Shown here: one piece after another, positions 1 to 64,000 of the stretch
How the letters are laid out: each line of letters opens with the position of its first letter
Numbering within the stretch: position 1 is the first letter of the stretch
Source: an uncultured Gemmatimonadaceae bacterium
Lineage (GTDB): Bacteria; Gemmatimonadota; Gemmatimonadetes; Gemmatimonadales; Gemmatimonadaceae
Reading direction: 5' to 3'
Assembly: GCA_963817955.1 (NCBI GenBank)
Contig: CAWFQK010000007.1
Coordinates: 32,001-96,000 of the forward strand
Length of the DNA stretch: 64,000 bases
Position numbers and translations under genes: made by a program
Notes under the pieces: model-generated
Told to the model about the DNA's origin: nothing
Databases searched by the model: none
The model's input: only the letters and a program-made list of their open reading frames with translations

Positions 1-449
1 GAGCAATCCGGATACACGGTAGAGGTGAAGGCGATGCGATCGTTGCCCGGCGACCAGACCGGTCCAGTCGCACCGCCGTTCAGCTGTGTGACCTGATGCT
101 CGTTTCCGCCATCGGCGTCGGACACCCAAAGTTGACCGTCCGAGATGTAGGCCACGTGCTGGCCGTCAGGTGACCATCTCGCTTCCGTGGCCGACACGCT
201 CGAACCAGGAAACACACGCGGCGTTCCGCCGGCTGTGGGAATCACGAAGGTCTGCGACGCGCGCTTGTTCGCGGCGACGTCGGCGGTGCGAACTGCGTAG
301 AGAATAGACTTGCCGTCGGGCGACAGTTGCGGATCGCTCACAACGCGTACTGCGGCGAAGTCGTTGAAAGTGATCGTACGTTTCTGCTGGGCTCCGCCGG
401 CACTGACGATCGTGAGCGCCAGCGCAGTCGCGAGTATTGGTATACGCAT
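1..449 (-). CDS. S9-family (prolyl oligopeptidase/acylaminoacyl) peptidase, N-terminal part; runs off the window edge
   Basis: Manual translation from ATG at 449: MRIPILATALALTIVSAGGAQQKRTITFNDF..VSDPQLSPDGKSILY..WSPDGQHVAYIS..WSPGNDRIAF; signal peptide plus PD40-like propeller repeats. The catalytic domain is outside the window. Confidence 0.75.
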   Translation of the reverse strand, partial: MRIPILATALALTIVSAGGAQQKRTITFNDFAAVRVVSDPQLSPDGKSILYAVRTADVAANKRASQTFVIPTAGGTPRVFPGSSVSATEARWSPDGQHVAYISDGQLWVSDADGGNEHQVTQLNGGATGPVWSPGNDRIAFTSTVYPDC

Positions 450-664
450 TGGGTGGGTTGGTTCGAGGTGACATGGAACAGTACCGCCGGATGGGGGGCA
501 TGATCCAGCCGCAGGATCCAGAGGCTCAGTACCGTGCAGGTCGCTGCCGATAATTAGTCATAGAAACAAGGCTGCTCCGGCGCCGCGGCACGCATTTCCC
601 ATTAGGGAAGGGCACGCTTGAGGCATCTCGGGGTAATAAACACCAGAGCCATCGGAGGCCCCAC

Positions 665-895
665 ATGTCACAGTACCGATTTAGCGTGAGCGGTCTGGAG
701 TCCCGGCAAGCCGGCGTCATCGAGAGCGATTCATTTGTCGATGCCGTCGACGCATTGGGTCAACACGTGGAAGTTCGGCGCGGTGATGTGCTGGAGATCG
801 GCGTGCTCGGCTTTCCTCCCGCCATGTACGAGTGTGTGGGCGAGATCGAAAGCGGCTTCCCGGTCTGGATGCCTAAAGGCCAGCAGGCGGCGTAA
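665..895 (+). CDS. Small hypothetical protein (76 aa)
   Basis: GGAGG Shine-Dalgarno upstream, globular-looking composition, fills the gap between neighbouring genes. Confidence 0.65.
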   Translation: MSQYRFSVSGLESRQAGVIESDSFVDAVDALGQHVEVRRGDVLEIGVLGFPPAMYECVGEIESGFPVWMPKGQQAA

Positions 896-931
896 CTGAC
901 AGCAGCGAGCCCATCTCCAGCGCGTTCGTGG

Positions 932-2035
932 TCAGGTGTCCCCCGAATCACTACTCTCGGCATCTAGCAAGCGGCGCTTGCGATCGACTCCCCACTTGTA
1001 GCCCGCGAGAGCGCCGCCGGTGCGCACCACGCGATGACACGGAATCACAACGGCGACGCGATTCGTTGCGCAGGCGCGCGCCACTGCGCGCGTGGCGGTT
1101 GGCCGGCCGATTGCCGCGGCCACTTCGGTGTACGTACGACGTTCGCCTGCAGGAATCTCGCGCAACGCATTCCAGACCTGTCGTTGGAACGCGGTGCCAC
1201 CCACATCGAGCGGAATGCAATCCGAGAGATCGCGCCGCGGGTTGCGCACGCGGCCGAGTACGGCGTGCACCCAGTCGTGGTGCGTCTCGTCGGCTCGCTC
1301 GAGGGTCGCATTCGGGAAATCGCTCGTCAACGCGCGCAGCACATCCTCGTCGTTCGATCCGAGCTCCACTGCACAGACGCCCCGGTCCGTCAGGCCGACG
1401 AGTACTCGGCCAACCGGTGAGTCGGCAATGGCGTAGCGGATACACACTCCGGTGCCACCGTGGCGGTATGACGCAGGCGTCATGCCGAGCATGGCATCGG
1501 CACGCTCATACACTCTGCTGCTCGAGCCAAATCCGGCTTCGTACGTCGCGCGGCTCACCGTGTCGCCCGCGCGAAGGCGGGCCTTGAAACGAGCGGTACG
1601 CCGGCCGTCCTGATACTGCTTGGGCGAGATTCCGAGGACCTTCTTGAAGGAGCGCTGGAGATGCGACGCGCTCATTCCGGTGTGTGACGCCAGTTCTTCG
1701 AGCGACACGGGCCGCTCCGCGTTCGCGTCGAGAAAGACGCGTGCGCGCTCGACGGCTGCGGTGGTAGTCGTGGGCCCCTGGGCCGTCTGCGGCGTACATC
1801 GCTTGCACGCGCGAAATCCCGCTCGCTCGGCGGCATCAGCCGTGGCAAAGAACATGACGTTCCCGCGCAAAGGACGCCGCGAGGCGCAGGACGGGCGGCA
1901 ATAGATTCCGGTCGTGCGTACCGCATACACAAAGCAGCCGTCGTAACGCGCGTCATGCGCCTGAACGGCGCACCACGCCTCGGCGTCGGTTGGTTGGGTA
2001 CTGGATGCGCCGTGATCGGCTGCCATGGTCGCCAT
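932..2035 (-). CDS. ada: Bifunctional transcriptional activator / O6-methylguanine-DNA methyltransferase Ada
   Basis: GIYCRPSC and GFRACKRC zinc motifs, AraC HTH, C-terminal IPCHRVV active site. Confidence 0.95.
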   Translation of the reverse strand: MATMAADHGASSTQPTDAEAWCAVQAHDARYDGCFVYAVRTTGIYCRPSCASRRPLRGNVMFFATADAAERAGFRACKRCTPQTAQGPTTTTAAVERARVFLDANAERPVSLEELASHTGMSASHLQRSFKKVLGISPKQYQDGRRTARFKARLRAGDTVSRATYEAGFGSSSRVYERADAMLGMTPASYRHGGTGVCIRYAIADSPVGRVLVGLTDRGVCAVELGSNDEDVLRALTSDFPNATLERADETHHDWVHAVLGRVRNPRRDLSDCIPLDVGGTAFQRQVWNALREIPAGERRTYTEVAAAIGRPTATRAVARACATNRVAVVIPCHRVVRTGGALAGYKWGVDRKRRLLDAESSDSGDT

Positions 2036-2115
2036 GATTTGCTCGCTGAAGGGACTGACCGCAAGCTATGGCGCCGCAAAAAGTCCGGATATCCGAACGT
2101 TGCGGTCAATGTCGA

Positions 2116-2153
2116 CGCACCCAGGAGGACGAGACCGTCCCCCCCTGGGTGCG
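2116..2153 (-). terminator. Stem-loop directly downstream of pntB
   Basis: CGCACCCAGG...CCTGGGTGCG inverted repeat with inner GGACG/CGTCC pairing; no strong U-tract. Confidence 0.4.
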
Positions 2154-2159
2154 CGCTGA

Positions 2160-3551
2160 CTACTCCACGTTCTTGATTTCCGAAACGAGCGACGTCAGCG
2201 ACGTCTTGGCATCGCCAAACAACATGCTCGTCCGCTTGTCGTAGAACAGCTCGTTCTCGATTCCGGCAAAGCCCGCGCTCATGCCGCGTTTCAGCACGAT
2301 CACGCTCTTGGCATGGTCTGCGTTGAGGATCGGCATGCCATAGATGGGCGACGACTTGTCGTTGCGAGCCGCGGGGTTCACCACGTCATTCGCGCCAATG
2401 ACGAGCGCGACGTCCGCCCGATCGAAGTCGCCGTTGACTTCGTCCATGTCGAACAACTTGTCGTACGGGACGTTGGCTTCCGCGAGCAACACGTTCATAT
2501 GGCCCGGCATACGCCCTGCCACCGGGTGCACAGCGAACTTCACCTCGCCGCCGCGCTTCTCGATGAGCTCCGCCAACTCGCGCACCGCGTGCTGCGCCTG
2601 GGCGACGGCCATTCCGTAGCCGGGAATCACGATCACCAGTTGCGCATATGCAAGCTGAATAGCGGCGTCCTCCACACCGATCGACCGGACGGTAAGGCCC
2701 TCGGACGTCTTGCCGGCCACCGCCTTCGTCTCACTGCCGAACGCGCCGAACAGCACGTTGGTGAACGACCGATTCATGGCCTTGCTCATCAGGATCGACA
2801 GAATGAATCCCGACGCGCCGTCGAGCGAACCGCTGATGATCAGGATGACATTGCCGAGTGCAAACCCGGTGGCGCACGACGCGAGGCCCGAATAGGAGTT
2901 GAGCAGTGCCACGACCACAGGCATATCTGCGCCACCGATCGGCATCACGAGCATCACTCCGAACACGACCGATGCGCCGAGCATGGTGTAGAACGCCCAC
3001 TGCTGCGTCGGATCAACAATCGTGTAGACGAGCAGACTGATGATGCCAAGGAAGACCACGGCGTTGAAGAAGTTCTGTCCCTTGAACGTGACAGGCTTTG
3101 ACGTGATCCATTCTTGCAGCTTTCCCGCGGCGACGATCGTACCACCTACCGTGATCGCTCCGAGCATGATCTCGAAGCCAAGCGCCGCCATCTTGACGTG
3201 CGAGGGAACGACACCGGATGTGATCGACGTGTAGAACTCGGCCACGCCCACGAGCGCCGCGGCGAGCGCGCTCATGGTGAGTGACAGGGCAATTCGCTGT
3301 GGCATTGCCGTCATCGGCACCCACATGCCCATTGGATACCCAATGACGACGCCGAGAATCAGCCCGGCGGCAATCCAGCGGTAATCGACGATCGTATGAT
3401 TGAGTAGCGTTCCGGCAATGGCGAACAGCATTCCGACCGCGGCCATCTGCATGCCGCTTCGCGCCTTGTCTGGCCGCGTAAGGCTGCGTAGTCCGAGAAT
3501 GAACAGGACCGACGCAACGATATAGCTGAGTTGTATGAGAGTATCGCGCAT
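2160..3551 (-). CDS. pntB: NAD(P) transhydrogenase subunit beta
   Basis: PIGGADMPVV, GYGMAVAQAQ, HPVAGRMPGHMNVLLAEA, GANDVVNPAA motifs; start moved to MRDTLIQ (ATG 3551). Confidence 0.96.
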   Translation of the reverse strand: MRDTLIQLSYIVASVLFILGLRSLTRPDKARSGMQMAAVGMLFAIAGTLLNHTIVDYRWIAAGLILGVVIGYPMGMWVPMTAMPQRIALSLTMSALAAALVGVAEFYTSITSGVVPSHVKMAALGFEIMLGAITVGGTIVAAGKLQEWITSKPVTFKGQNFFNAVVFLGIISLLVYTIVDPTQQWAFYTMLGASVVFGVMLVMPIGGADMPVVVALLNSYSGLASCATGFALGNVILIISGSLDGASGFILSILMSKAMNRSFTNVLFGAFGSETKAVAGKTSEGLTVRSIGVEDAAIQLAYAQLVIVIPGYGMAVAQAQHAVRELAELIEKRGGEVKFAVHPVAGRMPGHMNVLLAEANVPYDKLFDMDEVNGDFDRADVALVIGANDVVNPAARNDKSSPIYGMPILNADHAKSVIVLKRGMSAGFAGIENELFYDKRTSMLFGDAKTSLTSLVSEIKNVE

Positions 3552-3552
3552 C

Positions 3553-3864
3553 TTAGCTGGCTCGCGGCGCAGAGCCGGCCTTGTTGCCGGCCTTTCCGCT
3601 CTTGAACATCCGCAACATGCGGTCGGTGATGAGGAAGCCGCCGACGATGTTGCTCGTCGCACAGACAACGGCTACGAATCCGAGCAGCGTCGCCACTCGG
3701 TTGTTCGCCGCACCCGCGGCGATGAGCGAGCCGACGAGCGAAATGCCCGAAATGGCATTGGTCGCGGCCATGAGTGGCGTATGCAGCAACGCGGGCACGC
3801 GCGAGATCACCATGTATCCCACGAACGCAGCCAGCACGAAGACGTACAGCTCGAGAAATTCCAT
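3553..3864 (-). CDS. pntAB: NAD(P) transhydrogenase alpha subunit, membrane part
   Basis: VPALLHTPLMAATNAISG and NIVGGFLITDRML motifs. Confidence 0.93.
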   Translation of the reverse strand: MEFLELYVFVLAAFVGYMVISRVPALLHTPLMAATNAISGISLVGSLIAAGAANNRVATLLGFVAVVCATSNIVGGFLITDRMLRMFKSGKAGNKAGSAPRAS

Positions 3865-4973
3865 TAGCGAAGCACCTGTCCGTCGTGAGTCATCATCATG
3901 GCGCCGGTGATCTCGTCGTCCTTGTCGAGCTGGAGGGCGCCGTCCTTCACCAGATGCTTGAGTAGCTCGATGATGTTGCGGCCGAACATCTGACTGGCGT
4001 GGAAGGCCACGGTGCTCGGCAAATTGATTGGAGCGAGGATCGTGACGTCATTCACCGTCACCGTCTCGCCGGGCTTGCACTGCGTGCAGTTCCCGCCCGT
4101 TTCGGCGGCGAGATCCACGATCACCGATCCGGCGCGCATCGATGCCACCATCTCGTCGGTGATGAGTTTGGGCGCCGGCTTGCCCGGGATCTGCGCCGTG
4201 GTGACGACGAGATCCATGTCCTTGATGTGATTGGCGATCGCCGCGAGCGTACGTGACTGTTCGTCACTCGTTTGCGCGCGTGCGTAGCCGCCCGCCGTCT
4301 GCGCATTGTCGCTCACCAGGTCATTGGCGACGAACATTGCGCCGAGGCTGAGCACTTGTTCGCGCGCCGCTGGTCGCACGTCGAAGCCGGATACCACGCC
4401 ACCAAGGCGTCGAGCGGTGGCGATTGCCTGGAGGCCGGCGACACCGGCGCCGATCACGAAGACTTTGGCCGGAGAGATGTTGCCGGCTGCGGTGGTGAGC
4501 ATCGGCAGAAACTTGCCGAGGGCGGCGGCGCCGACGAGCACGCCCTTGTAGCCCGCCACCGTGCTCTGGGACGAAAGCACGTCCATCGACTGGGCGCGAG
4601 TGATACGCGGGACGAGTTCGAGTGCGAGCGCGGTGACCTTGCGTTGTGCCAAGGCCTTCACGATGTCGGCACTCTGGCCGGGGCGGAGCAGGCAGAGGAG
4701 CGTAGACCCGCCGTCGATCATAGCGATCTCGGCAGTCGAGGGTGGTTGCACCTTGGCGACGATCGGTGAGCCGCCGAGCGCCGCCGCCGCGTCGGCGACG
4801 ATGACCGCACCGGCGGCCTCGTACGCTTCGTCGCGGAAGCCGGCGCGTAGTCCCGCGCCGCGCTGCACCACTACCTCGAGTTTCTGCTGCTTGATGAGTC
4901 GTGCGACGCTGTCAGGCGCGAGCGCAACCCGCTGCTCGCGCGGAGCGGTTTCCGTAGGAACGCTGATTTTCAT
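3864..4973 (-). CDS. pntAA: NAD(P) transhydrogenase alpha subunit, soluble NAD-binding part
   Basis: RITRAQSMDVLSSQ, GAGVAGLQAIATA, DLAAETGGNC; start at MKISVPTE (4973). Confidence 0.95.
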   Translation of the reverse strand: MKISVPTETAPREQRVALAPDSVARLIKQQKLEVVVQRGAGLRAGFRDEAYEAAGAVIVADAAAALGGSPIVAKVQPPSTAEIAMIDGGSTLLCLLRPGQSADIVKALAQRKVTALALELVPRITRAQSMDVLSSQSTVAGYKGVLVGAAALGKFLPMLTTAAGNISPAKVFVIGAGVAGLQAIATARRLGGVVSGFDVRPAAREQVLSLGAMFVANDLVSDNAQTAGGYARAQTSDEQSRTLAAIANHIKDMDLVVTTAQIPGKPAPKLITDEMVASMRAGSVIVDLAAETGGNCTQCKPGETVTVNDVTILAPINLPSTVAFHASQMFGRNIIELLKHLVKDGALQLDKDDEITGAMMMTHDGQVLR

Positions 4974-5206
4974 GAAGATGCGGTTGACCGGCGGGCGAAC
5001 TGCTTCCGGCACGTCTAACTTTGCGCCGTCGGGGAAATGCTGACGCATCTAGAAAATAGACACCTCAGCCATTAGCGCAAATCGGGGAAGATCCCGAACG
5101 TGTGGTCGGGCGTTATCTCACGTCGCCAAATGGAGCACCACCAAGGCCGAGGGCCGCCAGAACCTGCGACCGCGCTATCTTGGACAGGTGACCTACAACT
5201 ATCCCC

Positions 5207-5719
5207 ATGGCCATGCTTGCTCGACTCCGTAGGGACCTGGTCGCAGCAGCCGTCCTCGCTGGCCTGGCGAGCTGTTCGCGCATGCAAGGTCGGATTCCGA
5301 TAGCGCCTGTTGCCAGTCCGCCGCCAGCGCCGGTTGCCGGCCCACCCTCGACGTTCGTTCCCACGACGTCGGACGTGAAGTCGACACGAATAATCGATTT
5401 GCGCGATGGCATTACCAAAGCGATGGCCTTTCGTGCCGCGACCGATGTCCTATCGCAGCGCAACTCTGTGGACGTCAGCGATCAGCACGCCGGATTCCTG
5501 ATGACGCCGTGGCAGGCGAGCTCCGTCGTAGGGGGCGCACCCGACCTGCGCTATCGTACCCGCGTGGTCGTGCGCTTCCTTGGTGACGAGTGGAAGCAGG
5601 TGTCCATTCGCGTCGAGGCCAATTGGCAGCGTGCCGTTGATCAGTGGGACATTGGTTACGACACCAAGATCCTGCAAGACCTGACGAACGATCTGACGGC
5701 GAAGATCGGCAAGAAATGA
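5207..5719 (+). CDS. Putative lipoprotein, unknown function
   Basis: Signal peptide with lipobox LASC, Pro-rich linker, small alpha/beta domain. Confidence 0.65.
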   Translation: MAMLARLRRDLVAAAVLAGLASCSRMQGRIPIAPVASPPPAPVAGPPSTFVPTTSDVKSTRIIDLRDGITKAMAFRAATDVLSQRNSVDVSDQHAGFLMTPWQASSVVGGAPDLRYRTRVVVRFLGDEWKQVSIRVEANWQRAVDQWDIGYDTKILQDLTNDLTAKIGKK

Positions 5720-5743
5720 TCGTTCACCACCAGCGCGTCCTTC

Positions 5744-7588
5744 CTATTGCGGCGCCTTCAGGTCCATGATGATCCAGCCATCGCCGCGGTGCTCCAATGC
5801 CGCCCGATACCGCAGCACAGTAGTTTCGCGCTGCTTGGAATTGCGCCGCACGTAGCTCAGGTGCAACGTGAACGGCATCTCCGCGCGATTGCCGGAAACG
5901 GCGGCGTTTCCGAAAACGGCCTTCGAGCGTATGCTCTCCATGGCGCCAAACAACTGTTCGAACCACGCCCGTTGTGCGTCGGCGATGGTCGGATAGGCAT
6001 CGACGACTGACGCAATGCTTCCGCTCTCCGCTGCCATCGCGAAGCGCTCGAGCGGTTTGCGCGCAGCGAGTTCCTCCGGCGGCGTAGCCACTGGCTTTGG
6101 CCGAAGCGTGCTCGAGTCAACTCTTGGCAACGTAGCGGCTGAGGTGACGTGTAACGATTCAGAGGCAAAGACTGGCGCCGCTGGCGACTTCGATCGCATG
6201 CTGTCCGAGCTGCGTAGAGTCTGAGCGGGTTCGCGGCGCGACCACAGCATCAGCCCGCCCAGCAATAGTGCCGAGCCGATTGCCGTCCCGCCGACGATGC
6301 GCATGATGCTCCCGCGCCTCCGGCGCAGCGGCAGGGTCGGTTGCATTGACGGGTCAGCGGCGGGTCCGACCACCGTTGGCGCGCTCCGCGGCGTCAGCGT
6401 GGAATACTGACGCAGAGGGACCGACGACGGCTCCCAGCCGCCAAGTGCCAGCGCGGGATCGAGCATGTCGCTCGCCTCCGCGGCGCTGGCAAGGCGATCA
6501 GCCGGCGAGCGCGCGAGCATGTGCATGATGAGCGTGTCGAGGCGGCGCGGCAAATTCGGCAGCACGTCGCGTACGTGCGGCGGCGTCTCGTGCAGTCGGC
6601 GTCTGATCATCTGCTCGCGCGAGTCGGCGGCAAATGGCTGTACGCCGGTGAGCATTTGATAGAGAATGCAGCCGAGGCTGTAGATGTCGGCGCGCGCATC
6701 GACGGGATCACCGAGCAGCTGCTCGGGGCTCATGTATTCCGGTGTGCCGATCACCAGGCCGCTGCGCGTGAGCGCGTCCTTCGGTGATTCGGACACCGCT
6801 TTTGCAATGCCGAAGTCCACGACCTTCGGCGTTTCCTTTCCCAAGCGGGTCTGCGCGACGATCACGTTATCCGGCTTGAGGTCTCGGTGTACGATGCCCA
6901 ACTCGTGCGCGGCCGAGAGTCCGTCAGCGATCTGGCGCGCGAGGTCGATGGCGCGCCGCGGATCCAGTGCGCCCTCGCGCTTGAGTATCGACGCCAGCGA
7001 ATCTCCGTCGACGTACTCCATGACGAGATACACGATCTTGTCCGCATCGCCGTAGTCGAAGACGGCAGCGACATTCGGATGAAGAATGCGTGCAGCGCTC
7101 GATGCCTCACGCGCGAACCGCGTCGATGACTCCGCGTCGTTGACGAGCGACGGATTCATCACCTTGATCGCGCATTGCCGCGTCATCTTCACATGCTCGG
7201 CGAGATAGACGCGGCCCATGCCGCCTTCGCCGATGCGCGCCAGAATCAGGTAACGGTCGGCGATGACGCGACCGATGAGTGCATCGCCCACCGTCTTGGG
7301 ACGCAGCGGTGAGCCGTCCTTGGGACAGAATCGGTCGCTGGTTTCATACTCGCTGCCACATTGCGGGCACACCTTCGCGATCGCGACCGTCTCGTCTGCC
7401 GCGGGGGTTGGCTGCTGCGCGAGTAGTCCGGAGCCAATACTCGTCCGCAGCCCGACCGTTGATGGCACGTCCTTGTCCCGATGCGCGCCTGCGACGCCTG
7501 CCGAGTTCGCTTCCGTTGCGCTCACGTCGTCGGAAGGGACGGTCTTGTCGCCCGGGACGTCTGAATCGCTGGGGTTGCGGTTGGGCAT
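5744..7588 (-). CDS. Hanks-type Ser/Thr protein kinase with N-terminal zinc-ribbon-like segment, TM helix and C-terminal extracytoplasmic domain
   Basis: GEGGMGRV, AIKVM, HRDLKPDN, DFGIAK, GTPEYMSPEQ; CPQC..CPKD; start uncertain (MPNRNP at 7588 chosen). Confidence 0.92.
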   Translation of the reverse strand: MPNRNPSDSDVPGDKTVPSDDVSATEANSAGVAGAHRDKDVPSTVGLRTSIGSGLLAQQPTPAADETVAIAKVCPQCGSEYETSDRFCPKDGSPLRPKTVGDALIGRVIADRYLILARIGEGGMGRVYLAEHVKMTRQCAIKVMNPSLVNDAESSTRFAREASSAARILHPNVAAVFDYGDADKIVYLVMEYVDGDSLASILKREGALDPRRAIDLARQIADGLSAAHELGIVHRDLKPDNVIVAQTRLGKETPKVVDFGIAKAVSESPKDALTRSGLVIGTPEYMSPEQLLGDPVDARADIYSLGCILYQMLTGVQPFAADSREQMIRRRLHETPPHVRDVLPNLPRRLDTLIMHMLARSPADRLASAAEASDMLDPALALGGWEPSSVPLRQYSTLTPRSAPTVVGPAADPSMQPTLPLRRRRGSIMRIVGGTAIGSALLLGGLMLWSRREPAQTLRSSDSMRSKSPAAPVFASESLHVTSAATLPRVDSSTLRPKPVATPPEELAARKPLERFAMAAESGSIASVVDAYPTIADAQRAWFEQLFGAMESIRSKAVFGNAAVSGNRAEMPFTLHLSYVRRNSKQRETTVLRYRAALEHRGDGWIIMDLKAPQ

Positions 7589-7683
7589 CGATGAAGGTGT
7601 GTCAGCCAAGTGTATGCCTGGACGGCGACGATCGCTACCGCCCGCGCATGGAATGGTCCCGATCCTGCCCGGAAATTCGGGCC

Positions 7684-9576
7684 ATGCTCCCTCGCCAGCC
7701 GACAATCTCCCCCTCGACAAGGCGCAGACTTCCAATTGGCGCCGAGGTCGTGCGCCAGGACGGCGGACCGATCGGCGTACATGCGCGGATCTGGGCTCTC
7801 GACCATCGAACGGTCGAACTCGTCACTGACGACGCCAGCTACCCCCTGGCTCCAGAAGGAAACGGGTACTTCAACGGATTCGCGCCAGGGATCGGCGCGG
7901 GAACGCTGTATCGCATTCGGCTGGATGGTGGTGAGTCATACCCCGATCCCGCCTCGAGATTCCAACCCGATGGGCCGCACGGTCCATCCATGATCGTCGA
8001 TCCATCGGGGTTTGCCTGGACGGACAAGGACTGGCGTGGCGTGACCATGGACGGCCAGGTGCTCTATGAACTGCATGTCGGCACGTTCACCCAAGCTGGC
8101 ACCTTCTGCTCCGCGATCGAGCACATGCGTGATCTGGCGGACATCGGTGTAACGACTGTCGAGCTCATGCCCGTCGCCGATTTTGCCGGCACATTCGGGT
8201 GGGGATACGACGGCGTCAACCTGTTCGCACCGTCGCGACTGTATGGATTGCCGAACGACTTTCGCGCCTTCGTCGACGCAGCCCACCGATTGGAACTCGG
8301 CGTCATTCTCGACGTCGTGTACAACCATTTTGGTCCGGACGGGAACTATATCACTGCCTTTTCAAAACGATACCTCAGCGGAATGCCAACCGAGTGGGGC
8401 GACGCGATCAACTTCGACGGAGACCACTCGGCGCCCGTCCGCGAGTTCATTCTCTCCAACGCACGCTACTGGATCGACGAGTTTCACCTCGACGGACTGC
8501 GACTGGATGCGACACAGCAAATCTTCGATACGTCGACGCCGCACATCGTCAATGAAATCTGCAGCGCGGTGGCGCAGGCCGCGGGCGAACGCCAGGCGAT
8601 CGTAGTCGCGGAGAACGAGCCGCAGCAGGCGGAGTTCCTGCGCAAACCTCGGACGGAGCAGCGGTCACTCGATGCCTTGTGGAATGATGACTTTCATCAT
8701 TCGGCGCGCGTCGCGGCCACTGGCCGAAGCGAGGCATACCTCAGCGGGTACCGCGGCTCGGCCCAGGAGTTCGTATCCGCAGCGAAGTACGGATTTCTGT
8801 ATCAGGGCGAGTGGTACCAGTGGCAGAACAAGCGGCGCGGTACGCCGGCGCTGGATCTGTCGCCCTGCCACTTCGTAATCTTCACGCAGAACCACGATCA
8901 GGTCGCGAACGGCGCTACCGGTGAGCGCCTGCATCACCAAACGAGTCGAGGACGATATCGCGCGTTGACGGCGCTGCTGCTCCTCCTTCCGCAGACGCCA
9001 ATGCTCTTTCAGGGACAGGAGTTCGCGGCATCGGCTCCTTTCCTGTACTTCGCCGACCATGAGCCGGATCTGGCAGCGAAGGTACGACAGGGGCGCGCCG
9101 AGTTCGCCTCGCAATTCCCGAGTATCGCATCGGCGGAAGGCATGCGACGACTCCATGATCCCGGCGATCCAGCGGCATTCTTGCGATGCAAGCTCGATTG
9201 GACGGAACGGCAGAACAACACGGACGTGGTGCGGCTGCACAAGGACCTGCTCCGCCTGCGTCATGAGGATCCTGTACTGCGCGCGCAGCGGTTGCGCGGC
9301 CTGGATGGAGCAGTGATCAATGATCGGGCGTTCGTGCTGCGGTACTTCGGCATGACCGACGGAGACCGGTTGTTCGTCGTCAACCTCGGCGCGCGCATCG
9401 ATTGTCATCCATTGGCCGAACCACTCATCGCGCCGCCGGCCGAGCACAGATGGAAGGTGCTCTTGTCCACCGAATCTCCGGAATACGGCGGGTGGGGAAC
9501 GCCGGACATCGACCGCGTCGACGGCGAATGGGCTGTTCCCGCTGAGTCGGCGGTCTTCTTCATTGCCGAACCATGA
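7684..9576 (+). CDS. treZ: Malto-oligosyltrehalose trehalohydrolase (GH13 with CBM48)
   Basis: PDPASRFQPDGPHGPS, YELHVGTFT, WGYDGV, LDVVYNH, GLRLDA, QNHDQVAN; start approximate. Confidence 0.9.
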   Translation: MLPRQPTISPSTRRRLPIGAEVVRQDGGPIGVHARIWALDHRTVELVTDDASYPLAPEGNGYFNGFAPGIGAGTLYRIRLDGGESYPDPASRFQPDGPHGPSMIVDPSGFAWTDKDWRGVTMDGQVLYELHVGTFTQAGTFCSAIEHMRDLADIGVTTVELMPVADFAGTFGWGYDGVNLFAPSRLYGLPNDFRAFVDAAHRLELGVILDVVYNHFGPDGNYITAFSKRYLSGMPTEWGDAINFDGDHSAPVREFILSNARYWIDEFHLDGLRLDATQQIFDTSTPHIVNEICSAVAQAAGERQAIVVAENEPQQAEFLRKPRTEQRSLDALWNDDFHHSARVAATGRSEAYLSGYRGSAQEFVSAAKYGFLYQGEWYQWQNKRRGTPALDLSPCHFVIFTQNHDQVANGATGERLHHQTSRGRYRALTALLLLLPQTPMLFQGQEFAASAPFLYFADHEPDLAAKVRQGRAEFASQFPSIASAEGMRRLHDPGDPAAFLRCKLDWTERQNNTDVVRLHKDLLRLRHEDPVLRAQRLRGLDGAVINDRAFVLRYFGMTDGDRLFVVNLGARIDCHPLAEPLIAPPAEHRWKVLLSTESPEYGGWGTPDIDRVDGEWAVPAESAVFFIAEP

Positions 9577-11651
9577 CACGACGACTGCTCGACCGCGTCA
9601 CGCGACGACTGGAGCTTCCGAAGGAGCGTGAAGCACGTGCCGCGCGTCTGCTCGAGACCGAGTGGATCGTGACCAACGGACTCGGCGGGTACGCGTCCTC
9701 GACGATGGGCGGCGTGATCACGCGCCGCTATCACGGCCTGCTCGTTGCGGCGCTGCCCAACCCGCTGGGCCGTACCGTGATGCTCAATCACGTCGGGGAG
9801 CGGCTCGTGCTCGACGGACGCAGCACCTATCTCAACAATGAGGAACGCGTTGCGGGGCGGATCGATCCGGCAGTGGCCGATCACGTGAGCGACGTACGGC
9901 TCGAGGCGGGGCTGCCTGTGTGGGAGTATGCGTGGGAAGGCATCCGCTTGGAAAAACGCGTGCTCATGCCGCACCGCCAGAACACGGTCTACATGAGTTA
10001 TCGCTTGTTGGACGGACCGCGGGGCGTGAGCCTCGAGCTTCACCCTGCCGTGCATTTCCGCGGCTATGAAGACCCCGTGGGGAGTATGGCCGACTCACCG
10101 GTCGCAAAGCGGTATGCCATCGCGAGTTCTGGTGATGTGCACGTCATCTCGATCGACGCCGATCTTCCGCCGCTCCGGATACGGATCACTGGCGCGACTC
10201 CTCCGCGGTTCGTGGCGGACGGGCGTGTGACGAGTGAGTTCCTGTATCCGGCGGAAGAGGGCCGCGGATATGAGTTCCGCGGCACCCTATGGACGCCGGG
10301 CCATTTCCTGGTCGAGCTGAGCAGCGAACGACCCGTGACGCTGGTTGCGTCGGTCGAAGCGGAAGACGTGATGCTGGCGTTGTCACCCGAAGATCTCGCG
10401 GCGTGCGAACAGGAACGCCGCCGCCGTCTTCTGGCGACGGCGGCGCCGCACCTTCAAGAGGAAACCGGTGCCGAGCTGGTGCTCGCGGCGGATCAGTTCA
10501 TCATCTCGCCGGCTGGGCGCGTGGCCGATGCCACGCGCGCCGCGGCGATGGGGAACGAGATCCGCACCGTGATCGCCGGTTACCACTGGTTCACCGACTG
10601 GGGTCGCGACACGATGATCAGCCTCGAGGGTCTGACGCTGGTCACGGGGCGCGAACGCGAAGCGGAATTCATCCTGCGGACGTTCGCGCATTACGTGCAG
10701 CACGGCCTACTCCCGAACATGTTCCCGGATGGCAGTAACGAAGGACTCTATCACACCGCCGACGCCTCGCTGTGGTTCTTCCACGCCGTCGAGGCGTACG
10801 TGCGTCGCACGGGTGATGAGGTCATGCTCATGCACCTGCTGCCCGTGATGATCGACATCGCCGACGCGCACATCGCCGGTACGAAGTTCGGCATCGGTGT
10901 GGACCCGACAGACGGCCTGTTGCGACAGGGCGCCGAGGGCTATCAGCTCACCTGGATGGATGCGAAGGTGAACGGGTGGGTCGTCACGCCGCGTCGCGGC
11001 AAGGCGGTCGAGATCAACGCGCTCTGGTACAATGCCCTCCGGCTGCTCGAAGGCTGGCTGACGGCGGTACGCGGTGACGGCGCGGCGGCGACGATTCGAG
11101 CACGCGCCGAACAAGTGTATGAATCTTTCAACAAGCGTTTCTGGATTGCCGACCGTGGGTATCTCTACGACGTGGTAGACGGTGAGGACGGTGACAGCGC
11201 CCTCTGTCGGCCGAACCAGCTCTTCGCGATTTCGTTGGATCATCCGGTCCTCGAGCGGGCGCGATGGGAACCCGTGATGGACGTCGTGCAGCGGCGCTTG
11301 CTCACGCCGGTCGGGCTGCGATCGCTCGCGCCCGGAGAGACGGACTACAAGCCGCGCTACTTTGGCGATCTACGCTCCCGCGACGCCGCGTATCACCAGG
11401 GTACAGTGTGGGCGTGGCTGATCGGTCCCTGGGTCGATGCATGGCTCAAACTGCACCCGGATGACCGCGCCGGCGCACGCCGTTTTCTCGATGGCATGGT
11501 CGCGGCCCTCGGCGAGTTCGGGCTGGGCACGATTGGCGAGGTCTTCGACGCCGAGTCTCCGTACACCCCCCGTGGCTGTATCGCGCAGGCGTGGAGCGTG
11601 GCGGAGGCGCTGCGCTGCTGGGCGAAGACCGCCAGTAATACCGCTACTTGA
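9573..11651 (+). CDS. Amylo-alpha-1,6-glucosidase / glycogen debranching enzyme (GDE_N plus GDE_C)
   Basis: EWIVTNGLGGYAS, RRYHGLL, IAGYHWFTDWGRDTMI, TWMDA, YHQGTVW, AQAWSVAE; ATGA overlap with treZ. Confidence 0.92.
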   Translation: MTRRLLDRVTRRLELPKEREARAARLLETEWIVTNGLGGYASSTMGGVITRRYHGLLVAALPNPLGRTVMLNHVGERLVLDGRSTYLNNEERVAGRIDPAVADHVSDVRLEAGLPVWEYAWEGIRLEKRVLMPHRQNTVYMSYRLLDGPRGVSLELHPAVHFRGYEDPVGSMADSPVAKRYAIASSGDVHVISIDADLPPLRIRITGATPPRFVADGRVTSEFLYPAEEGRGYEFRGTLWTPGHFLVELSSERPVTLVASVEAEDVMLALSPEDLAACEQERRRRLLATAAPHLQEETGAELVLAADQFIISPAGRVADATRAAAMGNEIRTVIAGYHWFTDWGRDTMISLEGLTLVTGREREAEFILRTFAHYVQHGLLPNMFPDGSNEGLYHTADASLWFFHAVEAYVRRTGDEVMLMHLLPVMIDIADAHIAGTKFGIGVDPTDGLLRQGAEGYQLTWMDAKVNGWVVTPRRGKAVEINALWYNALRLLEGWLTAVRGDGAAATIRARAEQVYESFNKRFWIADRGYLYDVVDGEDGDSALCRPNQLFAISLDHPVLERARWEPVMDVVQRRLLTPVGLRSLAPGETDYKPRYFGDLRSRDAAYHQGTVWAWLIGPWVDAWLKLHPDDRAGARRFLDGMVAALGEFGLGTIGEVFDAESPYTPRGCIAQAWSVAEALRCWAKTASNTAT

Positions 11652-11690
11652 TCACACGCAGGCGTTTCTCTTGACCGTTCACTAACGGAG

Positions 11691-13238
11691 ATGGACATGA
11701 CAGAACAGGCGCAGCTCACAGGTCCCGATCTGACCGCCGGTATCGACGCGGCCACCCTGCGTGAAGGGGATAAGCTTCTCGGGCACGCGAACGGCGAGGC
11801 CGTACTATTGGCGCGGGTGAATGGTGCGGTGATGGCCATCGGCGCCACATGCAGCCACTACGGCGGCCCGTTGGCTGACGGCGTGATCGCCGGCGACACG
11901 GTGCGATGCCCCTGGCACCACGCCTGTTTCAGCTTGCGCACGGGTGAGGCGTTACGTGCACCGGCGTTGTCTCCTGTCTCCTGTTGGAATATCGAGGAGC
12001 GCCGTGGAAAGATCGTCGTCGTCGGCAAAATCGATCGTGATCCGCTGGCGGGAACGTATCCCGAACACCTTCATGTGACGATGCCCGCGCACGTCGTGAT
12101 TGTTGGAGCCGGCGCGGCGGGATCGGCCGCTGCCGAAATGCTGCGGCGCTGCGCGTTCACCGGGCGCATTACGATGATCGACGATGATAGCGGCGCGCCC
12201 TACGACCGACCGAATCTCTCCAAGGACTATCTCGCCGGGAACGCTCCGGAGGATTGGATTCCATTGCGGCCTGAAGGATTCTACGCCAAGCATGGCGTGG
12301 AGCTCGTCCGCGACAGAGTCTCACGCCTCGACGTACAGCGGAAGCAGCTCGAGACGACGAGTGGCCAGCACCTGTCGTACGATGCGCTGCTCCTCGCCAC
12401 TGGCGCCGAGCCGGTCCATCTCAAATTGAACGGCGACGACCAGCCCCACGTGCACTATCTGCGGTCGCTCGCCGACAGTCGCACGATCATCGCCGCCGCC
12501 AAAGAGGCCAAGCGAGCGGTGGTGGTGGGCGGGAGCTTCATTGGGCTCGAGGTTGCCGCGTCACTGCGCGCGCGCGACGTCGAGGTGCACGTCGTAGCGC
12601 CCGAGAAGGTGCCGCTCGAGCGCATCGTCGGCGAGCAGCTCGGTGCGTTCATCCGGTCCCTGCACGAGAGCAAAGGCGTGCATTTCCATCTCGGACACAC
12701 GCCACAACGCATCGAAGCGGACGCCGTGGTGCTCGATGACGGATCGCGCCTCGCCGCGGACCTCGTCGTGATCGGTGTGGGCGTACGTCCGCGACTCCAA
12801 CTCGCCGAACAGGCGGGGCTGACGTTGGATCGTGGCGTGGTTGTGAACCAGTACCTCGAGACAAGCGTCCCCGGGATCTATGCAGCGGGCGACATCGCCC
12901 GTTGGCCCGATGCGCATAGCGGCGACAGCATCCGTGTCGAGCACTGGGTCGTGGCGCAGCGCCAGGGTCAGACGGCGGCTCGCAACATTCTTGGCGCGCG
13001 CGAGCGTTTCGATCAGGTGCCGTTCTTCTGGAGTGCGCATTACGACGTGACCATCAACTATGTCGGTCATGCCGAGAAGTGGGATTCGGTCCAGGTGGAC
13101 GGCTCCGCCGCACAGCGCGACGTGGCCGTGCGATTCGTGCGTGGCGGGAAGACGCTCGCATTGGCGACCATTGCCCGAGATGAGGAGAGTCTACGGGAAG
13201 AGCTGACGATGGAGGGCGTCAACGTGGGGCATGTCTAA
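11691..13238 (+). CDS. Rieske [2Fe-2S] / FAD-dependent pyridine nucleotide oxidoreductase fusion
   Basis: CSHYG..CPWHH Rieske ligands; GAGAAG, YDRPNLSK, GGSFIGLE, AAGD, VPFFWS. Confidence 0.9.
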   Translation: MDMTEQAQLTGPDLTAGIDAATLREGDKLLGHANGEAVLLARVNGAVMAIGATCSHYGGPLADGVIAGDTVRCPWHHACFSLRTGEALRAPALSPVSCWNIEERRGKIVVVGKIDRDPLAGTYPEHLHVTMPAHVVIVGAGAAGSAAAEMLRRCAFTGRITMIDDDSGAPYDRPNLSKDYLAGNAPEDWIPLRPEGFYAKHGVELVRDRVSRLDVQRKQLETTSGQHLSYDALLLATGAEPVHLKLNGDDQPHVHYLRSLADSRTIIAAAKEAKRAVVVGGSFIGLEVAASLRARDVEVHVVAPEKVPLERIVGEQLGAFIRSLHESKGVHFHLGHTPQRIEADAVVLDDGSRLAADLVVIGVGVRPRLQLAEQAGLTLDRGVVVNQYLETSVPGIYAAGDIARWPDAHSGDSIRVEHWVVAQRQGQTAARNILGARERFDQVPFFWSAHYDVTINYVGHAEKWDSVQVDGSAAQRDVAVRFVRGGKTLALATIARDEESLREELTMEGVNVGHV

Positions 13239-13243
13239 TGGTC

Positions 13244-13285
13244 ACGGGACACGGGACACGGGACACGGGACAACGGGACACGCAC
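13244..13285 (+). repeat. Heptamer tandem repeat (ACGGGAC)x5
   Basis: Directly visible just after the oxidoreductase stop codon. Confidence 0.9.
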
Positions 13286-13439
13286 AACTCATCACTGGAA
13301 ACTCGAACCTCGCCGACCGGCGGCCCGACCGTTACGGAGCCGCCAGCGACATCCCGCTTAACGGACTGTTGAAATAGTGCTGGACAGGAGTCAGATCAGT
13401 TCGAGGGCCGGACGGCGTTTTCTAGCGCAGACGGCGCAA

Positions 13440-13852
13440 CAGCCTTTTAACGCAGAGGACGCAGAGAACTGCAAGAGGTCGCAGAGAACTGCAAGCGAAC
13501 TGCAAGAGAACTGCAAGAGAACTGCAAAAGAGAACTGCAAAAGAGAACTGCAAAAGAGAACTGAAAAAGGAAACTGCAAAGAGAACTGTAATCGTACGGA
13601 AGAGGGAAGCGCGTATCGGTGGAATGAATCGTGATTGCCAAGTCCACAATCATTCCGCCTATCGTTGACGATCCCGACCTGGGCGATACCATCGGAGCGT
13701 CACGACGGCATCAGCCAAGACTTCCAGGCGAGACAATCCTTCGCGGTCCTCTGCAGTTCTCTGCGTTCTCCTGCAGTTCTCTGCGACCTCTGCGTTCAAA
13801 GGCTGGTCTATCGTTGACAGAGATCCTTCGCTTCGCTCAAGGATGACAGGCA
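13440..13852 (-). mobile_element. Composite MITE/REP-like element, copy 1: long terminal inverted repeats with GAGAACTGCA arrays plus a flanking GTCATCC(T)TGAGCGAAGCGAAGGATCT module
   Basis: Left arm CAGCCTTTTAACGCAGAGGACGCAGAGAACTGCA (13440) is inverted at the right arm ending 13805; a homologous copy lies at 31985-32325 in opposite orientation; mobility is inferred. Confidence 0.7.
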
Positions 13853-13875
13853 TCCCGTGTCGCCTGTCCCGTGTC

Positions 13876-16800
13876 TTACGGTGCTCTGTAGTACCGCAAG
13901 CCGCTCATCCCGCGCCTGAAACCGGCGGCGCGAAACGCATCGAGATGCCGACTCGTGCTCGCCGGCCGACCGTCGATGATCTCGATGGCAAGGTCTCGCG
14001 TCGTCCGCGCGCTCAGGTGCTGTACCAACGATTGCGCGGCGCGCGCAACGTCTGCATCGGACGTGTCCGGACGGACGGCGATGCGGGTGCCTCGCGTTTC
14101 GGCGATCATGACGACGGTGCCGTTGATCGTGACAAGTAGCGCACCGCGGCTGTGCGGCCGCACGAATGCATCGCGCGCCGCGTCCTGCGGCATTGGGAGG
14201 GGGTAGACGTTCGCTGGATCTGCAGCCGACAGGACGATTGGCGCCGCGTCGGCCGCGTCGGTCGCCCGCAGCAACTCGATCGCCTCTGGAAGCGCGAACT
14301 GGGCGCCGGATAATCCGCGCACGAAGTATCCTCGACGCACGTCGCCGCGAAACTCGAGCCGCTTGAGCTCCCGGTAGATCGCGCGCCAGCCGATCGCCGG
14401 ACGCTCGCGCCGCCAGATCTCGCGTGAGACAATGCCATATCGATCGAGCCACTGGCGGGCAATCATCTCTCCCCACACGCTCTCATCCGCTTGTGGGCCC
14501 ATCACTCGCGGGGCGCGGACCAGCGACCATCGGCCCGGCCAGTGTGCGGCGTCGGCGCCTTCTCTTTCCGGCCGCTTCCACTTTGGCAGTCGGCGGAGAT
14601 TCGGTCGGCGTTGCACCACGTGCCGGTCGCCCGACGGTGTGAAGTCGGCGGGTAGCCAACGAGTTGGATCGGGCTGATTGTGATCGCGAGATGTCACCGT
14701 CGGTCGCCAGCGAACGACGAGCCGGAGCGCATCCACCGTGTCGTTGGTCGCGAGTCCGGCGCCCGCAAGCTCGCGCAACGCATCTCGCAGATCGCGCGCG
14801 GTGAGGGTGGTGCTGGCGAGCAACTCGTCGAAGAACGACGCACCAGCGGTCTGAAGTGTGTCGGCCACACGCTGCGCGTGTTCGCTCAGCGACGGTGTGT
14901 CCGCCGTATTGATCCAGGCGCGCGCCGTCCCACGCTTCACGAAACGAACGGTGGACAGGGTTCCCGGCTCGTCCACTGCGCGCGTGTTACCGCCAATCCA
15001 TACGAGCTCGCCGAGCGCCATCATCCTTGAAATCACATCGCCGTCGTAGGCGTCGACGCGAGACGGTAGAATCTCTCGCTCCCAGTGTTCGGCAGGGCGG
15101 GCGAGCCCGTACATCTGTCGAACGACAGTCATGGTGCCCTCGTCGCCACTGAGTCTGGTGCGCGGAGCGAGGTGCTGCCAGTGCTCGAGGAACAGTGAAA
15201 AGCGGCTGAGCTCTACTGCCTCTATTTGCTTGCGTGCCTGTGCGAGCTCGCGCCGACGTGCTTGCTCCAGCAGCCTCCGAGTACACCAGCGGGCCGTACT
15301 CGTGTCACCGCCGAATGCGCCGCGCACTAGCTTGCCGGTGCGTGTCCATTCCTCGAGACGGTCGTGCACCCATTCGGCATCGAAGGCATAACGCGTCAGC
15401 ACATCTTCGAGTGATATTGCACCGGCGAGCGACACGAATTTCACCAGCAACTCGCGCCGCGCAGCGGTTGCCGTAAGCGCCGACTGCCGAAGCGCCTCTG
15501 GCACGGCCAGATTCGCCGGGCGAGGCTCGAGCGCCGATCCGACGAAGACGCTGGACGTGGCGCCCTCCCCGAATGCGGCGCAGTAGCGGCCGTACGTCTC
15601 GGTGAGGATGAGCCGACGTTCCGTTCCGCCCCCGCCAACCGGGATGTCGATGCCCACGACGCGGCCGCGCTCGAGGAGTTCGTGCATCGGATCGCCGCGA
15701 CGTCCGTCTTCGATTGACGCAACACGCTCGTGCAACTCCTCTGGCGTGAGATCGGACGCCCGATCGAGCAGCGCCGCGAGCTCGTCGGCGGTGCGCGCCC
15801 GTGAGCCCGGGGCGGTGCCTCGTCGCCGCGCGAGAATTGCATCGAGCATGACGAGCGTCGAGTCATCCGCACCTTCACCGCCCATCAGTTCATCGAGCAG
15901 CGCGCGGTCGAGCGAGAGCAACGCCGCGCGCTGCTCGGCGCGCGGGGCGTCGTCGGCGTACATCCAGTCCATCACGAAGCCGAACTGGAGCGATGCGGCG
16001 AAGGGCGACGGCACGTCCATCTCGACGGAACGCAGCGAGATGTTGCCGGTCGCGAGATCGTTGAGCACACGTGTGAGCGCGGGCAGGTCAAAGGCGTCCT
16101 GCAAGACGTCGCGGTAGGTCTCTACCAGAATTGGAAAGGACGGGAATTCCTGCACGGCCTGCAGCAAGTCGGCCGCTTTCAGTCGCTGCAACCAGAGTGG
16201 CATGCGCCGGCGCGGATTACCGCGCGGCAGGAGCAGGGCGCGCGCGGCGTTCATACGGAAGCGCGCGCCGAATAGCGACGAGGTTCCGATTTCGGCGATC
16301 ACCCGTCGCTGCGCGTCGTCAGCGCTCATGTCGCGCAGCACTGCCACCGGCAGCCACTCGCGCAAGTTGGGCAACCGCAGCATGATGCCGTCGTCGGTCG
16401 TCTGGACCTGGATCTCAAAGGTTCGCGCACCCTGGCCGCCCAGCCACTCGCGCACACGGTTCGCCAACGCCATTCCCCAGGGCGCATTCACGCGGCCGCC
16501 GAACGGCGCGTGGATCACAACGCGAAGGGAATCACTCTCGTCGCGGAACTGCTCCACGACGATCGCGCGCTCATCGGGCACCGTCCCCGTAGCGGCGCGC
16601 TGCTGATGCACGTATTCGACGAGCGATCCCGTGGTGGCTTCGTCGGCGTGATACGTATGTGCCAGCACGGTGATCTGCTCGGTCGTTCGCACGGCATCGA
16701 GCTCGCGCCGCAGCTCGCCAATGCGCTGCGCCAAGTGCGCCGACCGCGCCGAATACTCGCCATGCCAGAAAGGCATGCGTGCTGGTGCGCCGGGCGCCGG

Positions 16801-18439
16801 CGTCACGATGACGCGATCGTGCTCGATCGCGTTGACCCGCCAGGTGGAGGATCCCAGTTGAAATACATCGCCCACGCGCGTCTCGTGCACGAACTCTTCA
16901 TCGAGTTCGCCGAGGCGCGTGCGGTCGGGCAGATTGACCGTGTAGAGCCCGCGATCGGGAATCGTTCCGCCGGACATGATAGCGACCATGCGCGCGCCAC
17001 GCGCCGCGAGCAGCATATCGGTGATACGGTCCCAGTGCAGTCGCGCGTCGAGCTCGGCCGCGACATCAGATAGGATATTTGCCGGCGAGCATCGACAAGA
17101 CTTCGTCGAACGCGCCGCGCGAGAGCTCGTGATACGGGTACGCCAAGCGCACCATGTCGAACAATGCGGCGCTCGTCCAATCGTCGTCCGCGGCGACGAT
17201 CGCGACGATCACCTGGGCCAGGACATCGAGTGCGTTCTGTACGATTCGCGTCGGCTCCACGTCGCCCTCGTGCATGGCGCGCACGACGGCAAGCAACTCC
17301 ATGGCGTCGTCGCGAAACGTGGGTACGAACACACCGCGACTCACGGCATCGAGTGAGTGGCCGGCGCGCCCGACGCGCTGTAGTCCGTTCGCGACGCGTT
17401 TGGGCGACTGCAGTTGGAGTACGAGATCAACGGACCCAATATCGATCCCCAACTCGAGAGAGCTCGTGCTGACGAGTGCGCGCACGCTACCGGCCTTGAG
17501 TGACTGCTCGAGCATCAGACGCCGCTCGCGCGATAGCGATCCGTGATACGGCAGCGCGAGCTCCTCGCCTGCCAGCGCGTTGATGCGCGCCGCCACTTTT
17601 TCGGCCTGCGCGCGATTGTTGACGAATACGAGCGTCGTGCGGGCACTGCGCATCTGCCGCAGCACCAGCGGCGTAATCGACGACCAGATGGTACTGCCGA
17701 CGTGCGCCAGATCTTCCACAGGCGACTGGACGGAGATCTCGACCTGTTTCACGAGCCCGCAGTCGACACTGCGGCAGGGGCGGGCACCGCCGGCGAGAAA
17801 GCGGGCAATTTCGTCCAGCGGCTTCTGTGTAGCTGACAACCCAATGCGCTGCGGCGATTGCTGGCACAGGCGCTCGAGCCGCTCGAGCGTGAGCGCGAGG
17901 TGCGCGCCGCGCTTCGTTCCGGCAATCGCGTGAATTTCGTCCACGATCACCGCCCGCACGCCGCTGAACATGCCGCGGCCGCGCAGCGTCGTCAGCATGA
18001 TGTGCAACGACTCCGGGGTAGTGATCAGGATGTGCGGCGACTTGCGAATCATTCGTGCGCGCGCTGACGCCGGCGTGTCGCCCGTACGCACGGCGACACG
18101 AATATCAGGAAATGCCTGGCCCGCTTGGGCAAAGCGCTCGCGCAGTTCAGCGAGCGGCCGCTCGAGATTGCGCTGCATGTCGTTGTTCAGCGCCTTGAGC
18201 GGCGACACGTACAGGATGTGAACGGCATTGCCGAGTGGCGCGCGCAGCCCGTCGACAATGAGCTGGTTCAGCTCCCAGAGAAACGCGGCGAGTGTCTTGC
18301 CCGTGCCGGTCGGCGCCAGGATGAGTGTATGCTCACCAGTCGCGATTGCCGGCCATCCCTCGCGCTGCGGCGGACTTGGCGCACCGAGCGTGTCGCGGAA
18401 CCAGGCGCGAACGAGCGGGTGAAATTGGCGGAGGGACAC
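13876..18439 (-). pseudogene. lhr: Lhr-family ATP-dependent SF2 helicase, split by a single +1 frameshift near 17070 (pseudogene or assembly error)
   Basis: APTGTGKT, TTPESL, DEIH, GLSAT, QRVGRAGH in 17066-18439; GGTIPDRG, GELDEEFV, RRGYFV..GAQFA in 13876-17016; removing one base restores LAGKYPSDVAAELDARLHWDR. Confidence 0.85.
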
Positions 18440-18464
18440 GCGATGGCTGGAGGCTCGCGTATCC

Positions 18465-19364
18465 CTAGCTCATCACGATCGGCTGCGAGAGCGTGATCCT
18501 CATTGGGGCGCCAGCGGGTAGGCAGGCCTCCCACTTCTCCCCCGATTTCGCGACGGCGGCACCGGCCGCGGCACCGGCGGCAGCCCCGATGACCGTTCCT
18601 TTCGTATTGTGACCGATCATCTGGCCGAGGATCGCCCCAGCGATCGCGCCGCCGATCACCTTTTTCTTGTCAGCGTTCGGATCGACGTTTGCCACCTTCG
18701 CGCGATCGAGTGGTGCGAGTGGCTCGACGTTGCCGGCAGCGTCGTAGGTCCTGTCGTTCACCACCACAGCACGCACGCGGAAGGTGATCTGCGCGGCCTG
18801 CCCGTTGTCGCCTGGATTCACCGACGCAACCTCGAGTACGACATTCGAGCCGGCGGGAATGACCGCGCCGTTGGCGCCCGTCACAGACTCATTCACGGTT
18901 GCCACGAGCTTGTCGCCCGGCAGGTTCGTATTCGTACACACCTTCGATCCGCTCGTCAGGGCGAAGCCGGTGCCGGCACCGATCTCCCCGTGCGCAACCG
19001 TGGCAGCGGGGCCTTGCGAGACCGGAGTGGGTGCTGGCATTGGCGAAACAGATGGATGTGGCGCGGGCCTCTGAGCGACACGCGGTGCTTCGCGCCTCGG
19101 TGCCTGAGTGCGCGCGCGAACCGGTGCGGGAGTCTCCCGGTGTGCACGGCCGGTCGGCGTCGGCGTCGGCGCCGGCGCGATTGCCGTGTCCTGGAACGTG
19201 GGCTGTTGCGTCTGGGTGCCGGCGAGCGCGAGATCGCGCGCAAGCGAGGAGTCCGTATCCGCGGACTTGGACCTGTCGCTGCACGCTGCTGCGGCGACGA
19301 GTACGGCACCTGCCGACCACGCGCGTAGCGCACGCGTACGCGCCAGCTTGGTCGTCGAGATCAT
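18465..19364 (-). CDS. Putative lipoprotein with Pro-rich linker and C-terminal glycine zipper
   Basis: Lipobox AAAC; GGAIAGAILGQMIG..GTVIGAAAGAAAG. Confidence 0.75.
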   Translation of the reverse strand: MISTTKLARTRALRAWSAGAVLVAAAACSDRSKSADTDSSLARDLALAGTQTQQPTFQDTAIAPAPTPTPTGRAHRETPAPVRARTQAPRREAPRVAQRPAPHPSVSPMPAPTPVSQGPAATVAHGEIGAGTGFALTSGSKVCTNTNLPGDKLVATVNESVTGANGAVIPAGSNVVLEVASVNPGDNGQAAQITFRVRAVVVNDRTYDAAGNVEPLAPLDRAKVANVDPNADKKKVIGGAIAGAILGQMIGHNTKGTVIGAAAGAAAGAAVAKSGEKWEACLPAGAPMRITLSQPIVMS

Positions 19365-19469
19365 GAGAAGCTCCGGATTAGTAGGCGACGCCTATACCCC
19401 GCCGAAACGGTCGAGTTTCGGTAATACTGCGTTGTCAAAGGAGTGGGGAAAGCGGCGGAATCGCGTCGC

Positions 19470-20222
19470 TCAGTCCGCCAGCCTCATACCATGGGTGCCG
19501 CCGGCGTCATCGTTCAGAGCGCAGAAACTGTAGGGTGCGCGCGGCCCAATGACCAGGAAACGGGAATCACGGTTTGGCACCACGCCGGAGACCGCCTGTC
19601 GGTACCGTTCCACATCGGCGCGCCGAATGAGGTGTGATATGGTGCGGAGCGGCAGTGGGGTCACCTTTTCGTGAAGCGCTGACCTGCAGACGAAGGCACG
19701 CGTCGCATGCGCCAGTCGCGCCGCCAACTCCCCGGTCGTGGTGCTGACCGCTCCGGTCGATGCCTCTCGCGATCGCAGCGTTTCAACGTACCGGCGCCCG
19801 CCGCCCGGCCGGTCTGGCTTGACCATCTCGACAAGCACCGGCTCCAGATCGGCGAGCATCCTGTGGGTGGACGGAGTGATGAGCAAAGTCATTTCGACGA
19901 ACCCTTGCATGTTCGCGAGCAGCGACTCCACCGAGGCCGCGCGGCTGACAATCGCTGCACGGCAGGCGTCATCGTCGAGGAAGCGCTGTCCGAACCGCGC
20001 CGGTACCGGTGTGGAGCCGGTTTCGAGCGCAGCTTCGACGACCGCGTCGTGCGCGCTCACGCCATCAACCGATAGCGGAATTTCGCGCGCGATGTCGCTC
20101 ACCCATGCGACGAGACTGTCGACGGGCAGGGCGCGAACCCGTTCGCCCTCCACGCCACTCAGTCCCAGTGGGATGGCGCCCCGCACCTCGTGCGGCAATA
20201 CGCAGTACAAATGTGTGCTCAT
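19470..20222 (-). CDS. GvpL/GvpF-family protein
   Basis: HLYCV N-terminus, HDAVVEAAL..TPVPARFG, GFVEMTL, GPRAPYSF C-terminus; start MSTHLY (20222) with GGAG upstream. Confidence 0.8.
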   Translation of the reverse strand: MSTHLYCVLPHEVRGAIPLGLSGVEGERVRALPVDSLVAWVSDIAREIPLSVDGVSAHDAVVEAALETGSTPVPARFGQRFLDDDACRAAIVSRAASVESLLANMQGFVEMTLLITPSTHRMLADLEPVLVEMVKPDRPGGGRRYVETLRSREASTGAVSTTTGELAARLAHATRAFVCRSALHEKVTPLPLRTISHLIRRADVERYRQAVSGVVPNRDSRFLVIGPRAPYSFCALNDDAGGTHGMRLAD

Positions 20223-20286
20223 CACGGCTCCGCTGACTTCCTCTGCGCAAACCTGTCGCGCGGCGCTCTCCGGTGGAAGAGGGACG

Positions 20287-20301
20287 GCATACATCGTACC
20301 C
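20287..20301 (-). promoter_or_regulatory. Candidate sigma54 promoter for the GvpL/F gene
   Basis: Minus strand GGGTACGATGTATGC = GG-N10-GC, resembling TGGCACG-N4-TTGC. Confidence 0.4.
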
Positions 20302-20323
20302 GGGATAGTGTCCCGTGTCCGCG

Positions 20324-21004
20324 TTATGCGAAGACGCGCTTGCGCGATACGGCGGGCCAGAGCTCCGTCTGCGGCAGCTCGCCCTCGAGCTGCAGCCGCA
20401 CGCGGCCGGCGATTTCCTCGATCGCGTCGGAATCCGTCACCAGGTCGTAATCGCGGACGTCCAGCCAGAGTACCGGGCAATTCCGAAATTCGCCGATCCA
20501 TCGCTCGTATCGTGCGTGGAGCGCAGACCAATAGTCGATCGCCGCATCCTTTTCCTTCGGGCGCCCGCGTGTGTGGATCCGTTCGACGATCACCTGGAGC
20601 GGCCCATAGAGGTAAATGAGCAGTCGCGGTGGGCGTGCAGCTGGCGAGTGAAGCAGTTCAGCATATAGCTGACGATAGAGCGTCCACTCGTGGGAGCTCA
20701 TGAGCCCTTGCTCGAATAGGCCGCGCGCGAAGATCTCGGCATCTTCGTACCAGGTGCGGTCGAGAATCCAGCTTCCACCAAGTCCGCGCATCCGTCGCAT
20801 GCTCGCGAAGCGCGTCGCAAGGAAGTGCAGCTGCAGTTGCAGCGCATAGGCGCGCATCTCATCGGGGCCGCCGTAGAAGCTCTCGAGCCACGGGTTCTCA
20901 GCGTCCACGCTTTCCAGGGCCATCTGGAGTCCAAAGCGCGCCGCAAGTGCGCGAGTGAGCGTGGTTTTCCCCGTCCCGACCATTCCTGCGACGCCAATCA
21001 ACAT
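20324..21004 (-). CDS. Deoxynucleoside kinase (dCK/dGK family)
   Basis: GMVGTGKTT P-loop, NPWLESFY, LQLHFL, LDRTWYED..IF, RIHTRGR. Confidence 0.9.
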   Translation of the reverse strand: MLIGVAGMVGTGKTTLTRALAARFGLQMALESVDAENPWLESFYGGPDEMRAYALQLQLHFLATRFASMRRMRGLGGSWILDRTWYEDAEIFARGLFEQGLMSSHEWTLYRQLYAELLHSPAARPPRLLIYLYGPLQVIVERIHTRGRPKEKDAAIDYWSALHARYERWIGEFRNCPVLWLDVRDYDLVTDSDAIEEIAGRVRLQLEGELPQTELWPAVSRKRVFA

Positions 21005-21053
21005 GTTACACAAGCTAAAAAACGTGCGCCGCGCGGCAATAGTTACTCCGGAG

Positions 21054-21560
21054 TCAGGACACGTTCACGAGCGCCACACCGGCGAGCGTGATCACAAACC
21101 AAAATCCGAGGCTGGTGACCGCCGTACGATGTAGCGTAGCCCATGCGGGCGCGCTCTCCCCGGCGTCGCGCTTGAGTGCCGACTCGGCGCGGGTCATCAC
21201 GACCCCATTAATGAGAAGCAGCGCCACGAGCACCATCTTCACCCAGAAGACCCACGAACCGAAGAACGTCTCTACGTCCGCGGCGAGCATGGCGACGCCG
21301 CTGATCATGACGACGGTGAGGCCGGTGAGCACCCAGCGATGCACCGTGCCAAGCTCTTCGACGAAGTGCTGCTTACCTTCTGCGGCCAGGCGCAGCGCGC
21401 GCACGGTGGAGCGATCAGCCGCGATCGCGAGCCCGCCAGCGAGCAGCAACCCGCCGATGTGCAAGAAGGTGACGATCGTCTCAGCCACTTTCGAATGGCT
21501 GTAGAAGTCTGCCCACGGCTTGAGCAGGGTAACGAGCGATTCCGGGGGTGCGATGATCAT
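21054..21560 (-). CDS. Four-TM membrane protein of unknown function
   Basis: Four hydrophobic helices, FLHIGG and FWVKMVL motifs; start taken at MIIAPP (21560). Confidence 0.7.
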   Translation of the reverse strand: MIIAPPESLVTLLKPWADFYSHSKVAETIVTFLHIGGLLLAGGLAIAADRSTVRALRLAAEGKQHFVEELGTVHRWVLTGLTVVMISGVAMLAADVETFFGSWVFWVKMVLVALLLINGVVMTRAESALKRDAGESAPAWATLHRTAVTSLGFWFVITLAGVALVNVS

Positions 21561-21759
21561 TTCGATTAAATGGGTTCCAGAGTGTGGCGCGACTAAATTG
21601 CCGGGATTGGTCGAGGGGGCACCAATGTGACCGATAATCAGACACACGTCTTCCGTTACGACCACGACGCATATATAAACTGCTCCATCAAATGCTTCCC
21701 GTCGACTGCCTATCTGTCCGCCCGCGGTTCTGCGCCGGCCCATCGAGCGGATTCCTTTC

Positions 21760-22977
21760 GTGAGTAGCATCTATGTCGCGCGCCAGCCGATCTTTGAGCT
21801 GGGCCGCGGCCTCTTTGGCTACGAGCTGCTCTACCGGCGCAACGGGTCGATCGAGCACGCCGACGGCGACAGCGACCACATGTCCGCGGAAGTCATCGTC
21901 GCGTCCATGCTCGGCATCGGGTTGCGCACGATCACGGGCGCGGGATTGGCGTTCATCAATTTCTCCGACGAGCAGCTCTTGAATCAGAGCTGGGAGCTAT
22001 TCGATCCCGGCAGCGTGGTCATCGAACTGCTCGAGCACGTCGAGTGCAATGCGGAGACGGTTGCCGCCTGTGAGTGTATGGTCCGGGCAGGCTATCGCCT
22101 AGCCCTGGACGATTACGTGTTCGATGAAGCAAGACGGCCGCTACTCGCCCTCGCTTCCATTGTGAAAGTGGATGTGCTCGACCGCTCTACCGGCGACATC
22201 CAGGAAATCGCGCGCCAGCTCCGTCCAAGCGGCGTGCGCTTGCTTGCCGAACGCGTCGAGACCGCGGCCGTGCGCGACGTCTGCGCCGCCGCGGGATTCG
22301 AGTTGTTCCAGGGCTACCTGTTCAGCCGGCCCGAGACACTCGCCAAAACGGATGTGTCGGCCGGGCAGTTGGCGACCATGCGGCTGCTCAATCTGCTACA
22401 GGATCCTGACGCGACCGACGTTGCGCTCGATTTGGCGTTCCAGAGTGATCTGGCGTTGAGCTACAAGCTGCTTCGAATTGTCAACGCTGCCGCGATGGGC
22501 GGGCGGGGAATCACGTCCATTCCCCACGCCGTGCGTCTGATCGGACGTCAGACGCTGCACCGGTGGCTTTCGGTCATCCTCGTGGCGTCGCTCGGACGCC
22601 CGGGCGACGTTTCGCACGAAATGGCGCTCACCGCGATCACGCGTGGGCGTATGTGCGAGTTGTTGGCGGCGAAATCCACGGACCGTGGTGCTGCAGGTTC
22701 GGCATTCATCGTTGGACTGCTATCACTGCTTGATGTCCTCCTCGAAGTGCCGATGGAGAAGATCCTGTCGCGGCTCGAGCTGAGCGAGGACATTCGTGGC
22801 GCCCTGCTCGATCGCGGCGGATCGCTCACGTCAGCGCTGCGCCTGGTCGAAGCCTACGAGAAGGCCGACTGGGCAAAGGCGAAAGGGCTCGCCGGCGAAA
22901 GGGGTGTGCCCGACGAGCTGCTACCGAATCTCTATCTCGATGCGCTGGGATGGGCGGCGCAACAGATCGCGACCTGA
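21760..22977 (+). CDS. EAL plus HDOD domain protein (YuxH/PdeH-like c-di-GMP signalling)
   Basis: YVARQPIF..GYELLYR, ALDDY, KVD, AERVET, FQGYLFSRP, then D.ALSYKLLRIVN HDOD. Confidence 0.9.
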   Translation: MSSIYVARQPIFELGRGLFGYELLYRRNGSIEHADGDSDHMSAEVIVASMLGIGLRTITGAGLAFINFSDEQLLNQSWELFDPGSVVIELLEHVECNAETVAACECMVRAGYRLALDDYVFDEARRPLLALASIVKVDVLDRSTGDIQEIARQLRPSGVRLLAERVETAAVRDVCAAAGFELFQGYLFSRPETLAKTDVSAGQLATMRLLNLLQDPDATDVALDLAFQSDLALSYKLLRIVNAAAMGGRGITSIPHAVRLIGRQTLHRWLSVILVASLGRPGDVSHEMALTAITRGRMCELLAAKSTDRGAAGSAFIVGLLSLLDVLLEVPMEKILSRLELSEDIRGALLDRGGSLTSALRLVEAYEKADWAKAKGLAGERGVPDELLPNLYLDALGWAAQQIAT

Positions 22978-22983
22978 CGCCGA

Positions 22984-23811
22984 TCAGGTGCCGGCGGGCC
23001 CAGGGCTGACGACAGGTGGCTTCGGCACGGCCGGCACTTCGTCCAACTGCGTCGTGAACGGCAACATGATCGTAATACGCCGGTTGCGTGGATCGAGTGG
23101 GTTTTCCGTGTTGCGCAGCTGACGGTCCGCCAAGCCGCGCACCTCGACAATGCGAGCGTCGTCGAGCCCGGAGGCCTCGAGCACCCGGCGCGCGGCATTC
23201 GCGCGATCGGCCGACAGCTCCCAATTGCTATACTCGCCCGTATACTGCGCCGCGTCGGTATGGCCTTCGATGACGACCGGGTTTCGGAGCGGCGCGAGCT
23301 CCTGGGCTACGATCTCCAGTGTCTTCTGCATGACCGGCGTCATAGTGGACGATGCGATGGGGAAGAACTCATGGCCGCTCGCTCCTTCGGCCAGCTCGAT
23401 GCGCAGGCCCGCGCTCGTCTGCACGATCTCTATGCGATCGCCAATCGCAGAGAGCCCCGCGTCCTTGAGCCGCGACTTGATGCGTCCGCCAGTCTCAGCA
23501 AGCTCCGTGGTTTCCCGTTCGCGGGCCATGAGCTTGAACGGCGTCGTCTGCACCATGCCGGGGGACGAACCGGACGACACCGGACTCTTGCCCGCCGAGT
23601 AGCCCCTCTTGTAACCGACTGGATTCGAGAAGTAGCCCTCGATGGATTGCCTCGTGTGCTGGTCCATGCCGAGGATCCACATAACCATGAAGAACGCCAT
23701 CATGGCGGTGACGAAATCAGCATAGGCCACCTTCCACGCCCCCCCGTGCGAGCCGGCGTGGTGTCGTGGCCTCTTCTTGATGATGATTATTGGCCGATCG
23801 CCCTTCTTCAC
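22984..23811 (-). CDS. motB: Flagellar stator protein MotB
   Basis: WKVAYADFVTAMMAFF, IEGHTD, NWELSADRA, RNRRI. Confidence 0.96.
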   Translation of the reverse strand: MKKGDRPIIIIKKRPRHHAGSHGGAWKVAYADFVTAMMAFFMVMWILGMDQHTRQSIEGYFSNPVGYKRGYSAGKSPVSSGSSPGMVQTTPFKLMARERETTELAETGGRIKSRLKDAGLSAIGDRIEIVQTSAGLRIELAEGASGHEFFPIASSTMTPVMQKTLEIVAQELAPLRNPVVIEGHTDAAQYTGEYSNWELSADRANAARRVLEASGLDDARIVEVRGLADRQLRNTENPLDPRNRRITIMLPFTTQLDEVPAVPKPPVVSPGPAGT

Positions 23812-24666
23812 TTACGCCGCCCGGCGAGTCAGCGCCTCGAGCTCGGCGAACGTCGGGCGTTCCACCGGCTCGATATTGCGCCGCGCGAATTCCACGCAGG
23901 TCATGGGTGCGTCGCCGCGAGCGAACGCCAGGAGTGCCGTCCGGATACAGCTCATGTAATCAGATTCGGCGCGGAGGCGCGCTTCGAGTGCATTGGCCAG
24001 CGGATTCACCAATCCGTACGACAGGAGAATGCCGAGGAAAGTGCCGACGAGCGCGGCCGCCACTTTCTCGCCGATTTCCGCCGCCGAGCCGCCAATTGAG
24101 CCCATGGTGATCACCACGCCCAGCACGGCGGCGACGATGCCGAAACCCGGTAGCGCGTCGCCGATCTTGGCCAGGGCTGCGGGCACGGCACGAGCTTCTT
24201 CCATCTGCCGCTCGAGATCCAAATCGAGGATCTCGGCAAGATGGTGATCTTCCACGGCGCCGGTGAGCAACACTTTGAGCGTGTCGCAAAGGAACGGCAG
24301 CGCGTGCTTGTGGTTGCTGAAGAACGCGTACTTCTTGAATATCTCGCTCTTTTCCGGCTCCTCGATGTGTGATTCGAGACCGACGAGTCCGTCCTTGCGC
24401 GCCTTTTGAAAGACGCCATACAGTACCTGCAGTAGCTCCGCGTACGCCTTTTCGGTATATGGACTAGGTTTGAGCAGACCGAGCACGCCCTTGATGCTCG
24501 CCATCACCACCGCCATCGGATTGCTGATCAGGAACGCCCCGAGCGCGGCCCCACCAATGATGATGAACTCGGACCACTGAAGCAGCACGATGATGTGTCC
24601 GTGATGCATCGTGTAGCCCATCAGAATGCTGCCGAAAACGATGACGAGTCCAACTATGACGAACAC
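23812..24666 (-). CDS. motA: Flagellar stator protein MotA
   Basis: ARKDGLVGLE, PGFGIVAAVLG, ALVGTFLGI, VEFARR. Confidence 0.96.
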   Translation of the reverse strand: MFVIVGLVIVFGSILMGYTMHHGHIIVLLQWSEFIIIGGAALGAFLISNPMAVVMASIKGVLGLLKPSPYTEKAYAELLQVLYGVFQKARKDGLVGLESHIEEPEKSEIFKKYAFFSNHKHALPFLCDTLKVLLTGAVEDHHLAEILDLDLERQMEEARAVPAALAKIGDALPGFGIVAAVLGVVITMGSIGGSAAEIGEKVAAALVGTFLGILLSYGLVNPLANALEARLRAESDYMSCIRTALLAFARGDAPMTCVEFARRNIEPVERPTFAELEALTRRAA

Positions 24667-24725
24667 GAGGCGCTCGGTGAGAGGCGAAGCTACCGTCGGC
24701 GTGACGCCGGGAGATCCGAGTCAGA

Positions 24726-24753
24726 GTATCGGGCGCGTTTTGATGGACCTATA
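24726..24753 (-). promoter_or_regulatory. Candidate sigma28 promoter for motAB
   Basis: Minus strand cTATAg-N-CCCGATAC with 16-nt spacer versus consensus TAAA-N15-GCCGATAA. Confidence 0.5.
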
Positions 24754-24769
24754 GGAAGGGAACGAAACG

Positions 24770-25429
24770 ATGCCGCAGGCAATGCCCACCTCTCCCCTCG
24801 AGGGCGTCGAGGAATGGCTGGAGCTGGTCGATCAAGCACTTCAGGGCTTGCACCATGCCCTGAATAATCGCATCGGCTCCCTATCAGCCTTGGTTGAGCT
24901 CCACCAACTCGGCGATCTGCCCAACGACGGCACAGGGTTCGACACGTTGGCCTCCGATTTAGCGCGGCTGGAGGAGTGCAACCGAATAGTGCGTCTCCTG
25001 CCCCGTGACGGGGTCAACGGTGACGAACCGTTGATCCTCGACGACGTGCTGGCTGACGTCTTTGCGATTCACCGGTTTTTGCATCAGGTGCGGGATCAGC
25101 AGGTCACAATCGTGCCGACGCGTCACCTTGAACCCGTGCGGGCGGCGCGTTGGGCGCTTGTCCGGGTGCTCACGCTGCTGCTCGCCGACGCGAAGCGGCT
25201 GGCGAAGGAGTCGTCATCCGTCGTCCGGGCAGTCACTGAATCCGACGAGGCATGGGTGCGCCTCGAGTTCCGGGTCGGAACGCCGCTGGTCGCCGATGTC
25301 CCAATGGGCCGCGGGCTTTACGCCGAACTGCTGGCCCAGTCGTTCGGAGGAACCGTATCGCGTCGCGCCGGCGTGGCCGAGCTGCGACTTCCGACGCTCA
25401 AGGCTCGTCGCGCCGCGGACCGCCAATGA
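24770..25429 (+). CDS. Degenerate histidine-kinase-like protein (DHp with H-box plus eroded HATPase), ChpT-like
   Basis: GLHHALNNRI H-box; N-box eroded to LLLADA; no DxGxG; remnant GRGL..SFGGTV. Confidence 0.6.
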   Translation: MPQAMPTSPLEGVEEWLELVDQALQGLHHALNNRIGSLSALVELHQLGDLPNDGTGFDTLASDLARLEECNRIVRLLPRDGVNGDEPLILDDVLADVFAIHRFLHQVRDQQVTIVPTRHLEPVRAARWALVRVLTLLLADAKRLAKESSSVVRAVTESDEAWVRLEFRVGTPLVADVPMGRGLYAELLAQSFGGTVSRRAGVAELRLPTLKARRAADRQ

Positions 25430-25637
25430 CACGCAGCCATTCCTGACCCGCGTTGGCGGCGCCGGCCCGCTGGTTCTCGGCGGAGATGTCGCTGACGATT
25501 TCGCCGCGCAGGATGGTGACCTCGCTGGGTGCTTCGATGCCCAGTCGTACGCCACCGCGGTCACAGGCGAGCACGACGACGCGAATGTGGTCGCCGATCA
25601 TGATCGAGTCGCCGACCTTCCGGCCAAGAATCAGCAT
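25398..25637 (-). CDS. csrA: Carbon storage regulator CsrA
   Basis: MLILGRKVGDSIMIGD..VRLGIEAPSEVTILRGEI; follows flgK. Confidence 0.95.
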   Translation of the reverse strand: MLILGRKVGDSIMIGDHIRVVVLACDRGGVRLGIEAPSEVTILRGEIVSDISAENQRAGAANAGQEWLRVIGGPRRDEP

Positions 25638-25646
25638 CCCTGAAAA

Positions 25647-27071
25647 CTAGCGTCCGAGATCGATCAGCGTTTGCGCCATGTCGTTCACCACGGACACGAG
25701 CCGGGCTGCCGCCTGGTACGCTTGCTGGTGTTGAATGACGTTGATGAGCTCTTCGTCTGTCGAGACGCCGCTGACGCTCTGGCGCTGCGTATCCGCGTTC
25801 GACGTCAACGTGGTCTGTACGGTGGAATCGTCCTGTGCCTGGCGGGTGGCCGTCGCGACGTCAGCGACCGTCTGATTGTAGAAGTCGCCAAAGCTCGCCG
25901 TCGTCGTCTGGGCGCCCGGCAAATTCAGTGTGACGGCCGTGGTGTTCAGCGCGGCGAGTGCCGTCGCAACGTCGTTGTTTCCCGGCCCCGTCGCTGTCCC
26001 GCCCGACGCGGTCACGTCGGCGGCTGTGAGCGAGGGCACGATGCGGATGCCGCGTGCCGTGAGTAGCGGATCGACGCCCGTTGGTGCCGGATTCGTGACG
26101 TCAAAGAAGTTTCCCGCCGGCGCCCCCACCGGCGGAGTGCCCGTGTACACGGTCCCGGCGGCGTGAATGCCGTTGACGGTTTGGACAATTCCGCTCGCCA
26201 ACGAGTCCAGACTCTGCATCACTGTCGGAATCGTCGTCGCCGAGATGCTGATCTCGGCGCCAATGCTGCCGCCGGCACCGTCGATTGCCGCCGTGCTGCC
26301 GGAGAACGACACGGTCGGCGGTTGACCGTTGTTCATCTGTAACGAATACACTGCCGTACCGTCGACGAGCACGCGGCCGCCGACGTACACGGCGGTGCTG
26401 CCGTTCGCCCGGTCGACGGTTTGACCGCCGATGAGCTTTGCCGTCTGGTCGAGTAGGTTGTCGCGTTGGTCGCGCAAGTCGTTCGCCGTCGTGCCGTTCG
26501 ACTCCGCCGCCACGATTTGCTTGTTCAGCGCGGCGATCTGGGTCGACAGCGAATTGACCTGGGCGACATCGGCGGCGAGGGACACGCGATTGTCGTGATC
26601 GAGGCTATCGAGCTGACTCGCAAACCGGTTGAGCGTGGAGGCGACGTCGGCGCCTGCTTCGCGGACGACGCTCTTCGCGGGGCCATTCGTCGGATCGTTC
26701 GCCAGATTGCCCCACGACGACCAGAATGCGTCGAGCGACGCGCTGAGGCCGTTGTCGCTTGGCTCATTGAGGATCGATTGCACCTGCGTGAGCGCCTGAT
26801 TCGTCGTGTCGGCGGCTGACGAGGCGGCCGAGTCGCTGCGGAACGTCGTGTCGAGCAACGCGTCGCGCGCGCGCGTGATGCTGGCGACGCGAACGCCGGT
26901 GCCGACCGAGCCGTAGGAAAAGACCGACGGCTGCGCCGCCGTGAGGTTCACGGTCTCACGTGAGTATCCCACCGTTTTCGCGTTGCTGATATTCTGCGAC
27001 GCGGTCTGCATGGCAATCTGCTGCGCATTCATGCCGGACCGCACCTGATTCAGTATGCTGCCGATGCTCAT
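25647..27071 (-). CDS. flgK: Hook-associated protein FlgK
   Basis: NISNAKTVGYSR, NDLRDQRD, SVSGVSTDEE..QQAYQAAAR. Confidence 0.95.
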   Translation of the reverse strand: MSIGSILNQVRSGMNAQQIAMQTASQNISNAKTVGYSRETVNLTAAQPSVFSYGSVGTGVRVASITRARDALLDTTFRSDSAASSAADTTNQALTQVQSILNEPSDNGLSASLDAFWSSWGNLANDPTNGPAKSVVREAGADVASTLNRFASQLDSLDHDNRVSLAADVAQVNSLSTQIAALNKQIVAAESNGTTANDLRDQRDNLLDQTAKLIGGQTVDRANGSTAVYVGGRVLVDGTAVYSLQMNNGQPPTVSFSGSTAAIDGAGGSIGAEISISATTIPTVMQSLDSLASGIVQTVNGIHAAGTVYTGTPPVGAPAGNFFDVTNPAPTGVDPLLTARGIRIVPSLTAADVTASGGTATGPGNNDVATALAALNTTAVTLNLPGAQTTTASFGDFYNQTVADVATATRQAQDDSTVQTTLTSNADTQRQSVSGVSTDEELINVIQHQQAYQAAARLVSVVNDMAQTLIDLGR

Positions 27072-27604
27072 CAGATTCTCCGATCGACCAGGCTGTGCGC
27101 TTGCGTGCGGACCTGTGGCGCGGATGGCGTGGCATACACCGGTAATTCCTCTGCGCCGGCGAGCGTGCGGGCGTAAGCGTCCCCGGAGGCGAGTGCGTCG
27201 CGGAGAATGCGGCGATTCAGGGCGACCTCGCGCGACAACAGGCGCGCGGTGTTGTGCAGATCGTCGCGCGCCAGGCGGAGCGCGGTCGTCATACGCGGAC
27301 CGAGCACCTCGTCGAGGCTGTGAATGCCCAGGTCCTCATTCTGACCGATGAGCGTATTCAGCGCGCGGCGTCGGCGGCGCGCTTCACTGAGTGTGACGAG
27401 CACGCGGTGCGTGGCGAACACGCTGTCGTCCACGGCCTGGAGATCGTCTTCGCCGACCGCTGAGCGTTGGCGCCGAAGGACCGTGATGAGCTCATCGAGC
27501 AGCCGGCGCTCGGTCACGAGAGCGTCGGTGAAAGAATCCACCGTCGACACGATGGTCCGGGTCACGGGTGACGGATCGCCGGTCTTCTGATCGGTCGGCA
27601 TCAT
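27071..27604 (-). CDS. flgN: Flagellar export chaperone FlgN
   Basis: Helical coiled-coil, LNRRIL motif, C-terminal LVDRRI, position immediately before flgK. Confidence 0.75.
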   Translation of the reverse strand: MMPTDQKTGDPSPVTRTIVSTVDSFTDALVTERRLLDELITVLRRQRSAVGEDDLQAVDDSVFATHRVLVTLSEARRRRRALNTLIGQNEDLGIHSLDEVLGPRMTTALRLARDDLHNTARLLSREVALNRRILRDALASGDAYARTLAGAEELPVYATPSAPQVRTQAHSLVDRRI

Positions 27605-27933
27605 TTCGACGGTGGGGAGCCGGGAGTTTCAGCTGCCGGCGGCGCAAGTCGCTGACGAAGCTGCTGGTACAAGGCGTTGGAGAGCGAATGTTCGCCGTTC
27701 CACTGTGCGGGAACCTGCTCGGACAATTTTTCGTCGAGCATGCTCGTGAACGTGCTTTCGCCGTTGTTTTGCGAGACCAGTCCGTCATCGGGCACGGTAT
27801 CGCGCATCGCGGCGAACATGCGCTGTACGAACAGGCCTTCGAGCTGTGAAGCGCTCTTCTTGAGGCGCGCGTCGTCGGCCGCGGCCGATGGATGCACCGG
27901 CGGCTGCGTCATCGAAGGAGGGCGGACGGTCAT
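27601..27933 (-). CDS. flgJ: FlgJ, rod-binding domain only
   Basis: LKKSASQLEGLFVQRMFAAMRDTVP..FTSMLDE..LYQQL; 110 aa, no hydrolase domain. Confidence 0.88.
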   Translation of the reverse strand: MTVRPPSMTQPPVHPSAAADDARLKKSASQLEGLFVQRMFAAMRDTVPDDGLVSQNNGESTFTSMLDEKLSEQVPAQWNGEHSLSNALYQQLRQRLAPPAAETPGSPPSK

Positions 27934-28985
27934 CGGATGACCACTTCGGCCGCGATGGCGCCTATGGCGCGCAGTGATTCGAATATTGCGGCAATCTCGG
28001 CCGGCGGCGTTTGCACGGCGTGCAGCGCGGCAGCCACGCGCGTGACCGGTGTACCGGACGGCATGCGCAGGTTGTTCGGCGCAGCGGCGGTTGTATCCGT
28101 TGCCCCGATGGTGAGCGTGATACCGCCGTGGCTCACCGTGGCCTCTCCAATCGTGAGATCGCCGCCGGCCATGATCGTGCCATCGCGACCATCGATGATC
28201 AGTCGGGCAATGCGCTGTGGCTGCACGCGCATATCCTGAATGCGCGCCAGAACCGTGGCGTGATCATCCTTCTGTGTCTTGAGTGAGAGCGCAATCGCTC
28301 CCGGATCCTCGACCGACGCAGTGCCCTCGCCCAACTCCTTGTTGATCGCGGTGGCGATCCGCGTCGCCATCGTGACGTCTGGGTCGCGGAGCAACAGCGT
28401 GGAACTGGTCGCGAACTGCGGTCGCGGCAGGTCAGCTTCGAGCAGGCCGCCCGATGGGATGCGCGCCGAATTCTCGATCGACGAACTCCGGCCCGCGCCG
28501 AGGTCGGCCATGAGCACCGCTCCCTGCGCTGACGCGACCGGGTCGCCGCCGACATCGGAAAGCAACGGCGTCATCCACAGCACACCGCCGCGCAGCGATC
28601 GCGCATCGCCCATCGACGAAACGTGCACCTCGAATTTGCCGCCGGCGCGCAGGTACGGCGACACCTCGGCGGTGACCAGCACCGCGGCGATGTTGCGCGT
28701 CTTCAGCGCTTCGACTGGCAGCTGAATGCCGAACCGCCGAAGCAGGTTGACGACGGAGTTCACGGTCATGCCGCCCTGTTTGCCGCCGCTCGAGCGATCG
28801 CCGGTGCCATCGAGGCCGATTACGAGGCCGTACCCCATGAGGCGCAACGGAATGGCTTTGTCCTCGATCGTGAGATCGCGGATGCGGATCATTTCTTGAG
28901 CATCGAGTACGGAGGGGCGAGTAGCGAGTGTCGCGAGACACACCAGTACCGCCCACGCTGACCAGAACTTCCGTGCGCTCATCAT
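27930..28985 (-). CDS. flgI: P-ring protein FlgI
   Basis: LMGYGLVIGLDGTGD, NIAAVLVTA, VSSMGDARSLRGG, GTIMAG. Confidence 0.95.
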   Translation of the reverse strand: MMSARKFWSAWAVLVCLATLATRPSVLDAQEMIRIRDLTIEDKAIPLRLMGYGLVIGLDGTGDRSSGGKQGGMTVNSVVNLLRRFGIQLPVEALKTRNIAAVLVTAEVSPYLRAGGKFEVHVSSMGDARSLRGGVLWMTPLLSDVGGDPVASAQGAVLMADLGAGRSSSIENSARIPSGGLLEADLPRPQFATSSTLLLRDPDVTMATRIATAINKELGEGTASVEDPGAIALSLKTQKDDHATVLARIQDMRVQPQRIARLIIDGRDGTIMAGGDLTIGEATVSHGGITLTIGATDTTAAAPNNLRMPSGTPVTRVAAALHAVQTPPAEIAAIFESLRAIGAIAAEVVIR

Positions 28986-29653
28986 GGCCAGAAGACGTTG
29001 ACGAGCCGACCGATGATCCCACCGCGGGTCTTGCCGAGATCGCCGGTGAGCTGATAGGTGAGCTGCGCGTCCGCCACGCGTTCGCTGGCGATGATATTGT
29101 CCGGCGAAACGTCTTGTGGACGCACCCAGCCGGTGAAGTTCAGCGTCTGTTTGTTCTTATCCACGTCAACGAGCTTCAGACCCTTCACTTGCAGGAGTCC
29201 CGTTCGGTCCACCGCGACGACGCGAACGCTGATGTCGCCCTTGAAGTTGACGTTCCGCTTCGCGTCACCGGTCTGGGTGGACGCCGCGTTCTTATCCATG
29301 TTCATCGTCGCGTCGATCGATGGCAGGGCCGTTGTGCCAACTTTCGGCGGCACGAGACCGAGGTCGTTCTTGCGCGTTTGCTGATCGGTGCCGCCCTGCG
29401 ACTTGGCCGCCGACGCGAGCGTCGCCTCGCTGACCAGCACGGTGATGACATCGCCCACCTGGTACTCGTGGCGGTCCGCGGTCCAGGATGAGAGACGGCG
29501 CGCCGGCGTCGCCGCCGCTGCCGCTGCCGCTGCCGCTGCGGTTGCGGTTGCGGTTGCGGTTGCCGGTACCGGCTGGTTCTTGGTCTGCGCGAGCAGCAAT
29601 GGCGCGCCCAACAGCAGCAGGATAATCGAGAGAACGGCTTTGATACGATTCAT
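28982..29653 (-). CDS. flgH: L-ring protein FlgH
   Basis: D..YQVGDVITVLVSE, GWVRPQDVSPDN.IAS.RVADA. Confidence 0.92.
   Translation of the reverse strand: MNRIKAVLSIILLLLGAPLLLAQTKNQPVPATATATATAAAAAAAAAATPARRLSSWTADRHEYQVGDVITVLVSEATLASAAKSQGGTDQQTRKNDLGLVPPKVGTTALPSIDATMNMDKNAASTQTGDAKRNVNFKGDISVRVVAVDRTGLLQVKGLKLVDVDKNKQTLNFTGWVRPQDVSPDNIIASERVADAQLTYQLTGDLGKTRGGIIGRLVNVFWP
29510..29563 (+). repeat. 6-nt tandem repeats (GCCGCT)n then (GCGGTT)n encoding an Ala/Thr linker in FlgH
   Basis: Visible in sequence; protein ATATATATAAAAAAAAAT. Confidence 0.8.
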
Positions 29654-29663
29654 TGTGAATTCC

Positions 29664-30113
29664 TCAATCGATGCGGGCGCGGCCCGGTGCCACGACTATT
29701 GCCTGCAAGCGACGGCCGGTTTCGGTGCGAACGCTTATGCGGTCGCCGAGCGACGCGTCATGCGACGCAATGCCGCGCAAGGTCAGCCGCACATTCTTAT
29801 CGCTCCATTCCACCTGGACGAGCGAATTCGCCTCGACGAGAACGGGCCGTTCCACGGCCGGCGATCGAAGCACTTCGCCCGCGCTGATCACGCGCCGCGT
29901 GACCCATCCAGGCGACACACTGTCGGCCGGCGACTGCGCGGTCGTGTCGCGAAACGAGATGTCATCTGCGGTGAGTACAGTGCCGCGCGCCAGCGGCCGC
30001 GCCGCAACCGCGGCGCGATGCGGTGGCTGCTGGGCCACCGCGAGGCGCGCCGTCAATAGCGCGAGTGCGGCGAGTGCCACGAGCACGATCGGGCGTAACA
30101 GACGCTGCGTCAC
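29664..30113 (-). CDS. flgA: P-ring assembly chaperone FlgA (short, SAF domain)
   Basis: AARPLARGTVLTADD, LVEANSLV, G.A..DASLGDRISVR; lies between flgG and flgH. Confidence 0.85.
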   Translation of the reverse strand: MTQRLLRPIVLVALAALALLTARLAVAQQPPHRAAVAARPLARGTVLTADDISFRDTTAQSPADSVSPGWVTRRVISAGEVLRSPAVERPVLVEANSLVQVEWSDKNVRLTLRGIASHDASLGDRISVRTETGRRLQAIVVAPGRARID

Positions 30114-30114
30114 G

Positions 30115-30903
30115 TTACCGCACCATTTCGGTGGCGGTCTGCGACATCTCGTCGGCCGCCTTCACGGCTTTGGAGTTGAGCTCATACGCGCGTTGCGCGC
30201 TGATCATGTCCACCATCTCCTGCACGATCTCCACGTTACTGCCCTCGAGCTGCCCCTGAACAAGACGGCCCATGCCTTCGTCGAGCGGGTACCCGGTGGT
30301 CGCCTCGCCGGAAGCCGGCGTGGCGGCGTAGATATTCTGACCCATGGCCTCCAGCCCGCTCGGATTCGCGAAGCGCGCCAACTCGATGCGACCAAGCTCC
30401 GTGACATCGCTGCCGGCACCCTTGGACCCGCTGACCACGCCGGTTGGCGAGATGTTGACGTCGGTGACATCTGATGGGATCTTGATGCCCGCGCCAACCT
30501 GATAGCCATCTGACGTGACCAGCACGCCCTGATCGGATATCTGGAAACTGCCATCGCGAGTGTAGGCGGTCTGGCCGCTCGGGAGCTGGACTGGAAAGAA
30601 CCCTTCGCCGTCGATCCCGACGTCGAGCGAGCGCCCGGTCTGCTCGAGCGCGCCCTGGCTCTGCAGTCGGGTCACGGCCGTGAGGTGCGTACCCCGACCA
30701 ATCTGGATAGCCGGTGCCGTGTTCGTTTCGGAGCTGCCGAGTACCTGGGGACCTTGCATGTTCTGATACAGCAGGTCCTCGAACTGGGCTCGCCCACGTT
30801 TGAAACCCGTGGTGTTCACGTTCGCCAGGTTGTTGGCGATGACTTCCGTACGCGTCTGTTGCGCGGCCATGCCGGTTGCAGCGGTACTCAGGGCGGGATT
30901 CAT
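30115..30903 (-). CDS. flgG: Distal rod protein FlgG
   Basis: IANNLANVNTTGFK, FEDLLYQ, YTRDGSF, LEGSNV..AQRAYELNSK. Confidence 0.97.
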   Translation of the reverse strand: MNPALSTAATGMAAQQTRTEVIANNLANVNTTGFKRGRAQFEDLLYQNMQGPQVLGSSETNTAPAIQIGRGTHLTAVTRLQSQGALEQTGRSLDVGIDGEGFFPVQLPSGQTAYTRDGSFQISDQGVLVTSDGYQVGAGIKIPSDVTDVNISPTGVVSGSKGAGSDVTELGRIELARFANPSGLEAMGQNIYAATPASGEATTGYPLDEGMGRLVQGQLEGSNVEIVQEMVDMISAQRAYELNSKAVKAADEMSQTATEMVR

Positions 30904-30921
30904 GATCGTTGCTCCAGTTCT

Positions 30922-31623
30922 CTACAGCGGTTTCGCGAGCTGTGTCGTGATCGTTTCGTTGGCCTGATCCATCTCGGTGATCGCCTTCTGCACCGACGCG
31001 TACGCACGCTGTACGGCGACCATGTCCACGAGCGACGTCATGGAATTGACGTTGCTCTCTTCCACGAATCCTTGCTTGACGTTTCGGGCGTCGGGCGCGA
31101 TCGCTTGCCGAGTTGCGGGGGGAATCCACAGCGATTGGCCCTCGCGCGAGAGCTCCGTCCCCTGCGGAGCGGCTTCCATGCGTAGGCGATCGACGATCTG
31201 GCCGTTCTGGCTCACTGCTCCGGTCCGGTCCACATCCACAGGTCCATCCTTCAGCGTTAGCGGCTCGTTCTTCTTCATGCCGAGTAGTGGGCGCCCGTCG
31301 GCATCGACGAGGTGATGCTTCTCGTCGAGCCGCAGACTGCCGCCGCGGGTGTAACGCTCGCCGTTCGGCGTGGCGACGACGAAGAACCCTGGGCCGTCGA
31401 TCGCCGTGTCGAGGGCGTTGCCGGTTTGCCGGAGATTGCCCGTGCTGAGATCTGATTGTGTGTTCGCCACCGGGCGTACGCCGTCGAGCAGACTCGCGAA
31501 CACGCGTTGCGCCTTGAACCCGTCGGTTGAGACGTTGGCAAGGTTGTTGGCCACGATCTCCTGCTTGCGCTCCCAATAACGAAGGGCGCTGGAGGCGCTG
31601 TCCATACCGTTCAATTGAGGCAT
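30922..31623 (-). CDS. flgF: Rod protein FlgF
   Basis: ANNLANVSTDGFK, TGNALD.AIDG.GFF, YTRGG, EESNVN; start MPQLNG (31623). Confidence 0.92.
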   Translation of the reverse strand: MPQLNGMDSASSALRYWERKQEIVANNLANVSTDGFKAQRVFASLLDGVRPVANTQSDLSTGNLRQTGNALDTAIDGPGFFVVATPNGERYTRGGSLRLDEKHHLVDADGRPLLGMKKNEPLTLKDGPVDVDRTGAVSQNGQIVDRLRMEAAPQGTELSREGQSLWIPPATRQAIAPDARNVKQGFVEESNVNSMTSLVDMVAVQRAYASVQKAITEMDQANETITTQLAKPL

Positions 31624-31717
31624 GTGGCGACTAGTCCGAAGCGGCTGGAGGGCGGAAGGCGAGACGACAACGAGCGGTGGAGCTACAAGAACTTCCTGTA
31701 CGCGTTCCATGGGAAAG

Positions 31718-31733
31718 GCAACGGCCATGCCCC
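31718..31733 (-). promoter_or_regulatory. Candidate sigma54 promoter of the flgF-csrA operon
   Basis: Minus strand GGGCATGGCCGTTGC (GG-N10-GC) followed by CTTTCCC, the same context as at fliL. Confidence 0.7.
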
Positions 31734-31899
31734 GTCATTGTCCGCTCGACTATTGCGCGTAACGCCTTGTTGCATGGTCGCTTACGCGGCGTTTCTCCGT
31801 TCTGTCGGCCAAGGGCTGCGGCAGGCAATTGTTGCCGGTATGGATGGAATTGCCGGGTCATGACACCGGCACCGGATGCCGGTTCACCCACAAATGCAA

Positions 31900-31925
31900 A
31901 GATCCGGGCTTGTACGCCCGGATCT
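31900..31925 (-). terminator. Perfect 10-bp hairpin, candidate terminator between fliA and the flgF promoter region
   Basis: AGATCCGGGC-ttgtac-GCCCGGATCT, followed on the minus strand by TTGCATTTG. Confidence 0.5.
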
Positions 31926-31984
31926 CGCCCTGCCATCCCTCACCCTTTCGGGAGATGTGTCTTCGCGGAAACGAGTGGGCGAAT

Positions 31985-32325
31985 TGCCTGTCATCCTGAG
32001 CGAAGCGAAGGATCTCGGTGACCGATAGAACAGCTTTTCAACGCAGAGGTCGCAGAGAACTGCAAGAGAACTGCAGAGAACTGCAGAGGGACATCGAGTA
32101 AATCTTATCCGGAAGTCTTGGATGCCCCCTTCGTGACGCTCGGGGTCCCGAAGCTGAGAGCTGGGATCATCTGAGACATGGGATCAAGAGATGGGATCGT
32201 CCGACTGGTGAATCGCCCCTCGCGTCCCACCTACACGCGCGTCCCTCTTGCAGTTCTCTGCAGTTCTCTGCAGTTCTCTGCAGTTCTCTTGCAGTTCTCT
32301 GCGTCCTCAGCGTTAAAAAAAACTG
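31985..32325 (+). mobile_element. Composite MITE/REP-like element, copy 2
   Basis: TGCCTGTCATCCTGAGCGAAGCGAAGGATCTC, then CAGCTTTTCAACGCAGAGGTCGCAGAGAACTGCA arm and an inverted (TGCAGTTCTC)x5 arm; interior blocks shared with copy 1. Confidence 0.7.
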
Positions 32326-32423
32326 GCCGCCCCTCGAGGCGCCCGAACTCACCCGCACAAATCCCCGAGAACTGCCTTCATCGCGCCGTGGCTCCCCTTT
32401 CCCAGACCGCGGCGCAACGAACG

Positions 32424-33176
32424 TCAGGAGGCGAGCGCCATGCCGATCGTCTCGCGCAGCCGCGACAGCGCCTTCGAGCGGATCTGCGAGACGCGCGATT
32501 CCGTCAGTCCAAGGATTTCGGCGATCTCGTGCAGCTTCAGCTCTTCGAAATAGTAGAGCGCGAGCACGGTGCGCTCCTGCTCTTTCAGTTTCATGATCGC
32601 CTCGCGCAACATCGCGACTTCCTGTTCGCGGCCGAGCTGCGCGTCGACGCCCTCATCCGGATCCGTGTGCAGGAGGTCGAGTGGCGAGGAATGCTGCTCG
32701 CCACGTTCGTTCGCCGGCCGATCGATCGGCACGCGGATGGCGCCCTCGACGTCAGACTCCCATTTCCAGAGCGTCTGCACGTCCACGCCCAATGCTTTGG
32801 CGACTTCGGCATCGTCGGGACGACGGCACAACTTCGCGGCGAGCGCTGAACGCGCGGCCGAGATGTCGCGCGTCTTGCGGCGCACGGAGCGGGGCACGTG
32901 ATCCTGGCGGCGCAGCTCGTCGAGAATCGCGCCGCGAATTCGTGGCACCGCGAAGGTGCTGAACGCCAACCCACGGTCGGGGTCGAAGGCGGTCATGGCC
33001 GACATCAGGCCAAGCGTACCCGCGCTGACGAGCTCGTCGTGATCGAGCTCGTTGCTGAGTTTGCGCTCGAGCTGCCGCGCGACGTGATGCACGAGGCTCA
33101 GGTTCTCTGTGAGGAGCATGTCTCGGGCAGCCAGGTCGCCAGCGGCGAAGGCCATCCAATGGGCTCGGGAATCCAT
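32424..33176 (-). CDS. fliA: RNA polymerase sigma28 factor FliA/WhiG
   Basis: ELVSAGTLGL, FSTFAVPRIRGAILDELR..DHVPRS, LYYFEEL..EIAEILGLTESRVSQI; start MDSRAH with GGAG. Confidence 0.95.
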   Translation of the reverse strand: MDSRAHWMAFAAGDLAARDMLLTENLSLVHHVARQLERKLSNELDHDELVSAGTLGLMSAMTAFDPDRGLAFSTFAVPRIRGAILDELRRQDHVPRSVRRKTRDISAARSALAAKLCRRPDDAEVAKALGVDVQTLWKWESDVEGAIRVPIDRPANERGEQHSSPLDLLHTDPDEGVDAQLGREQEVAMLREAIMKLKEQERTVLALYYFEELKLHEIAEILGLTESRVSQIRSKALSRLRETIGMALAS

Positions 33177-33178
33177 GT

Positions 33179-33994
33179 TCAGCTCCAGCGTCGAGAGGGG
33201 GGAAAGGGATTGGGCATCGCGGCTGGACGCGGAGCGGTCAACCGTGACGGGAGTAGAGCGTCGACAACGCCGCGGATGGCATCCGCGGCTGGAGAACCAT
33301 CGAGTGCGTCGCGCACGGTCATTCCGGCGCCAACGGCCGCCTGCAGACAGGGGTCGTCTGGAATGACACCGGCGACGTCGATCGTGCGGCCAAGGAAGTG
33401 CGAACACGCGCCGACGAGGAAATCGCAGGCCTCTTCGGCGAGCGCCTCACCGTGGCGGTTGCACACCACGGAAATCGGAGCGTCGGTGCGCGCGGCGCGC
33501 ACCGATTTGACCAGTGCATAGTTGGCGGCGAGCGCGAGACGATCGGCGGACGTCACGAGCAGGAGCGACGGATCCGCCAACTCACTGACCGCGGTGATCG
33601 TGTCCAGGCGCGAACCGCCATCGAAGATCACGACGTCGAATTTGCTGTACGCGTGCGCCAGGCGCGTGAGCGCGGCGCGTCGTTCGTGGTCCGTTGCAGG
33701 CGGGACAGCGGCGGCGCACGTTCCGCCCGCGACAAGCGTGAGTCCATCGTCCACCGCGATCAGCACGTCGTCGGGCCGCGACCGCGGGGCGATGAGACTC
33801 CAGAGACTGCTCGTCGGCCGCTGACCGAACAAGATGTGCAGCGTTCCCCCGGATTCGGTCGTATCGACGATCAACACGCGATCGCCGCGTTGCGCAGCGG
33901 CGAGCGCCGTGAGCGCCGCGACGACTGACGTCCCAACGCCGCCCTTGCCGCTGGCGACGAGGAGCATTGAGGGTTGCGACCACGTGGTTCTCAT
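33179..33994 (-). CDS. flhG: FlhG/FleN-like MinD-family protein with degenerate ATPase motifs
   Basis: ASGKGGVGTS, ALAANYALVK, G.IPDD; position between flhA and fliA. Confidence 0.8.
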   Translation of the reverse strand: MRTTWSQPSMLLVASGKGGVGTSVVAALTALAAAQRGDRVLIVDTTESGGTLHILFGQRPTSSLWSLIAPRSRPDDVLIAVDDGLTLVAGGTCAAAVPPATDHERRAALTRLAHAYSKFDVVIFDGGSRLDTITAVSELADPSLLLVTSADRLALAANYALVKSVRAARTDAPISVVCNRHGEALAEEACDFLVGACSHFLGRTIDVAGVIPDDPCLQAAVGAGMTVRDALDGSPAADAIRGVVDALLPSRLTAPRPAAMPNPFPPSRRWS

Positions 33995-36072
33995 GCAACC
34001 TCCCACGTCGCCACGCTGCTCAGCTTCACGTACGGCGGCAACTCGGCGAGCGACACCACCGGGAGATTCGGCAGTACCGGCTCCACGAGGCGGCGAAGTC
34101 CCACGCGGAGTGACGGCGGCGCGAGCAGCGGCAGCGGCCGGCCTTCCACCACGTTCGCGGTGGCCATGTTATCGAGATCGCGCAACAGCGCGCCGAGACT
34201 GTCCGGTGTGAGCATGGTTGCCGGATTCTGGTTCGCGCGCGGGCTGAACAGACCGAGCAGCGACAGCTCCAGCTTGGGTCCGACGGTGATGCCGCGCACG
34301 AGCCCGTGTTCATCCATGTGCAACCGCGCGATCGTGTTCGTCAGGGCGCGGCGCGCATGTTCGGTGAGCACCTCCGGATCCTTCGTCTGGTCCGCGGCGT
34401 CCGCGACGGCTTCGAGAATGGTCACGAGATCGCGGATCGGCACCCGTTCCTTCAACAGGCGCTGGAGCACCCGATGCAGCACACCGAGCGTGAGCTTACC
34501 GGGAACGACATCGTCCACGAGCGCGGGATGCGTCTTCTTGAGCGTGTCCACCATTTCCTGCACGTCCTGCCGTCCCAGCAAGTCGGACGCGCTGGCCTTG
34601 AGTTTTTCCATGAGATGTGTGGCGACCACTGTGGCTGGTTCCACCACGACGTATCCGAGGGATTCCGCTTCGACGCGTTTCGTCGGCGCGATCCAGCGCG
34701 CCGGCATACCGAAGCTCGGATCGAGCGTGTCGATGCCGTCCACGTTGCCAATGATACGGCCCGTATCGAGCGCCAGGAGGAAGCGCGGCATGACTTCACC
34801 CCGCGCTATTTCAGAGCCGCGCAACTTGATGACGTACTCATTTGCCGGCAAGCGAATGTCGTCGCGAATGCGGATGGCCGGCACGAGGATGCCGAGTTCC
34901 TGCGCCGACTGCTTGCGCAGCATCGAGATCCGGTCGAGCAGATCGCCGCCCTGTTTCTCGTCGACGAGCGGAATGAGCGCGTAGCCAACCTCGAGCTCGA
35001 TCGGATCGATCTGCAGGAGGTCGGACATCGGGTCGGCCAACGGTGCGGGTGGTTGCGCGGCCGCGACGGCCGCCGCCTGCGTGGCGATGCGCTTCTTTTC
35101 CGCTCTCGCGGCGACATTGCCTAACATCGCGAGACCGCCGCCCAGCACCAGGAACGGGACTTTTGGAAGACCCGGCACGAGGCCGAACACGCCGAGTACC
35201 GAACCGGCGATGGTCATCGCCCGCGGCTGGGCACTGAGCTGCATCGCCAGCGTCTCTCCCATACGGGCGCCGCTGGCGGCGTGCGTCACCATGATGCCGG
35301 CGGCGGTGCTGATGATCAGCGCCGGGATCTGCGTGACGAGACCATCGCCGACCGTGAGGATGGTGTACTGCGACAGCGCCTGGCCAAGCGGCAGCCCGCG
35401 TTGGAATGCGCCGATGAAGATGCCGCCGACAATGTTGATGGCCGTGATGAGCAAGCCGGCGACCGCGTCACCCTTCACGAATTTCGACGAACCGTCCATG
35501 GCGCCGTAGAAATCCGCTTGGCGCGAGATGTCGTCGCGACGCTTGCGTGCCTGCTTTTCGTCAATGAGGCCGGCGCTCAGATCGGCATCGATTGCCATCT
35601 GCTTGCCCGGCATGGCGTCAAGGGTGAAGCGGGCCGCGACTTCGGCGACGCGCCCGGCACCCTTGGTGATGACGATGAAGTTGATGCCGACCAGAATGAG
35701 AAACAGCACGAGGCCGACGGCATAATTGCCGCCGATCACGAACTCGCCGAATGCCTGAATGACCGCGCCGGCGTGTCCCTGGCTCAGAATGAGCCGCGTA
35801 CTGCAGACGTTGAGCGCCAGCCGGAACAGCGTGAGCAGCAGCAACAGCGACGGAAAACTGCTGAACTCCAGCGGGTCCGTGGAATACAGGGCGACGAGCA
35901 GCACGACGAGGGACATGCCGATGCTCGTGGCGAGCAACATGTCGAGCATGACGCCGGGCAGCGGCACCATGAGGAGCGCGACGATGAAGACGACGGCGAT
36001 CGCCAATCCAACGTCGGCAATGCGCTTGCCCGACGCGCCGAGCACGGGCAGAGGGGCGACGGCGGTACTCAT
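33991..36072 (-). CDS. flhA: Export gate protein FlhA
   Basis: RVAEVAARFTLDAMPGKQMAIDADL, FYGAMDGSSKFVKGD, LTVGDGLV. Confidence 0.98.
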   Translation of the reverse strand: MSTAVAPLPVLGASGKRIADVGLAIAVVFIVALLMVPLPGVMLDMLLATSIGMSLVVLLVALYSTDPLEFSSFPSLLLLLTLFRLALNVCSTRLILSQGHAGAVIQAFGEFVIGGNYAVGLVLFLILVGINFIVITKGAGRVAEVAARFTLDAMPGKQMAIDADLSAGLIDEKQARKRRDDISRQADFYGAMDGSSKFVKGDAVAGLLITAINIVGGIFIGAFQRGLPLGQALSQYTILTVGDGLVTQIPALIISTAAGIMVTHAASGARMGETLAMQLSAQPRAMTIAGSVLGVFGLVPGLPKVPFLVLGGGLAMLGNVAARAEKKRIATQAAAVAAAQPPAPLADPMSDLLQIDPIELEVGYALIPLVDEKQGGDLLDRISMLRKQSAQELGILVPAIRIRDDIRLPANEYVIKLRGSEIARGEVMPRFLLALDTGRIIGNVDGIDTLDPSFGMPARWIAPTKRVEAESLGYVVVEPATVVATHLMEKLKASASDLLGRQDVQEMVDTLKKTHPALVDDVVPGKLTLGVLHRVLQRLLKERVPIRDLVTILEAVADAADQTKDPEVLTEHARRALTNTIARLHMDEHGLVRGITVGPKLELSLLGLFSPRANQNPATMLTPDSLGALLRDLDNMATANVVEGRPLPLLAPPSLRVGLRRLVEPVLPNLPVVSLAELPPYVKLSSVATWEVA

Positions 36073-37160
36073 GCGCGGACGTTCACTTGCGGGCTGCCGA
36101 GGCGGCCACGCGTACGGAGAACGAAGGCGAGCACTTCAGCCACGGCCATGTACAGTTCGTAAGGAATGAGCGTGCCGACCTTCGCGGTCTTCAACAGCGC
36201 ACGGGCAAGCGGGCGGTTCTCCACCATCGGAACGCCTGCTTCGGCGGCGATCTCCTTGATGCGCTCGGCCACCTTGTTCATGCCAATGGCGAGCACGATC
36301 GGCGCAGGCGCGATCGATGTGTCGTACTTGATGGCAATGGCGATGTGGGTCGGGTTGACGATGACGACGTCCGCCTTGGGAACGTCCGTCATCATTTGCC
36401 GGCGGGCGTAGGAGCGGGCAATCGACCGGCGACGCTGCTTGATGTGCGGATCGCCGTCGTTCTGCTTCGACTCCTGTTTCACTTCCTCCTTCGTCATGCG
36501 CAAAGACTTCTGGTACTGCCACCACTGCCAGACGTAGTCGCCGGCGGCAAGCGCCAGGTAGGCGCCGCCCGCCGTCGCGAGCATGCGCACCGCATACTTC
36601 TTCACCACGAACAGGAAGCCGAGCTGCGATTCCTGGGACAGCGCGATCGCATCGGGCAGCGCAGCCTTGATCGCGCCGTACACGGCCGTGCCGATGATGG
36701 CCATCTTGCCAAGCGATTTGACCAGCTCGACGATCTGCTTCATGCCAAAAAGATTCTTGGCATTGGCCGCAGGGCTGATGCGCGACAGCTGCGGCATGAT
36801 GGGTTTGAGCGACATCACGCCGCGCGCTTGCAGCGCCGCCATGGCGAACGACGCTCCGGCCATTGCGACGACGAGTCCGATGATCGCACTGAACGCGTGC
36901 GTCGCGGTGTCGCGAATGAGCGTCGTGGCCGACTCGCGATCGAGTGAGATGCTGCCGAGCGACGCCAGCCCGCTGCCCATGATCTGGAACATCGCGTGGC
37001 CGGCGATCGGCGTCATCGCGCTGATCACCGCGGCGCTTCCGAGCAACGACATGGCCACGGTCAGCTCCGGGCTGCGCGGAATGCGTCCTTCCTCGTGCGC
37101 TTCGTCGCGTTTGTGGGGAGTGGCCTCCTCGGTGCGGTCCGCATCGGAATGCTCGGACAT
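36069..37160 (-). CDS. flhB: Export switch protein FlhB
   Basis: RTEEATP, MTKEEVKQE.K..DGDP, NPTH autocleavage site. Confidence 0.97.
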   Translation of the reverse strand: MSEHSDADRTEEATPHKRDEAHEEGRIPRSPELTVAMSLLGSAAVISAMTPIAGHAMFQIMGSGLASLGSISLDRESATTLIRDTATHAFSAIIGLVVAMAGASFAMAALQARGVMSLKPIMPQLSRISPAANAKNLFGMKQIVELVKSLGKMAIIGTAVYGAIKAALPDAIALSQESQLGFLFVVKKYAVRMLATAGGAYLALAAGDYVWQWWQYQKSLRMTKEEVKQESKQNDGDPHIKQRRRSIARSYARRQMMTDVPKADVVIVNPTHIAIAIKYDTSIAPAPIVLAIGMNKVAERIKEIAAEAGVPMVENRPLARALLKTAKVGTLIPYELYMAVAEVLAFVLRTRGRLGSPQVNVRA

Positions 37161-37939
37161 CAGGGTGCACCGTGCGTGAACGCGGTGAAAGCCAGATCGA
37201 GCGTGTTGTTGTATACGCCAGACCAGCCGTTGTAGAACGCGCCGATGAACGGAATGGAGGCACCGAGGGCGAATAGGCCAACGCCGATCTGCAGCGGGAA
37301 TGCCACCGACAGAATGTTGAGCTGTGGCGCGGCACGACCCAGCACCGCCAGCGCCGTGTTGGCGACGAGCACGGCCGCGATGACCGGCGCCGCGAATTGC
37401 AGCCCGAGCGCGAACAACACGCTGGCCGAGCGCACCATGGCATGCATGCCTTCGGCGTGTACCGCTGTGCCGATCGGAATGAAGCGGAGGCTTCGCGCCA
37501 CAGCGTCGATCATCACCAGGTGCGCGTTCACCGCGAGCAGCATGGTGACGGCGAACAGCGTAGCGAAACTTCCGAGGACGTTCTCAGAACTGTTATTGAT
37601 GGGATCGAGGACGGCGGCACCCGACAACCCCGTCTGCATGCCGATGACGTCGCCCGCCATGCCGGCGGCACCGACGAGCAACGCGGCACCGAGCCCGAGG
37701 GCGAAGCCGACCAGCGCTTCGCCAAGAAAGGTTTCCGGCGTGATCTGGACCGTTGCCGTGGTGTGCGCCAGCGCGAGCGGCTGGAGCAGCACGGTGAGGA
37801 TGACGACGATCGACGTCCTCACCATGACCGGCACCGACTTCGTCGAGAAGACGGGGGCGATCGTCACCAAGCCGCCAATGCGTGCTGCGAGCAGCACGAG
37901 CGTCTGGGCGGATCCGGGGGCGAAGAGATCGAGCGACAC
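37160..37939 (-). CDS. fliR: Export protein FliR
   Basis: Multi-TM; AGDVIGMQTGL, GRAAPQLNIL..AFP. Confidence 0.93.
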   Translation of the reverse strand: MSLDLFAPGSAQTLVLLAARIGGLVTIAPVFSTKSVPVMVRTSIVVILTVLLQPLALAHTTATVQITPETFLGEALVGFALGLGAALLVGAAGMAGDVIGMQTGLSGAAVLDPINNSSENVLGSFATLFAVTMLLAVNAHLVMIDAVARSLRFIPIGTAVHAEGMHAMVRSASVLFALGLQFAAPVIAAVLVANTALAVLGRAAPQLNILSVAFPLQIGVGLFALGASIPFIGAFYNGWSGVYNNTLDLAFTAFTHGAP

Positions 37940-37952
37940 GGAGGCTGGGCGA

Positions 37953-38222
37953 TCAGGAAGCGAGTGACGGAATACTGCGGAACAACTCCGTGGTGTATTT
38001 CACCAGCACCTGCAAAACCCAGGGGAGCGCGAGCAGAAAGACCGCGCTGACGCCGACGAGCTTGGGCACGAAGACGAGCGTCTGTTCCTGGATCTGGGTC
38101 ACCGCTTGCAGGACGCTGACGGTGAGACCGATGAGGAGTGCCACGACCAGCATCGGCCCGCAAATGAGCAGGGCGAGCATGATCGCGTTGCGTGCGAGAT
38201 CGACGACGAGTGTGTTCGACAT
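37953..38222 (-). CDS. fliQ: Export protein FliQ
   Basis: QAVTQIQEQTLVFVPK. Confidence 0.96.
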   Translation of the reverse strand: MSNTLVVDLARNAIMLALLICGPMLVVALLIGLTVSVLQAVTQIQEQTLVFVPKLVGVSAVFLLALPWVLQVLVKYTTELFRSIPSLAS

Positions 38223-38223
38223 C

Positions 38224-39465
38224 TTATTTGAAGCTCGTGATGAGACTCTGGACGATCAGGGACCAGCCATCGACCAGAACGAACAGCAACAGCTTGAAGG
38301 GCAGCGAAATCATCGCCGGCGGGAGCATGAACATGCCCATGCTCATGAGGACCGACGACACGGCGACATCGATAATGATGAACGGCAGGAAGAGTGCAAA
38401 ACCGATCTGAAAAGCGGTGCGCAGTTCGCTGATGACGAAGGCGGAGGTGAGGGTCACCATCGGGACATCTCCGATCGACGCGGGCTGCATACCGGTGCTC
38501 ATGCGGACGAACGTCTCGATGTCCTCGCGGCGAGTCTGCTTGAGCATGAACGCGCGAAACGGCCGGCTGCCGAGGTCGAGCATTTGCGACTGGCTGATCT
38601 GTCCGTCCATCCATGGCGTGAGCGCCGTGCGATTCACTTCATTGAGCGTGGGCGCCATGACGAACCCGGTGAGGAGCAGGGCCAGCGCCGCAATCAGCTG
38701 ATTCGGTGGCGCGCTCTGGGTGCCGAGCGCCTGACGCAAGAAGTTGAGGACAATGAGTATCCTCGTGAACCCGGTCATCATCAGCAGCAGCGTCGGCAGG
38801 AGAGTCATGAGACCCATCGTCACGACGACGCCGACGGTGCCACTCAGATGCAGTCCGTCCCCGCCGCCGACCTTGAGGTCCATCTGCGGGGCGAGTGGCG
38901 CGGGACCGGCCGCGAGGGGCTTGGCCGCCGATCCTTTCAGGCCGGCCAGCTTCTCTACGAGATCTGCGGGGTTCTGTCCCGCCTTCACGCCGGACACCGC
39001 TTGCTTCGCAATCTCCGTCATCTGCGCGACCGACGGCGGACGCGCCGTCACGCGTTGTGCGTTCGCTCTCGTGGACGTGGCGAGCGCGAAGACGATCGCG
39101 AGGCCCGCCGTTCGCATCGCACCCTTGAATGCCGCCTTGAAGTCGAGCGGAGAATTGGGCCGCGGTCCGTCCATCGCCACTCGGTCCTTGACATCCGCCA
39201 CCAATTCGACCTCGCCCGGCTCCAGCTCGAACAACCGATTGATCCCGCCTTCCCCCACGGAAATGGCGACGAGCCGTTCGCCCACGCGAACGACGGCAAT
39301 GCCCTGCTTGGGGCCAAGCGCCAGCCGTTGCACAACCTCCATCTTGAGGCGTGCTCCCGCGGTGGAAGTGGGCGCGAATCGCCGCAGCAACTTCAGGGCA
39401 ATGCCGAGCAACGCCAGGACGAATCCCAGCGTCATCAGTACGCCCATGATCGAACCGAAGGTCAC
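38224..39465 (-). CDS. fliP: Fused FliO-FliP
   Basis: N-terminal ~80 aa FliO-like (TM, VVQRLALGPKQGIAVVRVG); C-terminal FliP (TGFTRI, ALGTQSAPPNQ, SELRTAFQIG, MGMFMLPP, LFVLVDGW); single continuous ORF. Confidence 0.92.
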   Translation of the reverse strand: MTFGSIMGVLMTLGFVLALLGIALKLLRRFAPTSTAGARLKMEVVQRLALGPKQGIAVVRVGERLVAISVGEGGINRLFELEPGEVELVADVKDRVAMDGPRPNSPLDFKAAFKGAMRTAGLAIVFALATSTRANAQRVTARPPSVAQMTEIAKQAVSGVKAGQNPADLVEKLAGLKGSAAKPLAAGPAPLAPQMDLKVGGGDGLHLSGTVGVVVTMGLMTLLPTLLLMMTGFTRILIVLNFLRQALGTQSAPPNQLIAALALLLTGFVMAPTLNEVNRTALTPWMDGQISQSQMLDLGSRPFRAFMLKQTRREDIETFVRMSTGMQPASIGDVPMVTLTSAFVISELRTAFQIGFALFLPFIIIDVAVSSVLMSMGMFMLPPAMISLPFKLLLFVLVDGWSLIVQSLITSFK

Positions 39466-39818
39466 GCGTTCCCCTCGGGAGACGTGATGTTCGAGATGAT
39501 GCGGGTGATGCGAACGCCGAAGTGCTCGCCGAGCACCACGACTTCGCCTTCGGCAAAGCGGCGGTCCGCGACGTAGAGGTCGATCGGCTCGCCGGCCAGG
39601 CGCTCGAGCTGTACGACCGACCCGCGACCCAGACGCAGGATGTCCTGTACCATCATGCGCGTACGTCCCAGCTCGATCGAGAGCGGAAGCGTGAGGTCCA
39701 TCAACATGGCGAGCGGCACTTCGGCGCTGTTGTGCACGCCGGCGCCCAATTCAGCGAGCTGGGGAGTGGCTACGGGCTGTGCGCCGCTCGTGAGCGCGTC
39801 GATGTCTGCCTGATTCAT
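39462..39818 (-). CDS. fliN: Switch protein FliN
   Basis: SpoA domain: SIELGRTRM..GSVVQLERLAGEP..GEVVV..FGVRI. Confidence 0.93.
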   Translation of the reverse strand: MNQADIDALTSGAQPVATPQLAELGAGVHNSAEVPLAMLMDLTLPLSIELGRTRMMVQDILRLGRGSVVQLERLAGEPIDLYVADRRFAEGEVVVLGEHFGVRITRIISNITSPEGNA

Positions 39819-40855
39819 GAGTTGGTGTCCAGAGATGACGAAAGCGGGCCGCTGCTGAGCGGCTCGAGTACGCGAACGGCGAGTTTGCGTCCGACTCGTC
39901 CCGCGACGGTCCTGAAGCGCGGATGATTGCCGACCAGCAGATTGACGTTGGCGTCGATCGGTATGCCGGTGGACAGCATGCTGCCGACTGTGAGGCTGGC
40001 GATGTCCCGCATTGCGAGATGGAATTCCGGCAGACGCGCCGCCACTTCTACACGCGTGGCACGCAGCGCCACCTCGGTGTTCTCGCGCTGGCCGGGCAAT
40101 TCACGCCGCGGCAGTTGGGCCATGGTGGATCTGGAACTGCCCGTCACGAAGAACTTCTCGAGCACCGACAGCGGGAGGGCGATGGAGATCAGGCTTGTGG
40201 TGCTGCCGAAGGTCGCATCAATGTTCGCGACGAGTACCGGCGACTCGCGCGTCGCTGCCTGGATGATCTCGGGAATGGATTCGAACCCGGCGAGGGAGAT
40301 CTCGAGCTCGACATGATCCTCCCAGATCTCCTGCACCAGCCCCATTACGCGCTCGGCAACGACGCGAACGGCCATTCGCTCGATCGGCGTGAGCGCACGC
40401 TCGAGAATCGTCGCATCGGCGCCGCCGCCGCCAAACAGACGGTCGACGAGGAAGTAGGCGAGCTCGCGGCCGATGTCGATCACGGCCTGCTCGCCGACGG
40501 CGTCGTCGCCAGCGCGGTCCTTGAGGTCGAGAATGAAGGAGTTGCAACTCGCCGGTAGCGACAGCACGTACTCGCCGAATGATATCTGTTCCACGCTCAC
40601 CAGGCGCAGGCCGACGGCACCGCGGACGCGGCCCATGAGCCAGCCCTCGAGCGACTTCACCAGACGGCCGTACATCGCTTCCAGTACGTGCAACCGGTCC
40701 TTGGAGACACGGTGCGGGCGGGCGAAGTCGTAGATCTGGACGTCGGGCGCCGAGTGATGGATGACAGGACGCTTGGCCGTGTCGCCCAGCATCAGCCGGT
40801 CGATATCGTCTTGCGACAGCGTCTGCGAAGAATTCGGAATGCGGGGTGCGGTCAT
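39815..40855 (-). CDS. fliM: Switch protein FliM
   Basis: LSQDDIDRLM, YDF.RP, VDRLFGG.G, R.LT.IE, C-terminal SpoA domain. Confidence 0.93.
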   Translation of the reverse strand: MTAPRIPNSSQTLSQDDIDRLMLGDTAKRPVIHHSAPDVQIYDFARPHRVSKDRLHVLEAMYGRLVKSLEGWLMGRVRGAVGLRLVSVEQISFGEYVLSLPASCNSFILDLKDRAGDDAVGEQAVIDIGRELAYFLVDRLFGGGGADATILERALTPIERMAVRVVAERVMGLVQEIWEDHVELEISLAGFESIPEIIQAATRESPVLVANIDATFGSTTSLISIALPLSVLEKFFVTGSSRSTMAQLPRRELPGQRENTEVALRATRVEVAARLPEFHLAMRDIASLTVGSMLSTGIPIDANVNLLVGNHPRFRTVAGRVGRKLAVRVLEPLSSGPLSSSLDTNS

Positions 40856-41364
40856 TGGGTCACGAACTGCGGAAAGAAGACCTTGAGCACTGCCCCTTTC
40901 GGAAACAGCGGCCGCACGGCGTCCAGCACCTCACTCTTGATCGCCTCGCGCTCCATGATGTTCGTCAACTGGTCGACCGTCTTCTTTCCGAGGAGCGCGA
41001 GGATGTGGTCGCGCACCTCGGCCTCATGATCCTTCATCATCTGGTCGATGCTCGCATCCTTGAGCTCGAACGTCGCGGTGACCATGAGAAAGCGCGTACC
41101 GCCGCTTCCCGCGGGATTGAGCACGAGGTTCTCGATTGCGTGCGTCACAGACGACGACACTGGCGCGGTGGCAGAGTCAGGCGTCGGGACCACGGCGGCG
41201 GGTGTGGCGCGCTTCTTGGCGAGGAGGGGTCCGACGCCAAGCAGTCCTGTGGCCGCTCCGGCCGCGACGCCGATCACGCCAAGGATCAACACCCCACGCT
41301 TCCCTTTGGACGGGGGTGTGTCATCGACCGCTTCTGGAACTTGTTCGATGGCTTCGGTCGCCAT
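40852..41364 (-). CDS. fliL: FliL
   Basis: Single TM, LVLNPA..RFL, VRD.I, VFFPQFVTQ. Confidence 0.9.
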   Translation of the reverse strand: MATEAIEQVPEAVDDTPPSKGKRGVLILGVIGVAAGAATGLLGVGPLLAKKRATPAAVVPTPDSATAPVSSSVTHAIENLVLNPAGSGGTRFLMVTATFELKDASIDQMMKDHEAEVRDHILALLGKKTVDQLTNIMEREAIKSEVLDAVRPLFPKGAVLKVFFPQFVTQ

Positions 41365-41412
41365 GGGATGGGAAAGAGGGAGGCTGATCGAGAAATGACA
41401 CCAGGGGGAAAG

Positions 41413-41427
41413 GCAGGCAGCATGCCT
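41413..41427 (-). promoter_or_regulatory. Candidate sigma54 promoter of the fliL-fliA operon
   Basis: Minus strand AGGCATGCTGCCTGC (GG-N10-GC) followed by CTTTCCC; IHF-like TAGCAACGTATTA at 41478-41490. Confidence 0.65.
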
Positions 41428-41611
41428 CGTGGAAACGCGCTGAATACCAGGCGCCAGACATCAGATAAGTGGAGTAGTAGCAACGTATTAACTGCTTCTT
41501 GCGTCCCTCGGTTGCCACACGGAATTTTCGTCCACTCAACCACCATGCGGAACGAATTGCCGGGTCGACGCAGGCGCTTTTTGCCGGGCGCACGCTACGG
41601 GCCGAGTCACC

Positions 41612-41644
41612 AAACGAAAGACGGGGCGCTCGAGGCGCCCCGTC
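41612..41644 (-). terminator. Intrinsic terminator after flgE
   Basis: GACGGGGCGC-tcgag-GCGCCCCGTC stem followed on the minus strand by TTTCGTTT. Confidence 0.8.
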
Positions 41645-41680
41645 AGTCCACTTCTTGTCGCGTCCAGCGTTGATCCACGC

Positions 41681-42994
41681 TTACTGCTTCAGATTCACCA
41701 GATCCTGTAGCATCTGGTCGCTCGCGGTGATCACCTTGCCATTCGCCTGGAAGCCGCGCTGGGCGACGATCATATCAGTGAACTCCTGCGCGAGATCGAC
41801 GTTCGACATCTCGAGGTTGCCGCTCGCGATGCTCGAGGTAGTGCCTTCACCAGAGTAGCCCAACACCGGCGAGCCGGAATTGGCGGACGTGTTGTACATA
41901 TCGTCGCCCGTGCGAACGAGGCCCGCCGGATTGTTGAAATCGGCGAGAACCAACTGGCCGAGCACCTGCGTCATACCGTTGGTGAATGAGCCGACTACCG
42001 CGCCGCTCGAGTCGATCGTGAAGTTCTGGAGATTACCACTGGCGTTACCATTCTGGCTGCGCATCACAGCGTTGTTCGAGCCGGCGAGTTGCGACAGGCC
42101 GCTCAAGCCGGTGCCGACGTCGAGCGTGATGTCGACGGCTGCGGCGCCGCTGTTCGGCGTGAACGTGATCTCCGGTGGAGTGAATCCGGTAGTATCCACT
42201 GAACCGTCGCTATTGAAGGTGATTGGGTGCGTGCCCTGCACCTCAGTGATGCCGGCCTTTGTGATATCCATGCCTGTCCCGTCGGCCTTCCAGTCCCACG
42301 TGTTCGTGCCGGTCTTCCAGATCACCAGCTTCACCTCCTGCTTGGCGCCGAGGGAATCGTAGGCCGTGATCGACAGGTCCTTGTAGGCATGCGCGTTCTG
42401 CGGAAGCGCGCGCTGGGTGGCATCGAGGGGATCGAGGGTCGTCGCCGTGCCCTTGTCGAACGGCGTTGCTGCCGCGTCGAGATCGCCGGTAAGCGAGATG
42501 GAGGTTGTCGCAACTGCCGCCGCCTGTTCTCCGACTGGAATGGTCACGTCCGTTATGGCATCCGAGAGCTTGCCGCCCACCGACATCCTTCCCTGCAGGG
42601 CAAATCCATTGCCGCCGGCGACCAGCGTGCCCTTCGAGTCGACCTGGAAGTTGCCGGCGCGTGTGTACAGGCTCTGCGAGCCCTGCCTCACAACGAAGAA
42701 CGAGGGGCCCTGGATCGCGAGATCAGTATTGTTGCCCGTCGATTCCAGATTTCCTTGCGTGAACAACGTGTCCACGCTGCCGATCTGTGAGCCGAGACCC
42801 ACCTGCATGGGGTTCAGGCCACCCGTGTCGGGGCGCGCTGCGCTTTCGATAATCTGGGCGTAGCCTTCCTTGAAAGTCACACGTCCGGACTTGAACGCGA
42901 CGGTGTTGACGTTCGCGATGTTGTTGCCGATGACGTCCATCCGGGTCTGCTGGTTGCGAAGACCCGAGACAGCGGCCGAAAGAGAGCGAAGCAT
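41681..42994 (-). CDS. flgE: Hook protein FlgE
   Basis: DVIGNNIANVNT, YTRAGNF, YDSLG, LEMSNVDLAQEFTDMIVAQRGFQAN. Confidence 0.97.
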   Translation of the reverse strand: MLRSLSAAVSGLRNQQTRMDVIGNNIANVNTVAFKSGRVTFKEGYAQIIESAARPDTGGLNPMQVGLGSQIGSVDTLFTQGNLESTGNNTDLAIQGPSFFVVRQGSQSLYTRAGNFQVDSKGTLVAGGNGFALQGRMSVGGKLSDAITDVTIPVGEQAAAVATTSISLTGDLDAAATPFDKGTATTLDPLDATQRALPQNAHAYKDLSITAYDSLGAKQEVKLVIWKTGTNTWDWKADGTGMDITKAGITEVQGTHPITFNSDGSVDTTGFTPPEITFTPNSGAAAVDITLDVGTGLSGLSQLAGSNNAVMRSQNGNASGNLQNFTIDSSGAVVGSFTNGMTQVLGQLVLADFNNPAGLVRTGDDMYNTSANSGSPVLGYSGEGTTSSIASGNLEMSNVDLAQEFTDMIVAQRGFQANGKVITASDQMLQDLVNLKQ

Positions 42995-43067
42995 TGGTGC
43001 TCCTGGAAAGAGGAAGAGGCGAGCGAATAGCGAATAGGGAAATGCCGATGAGCCGTCGGCGCGCGGA

Positions 43068-43772
43068 TTAGTTCAGGATCTGGATGACGTTGGCGTACGG
43101 GATCACGAGACCGCCGGAGGTGAGGACAAGACCGTTTTGACTGGTGCTCACACCGTCGACGCGGCCGGTGACGTAGGTCTGCACGGTGACGGGCTGGCTG
43201 GAGCTGTCCTTGGCGTCCACCGAATACGTGTACATCCCGTCCGGCAGACCGGAGCTGGCGTCACCGAGGTCGATGCTCTGCTTGCCGGCCTGGAGGGCGC
43301 CCAGCGAGCGGGTACCGACTTCGACACCGGCGCTATCATAGATATGTAAAGTGGCGGAGCTGCTCGCCGCCGCGACGTCTACGGGCACGCTGGTGGAGCC
43401 TGACGTGCCGCCGACTTGAACCTGGTTGCCCATGGCGACCACGGTGTGGCCAATGGTGTTGATCGCCGCCGTTGACTGGATGGCGCCAAGCAGTGAGCCG
43501 GTCGAAGACTGCTGGTCGGTGAGCGTCGTATTGATTTGCTGGAGCTGCTCGAGGGACGAGAACTGGGCGAGCTCCGACGCCATCTGATCGCCTTGCATAG
43601 GATTGAGTGGATCCTGATTCTTCAGCTGTGCCACCAGCATCTGGAGAAATTGATCCTTGCCGAGGGCACCCCCTGCCGCAGCAGCCTCAGTGCCCGCCGC
43701 GGCTACGGTCGGCGTAGTCGTCGCGGCTGTGGTCGCGAAAGTAGCCGGTCTGTACGTCGGTGCGATGATCAT
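43068..43772 (-). CDS. flgD: Hook cap protein FlgD
   Basis: FLQMLVAQLKNQDPLNPM..LAQFSSLEQ; ATGA-coupled to fliK. Confidence 0.95.
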   Translation of the reverse strand: MIIAPTYRPATFATTAATTTPTVAAAGTEAAAAGGALGKDQFLQMLVAQLKNQDPLNPMQGDQMASELAQFSSLEQLQQINTTLTDQQSSTGSLLGAIQSTAAINTIGHTVVAMGNQVQVGGTSGSTSVPVDVAAASSSATLHIYDSAGVEVGTRSLGALQAGKQSIDLGDASSGLPDGMYTYSVDAKDSSSQPVTVQTYVTGRVDGVSTSQNGLVLTSGGLVIPYANVIQILN

Positions 43773-45469
43773 TGCTGTGAACCTCTGCGCTGGTCGCGCT
43801 GTTGTTGGCGGCGCTCGCTCTGTGACTGCTGGCGCTCGCGCGGTTCCCACTCGCCGCCGCGCGGCGAACGGCCGTTCGTTGATGCATCTGACGTGCTCTT
43901 TCCAGTTGGCGCGCCGGCGCCGGCGACCGCCGAGGCGCCGCCGCGTACCTGCAGCGACTCCAACTCGGCGCCGTCGCGGGTGAGGGCGCGCACGAGTTCG
44001 TCGCTATGCCCGCTCATCGCCTGTGCGCCCCGTGCGTCCCCCGCGTCGATTGCCGCGCTCACCGTCGAGCCGTGGAGCGTAACGCGTACGCGATCCGTGA
44101 TCCCGGCTCCGGCGTCCACGGCCAGCGTGATCTGTGACAGGGGTCGCACCGGCGCCTGATCGAGCGCTTCGAGCACGCGCGCCGTGCGATCGGCACTCGA
44201 CGGCCCGGAGACGGATGACACGCCATTGGCGCTCCGCGGTGATGCCGGTTGGTCGCGAAGCGCGAACGCCGAATCGAGTGCGCCGTATGCAGCGCGCTGA
44301 TCGATCGTTCCCTGCTGCGGCGCATGACCATTGTTCCGTGCATTCTTATTGGATCCACCGCCGAACGACTGCATGTTGCTCTGTCCCGCCGTTGCCGGCT
44401 GTGACGAAGGCGTTCCGCTGTTCACCGGGGCAACCGGTGCGGTGAATTGCTGCGGTGCTTTGGCTCCTGCTCCGTCACGCGGCGTCCAGGGAATGTTCAC
44501 GACCTGCGCAGGCGTTCCGGTGCCAAGATCTGCGACCTGCACGGATGCTCCTGTGCCGAGATCTGCGAATTGCTTGGGCGCTCTGGTGCCGAGCGTTGCG
44601 AATTGCTTGGGCGCTCCGGTGCCGGGAGCTGCGATCTGCGCGACTGGCGCCACATGCGCGACTTGCGCGATCTGCGCGATAGGAGACAACGGAACGAGTC
44701 CCGGGCGCGTCGCATCAGCCGGCGCGGCGGGGAATGCCTTCATCGAGCTGTTCGCAACGGCACCGGCTCCAATTCCTGGGAGCTCGACGTGGCCCGGATC
44801 GCGCGCACCAAGCGTGCGTAATCCTTCTTCGTTTGCGATACGCTGTAGCGCTGCGTAGGCAGACAGCGGCGCGTTGCCTGAGTCGAGCACGAGATCTGCC
44901 GCGCGTCCCTGCGTGTGCTTTGAGTTCTGCGTCCACGTAACGACTGGACCCGCAGTCTCGCGACCTTGCGCAAATAGCGAGTTTTGCCGGGTCTGGCTGC
45001 GAAATGTCTCGCTGATCGTCGCGTCGTGACCTGTCTCATTGCGGACACGGGAGATGACACGCGCCAACTTCGTCTGCAATGCCGGATCGAGCGCGCTAAC
45101 GGAGCGCACCACGTTAGCACTCGCAGCCGCACTCGCAGCCGCACTCGCAGCCGCACTCGCAGCCGCACTTACGGTCGCGATCGCCGCAGCGGGGAAGGAG
45201 GCAGTTGATCCAGGTTGCCCAGCAGCGGCGTTTGCGTCACCATCGCCGGCCGATCCGCCCTCTTCGCCAGGAGCATCCTTCCCCGTCGTCTGGTCGAGAT
45301 CGGACGTTCCATCGGGCTTCGGCGTGGGACGTAGTGCCGGTGCGTGCGCCTGCGCGGCGGCGAGCATCCCAGCGAACTCCGGCGCGCGTTCGGCATCGTG
45401 TCGTGCGTCGAATGCGCGTGTGTCGTCGGCTGTCGTGATCGGCGAGAACGCTGCGAGGGCAATGGTCAC
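43769..45469 (-). CDS. fliK: FliK-like hook-length control protein with embedded M15 zinc peptidase domain
   Basis: Canonical position before flgD; low-complexity Ala/Pro/Gly body; C-terminal T3S4-like domain (RVRVTLHGSTVSAAI..ELVRALTRDGAELESLQV) and Gln-rich tail; residues ~122-231 carry ETFRS..RQ..LFAQGR, SKHTQGRAAD, DPGHVE. Confidence 0.8.
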   Translation of the reverse strand: MTIALAAFSPITTADDTRAFDARHDAERAPEFAGMLAAAQAHAPALRPTPKPDGTSDLDQTTGKDAPGEEGGSAGDGDANAAAGQPGSTASFPAAAIATVSAAASAAASAAASAAASANVVRSVSALDPALQTKLARVISRVRNETGHDATISETFRSQTRQNSLFAQGRETAGPVVTWTQNSKHTQGRAADLVLDSGNAPLSAYAALQRIANEEGLRTLGARDPGHVELPGIGAGAVANSSMKAFPAAPADATRPGLVPLSPIAQIAQVAHVAPVAQIAAPGTGAPKQFATLGTRAPKQFADLGTGASVQVADLGTGTPAQVVNIPWTPRDGAGAKAPQQFTAPVAPVNSGTPSSQPATAGQSNMQSFGGGSNKNARNNGHAPQQGTIDQRAAYGALDSAFALRDQPASPRSANGVSSVSGPSSADRTARVLEALDQAPVRPLSQITLAVDAGAGITDRVRVTLHGSTVSAAIDAGDARGAQAMSGHSDELVRALTRDGAELESLQVRGGASAVAGAGAPTGKSTSDASTNGRSPRGGEWEPRERQQSQSERRQQQRDQRRGSQQ

Positions 45470-46089
45470 TGCTTCCGTCCTTGCAAGGCGAGCTTGCTCA
45501 AAGTGGCGACTCGTTCAGGTGGCAGCGCGGCCAGAATCGACGCTGCCTGACGCGTACCGACATAGCCGAGAATGATTTGGACGTCGCCGTCGGCCATATG
45601 CTCGAGCACCTTGGCAGCCTGCTTCGCATCCATGGATGTGAACACCTTGGCGACGCGGCGTTGCGAGGCCTCGGTCGCCGTATCGAGTGGTGCTTTCACA
45701 GCCGATTTTTTCGGCGCCGATACAGTCGGCTCCGCCAAAGTCGGCGTCGCTGTCTTTGTCGGTGCCGGTTCGGGTGCCAGCGCCGGTGCTGGTGTCGGTG
45801 CCAGCGCCGGTGCTGGTGTAGTCGCCGCTGGTGACGGAACCGCGCTGGCGAGTTGCTTCGCCGAATCGACAACCGCTACCGGCGCGCGCGCCGTGTCGAC
45901 TGGGGGCGCGGCTGCGGGCTGTCCCGACGCGACGACGGCTGTGTCGGCATGCGTCGAGTCCGCGGCATTCGCCGAGGAACCCGCCTCTGGCGGTGGGGTC
46001 ACCGGTGGCTTGGTCAGTAGTACTTTCGCGCCGGTGGACCCCGCCAATGCGACGGCGAACGTCAGTGCGAACACGACGACGGGTTTCAT
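45466..46089 (-). CDS. MotE/FlbB/YlxF-like flagellar protein (MgtE N-terminal-like domain)
   Basis: N-terminal anchor, Pro/Ala linker, VAKVFTSMDAKQAAKVLEHM..AASILAAL; position between fliJ and fliK. Confidence 0.75.
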   Translation of the reverse strand: MKPVVVFALTFAVALAGSTGAKVLLTKPPVTPPPEAGSSANAADSTHADTAVVASGQPAAAPPVDTARAPVAVVDSAKQLASAVPSPAATTPAPALAPTPAPALAPEPAPTKTATPTLAEPTVSAPKKSAVKAPLDTATEASQRRVAKVFTSMDAKQAAKVLEHMADGDVQIILGYVGTRQAASILAALPPERVATLSKLALQGRKQ

Positions 46090-46547
46090 GCCGTTGCTGT
46101 CCCCGGATCGTCTTCACGACGCGTGAAGCGCGTCAGGGCCAGCTCGTCCATCTGCCGCATCTCTTGCGCGTTGTCCTCCACGCGCCAGGTGGCGAAATGG
46201 CGATCGCGCAATCGGCTCAGCACGCGGCGCGCCTGCAGCGCCGAGGTGAGGTCGGTGCGGGCTTGCGCCACGAGCTGCTCGGCCATTTCGACGCGCGACT
46301 GTGCGTCCACGATGTGATGGTTGAGTTGCTCGATGACGTAGCCAATGGTCTTGAGCTGACCGATGGTCGGCTCGTGCGCGGTGCGCAGCGCGGCGGAGCC
46401 GCTTTGGCGAATCGTCTCCAGGGCCTTCTGCGCCAGGCGTGCTTCATTCGCCGCAGTCTCCGCGTCGGCTAGCTTGGCGGCGACTTGCTTCTCATGCTGC
46501 TCGCGCAGCTCCAGCACCTGCTGAAGACGGAACTTGAACGCGCTCAT
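46086..46547 (-). CDS. fliJ: FliJ
   Basis: FKFRLQQVLELRE N-terminus, coiled coil, E.RQMDELA. Confidence 0.9.
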   Translation of the reverse strand: MSAFKFRLQQVLELREQHEKQVAAKLADAETAANEARLAQKALETIRQSGSAALRTAHEPTIGQLKTIGYVIEQLNHHIVDAQSRVEMAEQLVAQARTDLTSALQARRVLSRLRDRHFATWRVEDNAQEMRQMDELALTRFTRREDDPGTATA

Positions 46548-47878
46548 GGCGACCTCCTCGTCGTTTGGTCGATCTGCTGTGCGAGCGAGACGAGCGCACG
46601 TCTCGACGCGTCGTAATCGGAATTCTCTTCCGGCGTCTGTTGCAGGAAGTCCAGCATTTGCGGACGCAGGCGGAGCGCAGCATCCACGCTGCGGTCGCTG
46701 CCTTGGTTATATGCGCCCACGAGAATGAGATCCTCTTTCTCGCGATACGCAGCTTCGAGTCGTGCGACGGCGTTCGCCGCCCCGCGATGGTCTGGCGAGA
46801 TGACGTGATCCCGTACGCGGCTCTTGCTCTCCAGAATGTCGATTGACGGATAGTGTCCGGCGCCGGCCAGCTTGCGCGTGAGGACGATGTGTCCGTCGAG
46901 AATCGAGCGACTGGCGTCGGCGATCGGTTCGTTGAAATCGTCACCGTCCACCAGCACGGTGTAGACGCCGGTGATACTGCCGGTGCTGGCGCTTCCCGCG
47001 CGTTCGAGCAGGCGCGGAAGCGCCGCGAAGACCGACGGTGGATAGCCCTTTGTCGTCGGTGGCTCTCCGACGGCCAGGCCAATCTCACGCCACGCCATTG
47101 CGACGCGGGTCACGGAGTCCACCATCAGGAGTACTTCCTTCCCTTGATTACGGAAGTACTCGGCGATCGACGTGGCGACGAGCGCACCGCGAGCGCGCAC
47201 GAGCGCGGCTTGATCGCCTGTAGCGACGACGACGACGGAGCGTGCCAGCCCTTCGGCGCCCAGAGAGTTCTCGATGAAATCGCGCACTTCGCGGCCGCGC
47301 TCGCCGAGCAGCGCGATGACATTGACGTCGGCCTTCGCACGACGCGCAATCATACCGAGCAGCGTACTCTTGCCGACGCCCGAACCGGCGAAGATGCCGA
47401 TACGCTGTCCCTTTCCGAGTGTCAGAAATCCGTCAATCGCGCGAACGCCGGTCTCCAGCGGCTGGCTGATGATCTGGCGCTCGAGCGGGTGGGGCGGCTC
47501 GGCGGAGAGGGGCATACGCTGCGCGTGATCGACGCGTCCCTTGCTGTCGATCGGATGACCGAGGCCGTTCAGCACGCGGCCGAGCAGTCCGGGCCCAACG
47601 TCCGCCCCAAAGCTGCGGCCCATGGGGGTGACACTGCTGCCCGGATGCAGGCCGTCGATGTCGCCGAGCGGCATGAGCAGCACACCGCGTTCGTGAAAGC
47701 CGACGACTTCCGCGAGCACGGATTTCTCTTCGGACAGGCTGGTCACACGGCACAGCTCACCGAGACCGACGTCGAGCCCGGCCGCCTCGATGACGAGGCC
47801 GACGACGCGCGTGACGCGTCCCATGCGGTAGATCCTTGGCAGGTCGCCGATGCGCGACGCGAGACGATTACGAAGCAT
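46544..47878 (-). CDS. fliI: Export ATPase FliI
   Basis: GIFAGSGVGKS, GERGREV, DSVTR, GEPPTTKGYPPS, LDGHIVL; start MLRNRL (47878). Confidence 0.97.
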   Translation of the reverse strand: MLRNRLASRIGDLPRIYRMGRVTRVVGLVIEAAGLDVGLGELCRVTSLSEEKSVLAEVVGFHERGVLLMPLGDIDGLHPGSSVTPMGRSFGADVGPGLLGRVLNGLGHPIDSKGRVDHAQRMPLSAEPPHPLERQIISQPLETGVRAIDGFLTLGKGQRIGIFAGSGVGKSTLLGMIARRAKADVNVIALLGERGREVRDFIENSLGAEGLARSVVVVATGDQAALVRARGALVATSIAEYFRNQGKEVLLMVDSVTRVAMAWREIGLAVGEPPTTKGYPPSVFAALPRLLERAGSASTGSITGVYTVLVDGDDFNEPIADASRSILDGHIVLTRKLAGAGHYPSIDILESKSRVRDHVISPDHRGAANAVARLEAAYREKEDLILVGAYNQGSDRSVDAALRLRPQMLDFLQQTPEENSDYDASRRALVSLAQQIDQTTRRSP

Positions 47879-48551
47879 CGATCTGCGCCATTCGGTGATA
47901 GGCGCGTTCGAGCGCCGTGTCCACACGGCCGTCCACGATGCGATCGCGTCCTTCGACGAGACAGCCACCGCGCGCCACGCGCGCGTCGGCAAGCCAACTC
48001 ACGTCGCGTGCGCCCGTGATCGGAGCCATTCCGCCTTCGTTCAGCGTGAGCAGCGATAGGTCGAGCGGGTGGACGCGGATGCGGGTGCTCTGATCGACCG
48101 GAAACTCGGTCAGTGCGCGGCGAACGAGATCCGCGACGAGCTCGCGCGCCACGCTCACCTCGCGCGCGACGATCTGGCGCGCCACGATGACGGCGAGCGC
48201 AGCGATATTCTCTTCGAGAATCGACGGCGCGAGGGCCGCCACGTCGCGGACCTCGCCCGTGATCTTGTCGATGACGGCGAGCGCTTTGGTGACGCGAGCC
48301 TGCGCGGCAGCGAGACCCTTCTTCTCGCCGTCGGCAAGTCCGCGTGCGTACGCCTCATCGATCATTTGCGCGCGTTCCTGGGCCGAGGGTCCGGCGTTCA
48401 TCGCGCTGGCCGGCGCGCCGGCCAGCGATGCCTCGATCGGAAGCGCGGCCACGGCAAGCTCGTCGAGCGCCCACACGCCGGCGGGCGCCGCGCCGTCGAC
48501 CGGCGTGGCGCGCACCGACGCGAGGCCGATGGCTCTATGCGACGATGTCAT
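47868..48551 (-). CDS. fliH: FliH
   Basis: AYARGLADG repeat, IRVHPLD, GGCLVE..VD; position between fliG and fliI. Confidence 0.88.
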   Translation of the reverse strand: MTSSHRAIGLASVRATPVDGAAPAGVWALDELAVAALPIEASLAGAPASAMNAGPSAQERAQMIDEAYARGLADGEKKGLAAAQARVTKALAVIDKITGEVRDVAALAPSILEENIAALAVIVARQIVAREVSVARELVADLVRRALTEFPVDQSTRIRVHPLDLSLLTLNEGGMAPITGARDVSWLADARVARGGCLVEGRDRIVDGRVDTALERAYHRMAQIDAS

Positions 48552-49566
48552 CCGCCGCTCCGCCGACCACGATTTCGCCGGCGTCTTCGAGTTTGCGAAT
48601 CATGGCGACGATCGCCGTCTGCGCCGACTCGACGTCGCGCTTGCGTGCCGGCCCGAGCATCTCCAGCTCTTCCTTCAAGGCAGCAGCGGCGCGTTGCGAC
48701 ATGGCGCCCATGATCTTGTTCTTGACCTCGTTCGATGCCGTCTTGAGCGCCAGCGCCAACTCCTTGACGTCGATCTCGCGCAGCAGCCGCTGAAGCGACC
48801 GGTCGTCGAGGCTGACAACGTCCTCGAAGACGAACATGAGATTGCGAATCTGCTCGCAGAGCGCCGGGTCGCGCTCTTCCACGCCGCGCATGATCGCCTT
48901 CTCGAGCGACGGCGCCACGAGGTTGAGCACATCGGCCACCACCGCCGGTCCGCCGGAGGTCGTCAGTCCCTGCGTCGGCGCCAGATCGGTCTCGGTGAGA
49001 ATCGACCGCTCGATGAGTACGAGCATGTCCGGCGAAACCTTCTCCATACGCGCCATACGCAGAACCACTTCGGCCCCGAAGGACGGATCGAGCTCCTTGA
49101 GGACGCCTGCCGTATGTTGTGCTTCGAGATGCGCCAGAATCAGCGCCACCGTCTGCGGGTGTTCGCCACGCAGCATGTTGCCGAGCTGCTGGGCGTCGGC
49201 CGTGCGCAGACGATGCAGGCCCGCTGTCTCGGAAATCTGTGCTTGAATGCGCTTGAGGATGGCTGCTGCCTTCGGGACGCCGAAGGCTCGTTCGAGCACC
49301 TCGCGCGCGTACTCGACGCCGCCGGATGCGATCGAGTCTGCCGCGAACATCACATCGATCCACTCGGCGAGCACTGCCTCGGTGGCCTCGGTGCTCACAC
49401 GATCCATGCGCGCGATCTCGAACGAGATCTGCTCCACCTCTTCGTGCGCAAGCTTCTGCGTAATCAGCGACGCAGACTCGGAGCCCAACACCATGCACAG
49501 GATCGCCGCCTTCTGGGCGCCGGTGAGCTGGTCGAGCTGGTGCGAGCGCGCGAGGTTGGTCGCCAT
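48535..49566 (-). CDS. fliG: Rotor protein FliG
   Basis: GAQKAAIL, GGVEYA, EHPQTVALIL, MFVFED, MSQRAA. Confidence 0.97.
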   Translation of the reverse strand: MATNLARSHQLDQLTGAQKAAILCMVLGSESASLITQKLAHEEVEQISFEIARMDRVSTEATEAVLAEWIDVMFAADSIASGGVEYAREVLERAFGVPKAAAILKRIQAQISETAGLHRLRTADAQQLGNMLRGEHPQTVALILAHLEAQHTAGVLKELDPSFGAEVVLRMARMEKVSPDMLVLIERSILTETDLAPTQGLTTSGGPAVVADVLNLVAPSLEKAIMRGVEERDPALCEQIRNLMFVFEDVVSLDDRSLQRLLREIDVKELALALKTASNEVKNKIMGAMSQRAAAALKEELEMLGPARKRDVESAQTAIVAMIRKLEDAGEIVVGGAADDIVA

Positions 49567-49569
49567 GGC

Positions 49570-51048
49570 CTAGGCCTCCTTCAGCCACGCGCGCACTACG
49601 CGTGTAGCGACCTCGGGCTGTTGCTGGATCGACGAGTTCACCTTGTCTCGGACCGTATTCGTCGGCAGCACCAGCGGCATACTCGGCCCCGATGAGAGCG
49701 CCGGCTGCTGCCTCAATTCGCCGCGTGGAAGCGAGAGGAGTTGCGATTCATTCACCGATCCCCCGGTCTTGAGCGACTTGAGGCTGATGAGCGCGACGAT
49801 GATGATGAGGACGAGGCCGAGCACGCCGAGCAGTGGACGTTGCGCCGTCTGGACGACCCTTACGATGTCCGTTCGCGGCACATCGGCGATCGGTACGATG
49901 ATCGGCGCGAACGGCACGCTCACCACCGACACGACGTCGCCGCGAGTGCTATCTGCCCCCACGGCGCTGCGCACCAGCGTTTCGATCTGTTGCAGCTCGG
50001 CCGCGGTGCGTGGGGTGGGGGCGGCCTTGCTACCGGCTACGGCGGCGCGGTCGCCGACGAGCACGGCCACCGTCAGTCGTTTGATGGTGCCCGGGGCGGC
50101 GACGAAATTTTCGGTGCTGTGCGTGTTCTCGTACGTAGTCGAGGTGTTGTTCTGCCCCGCGCCGCCCTGGGCACCAGGCACGATCTCAGCTTTCTGTTCG
50201 GCGGCGACAACCTGTTTGTCGGGATCGACGGAGGCGACGGTGCGCTCGACGTGATCGAAGCTCATGGCCGCGGACACCTGTACCCGCAGATTGTTCGTGC
50301 CCACCATCTCCGCGACGATCTTCTCCGCCTTCGTGCGCAGATAGTCTTCGATCTCGCGCTGCATCGAGAGCTGCCGGCTCGTCAAGCCGGTCGGCGATGA
50401 CGCTTCTTCCGCTTCCGAAAGCAGACGTCCGCTGTCGTCGACGATGGTGACGTGTTCACTGACCAAGCCTTCCACGCTGGACGCGACGAGGTGCGCAATG
50501 CCCTTGACGACTTCGGGATCGGCGTCGCCCTTCAGCTTGAGCACGACGCTCGCTTCCGTCGGGCGATCGGCCGCGGCAAATCCGTCGGTCTCGTGCAGAA
50601 CGAGATGGACCTGAGCGGCGTCGATGCCGCGCATCTTGCCGACGGTGCGTTCGAGCTCACCTTCGAGCGCCCGCCTGTAGTTGATGCGTTGCGTGAAATC
50701 CGTCATGCCCCACGACGGCTGGTCGAACAACTCGAGGCCCGGCCGCCCGCTGTTGGGCATGCCGCCCTTGGCGAGTGCCACACGCGCCTTGGCTAGATCG
50801 GTGGCTGCGACCAGGATGTCTGCGCCACCGCGCTCGAGGCGGTATTTCACTCCCGCCTGATCGAGCTTGTCCACCATCTGCGCCACGCTTTCGAGCGGAA
50901 CGCCCGTGAAGGCCGGCACCCATGTCGGAGCGCTCGCCCATTGGGACACGGCGAAGATGAGGCCGGCCGCGGCAAGCCCGACCACAATGATCAGAGCACG
51001 CCGTGGTCCACCAACGCGGTCGAAGAGTTGGGACATCATGTCAGGCAT
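49570..51048 (-). CDS. fliF: MS-ring protein FliF
   Basis: GLELFD..WGMTDF..NYRRALEGELERT, ASVVL, LVASSVEGL; two TMs. Confidence 0.96.
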   Translation of the reverse strand: MPDMMSQLFDRVGGPRRALIIVVGLAAAGLIFAVSQWASAPTWVPAFTGVPLESVAQMVDKLDQAGVKYRLERGGADILVAATDLAKARVALAKGGMPNSGRPGLELFDQPSWGMTDFTQRINYRRALEGELERTVGKMRGIDAAQVHLVLHETDGFAAADRPTEASVVLKLKGDADPEVVKGIAHLVASSVEGLVSEHVTIVDDSGRLLSEAEEASSPTGLTSRQLSMQREIEDYLRTKAEKIVAEMVGTNNLRVQVSAAMSFDHVERTVASVDPDKQVVAAEQKAEIVPGAQGGAGQNNTSTTYENTHSTENFVAAPGTIKRLTVAVLVGDRAAVAGSKAAPTPRTAAELQQIETLVRSAVGADSTRGDVVSVVSVPFAPIIVPIADVPRTDIVRVVQTAQRPLLGVLGLVLIIIVALISLKSLKTGGSVNESQLLSLPRGELRQQPALSSGPSMPLVLPTNTVRDKVNSSIQQQPEVATRVVRAWLKEA

Positions 51049-51056
51049 CTATTGCA

Positions 51057-51392
51057 TCATCCCATGTTCACGACGGACTTGTACGCATCCATCAGCTTGT
51101 TGCGCAGTTCGACGAGCATCTCGAGCGAGAGCTGTGCTTCTTCCGCCGCGGCCATCACCTGGTGAAGCTCCACCGGTTCGCCGCGCACGAAGCGCTGGAT
51201 GTAGTCCTGCGCCGTGTCCTGCGACGTCGAGACTTCACCGATTGCGCGTTTCAGCGAATCGCCGAACGACGTTCCACCGATCGATGGCTGCGATACCCGC
51301 GCAATGCCGTTTTCTCCGGCGATGTCGAGTCCAATGCGCCGCGGACCAATGCTGCCCCCTGATCCGCCGAGACCACTGATCGGTGCCGTCAT
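51057..51392 (-). CDS. fliE: FliE
   Basis: SFGDSLK, ELHQVMAA, ELRNKLMDAY. Confidence 0.93.
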   Translation of the reverse strand: MTAPISGLGGSGGSIGPRRIGLDIAGENGIARVSQPSIGGTSFGDSLKRAIGEVSTSQDTAQDYIQRFVRGEPVELHQVMAAAEEAQLSLEMLVELRNKLMDAYKSVVNMG

Positions 51393-51393
51393 G

Positions 51394-51735
51394 TCAGATC
51401 TTCACGTCCAGGCGACCGCCGCGAGCGGCGGGGAGTTGCGCGGACGTCGATTCCTGCAGCGCGCGTCCGTACGTCAGCGGTCCCATGGCGCCGGCTTTGG
51501 CGAAGAACGCGCGTTCGTCGCCCGACAACACGCTCCAGAGTGCGGGATCGGTGCCCGGCGGCGGCTCGACGGGAACGCTCTGAGTTGCAGCGCCAGGCTT
51601 CTGCGGACCCCGCTGCGCCGGCATCTGCACGGGCCGACTCGCGGGCTGCTGCACCTGCGGCCGTGACCCATCGCGGATGGGTAGTTGCGACGGCGTCCGC
51701 GGTATGTTGGTGTTGCTGATTCCGTAAATGCTCAT
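51394..51735 (-). CDS. Small hypothetical protein inside the flgBC-fliE operon
   Basis: Fills the flgC-fliE gap, stop 1 nt before the fliE start; disordered N-half, C-terminal LWSVLSGDERAFF and RGGRLDVKI. Confidence 0.7.
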   Translation of the reverse strand: MSIYGISNTNIPRTPSQLPIRDGSRPQVQQPASRPVQMPAQRGPQKPGAATQSVPVEPPPGTDPALWSVLSGDERAFFAKAGAMGPLTYGRALQESTSAQLPAARGGRLDVKI

Positions 51736-51748
51736 CGAGGGCCAAGAA

Positions 51749-51809
51749 ACGAGTTACGAGTTACGAGACACGAGACACGAGACACGAGACACGGGACACG
51801 GGACACGAG
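51749..51809 (+). repeat. Degenerating heptamer array ACGAGTTx2, ACGAGACx4, ACGGGACx2
   Basis: Directly visible between flgC and the small ORF. Confidence 0.9.
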
Positions 51810-51811
51810 CA

Positions 51812-52399
51812 TCAGATGTCGATCGACTTGTGCAGCATCGCGCGCGCAGCCTGGAAAACGGTGGCATTGGCCTCGTAGAGACGGCGCGAGTTCATGAGAT
51901 CCATGAGTTCGTTGGTCATGCTCACGTTCGGCATGCGGACATAGCCGGTCTTATCTGCATCCGGACTGGCGGGATCGTAGACCATCGCACCCGGAGTGGT
52001 GTCTTCCGTGATTGAGGCAACACGAACGCCGCCGGTGACGTCGGAGGTCTCGACTGGCGTCGAGCCGGCAGCCGGTGGCTGTGTCATCGCCATGGCGGCG
52101 ATGGCGGACGCTGCCTGCGTCGAGCCGCTCGCGGCGGCGGTAGGGGCGTCCGACGACGATGTCGTCGTGCCCTGCGGCTCAATGGCCTCGAGGTTCACGA
52201 CATGCCGCCGATAGGGGCCGCCTTGCGCCGTCCGAGTGGTCTCGGCGTTGGCGAGGTTCTGCGCGACGACATCCATCCGGATGCGCTGCGCCGACAGTCC
52301 GCTCGACGCAATGGCCAGAGCGCTGAACATGGGGCGCGGTGCTTCGGGGCGGCGGGGGGCCGGGGTCGGCGCGGCGTTGGTGATCGGCGGGAGAGTCAT
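51812..52399 (-). CDS. flgC: Rod protein FlgC
   Basis: SGLSAQRIRMDVVAQNLANAETTR..GPYRR, YDP..PDA..GYV.MPNV, R.YEAN. Confidence 0.95.
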   Translation of the reverse strand: MTLPPITNAAPTPAPRRPEAPRPMFSALAIASSGLSAQRIRMDVVAQNLANAETTRTAQGGPYRRHVVNLEAIEPQGTTTSSSDAPTAAASGSTQAASAIAAMAMTQPPAAGSTPVETSDVTGGVRVASITEDTTPGAMVYDPASPDADKTGYVRMPNVSMTNELMDLMNSRRLYEANATVFQAARAMLHKSIDI

Positions 52400-52416
52400 T
52401 GGTCAGGTAGGGTCGC

Positions 52417-52707
52417 CTACTTGATGGCCGTGCGAAGCTGCGCGTATGCCTTCTCAAGCAGTTTCTCGGTGGCCTCGAACCGGATCTGTTCATCCGCGAG
52501 CGATGTCATCTCTGCTTCGAGATCCACCTGATCGCCCTCCGCCGGCTGACCGGTAGTAGGGTCGATCGGGAGCGCGAACCCATTGCTGCCCTTCAGAGAC
52601 GCCTGCGCCACGCGGCTCGCGATGGCGCGCGTCCGCTGCGTGCTCAGATCGAGCGCGTCCTTCAGATCGTTGGCGTTTGTCGCGCGTCCGATGATTCCAA
52701 ACAGCAC
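52417..52707 (-). CDS. flgB: Rod protein FlgB (short, divergent)
   Basis: ALDL..QR.RAIA, VDLEAEM..LADEQIRF; first gene before flgC. Confidence 0.8.
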   Translation of the reverse strand: MLFGIIGRATNANDLKDALDLSTQRTRAIASRVAQASLKGSNGFALPIDPTTGQPAEGDQVDLEAEMTSLADEQIRFEATEKLLEKAYAQLRTAIK

Positions 52708-52776
52708 AGATCGGAAAGGAAGGAGTGGGTCGGCTGCAGCGGTGAGTCCTGCTTCGTGATTCCGATCACCGTAATG

Positions 52777-52791
52777 GCACAGCCCGGACCA
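52777..52791 (-). promoter_or_regulatory. Candidate sigma54 promoter of the flgB operon
   Basis: Minus strand TGGTCCGGGCTGTGC (GG-N10-GC); IHF-like GAGCAACAACTTA at 52852-52864; palindromic boxes upstream. Confidence 0.45.
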
Positions 52792-53107
52792 GCCTTTGAA
52801 CCTCGGAAAACGTCGCTCTCCTCATGGCATGTGATTTCAGAAGTCGTATCGGAGCAACAACTTATGATTCACGCCTTCATGCACGTCGTCAACTGGGCAT
52901 ATTTGCCCTGGGCAGGGAAAAAACTTCCAGCCCGGCAAGATCTTCCGAGCAAAATCACCGGAAGGTCACACTTGCCTGTCCTGCGGCTCACGATGGAACG
53001 CGGCCCGGGCCCCAGCGATCAGGCGCCCACGTGGGAACATCTATTACTAGATGCCGAACCAAACGCCGGACCAAATGCCGGCGATTTGCCGATTGACATA
53101 CAGTGAC

Positions 53108-53134
53108 TCAAGTCCCAAGCGCGGTTGTCGATAC
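53108..53134 (+). promoter_or_regulatory. Candidate sigma28 promoter for the TonB-C / MCP operon
   Basis: TCAA-N15-GTCGATAC. Confidence 0.65.
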
Positions 53135-53170
53135 TCCAAAGCGATCCCCAGTCACCGCGAGGACAACTAG

Positions 53171-53584
53171 ATGTCACGAAGAGCACCATTCATCGCCGTG
53201 CGTGCCGCTGGCGCCGCCTTGATCCTGTTGGTCGCAAGCCAGCGCATCGCGCAGGCGCAAGCCGCCGACAGCGTATACACGGCCGCTGAGCTGACGACCC
53301 CCCCCAAGCTCGCGTCGGCAACCGCGACCGCCCATCAGATCCAGCGCTCGTATCCGGAGAACCTCAAACGAGCCGGAATCACGGGTCAGGTACAGGTCGA
53401 GTTCATCGTAGACTCGAAAGGCAAGGTCGAGGCTTCGAGCGTCGAGGTCGTTCTGGCGTCGGTGCCCGCCCTCGGTGAAGCCGCGAAGGGAGCGGTTCAG
53501 GAAATTGAATTCATTCCCGGGAAGTTGAACGGTAATCCTGTTCGGACCCGCGTTCTTCTGCCCATTTCGTACAAGCAGGACTAA
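53171..53584 (+). CDS. Stand-alone TonB C-terminal domain protein with signal peptide
   Basis: YPENLKRAGITGQVQVEFIVDSKGKV..FIPGKLNGNPV; AQA cleavage site; no Pro-rich spacer. Confidence 0.85.
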   Translation: MSRRAPFIAVRAAGAALILLVASQRIAQAQAADSVYTAAELTTPPKLASATATAHQIQRSYPENLKRAGITGQVQVEFIVDSKGKVEASSVEVVLASVPALGEAAKGAVQEIEFIPGKLNGNPVRTRVLLPISYKQD

Positions 53585-53622
53585 CGCTGTTCCTACCCGG
53601 CCCCGAGCGGGCGCGAGCTCCG

Positions 53623-55980
53623 ATGTCATTCTCCTTCGTTTCGACACGCAGCCTTCAAGGGCGGCTCACTCTCACGTTCATTGCGGCGGCGACTCTGCCG
53701 ATCGCAATTGCGACGACGATGGCCGTGCGTAATTCCCGGTCCAGCTTGCAGCAGCAAGTCGGGAGCGCGCAGGCCGAGATCGCCCGGCAAACTGCACACT
53801 GGCTCGACCGCGTCATCTACGAGCGCGGACTGGAACTCCAGACAGTTGCATCCAATGGCGAGATCGCCGCCGCGGCGCTCGGACTGGGGGACACGTCTGC
53901 GACCCGGACCGCCCTTATCAACGCGACCAAGCGGTCGAATCTGATCCGGTCGATTCGTGTATACGACGCGAAAGGCGCGCTGGTCGGCTCCAGTGCGGGC
54001 GGCGCCGAGCCCGCGGTGGGCACGTCATGGTTCAAGGACGCACTCGCCGACCCAAAAGCGATCGTCATTGGGTCGGTCACACGGGAGTCCGGTGGCACTC
54101 CCGTCCTGCGGGTGTCAGTCGCCGTTCGCTCGGCCACGGGCATGACCCTCGGCGTTGTCGCCGGCGATCTTGATTGGACCAGCCTGTGCCAACGCGCGTT
54201 GTCGAGCTTGGAGAAGTCCGGCGCAGAGAATGGCGCAGAGAATGGCGCTGGGCTAGCGCGAGGCTTTGTCGTCGATACCGCCGGTACCATCATCGGTTCG
54301 ACCACGACTGACGACGTGCTTGCCAAAAAGGTGGCGACGCCGGAGGTTCTCGCCGCAATCGCCAAACGTGCGACCGCGTCCATCGTGACGCAATTCCTCA
54401 ATCAGTCCGCGTTGGTGTCGTTCAGCGCGCTCGAATCGCAAGAAAAAATCGCCGGGTACTCTGGCTTGCTGGGTGGCCGTGCGGCAATCGTCATCGCGCA
54501 ACCGGCCAGTGCCGCGTTCGCGGCGGCGTCGTCGCTTCGCACGCAGCTCTTGCTGGTCGCGATCCTGATCCTGGCAGTGGTGGGTGCCGGCGCCAGCGTG
54601 ATCTCGCGCATGATTGCGGCCCCGATCATCGCCTCGGCCAACATTGCCGAGCAGCTCTCGCTCGGTAATACGGAGCAGGATGTCGGCGACGTGCATGGAA
54701 CCGAAGAAACCATTCGACTATCCAATGCGCTGCGCGAGCTACTGGCGTACATGCGCGGCCTCACCCGCGCCGCCGAACAGGTGGCCAAGGGCGACATGCG
54801 CGTGGACATCACTCCAAAGAGCGAACAGGATCAACTGTCTCGCGCATTCGTAACGGTTGCCGCCGTGAATACGGACCTCATCGCGGAGCTGGGGCGCGTC
54901 ACCGAGCGGGCGGCAGCCGGCGAACTCTCATCGCGCGCTCACGCCGAAGCGTTCCACGGCAGCTATCACACCTTGGTCGAGGGAATCAATCACACGCTGG
55001 ACGCCGTCATGCAGCCGATCGTCGAGGCGTCGCAGGTGCTCGAACGAGTGGCCGCGAGAGACCTGTCCCAGCGCGTGCAAGGCACGTACAAGGGAGACCA
55101 TGCGCGGATCACCAACGCGCTCAATGGAGCCACGGAGAACCTGGACCGTGCACTGCACGAAGTGACCGCCGCGTCACATCGGGTGGCGGCGTCGTCGGCC
55201 CAGATTGGATCCGGCAGTGAGGCACTCGCGAGCCAAGCGAACTCGCAGGCATCGTCACTCGAGGAGATCTCGGCAAGCTTGCAGGAGCTTGCCACCATGA
55301 CCAAGCAGAACGCCGAGCACGCTCAGGAAGTTCGGCGTTTGGCGTCGGAAGCGCGCACCAGTGCCGACGCCGGCGGCCAGAGTATGACCCGGCTGTCGGA
55401 AGCGATGCAACGCATCAAGACATCTTCCGATGCGACGGCGAAGATCGTCAAGACAATTGACGAAATCGCGTTCCAAACCAACTTGCTCGCCCTCAATGCC
55501 GCGGTCGAAGCTGCGCGGGCAGGCGACGCTGGCCGCGGCTTCGCGGTGGTAGCTGACGAGGTACGAAACCTCGCCATGCGTTCGGCCGAGGCGGCGAAGA
55601 ACACCGCGCACTTGATCGAGGAAGCAGTGCGCGATGCCATGCGTGGCGTGCAGTTGAACGAGGAGGCCCAGCGCCAACTTGCCGACATCACCGACCGCGT
55701 GGGAACCGTAGGCGAAGTGATTGCAGATATCGCCGCAGCGTCCCATCAGCAGAGCGAAGGCGTCACGCAAATCACGCGGGCGGTCGAAGACATGAACTTG
55801 ACGACGCAGCATGTCGCGTCGAGCTCGCACGAGTCCGCGAGCGCCGCCAAGGAGCTCGAGTCTGAGGCGCAGGCGCTGTCGGAGATGACCGGACGCTTCG
55901 TCCTGAGCGGCGGCCGGCCGACCGAAACTTCGGCCTCGCCGGCGCCGCGACTGAGTCGTCGTCAGCTCGCCGCCGTGTAG
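53623..55980 (+). CDS. Methyl-accepting chemotaxis protein (Cache-like sensor, multiple HAMPs)
   Basis: IDEIAFQTNLLALNAAVEAARAGDAGRGFAVVADEVRNLA hairpin; two TMs. Confidence 0.95.
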   Translation: MSFSFVSTRSLQGRLTLTFIAAATLPIAIATTMAVRNSRSSLQQQVGSAQAEIARQTAHWLDRVIYERGLELQTVASNGEIAAAALGLGDTSATRTALINATKRSNLIRSIRVYDAKGALVGSSAGGAEPAVGTSWFKDALADPKAIVIGSVTRESGGTPVLRVSVAVRSATGMTLGVVAGDLDWTSLCQRALSSLEKSGAENGAENGAGLARGFVVDTAGTIIGSTTTDDVLAKKVATPEVLAAIAKRATASIVTQFLNQSALVSFSALESQEKIAGYSGLLGGRAAIVIAQPASAAFAAASSLRTQLLLVAILILAVVGAGASVISRMIAAPIIASANIAEQLSLGNTEQDVGDVHGTEETIRLSNALRELLAYMRGLTRAAEQVAKGDMRVDITPKSEQDQLSRAFVTVAAVNTDLIAELGRVTERAAAGELSSRAHAEAFHGSYHTLVEGINHTLDAVMQPIVEASQVLERVAARDLSQRVQGTYKGDHARITNALNGATENLDRALHEVTAASHRVAASSAQIGSGSEALASQANSQASSLEEISASLQELATMTKQNAEHAQEVRRLASEARTSADAGGQSMTRLSEAMQRIKTSSDATAKIVKTIDEIAFQTNLLALNAAVEAARAGDAGRGFAVVADEVRNLAMRSAEAAKNTAHLIEEAVRDAMRGVQLNEEAQRQLADITDRVGTVGEVIADIAAASHQQSEGVTQITRAVEDMNLTTQHVASSSHESASAAKELESEAQALSEMTGRFVLSGGRPTETSASPAPRLSRRQLAAV

Positions 55981-55999
55981 GCGGCGCAGCCGTCGGCGT

Positions 56000-57082
56000 T
56001 CACCGGAAGATGGCCTTCGGGATCATCACGTGAACGCCGACCGGGCCGTCGACGAGCTGCGTGACATCGACGTCACCGGCCACGCTCACGAGTTGATAGG
56101 CGTCTTCGCGCGACATGCCTTTGACCTGTACGAGCAGCTCGATCGCCTGGCGCACGGCGAGCTTGGTTGCCTGCATCAGATCCTTGTCGATGCCCATGGC
56201 TATGTAATGCGTCGGCGTTTCAGCGCGTGGCCATTGTAGGTGCATGTCCTTATGCACGATGAGCTGGAGGTCCCCCACGAGCGATGTCTCCATCGCCGTG
56301 ATGTCCACCTCGCCATTGCCTTGGCCCGCGTGCCCATCGCCCACTTCCAGCAACGCGCCCTTCGTCCATACCGGGATGTACAGTGTCGATCCCGCGACGA
56401 GCTCCTTGTTGTCGATATTGCCCGCGTGAATTCCGGGTGGTGCGCTGTTGATGCGGCCCATGGAGGCCGGCGGCGCCACGCCGACGCTCCCGAAGAAGGG
56501 GTGCAGCGGGATCGTGATGCCGTTGGCGAAGTGCCCGAGCATGCGGACGGTGTCGAGCTCGATGATTCTCGAGCGGGATACGCCAGGGAAGTCTTCGGGC
56601 AGAAATCCGCTGCGCGGACCGAATGAATTGCACGCGTAATCGATCACCGGCTTGATCGAGCGAAAGCGGATTTCGAGCACGTCACCCGAGTCGGCGCCTT
56701 CCACGTAGATCGGGCCCGTGAGGATGTGTCCTCCCGGACCCGCGTTCAGCGAGGGTCTGGCGGCGTAGATCTCTTTCGCACGCGGCTCTACACGCGCCGA
56801 GTCGAGACCGGCACGCACGAGCGCCACGGGACTGCACGTGGATAGCGCCTGTACCGTGACGACCGTGCCGTTCTGCACGCGTAATACGGGTTTGCCTGCC
56901 GCGTCATACCACCCCCAGGCCACCGTGGATGGCGACGGCCGCACTACGCTGTGTGGTGCCGACTCGGCTGGCGGCCATTGGTTGTTGGCCAGGGCCGTGG
57001 TTCCAATGGAAGACGGGGTGCGGCATCCCAGCGCCAACACGCCACCGCAGACTGTGATCGCCGCGCGCCGCATCGTCTTCAT
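56000..57082 (-). CDS. Acetamidase/formamidase-family protein with possible lipoprotein signal
   Basis: [37 protein letters not shown]-terminal LALGC. Confidence 0.88.
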
Positions 57083-58524
57083 TCGCTATCTCCCACGTTG
57101 GCGTCCGCCTTTGTGCCGTTGAGTTTATTTCGCAGCGTTCTGACGCTCATCCCCAGCAGGTCGGCGGCCCGCGTACGGTTGCCGCTCGATACTTCCAACG
57201 CACGCTCGATCAGCTTGCCCTCGGCTTCACTCACGTTGAGGGACGTGAGCACGACTGCGCCGTCCGGAATCGTCAACGTAGTCGTGCCTGCATCGGGGAG
57301 AAGCTGGAACTCGCTGGTGATGCGTGCCGGCGTTGGGCCACTCCACGCTCCGCTGAGGCCAAACCGCTGGCCGTCGAATGCGTGCAGAGGAAGCAGCGGT
57401 TCATTGGTGAGAATCACGGCGCGCTCCACCGCGTGCTGCAACTCGCGGACATTCCCTGGCCAGTCATACGCCTGCAACAATTCGATTGCCGGCGGCGAGA
57501 TTCCGGAAATCTCCTTGCCGATCTCCTGCGCATAGTGCGCGGCAAAGCGGTACGCGAGCAGGGGAATATCTTCCTTCCGCTCACGCAATGGGGGCAACCG
57601 GACCGGGATGACGCTCAGTCTATAGTAAAGGTCCTGGCGGAAGTGGCCCGACGCCGCGAAGGCCGCGAGATCACGGTTCGTGGTGGCGATGATGCGAACG
57701 TCCACTTTGATCGCCATGGATCCGCCGACGCGCTCGAACTCCTGTTCCTGCAGCACGCGCAAGAGCTTGGCTTGCAGGTCGAGACGCATTTCGGAGATTT
57801 CGTCGAGCAGGAGCGTGCCGCTGTGAGCGCGTTCGAAGGCGCCCTCCACGCGCTTGATGGCGCCGGTGAAGGCGCCCTTTTCATGTCCGAACAGCGCGCT
57901 TTCGACCAGGCCTTCGGGAAGCGCCGCGCAATTCAGCTTGATGAACGGGCCGTCGCGGCGCTCGCTCTGTGCGTGGATGGAACGGGCGAACAGCTCCTTG
58001 CCGGTACCAGATTCCCCTTCCAGCAGAACAGTGGCGCGCGTCGGCGCCGCGGTTGCCACCGTTTGCATCACTCGCCGCACGGCCGCGCTGTTGCCAATGA
58101 TCTGGCGCTCGTTACGGAACTCCGTGACCTCGCGGCGCAACCGTTCGTTTTCGCGGCGCAGCCGGACAACCTCGAGGGCTTGGTTGACCGCCAGCTCTAG
58201 CTGCTCGGGGCGCACCGGCTTCGTGATGTAGTCGATCGCGCCGGCTTTGATCGCCGCCACCGCATGTTCGATGCTGCCATAACCGGTCAGCATGATGAGC
58301 GGCGTTTCGTGCCCCTCCTGACGGAGGAGCGCCAGGAACTCGAGGCCCGTCAGCCCCGGCATACGATAGTCCGAAATGATCAGGTCTACGGCTCCGCCGG
58401 CAAGCGCCTGGAGCGCTTGGGGAACGTTATGGGCGGAAATAGCCCGGTGACCAGCCCGCTCGAGCGAATCCTGAAGGATCAGCCCGATCGCCGGCTCGTC
58501 GTCGAGACAGAGAATCGTTGCCAT
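57079..58524 (-). CDS. Sigma54-dependent response regulator (REC-AAA+-Fis HTH; NtrC/FlgR-like)
   Basis: LDDE..SDYRMP receiver, [40 protein letters not shown]. Confidence 0.95.
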
Positions 58525-58545
58525 AGGATGATTTTGGGCGGCCGC

Positions 58546-58573
58546 TAAAGTCCCGCCGGGGTGCGGTCGATAC
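58546..58573 (+). promoter_or_regulatory. Candidate sigma28 promoter for flgL-fliW
   Basis: TAAA-N16-GTCGATAC. Confidence 0.7.
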
Positions 58574-58696
58574 TCGGAAAAGACGCGTGGGTCCGTCAGG
58601 GCGCAACCCTGGCAAGGGCCGGTGCTTCGACGCTACGCGGCTGAGCGGCTCCAAGCCGGCCGGCCGATGCAGTGAACCATGACATGCCGAGGGTGC

Positions 58697-59602
58697 ATGC
58701 GCATAACGAATAATACGATTGCCACCCAGAGCCTGAGCGCCTTGCAGGCCAATATGGCCGCGTTGTTGAAGGATCAGGCGCAAGTGTCGAGTCAGCACCG
58801 CCTCACGGCAGCCTCGGACGATCCCAGCGCAGCCTCTCAAATCATGTTGGCCGGCAGCTCGCTCCGGGCAATCGACCAGTACAAGTCCACCGTCCAGACG
58901 GCGACCGCCCGGGTGACCGCGGAAGATACTGCCTTGCAGCAGATCGGCGATCTCGTGTCGCGCGCCAAGACGCTTGGCTTGGCGCAGACTGGCGCCACGG
59001 CCAGTGCGCAGACGCGATCGGTTGCCAACGCGGAAATCCAACAGATCTTCCAGCAGATCGTTGCTATTGGCAACACGAAGGTCGGCGACGAGTATCTGTT
59101 CGGCGGCCAGCAGAGCACGACGGCGCCCTTTGCGACCACGGGCAGCGGGGCGACGCTCGCGTTCACTTCGACCGATCCGCAGGGACAGCGCGCCATGACT
59201 ATCGGAGCGGGTCAGACGCTTGCCGTGGGGCACGACGGCAAACAACTGCTGCTCGACAGCGGCGTACTCGGCGCGGTGCAGGCGTTGTCGAAGGCGTTCG
59301 ACCCGGCGTCCGGATCGTACGGCGACGGCGGGATCGCCACCGCACTCACGAGCATCGATTCTGCGTACAGCGCGGTGCAATCCCTCGTGGGGGAAGTGGG
59401 TGGCCAGGAGAATCGGCTCGACGTCACCGGCCAGAATCTCGACGCGTACAAGACGACCGTGACGACCCTCAAGTCCGGGATCGAGGACGTTGATCTCGAA
59501 GCCGCGATCACCGACATGGCCAGCCGCCAGACGGCGTATCAGGGGGCAATGCTGGCGACGTCGAAAGTCATGGGCCTCACACTCACCGATTATCTGAAAT
59601 GA
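58697..59602 (+). CDS. flgL: Hook-associated protein FlgL
   Basis: MRITNN, ASDDPSAA, NTKVGDEYLFGG, IEDVD, LTLTDYLK. Confidence 0.93.
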   Translation: MRITNNTIATQSLSALQANMAALLKDQAQVSSQHRLTAASDDPSAASQIMLAGSSLRAIDQYKSTVQTATARVTAEDTALQQIGDLVSRAKTLGLAQTGATASAQTRSVANAEIQQIFQQIVAIGNTKVGDEYLFGGQQSTTAPFATTGSGATLAFTSTDPQGQRAMTIGAGQTLAVGHDGKQLLLDSGVLGAVQALSKAFDPASGSYGDGGIATALTSIDSAYSAVQSLVGEVGGQENRLDVTGQNLDAYKTTVTTLKSGIEDVDLEAAITDMASRQTAYQGAMLATSKVMGLTLTDYLK

Positions 59603-60075
59603 GCGTTTTGACATTGGTCGGCGCTGAGTCTGAAGAGCTGACGGTGCGTTCCGATCTGCTGGGCGAGCTCAAGCTGCGTTCGACCGACGTGTTCTTGTTT
59701 GCGCAGGGCATTCTCGGGTTTCCCGAGTGCCGGTGCTTCGCGCTGCTGCGTGGGACGCGAGACGGGTTGTACTGGCTGCAGTCCATGGAATACTCCGCGC
59801 TGGCGTTTCTGCTCGTCGATCCCTTCACGGTGGTAGACGACTACGCGGCGGACGTTCCGTCGTCGAAGCTGGCGGATCTCGGAGCGGCGAATGCCACAGA
59901 CATTGCGATTCTCGCGGTGGTGACACTGCCCAACGCCAGCGGCGACTGTCCGACGGTGAATCTGCGGGGACCGCTGGCGATCAACTTCGGCACGCGCCGC
60001 GCGAAGCAGATCGTGACCCACGAGGGTGACTACAGCGTGCGTTGTCCTGTGGATCTTGCGCGGCTTGTTGCGTAA
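59599..60075 (+). CDS. fliW: Flagellar assembly factor FliW
   Basis: F.QGILGF, WLQS..LAF.LVDPF..DY, TVNLRGPLAIN..RAKQ. Confidence 0.93.
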   Translation: MSVLTLVGAESEELTVRSDLLGELKLRSTDVFLFAQGILGFPECRCFALLRGTRDGLYWLQSMEYSALAFLLVDPFTVVDDYAADVPSSKLADLGAANATDIAILAVVTLPNASGDCPTVNLRGPLAINFGTRRAKQIVTHEGDYSVRCPVDLARLVA

Positions 60076-60099
60076 CAGAAAGAAGCAACCGCGCATCGC

Positions 60100-60126
60100 T
60101 AAAGTCGGCGATGCCGCCGACGATAC
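60100..60126 (+). promoter_or_regulatory. Sigma28 promoter of flagellin 1
   Basis: TAAA-N15-GACGATAC. Confidence 0.75.
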
Positions 60127-60161
60127 TGAACTGCAGCGGCGACTGGACAGCCATCGCTAAC

Positions 60162-60199
60162 GGAGCACGGACGCTCCAGGTAACAGTTCATGGAGGAAC
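60162..60199 (+). promoter_or_regulatory. Two CsrA-type GGA-loop hairpins in the flagellin 1 leader
   Basis: GGAGC-ACGGAC-GCTCC and GTTC-ATGGAG-GAAC, the latter overlapping the SD. Confidence 0.75.
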
Positions 60200-60205
60200 A
60201 CCACG

Positions 60206-61983
60206 ATGCGTATCAACACCAACGTCAGTGCTCTCACCGCACTCGGCAACCTGAACAAGGTTCAGGACAACGTCGCCAGTTCGATGCAGAAGCTCTCCTC
60301 GGGCTTCCGTATCAACAAGGCGGGTGACGACGCGGCCGGTCTCGGCATTTCGAACCAGATGGGCGCCGACATCAAGGCAATGACGCAGGCCTCGCGTAAC
60401 GCGGAGCAGGCGGGGTCGGTGCTCCAGATCATGGACGGCGCCACGTCAAACATCCAGACGATTCTCGAGCGCATGAAGGAATTGGCTGCGCAGTCGGCCT
60501 CGGACACGGTCGATGCCCCGGCACGCACGAAGATCAACAGCGAGTTCAGTTCGCTGAGCAGCGAGCTCGATCGTATCTCGGCCACCACGAAGTTCCAGGG
60601 CGCATCGTTACTCGACGGCACCTTCGGCAGCAAGACGACCAACCTCGGCACGGTGAAGTCGACTTCGACCTTGTTGACCTCCGCCAATATGACGACGCCG
60701 ACCGTTACGAGCGGAACTACCTTCGCCGGGATCACGGGCGACGTCACTGCATCGGTTGTCTTCAAGGACAATGCGCTTGACGCTTCATTCAAGACTTCGG
60801 ACGACTCCACGGTCACGCTCACGGCTGCCGATCAGACAAAAATCGACAAGATCGATGCCTCCGCTCCCATCAGCCTCGGGGTTGTGCAGGGCGACGCCAC
60901 TGCCACCGCAGATGCGACTGGCGAATCAAGTTCGTCGGACGCGATCCTGGGCGATGTCACCGTGTTGGACCAGTCCCTCACAAAGGCACTCAAGGCCGGA
61001 GCCTGGACCATCAGCACTGCCGCCAATGTCTGATGGTAGTCACCAAGGACATCACATTCACCAACGGCTCTGACACATTGACGGCGACAGGCGTTGCTGA
61101 TGACGCGTCCGCAATCCAGACCGATGGCGGCGAATTCAGCATCGCGCTCAGCGGAACAGTCAAGCAGGCTGATCTGGCGAACCTGGATGGCGCGACCGTC
61201 AACCTCACCCAGAACTACACGATCAGCGCTACCGGCGGCGGCGTGTCTGGCGGTGACTCCGCAGGCTATCGTCGATGACGGTTCGACGCCAACGACTGTC
61301 GACTTCAGCGGTACCTACGGCTTCTCGTTCACGTAGACGCCGGCACCGCGAGCACCTTCGACGGCCAAGGGATCGGCGTGACCAAGGAGAGCGTGCTCAA
61401 GCTCACGGCCGGCTCGACGAGCCAGACGAGTACGACCGTCCTCAGTAATGATGGGGCGAGCCAGACCTGGCCTTCTCGACGTTCGGGCCTTCCATCACGA
61501 CCGGTGATAGTGCGACCGCCGCAAATCTCACGACGGACTTCGCTGCCAACAAGAATGTCATCAAAGCACGACACCGCTCAGAGCGCACAGTTCCTGGTGA
61601 GCTCCTCGCAGAGCTACACACAGAACGATTTGATCAGCATCGACGCGATCAATCTCACCGTCGCGAAGCTGGGTTTGAGCAATGTCGACCTGACCACGGC
61701 GGCGGGCGCGCAGACCGCTCTCTCGACGATCGACAGCGCGATCAACGATGTTGGCACGGCGCTCGGATCCATCGGTGCGGCTGAAAACCGGGTGACGTAC
61801 GCGGACACGAACGTCAAGACGACGATCCAGAACCTCACGGCGGCGCAGTCGGCCATCAAGGACGTCGATATGGCGCAGGAGATGACGACCTTCTCCAAGA
61901 ACCAGATTCTGTCGCAGGCTAGCACCGCGATGCTGGCGCAGGCGAACCAGCTCGGCCAGAGTGTCCTCAAGCTGCTCCAGTAA
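60206..61983 (+). pseudogene. fliC: Flagellin 1, interrupted by about 5 indels in its variable central domain (pseudogene or consensus error)
   Basis: MRINTN..KLSSGFRINKAGDDAAGL N-terminus and IKDVDMAQEM..MLAQANQ C-terminus; the frame aligning to flagellin 2 switches near 61030, 61260, 61331, 61468 and 61565. Confidence 0.85.
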
Positions 61984-62007
61984 ACTGAGCTTGCTCGGGG
62001 AAACTCC

Positions 62008-62040
62008 TGAAGGCGGAGGGCAAGGTGCCCTCCGCCTTCA
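62008..62040 (+). terminator. Perfect 15-bp hairpin after flagellin 1
   Basis: TGAAGGCGGAGGGCA-agg-TGCCCTCCGCCTTCA; no U-tract. Confidence 0.7.
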
Positions 62041-62089
62041 AAGGCTAAGGGCGTCGCGAAGGTTGCGGCGCCCCGCTGCATTTCGGGAC

Positions 62090-62116
62090 TAAAGTTCCCG
62101 AACCCCGCGCCGATAT
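62090..62116 (+). promoter_or_regulatory. Sigma28 promoter of flagellin 2
   Basis: TAAA-N15-GCCGATAT, near-consensus. Confidence 0.85.
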
Positions 62117-62157
62117 GAATGACCAGCGGTGAACACGCGGATGCGGCCCGCCGATCA

Positions 62158-62195
62158 GGAGCACGGATGCTCCGAGAATAAATTCATGGAGGAAT
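62158..62195 (+). promoter_or_regulatory. Two CsrA-type GGA-loop hairpins in the flagellin 2 leader
   Basis: GGAGCA-CGGA-TGCTCC and ATTC-ATGGAG-GAAT, the latter overlapping the SD. Confidence 0.75.
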
Positions 62196-62201
62196 GCCGC
62201 A

Positions 62202-64000
62202 ATGCGTATCAACACGAACGTCAGCGCCCTCACCGCACTCGGCAACCTGAACAAGGTTCAGGACAACGTCGCCAGTTCGATGCAGAAGCTCTCCTCGGGC
62301 TTCCGTATCAACAAGGCGGGTGACGACGCTGCCGGTCTCGGCATTTCGAACCAGATGGGTGCCGACATCAAGGCAATGACACAGGCCTCGCGTAACGCGG
62401 AGCAGGCGGGTTCGGTGCTCCAGATCATGGACGGCGCGACCTCGAACATCCAGACGATTCTCGAGCGCATGAAGGAATTGGCTGCGCAGTCGGCCTCGGA
62501 CACGGTCGATGCCCCGGCACGCACGAAGATCAACAGCGAGTTCAGCTCGCTGAGCAGCGAGCTCGATCGCATCTCGGCCACGACGAAGTTCCAGGGGGCC
62601 TCGCTGCTCGACGGCACCTTCGGCAGCAAGACGACCAACCTGGGCACTGTCGATGCCGACTCCACGCTGACAGCGGCGCCGAGCACCACACACGTGGCGT
62701 CCGCGGTGGCCGTATCCGATGCGGACAAATCGAAGTTCGCGGGGATCGCGGGCGACATCACGGCGACGGTTGTCAAGAAGGACAACACGCTTGGGACCCT
62801 GACCAACGGCGACGGCGACCCGATCGACGTTCCTTTGGTGACCTCCAGCGATTTGAGCGCCAAGATCAACTCGCTCGATGCGTCCAAAGCCATCGGTCTC
62901 ACGGTCGTCTGGGACGGTTACACCGGCACCACGGATGCCGGCACATCAACGCCGGGGGGTGCCACACTGGGCTCCGTCTCGGTAGGCTCGGATGGCCTCG
63001 CACCTGTCGGCAAATGGTCCGTCTCGGACGTTAAAGACAACGCGGATGATAATTCAAAGTCGGACATAACATTCTTCGACGGCAACATAAGCTATTGGAC
63101 GGTTACGGGCGTAGCTGACAACGCCACGTCTATCACCCTCGACACTACCTCCACCGTAATCTCCCTCGACGGCACATTCGCCAACCACGCCGATGTAAAG
63201 AGTCTCATTGGCGCGAACCTCGACGTCGCCCGGAACTACACCATCAGTGCTTCCGGCGGCGGTGTGGACGGTGGTGCCTCCCAGGCTATCGTCGAAGACG
63301 GCACCACGGATTCAACGAATGTTGACTTCACCGGTAGCTACGGCTTCTCGTTCGACGTGGCTACCGGCACCGCGTTCGCCGTCGACGGTGCGAGCGTCGG
63401 ATTAAAGGAGAATGATCAACTCGTGCTCACCGCGGGGACCGACACCGCGTCGGCAGACATCTCCAATACGGCAGCCGGGGCGCAGAATTTCGATTTCACG
63501 AACAAATTCGGCCTGACCATAACGTCCACGCCGGACGTCACAGGTGCCGACCTCAAGACGGGCATCGGGGACGGAAAGACCATCACTCACGACACCAGCA
63601 AGCAGGCACAGTTCCTGGTGAGCTCCTCGCAGAGCTACGCACAGAACGATTTGATCAGCATCGACGCGATCAATCTCACCGTCGCGAAGCTGGGTTTGAG
63701 CAATGTCGACCTGACCACGGCGGCGGGCGCGCAGACCGCTCTCTCGACGATCGACAGCGCGATCAACGATGTTGGCACGGCGCTCGGATCCATCGGTGCG
63801 GCTGAAAACCGGGTGACGTACGCGGACACGAACGTCAAGACGACGATCCAGAACCTCACGGCGGCGCAGTCGGCCATCAAGGACGTCGATATGGCGCAGG
63901 AGATGACGACCTTCTCCAAGAACCAGATTCTGTCGCAGGCTAGCACCGCGATGCTGGCGCAGGCGAACCAGCTCGGCCAGAGTGTCCTCAAGCTGCTCCA
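62202..64000 (+). CDS. fliC: Flagellin 2, apparently intact (~600 aa); stop just beyond the window
   Basis: ATG at 62202 is in frame with the terminal ..VLKLL; absent from the ORF track because no in-frame stop occurs inside the window. Confidence 0.95.
   Translation, partial: MRINTNVSALTALGNLNKVQDNVASSMQKLSSGFRINKAGDDAAGLGISNQMGADIKAMTQASRNAEQAGSVLQIMDGATSNIQTILERMKELAAQSASDTVDAPARTKINSEFSSLSSELDRISATTKFQGASLLDGTFGSKTTNLGTVDADSTLTAAPSTTHVASAVAVSDADKSKFAGIAGDITATVVKKDNTLGTLTNGDGDPIDVPLVTSSDLSAKINSLDASKAIGLTVVWDGYTGTTDAGTSTPGGATLGSVSVGSDGLAPVGKWSVSDVKDNADDNSKSDITFFDGNISYWTVTGVADNATSITLDTTSTVISLDGTFANHADVKSLIGANLDVARNYTISASGGGVDGGASQAIVEDGTTDSTNVDFTGSYGFSFDVATGTAFAVDGASVGLKENDQLVLTAGTDTASADISNTAAGAQNFDFTNKFGLTITSTPDVTGADLKTGIGDGKTITHDTSKQAQFLVSSSQSYAQNDLISIDAINLTVAKLGLSNVDLTTAAGAQTALSTIDSAINDVGTALGSIGAAENRVTYADTNVKTTIQNLTAAQSAIKDVDMAQEMTTFSKNQILSQASTAMLAQANQLGQSVLKLL

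Follow-up and report, generated by a model that had tools for sequence, protein, structure and literature searches.

The window, by which we mean the whole 64,000-nucleotide stretch analysed here, derives from an uncultured Gemmatimonadaceae bacterium and carries a flagellar gene cluster ordered fliE-fliF-fliG-fliH-fliI-fliJ-(MgtE_N-like)-X-flgD-flgE-fliL-fliM-fliN-fliOP-fliQ-fliR-flhB-flhA, in which X is a gene that we refer to as fliK-M15 (Table 1). An earlier interpretation made from the nucleotide sequence without database searches (hereafter the sequence-only reading) had placed X at 43769-45469, in the fliK slot and coupled to flgD by an ATGA overlap. The list of open reading frames bears out this description, X being a 566-aa frame on the reverse strand, with the four nucleotides shared by the flgD start and the fliK-M15 stop located at 43772-43769. 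X is translationally coupled to both of its neighbours, since its GTG start also shares four nucleotides (GTGA, 45469-45466) with the stop codon of the upstream MgtE_N-like gene. The same aligned start position recurs in the fliK-M15 homologues. Sequencing runs listed for the locus comprise three DNA runs of a single study, with shares of 0.05-0.11, and no RNA run, which is neutral as to its expression.

Table 1 Features of the fliK-M15 gene, its predicted product and neighbouring flagellar genes, in window positions.
Feature	Position	Strand	Residues	Assignment and basis
fliK-M15 gene	43769..45469	-	566 aa	GTG start, TGA stop; ORF list
N-terminal region	45290..45469	-	1-60	Motifs FAGMLA and GTSELD; presumed type III export / cap-contact part (inferred role)
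LAS/M15 zinc peptidase domain	44774..45109	-	~121-232	Ply500/CwlK-like L-Ala-D-Glu endopeptidase type
A/G/P/S/Q-rich disordered linker	44198..44773	-	233-424	Presumed ruler segment; low pLDDT
T3S4 (substrate-specificity switch) domain	43937..44197	-	~425-511	Fold search
Basic R/Q/S-rich C-terminal tail	43772..43936	-	512-566	Predicted terminal helix 544-563; pLDDT, composition
flgD (hook cap)	43068..43772	-		Pfam FlgD, FlgD_ig, FLgD_tudor; its ATG overlaps the fliK stop
MgtE_N/FliG-like gene between fliJ and fliK	45466..46089	-	207 aa	Pfam MgtE_N, E 8e-6
flgE (hook)	41681..42994	-		Pfam Flg_bb_rod, FlgE_D2, Flg_bbr_C
flgJ	27601..27933	-	110 aa	Pfam Rod-binding only, no hydrolase domain
flhB (export-gate component)	36069..37160	-		Pfam Bac_export_2, E 2.4e-111

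Domain layout and FliK identity

Predicted folding is confined to two parts of the FliK-M15 protein, and pLDDT falls below 50 over residues 1-25, 41-99, 236-400 and 403-422. The low values over the linker agree with the disordered ruler body proposed in the sequence-only reading. Across 75 species genomes the M15 and T3S4 domains are separated by between 115 and 451 aa (median 149), and the M15 domain is the best-conserved region of the protein, with a mean pairwise identity of 0.71 compared to 0.58 for the T3S4 domain and 0.36 for the linker. Outside the two domains, conservation reaches at least 90% (40 sequences) at F32, A33, G54, S56, L58 and D59 of the N-terminal region and at Q557, R558 and G562 of the tail, in which R553 is invariant. 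The N-terminus has no lysine or arginine within its first 10 residues and no twin-arginine motif, and the 19-residue hydropathy of the protein peaks at 1.53. By residue composition and hydropathy we found neither a Sec/Tat signal nor a segment of transmembrane level in FliK-M15, so that the flagellar export apparatus offers the one route to the wall that is apparent.

The protein is a FliK, as indicated by its position in the fliK slot, its T3S4 C-terminus, its disordered ruler segments and its standing as the sole candidate. A fold search with the C-terminal domain placed PscP SS and FliK-C at ranks 1 and 2 among 48,161 chains, in support of the T3S4-like C-terminus suggested in the sequence-only reading. 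The window copy scores 17.3 bits (E 0.0042) against Pfam Flg_hook (PF02120), below the cut-off of 29.8, and the T3S4 assignment is therefore based on this fold search, on the homologues, 33 of 40 of which match Flg_hook at E ≤0.01 (best 2.4e-8), and on an orthologue in a relative that reaches 34.1 bits, above the cut-off, and whose C-terminus aligns with that of the window protein. HMMER does not detect the solved T3S4 domains, to which the sequence similarity is too low; against PDB sequences the C-terminal profile returned only spurious repeat matches (BurrH) and missed 2rrl and 5cuk, which the full-length profile missed too.

Of the Flg_hook matches in the 4.53-Mb genome (94% complete, 9 contigs), that of fliK-M15 is the best, and no second FliK candidate was found in that genome by Flg_hook search. 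Two further matches, one on contig 4 (E 0.35) and one inside an Lhr helicase ORF of the window (E 0.63), were dismissed as chance. The case that the sequence-only reading had named as damaging to it, a C-terminus of another kind together with a canonical fliK elsewhere in the genome, was not encountered in this assembly. A related concern is that the protein is not a functional ruler but a peptidase with a borrowed T3S4-like export domain, hook length being controlled otherwise. The sub-threshold Flg_hook score would allow for this, as would an incomplete assembly from which a gene could be missing. However, we consider it highly improbable given the fliK slot, the coupling to flgD and the lack of another candidate, the alignment of the C-terminus with relatives' FliK scoring above the Pfam cut-off, the first rank of the T3S4 fold, and the long disordered segments that are typical of rulers. 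Public annotation refers to members of this family only as 'M15 family metallopeptidase', 'YcbK/DUF882' or 'hypothetical', which explains why their FliK identity has been overlooked.

The M15 peptidase domain

Judged by its motifs and fold, the domain inserted in this FliK is an intact M15 peptidase of the Ply500/CwlK type. The sequence-only reading had delimited it at residues 122-231 (44777-45106), and the residues it quoted are present in the translation. Its claim that R157, H185, D192, D224 and H227 are intact holds well beyond the window, as none of the five varies among the 40 aligned homologues. Residues Q162, Q168, R170 and E229 are likewise invariant in these 40 sequences, as are S183, H185, G188, A190 and D192, which line up with the SxHxxGxAxD motif of Ply500. 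In the wider set of 80 species genomes the H/D/H set is complete in every one, with a G188A exchange in two. We take the metal-binding or catalytic role of each of these residues to be that assigned in the Ply500 literature.

Profile comparisons point in the same direction. Searches with the family profile recover Ply500 (E 6e-12) and LysB4 (E 6.5e-11), and the window sequence by itself hits endolysin families of PHROG with E values between 1.6e-14 and 5.5e-13. The sequence-only reading had suggested looking for a peptidase and a Flg_hook domain in one protein; by Pfam both domains match, the peptidase as VanY, but in the window copy both remain below their cut-offs (15.6 bits against 25 for VanY). 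Among the homologues, 27 of 40 match VanY at E ≤0.01. The domain has a LAS fold, and the best sequence and fold matches, which include the endolysins Ply500, LysB4, LysECD7, T5 and RB49 and Serratia ChiX, have the SxHxxGxAxD and DxxH motifs in common with it. ChiX, one of the highest-ranking fold matches, is an L-Ala-D-Glu endopeptidase by its PDB title and has a role in chitinase secretion. Unlike the domain described here, these enzymes stand alone or are joined to wall-binding domains, their release depends on holins or Sec, and none is part of a flagellar protein. No second M15 of the Ply500/CwlK type was found in the genome. Free-standing relatives of the M15 domain (69-223 aa) number only six, mostly lack contig data and are probably fragments, and no free-living donor family for the domain was identified.

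Hedgehog signalling domains are also present among the fold matches, and they illustrate that LAS folds can bind without catalysis. The M15 fold could accordingly be a zinc-stabilised, non-enzymatic structural knob that binds the wall and either stops back-sliding or anchors the ruler at the peptidoglycan, setting a reference point for length; its invariable location N-terminal to a disordered linker of at least 115 aa would suit such a role. The conservation, however, extends beyond the metal ligands to R157, Q162, Q168, R170, D224 and E229 (40/40), alongside the H/D/H set in 80/80. A functional active site would be expected to show this pattern, which exceeds the needs of fold stability alone and makes a purely structural role distinctly unlikely in our view.

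The nearest relatives of the domain in both sequence and fold are endolysins with which phages attack Gram-positive walls, and we therefore also considered that FliK doubles as a secreted bacteriolytic enzyme, released after the hook breaches the outer membrane and attacking the exposed walls of (Gram-positive) neighbours. An immunity gene would be unnecessary for such an enzyme if the outer membrane shields the producer, and FliK of Salmonella is released into the medium. Nevertheless, this role appears very improbable. FliK-M15 has no cell-wall-binding domain, its association with a hydrolase-less FlgJ suits a self-directed role, and FliK is present in few copies in the systems studied.

Spread of the fusion and FlgJ without a hydrolase domain

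The fusion is phylum-wide in the Gemmatimonadota. The survey of conservation across the phylum that the sequence-only reading had suggested recovered a single frame encoding both domains in 75 of the 80 species genomes, the remaining five being cut by contig ends. At 50% identity, 449 clusters match at E 1e-30 or better. In a representative search the best 150 matches all belong to the fusion family, and 137 of these 150 are at least 400 aa long, a count of length that leaves the T3S4 domain aside. Within the window's own family, two genomes (G140 and G089) match through the C-terminal part only, the latter with an internal stop.

The cluster's FlgJ was noted in the sequence-only reading to have no hydrolase, in accordance with its Pfam profile (Table 1), and no Rod-binding match other than this 110-aa protein occurs in the genome. 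A search of 61 genomes of the family gave 19 with matches, and the hydrolase domain is absent from all 10 FlgJ frames read, in which the true FlgJ measures ~100-130 aa. Long FlgJ frames (503-752 aa) in some relatives were considered as fusions and rejected, as the high-GC DNA ahead of the true start lacks stops and is read through as Arg/Gly-rich sequence. FlgJ proteins without a hydrolase domain are found in many phyla. FliK-M15 itself has no match to Rod-binding (PF10135); it is not a FlgJ, though it may act like the hydrolase half of one. In Salmonella, the hydrolase activity of FlgJ was recently reported to enhance flagellar assembly and not to be essential (PMC13584718).

A sister family offers a direct comparison. 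Five of its flagellated genomes (96-99% complete) have a syntenic cluster in which FliK lacks the M15 domain, together with a FlgJ of ~105-113 aa without hydrolase and no M15 of this type anywhere. By Pfam, no replacement wall hydrolase was found in the G233 flagellar cluster (38 ORFs, ~39 kb), in which several ORFs, one of them 780 aa long, match nothing in Pfam. Since the flagellar clusters of the sister family do without it, the M15 module is not required for flagella in close relatives, and on this comparison of gene content the argument that the peptidase is necessary is weakened.

The M15-less relatives retain flgI, flgH and the short FlgJ in a syntenic cluster, indicating that rod passage needs no M15, and this favours an alternative in which an active, exported peptidase remodels peptidoglycan around the finished basal body rather than during rod penetration. 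It might serve in seating the P-ring, stator or a periplasmic scaffold, or in local wall recycling. The identity of the domain and its conservation are compatible with such remodelling, and the timing would be broad if, as we assume, FliK is made and exported all through rod and hook assembly as in Salmonella. We nonetheless regard remodelling of this kind as unlikely, with no gene of the cluster hinting at a special periplasmic structure.

Proposed delivery of the peptidase to the cell wall

With somewhat better than even confidence, we propose that FliK-M15 is the organism's FliK, serving as ruler and export switch, with an active LAS/M15 endopeptidase of the L-Ala-D-Glu type inserted between its N-terminal region and linker, and that this peptidase helps to open the wall. 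The protein would pass unfolded through the flagellar type III apparatus, led by its N-terminus, as a substrate of the rod/hook type. The ~110-residue peptidase would then surface at the growing rod tip in the periplasm, while the linker (115-450 residues) and the T3S4 domain remain in the channel or cytoplasm. Once outside, the peptidase could fold, bind zinc and cleave peptide stems locally, aiding the passage of the rod, and perhaps of the P-ring, through the sacculus. The M15 domain would in this way substitute for the hydrolase domain of the FlgJ of beta- and gamma-proteobacteria. Later copies of FliK would measure the hook, and the T3S4 domain would flip FlhB to late substrates; T3S4 domains act on FlhB in the systems studied, and we assume the interaction here by extension from Salmonella. 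Delivery of a peptidase at the rod tip, coupling length control to wall opening, is plausible, given an N-terminus without Sec/Tat features and the precedent of Salmonella FlgJ, whose wall hydrolase leaves the cell through the flagellar system.

Two difficulties attend this proposal. A zinc enzyme must cross the narrow export channel unfolded and then refold outside, and an endolysin-type enzyme set free in the periplasm would have to be kept at low abundance or in check; we identified neither an inhibitor nor an immunity gene for the peptidase. A possible but rather doubtful elaboration is that folding of the M15 domain at the rod tip precedes complete passage of the FliK chain through the channel. 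Cutting would then be limited to the reach of the linker and timed by the molecule that later measures the hook, so that hole-making and length sensing are mechanically coupled, and the wall-engaged domain could set the zero point of the ruler or block back-sliding.

To our knowledge, no described FliK, YscP or PscP protein has an enzymatic domain. FliK-M15 differs from FliK of Salmonella and E. coli and from YscP/PscP (T3S4 family; 2rrl, 5cuk) in carrying a folded catalytic domain within the ruler. It resembles the dual-domain FlgJ of beta- and gamma-proteobacteria, a rod cap with a C-terminal glucosaminidase, in that the carrier of the wall hydrolase is an early substrate of the type III export system; the FlgJ enzyme reaches the wall via the flagellar channel at the assembly site (PMC8517470, PMC13584718). 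In contrast to dual-domain FlgJ, the hydrolase here is carried by the ruler instead of the rod cap and belongs to the LAS/M15 peptidases, predicted to act on the peptide stem, whereas that of FlgJ is a glycosidase acting on glycan; a Rod-binding domain is absent, the 110-aa FlgJ being a separate protein.

The flagellar lytic transglycosylases are, unlike the M15 domain, separate SLT-family proteins that bind single-domain FlgJ. For Rhodobacter SltF, export is Sec-dependent and the partner is single-domain FlgJ. FliK-M15 would resemble SltF and the Borrelia transglycosylase LTase (BB0259) in solving wall crossing where FlgJ has no hydrolase, and rods of the Borrelia LTase mutant are described as stalled beneath the wall (PMC8517470). 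A further parallel is Acinetobacter TagX, a Ply500-like L,D-endopeptidase on which the type VI machine is reported to depend for its passage through the wall. TagX is of the same Ply500/CwlK-like L-Ala-D-Glu endopeptidase type, has conserved metal and active-site residues, and is dedicated to a machine crossing the cell's own wall (PMC5061870). In the same account, however, TagX is stand-alone and anchored in the inner membrane with its C-terminal domain in the periplasm, and is not a secreted substrate of the type VI system (PMC5061870), whereas FliK-M15 has no such anchor (19-residue hydropathy maximum 1.53).

The sequence-only reading knew of no described case of this fusion, and we likewise found no description of FliK fused to an M15, VanY, endolysin or CwlK domain in open-access papers and bioRxiv preprints. 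The passage of the rod through peptidoglycan is currently under re-examination, and the Gemmatimonadota are well suited to such work, as sister lineages with a FliK lacking M15 provide a natural control and cultured Gemmatimonas species allow tests. Two general questions are raised, namely whether a zinc enzyme can be threaded through a type III channel and refold outside, and how an endolysin-like activity stays harmless to the cell producing it. If our proposal is correct, FliK-M15 would represent a third solution to crossing the wall, next to FlgJ with its own hydrolase and to lytic transglycosylases exported separately, and the T3S4 family would gain its first ruler with a catalytic part. 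Should the peptidase moreover act while its chain still threads the channel, this would add a new means of crossing the sacculus, and no type III ruler before it would have been an enzyme.

Gene order and identity of the FliK-M15 protein

The gene in question encodes a single 566-aa protein within a large minus-strand flagellar cluster. Based on Pfam annotation, the cluster runs flgC, fliE, fliF, fliG, fliH, fliI, fliJ, a gene for an MgtE_N-like protein, the FliK-M15 gene, flgD, flgE, fliL, fliM, fliN, a fliO-fliP fusion, fliQ, fliR, flhB and flhA. Farther on, the fliA position holds a sigma factor of the sigma-70 family, and the cluster continues with flgF, flgG, flgA, flgH, flgI and flgJ, followed by flgN, flgK, csrA, motA and motB. 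The succession fliJ-small protein-fliK-flgD-flgE matches the fla operons of Bacillus and spirochaetes. The sequence-only reading had located the gene and numbered its residues correctly, and its placement in the fliK slot, ATGA-coupled to flgD, is borne out by the Pfam gene order and the overlap of the two genes.

Features of the window, with strand and architecture
Feature	Position	Strand	Description
FliK-M15 gene	43769-45469	-	single ORF, 566 aa
Overlap with flgD	43772-43769	-	ATGA; TGA of the FliK-M15 gene overlaps the flgD ATG
Overlap with upstream gene	45469-45466	-	GTGA; GTG of the FliK-M15 gene overlaps the upstream stop
MgtE_N-like gene	45466-46089	-	207 aa; between fliJ and fliK, overlaps fliK start (GTGA)
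Pro/Gln-rich ORF	51394-51735	-	113 aa; between flgC and fliE; no Pfam match
FliO-FliP ORF	38224-39465	-	413 aa; FliO at residues 26-117, FliP at 217-408
EAL + HDOD protein gene	21760-22977	+	adjoins motA/motB, opposite strand
csrA	25398-25637	-	adjoins flgK and flgN
Flagellin-like gene	58679-59602		adjoins fliW
fliW	59599-60075	+	adjoins flagellin-like gene
Lhr-type helicase, both ORFs	13876-18439	-	seemingly split
Upstream Lhr ORF	17066-18439	-	stops within WH_Lhr (profile positions 1-70 of 168)
Next Lhr ORF	13876-17016	-	starts at WH_Lhr profile positions 90-168

Several neighbouring genes deserve comment. The MgtE_N-like protein has an Ala/Pro-rich N-terminal half and an MgtE_N/FliG-like C-terminal domain, and an ORF of 154-212 aa fills the fliJ-fliK slot in most relatives' clusters looked at. 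The Pro/Gln-rich ORF lies inside the flagellar operon, and the 413-aa ORF is, judging by its domain layout, a FliO-FliP fusion and not two genes. The EAL + HDOD protein is a possible c-di-GMP-linked motility regulator, and csrA, fliW and the flagellin-like gene make up the CsrA-FliW-flagellin partner-switch set familiar from Bacillus. The break in the Lhr gene near 17016-17066 suggests a frameshift, an error in sequencing or a genuine split.

Homologues were collected in a search that returned 253 matches at E ≤0.001 among 8000 scored candidates, and a 40-sequence alignment was built from the window protein and 39 others chosen for coverage and spread from 120 listed matches. Flg_hook, the Pfam family of the type III substrate-specificity-switch (T3S4) domain, matches residues 461-511 of the window protein below the Pfam cut-off (E 0.0042). 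We nevertheless assign a T3S4 domain because Flg_hook matches at E ≤0.01 (best 2.4e-8) occur in 33 of the 40 family members, and because the orthologous C-terminus of a relative's FliK, which aligns with that of the window protein, scores above the cut-off (34.1 bits). No other credible Flg_hook match was found in the 4.53-Mb genome (9 contigs, 94% complete). The T3S4-like C-terminus is as the sequence-only reading had it. By position and fold the protein is a FliK/T3S4 ruler, with a sub-threshold Pfam score for this copy.

An AlphaFold2 model built on the alignment has only two confident regions, residues ~121-232 (pLDDT mostly >90) and ~425-510 (pLDDT 80-94), while pLDDT is <50 at residues 1-25, 41-99, 236-400, 403-422 and 514-542. 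The protein is thus modelled as two folded domains within a disordered chain.

The peptidase domain

Searched as a single sequence, the protein matches Pfam VanY at 15.6 bits, below the 25-bit cut-off, and among solved structures Ply500 at E 0.0023. In PHROGs, the excised domain finds families of phage endolysins (E 1.6e-14, 3.5e-13 and 5.5e-13), and a search with the profile of the protein's family gives Ply500 (E 6e-12) and LysB4 (6.5e-11). The motif S183-x-H185-x-x-G188-x-A190-x-D192 aligns with the same motif of Ply500, with D224-x-x-H227 downstream, and the 40 aligned sequences show no variation at R157, R161, Q162, Q168, R170, S183, H185, G188, D192, D224, H227 and E229. By comparison with Ply500, T5 and CwlK, we take H/D/H to be zinc ligands and D224 the catalytic residue. 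Sequence, motif and fold all place the inserted domain in the LAS/M15 Ply500-CwlK group as a predicted peptidase, and the M15 signature recognised by the sequence-only reading in the fliK-slot gene therefore stands. The check that it proposed, for Peptidase_M15 and Flg_hook in one protein, came out positive in part, since both Pfam families match the single sequence below their cut-offs, and the family profile and homologues support both.

Across the 40-sequence alignment, mean pairwise identity peaks in the M15 domain (0.71), followed by the T3S4 domain (0.58), the C-terminal tail (0.44), the N-terminus (residues 1-60) and the linker (233-424; both 0.36) and residues 61-119 (0.17). Constraint is thus strongest on the peptidase, a pattern that argues for a working enzyme over a relic. 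Less probably, the M15 domain would serve as a non-catalytic anchor or stopper.

Distribution of the fusion and flagella without it

Of 301 genomes sampled evenly across the phylum, 53 matched a full-length profile (E ≤1e-5), including 36/69 in the window's own family, 11/125 in a second family of the same order, and 2/6, 2/47 and 1/4 in three families of other orders. As read from the match table, both domains are covered in 31 of the 36 matches in the window's family; the others span the N-terminus through the linker (one), the C-terminal part only (two, one with an internal stop), M15 only (one) or a weak linker match (one). In other orders of the class, both domains occur in genomes G027, G266 and G116, and Pfam shows both in a protein of G249.

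A pattern scan using one genome per species found M15-domain relatives encoded by 175 genomes. Labels beginning Gemmatimonad- or Longimicrobi- stand on 77 of the best 80; the remaining three records are named 'bacterium', 'uncultured bacterium' and, probably through a binning error, a Kuenenia MAG. The T3S4 profile lies in the same open frame as M15 in 75 of these 80, and the frame runs past the contig or locus end in the other five. The phylum-wide survey proposed with the sequence-only reading thus shows the fusion to be spread across the phylum. H/D/H is intact in all 80, with Ala for G188 in two, L048 and L107, which read SKHTAARAAD, with Ala at the conserved Gly of SxHxxGxAxD and the His and Asp ligands intact. 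In a representative metagenome library of 1.84 billion proteins, the M15-domain profile matched 449 clusters at E ≤1e-30, and 137 of the best 150 are ≥400 aa with the domain internal, a count by length and domain position. Close short stand-alone relatives number only six and are probably fragments. Public names of these proteins are 'M15 family metallopeptidase', 'YcbK (DUF882)', 'CwlK' and 'hypothetical'.

Eight genomes of a sister family in the same order match only via the C-terminal part of the profile, and the five examined (completeness 96-99%) share the order fliE to fliJ, MgtE_N-like, fliK, flgD, flgE, fliL. FliK in the sister-family loci (L016-L021, L131 and L132; genomes G107, G233, G162, G021, G122 and G190) has 513-838 aa and Flg_hook, and lacks M15. 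FlgJ is hydrolase-less, with 105-113 aa in the four genomes with a called ORF; in G021 the ORF is uncalled and the open frame just 227 aa. Searches with the single domain and the domain profile found no M15 of this type anywhere in the five genomes (control, 3e-52 on the window's own genome), and no Pfam-recognisable wall hydrolase occurs across ~39 kb of the G233 cluster. An ORF of 780 aa inside that cluster (L131:1391-3733) has no match in Pfam. The module is thus dispensable for flagella in close relatives. Loss in the sister family seems more likely than repeated gain, since other orders and, going by record labels, Longimicrobiales have the fusion too.

Proposed export route and action

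FliK is exported by the flagellar type III apparatus in studied species. By a crude composition and hydropathy test, the N-terminus of FliK-M15 has no basic n-region, twin-arginine motif or membrane-strength hydrophobic stretch, and since a wall peptidase must reach the periplasm, the flagellar apparatus is the only evident route. The hydrolase-bearing FlgJ of beta- and gamma-proteobacteria travels this route (PMC13584718, PMC8517470). The window's FlgJ, a single copy in the genome, has 110 aa and only a Rod-binding domain, as the sequence-only reading had it in calling it hydrolase-less. A Rod-binding match was found in 19/61 sampled genomes of the family, and FlgJ ends ≤~60 residues past this domain in the 10 frames read; long 'open frames' upstream of FlgJ were rejected as fusions, being Arg/Gly-rich read-through. 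A search of the 4.53-Mb genome gave no second M15 of this type.

The linker between M15 and T3S4 has a median of 149 residues (maximum 451) and is never shorter than 115, and is therefore long enough for the peptidase to come out at the rod tip and fold there with the switch domain still inside the cell. We lean slightly towards a reading in which FliK brings an active stem-peptide endopeptidase to the wall where the flagellum is being assembled, and afterwards takes up its usual part as ruler and switch. We infer the export, the activity, the timing and any coupling to length control. Delivery by the secreted ruler, as originally proposed, draws support from the N-terminus without Sec/Tat-like features and from the hydrolase-less FlgJ, whereas the sister family's flagellar clusters without the module count against its being necessary. 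Salmonella FlgJ hydrolase activity is likewise reported to help without being required (PMC13584718), and taken together this makes the M15 module better regarded as an aid to efficiency than as an indispensable drill. Less probably, M15 would carry out other periplasmic remodelling, or FliK-M15 would be a secreted lysin.

The known kind here is a wall hydrolase fused to a protein that the flagellum exports, or a LAS endopeptidase dedicated to one machine. As in dual-domain FlgJ, the predicted hydrolase of FliK-M15 would travel on a substrate of flagellar export; carrier and chemistry differ, and without a Rod-binding domain it is not a FlgJ. TagX, an L,D-endopeptidase resembling Ply500, is required by the type VI machine for crossing the wall; it is membrane-anchored and not secreted (PMC5061870), and FliK-M15, without a membrane anchor, is therefore not a TagX. 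Searches of open-access papers and preprints turned up no account of a peptidase-bearing FliK. FliK-M15 is of real interest for flagellar biology because no earlier ruler would be catalytic, and the M15-less sister lineage offers a natural control.
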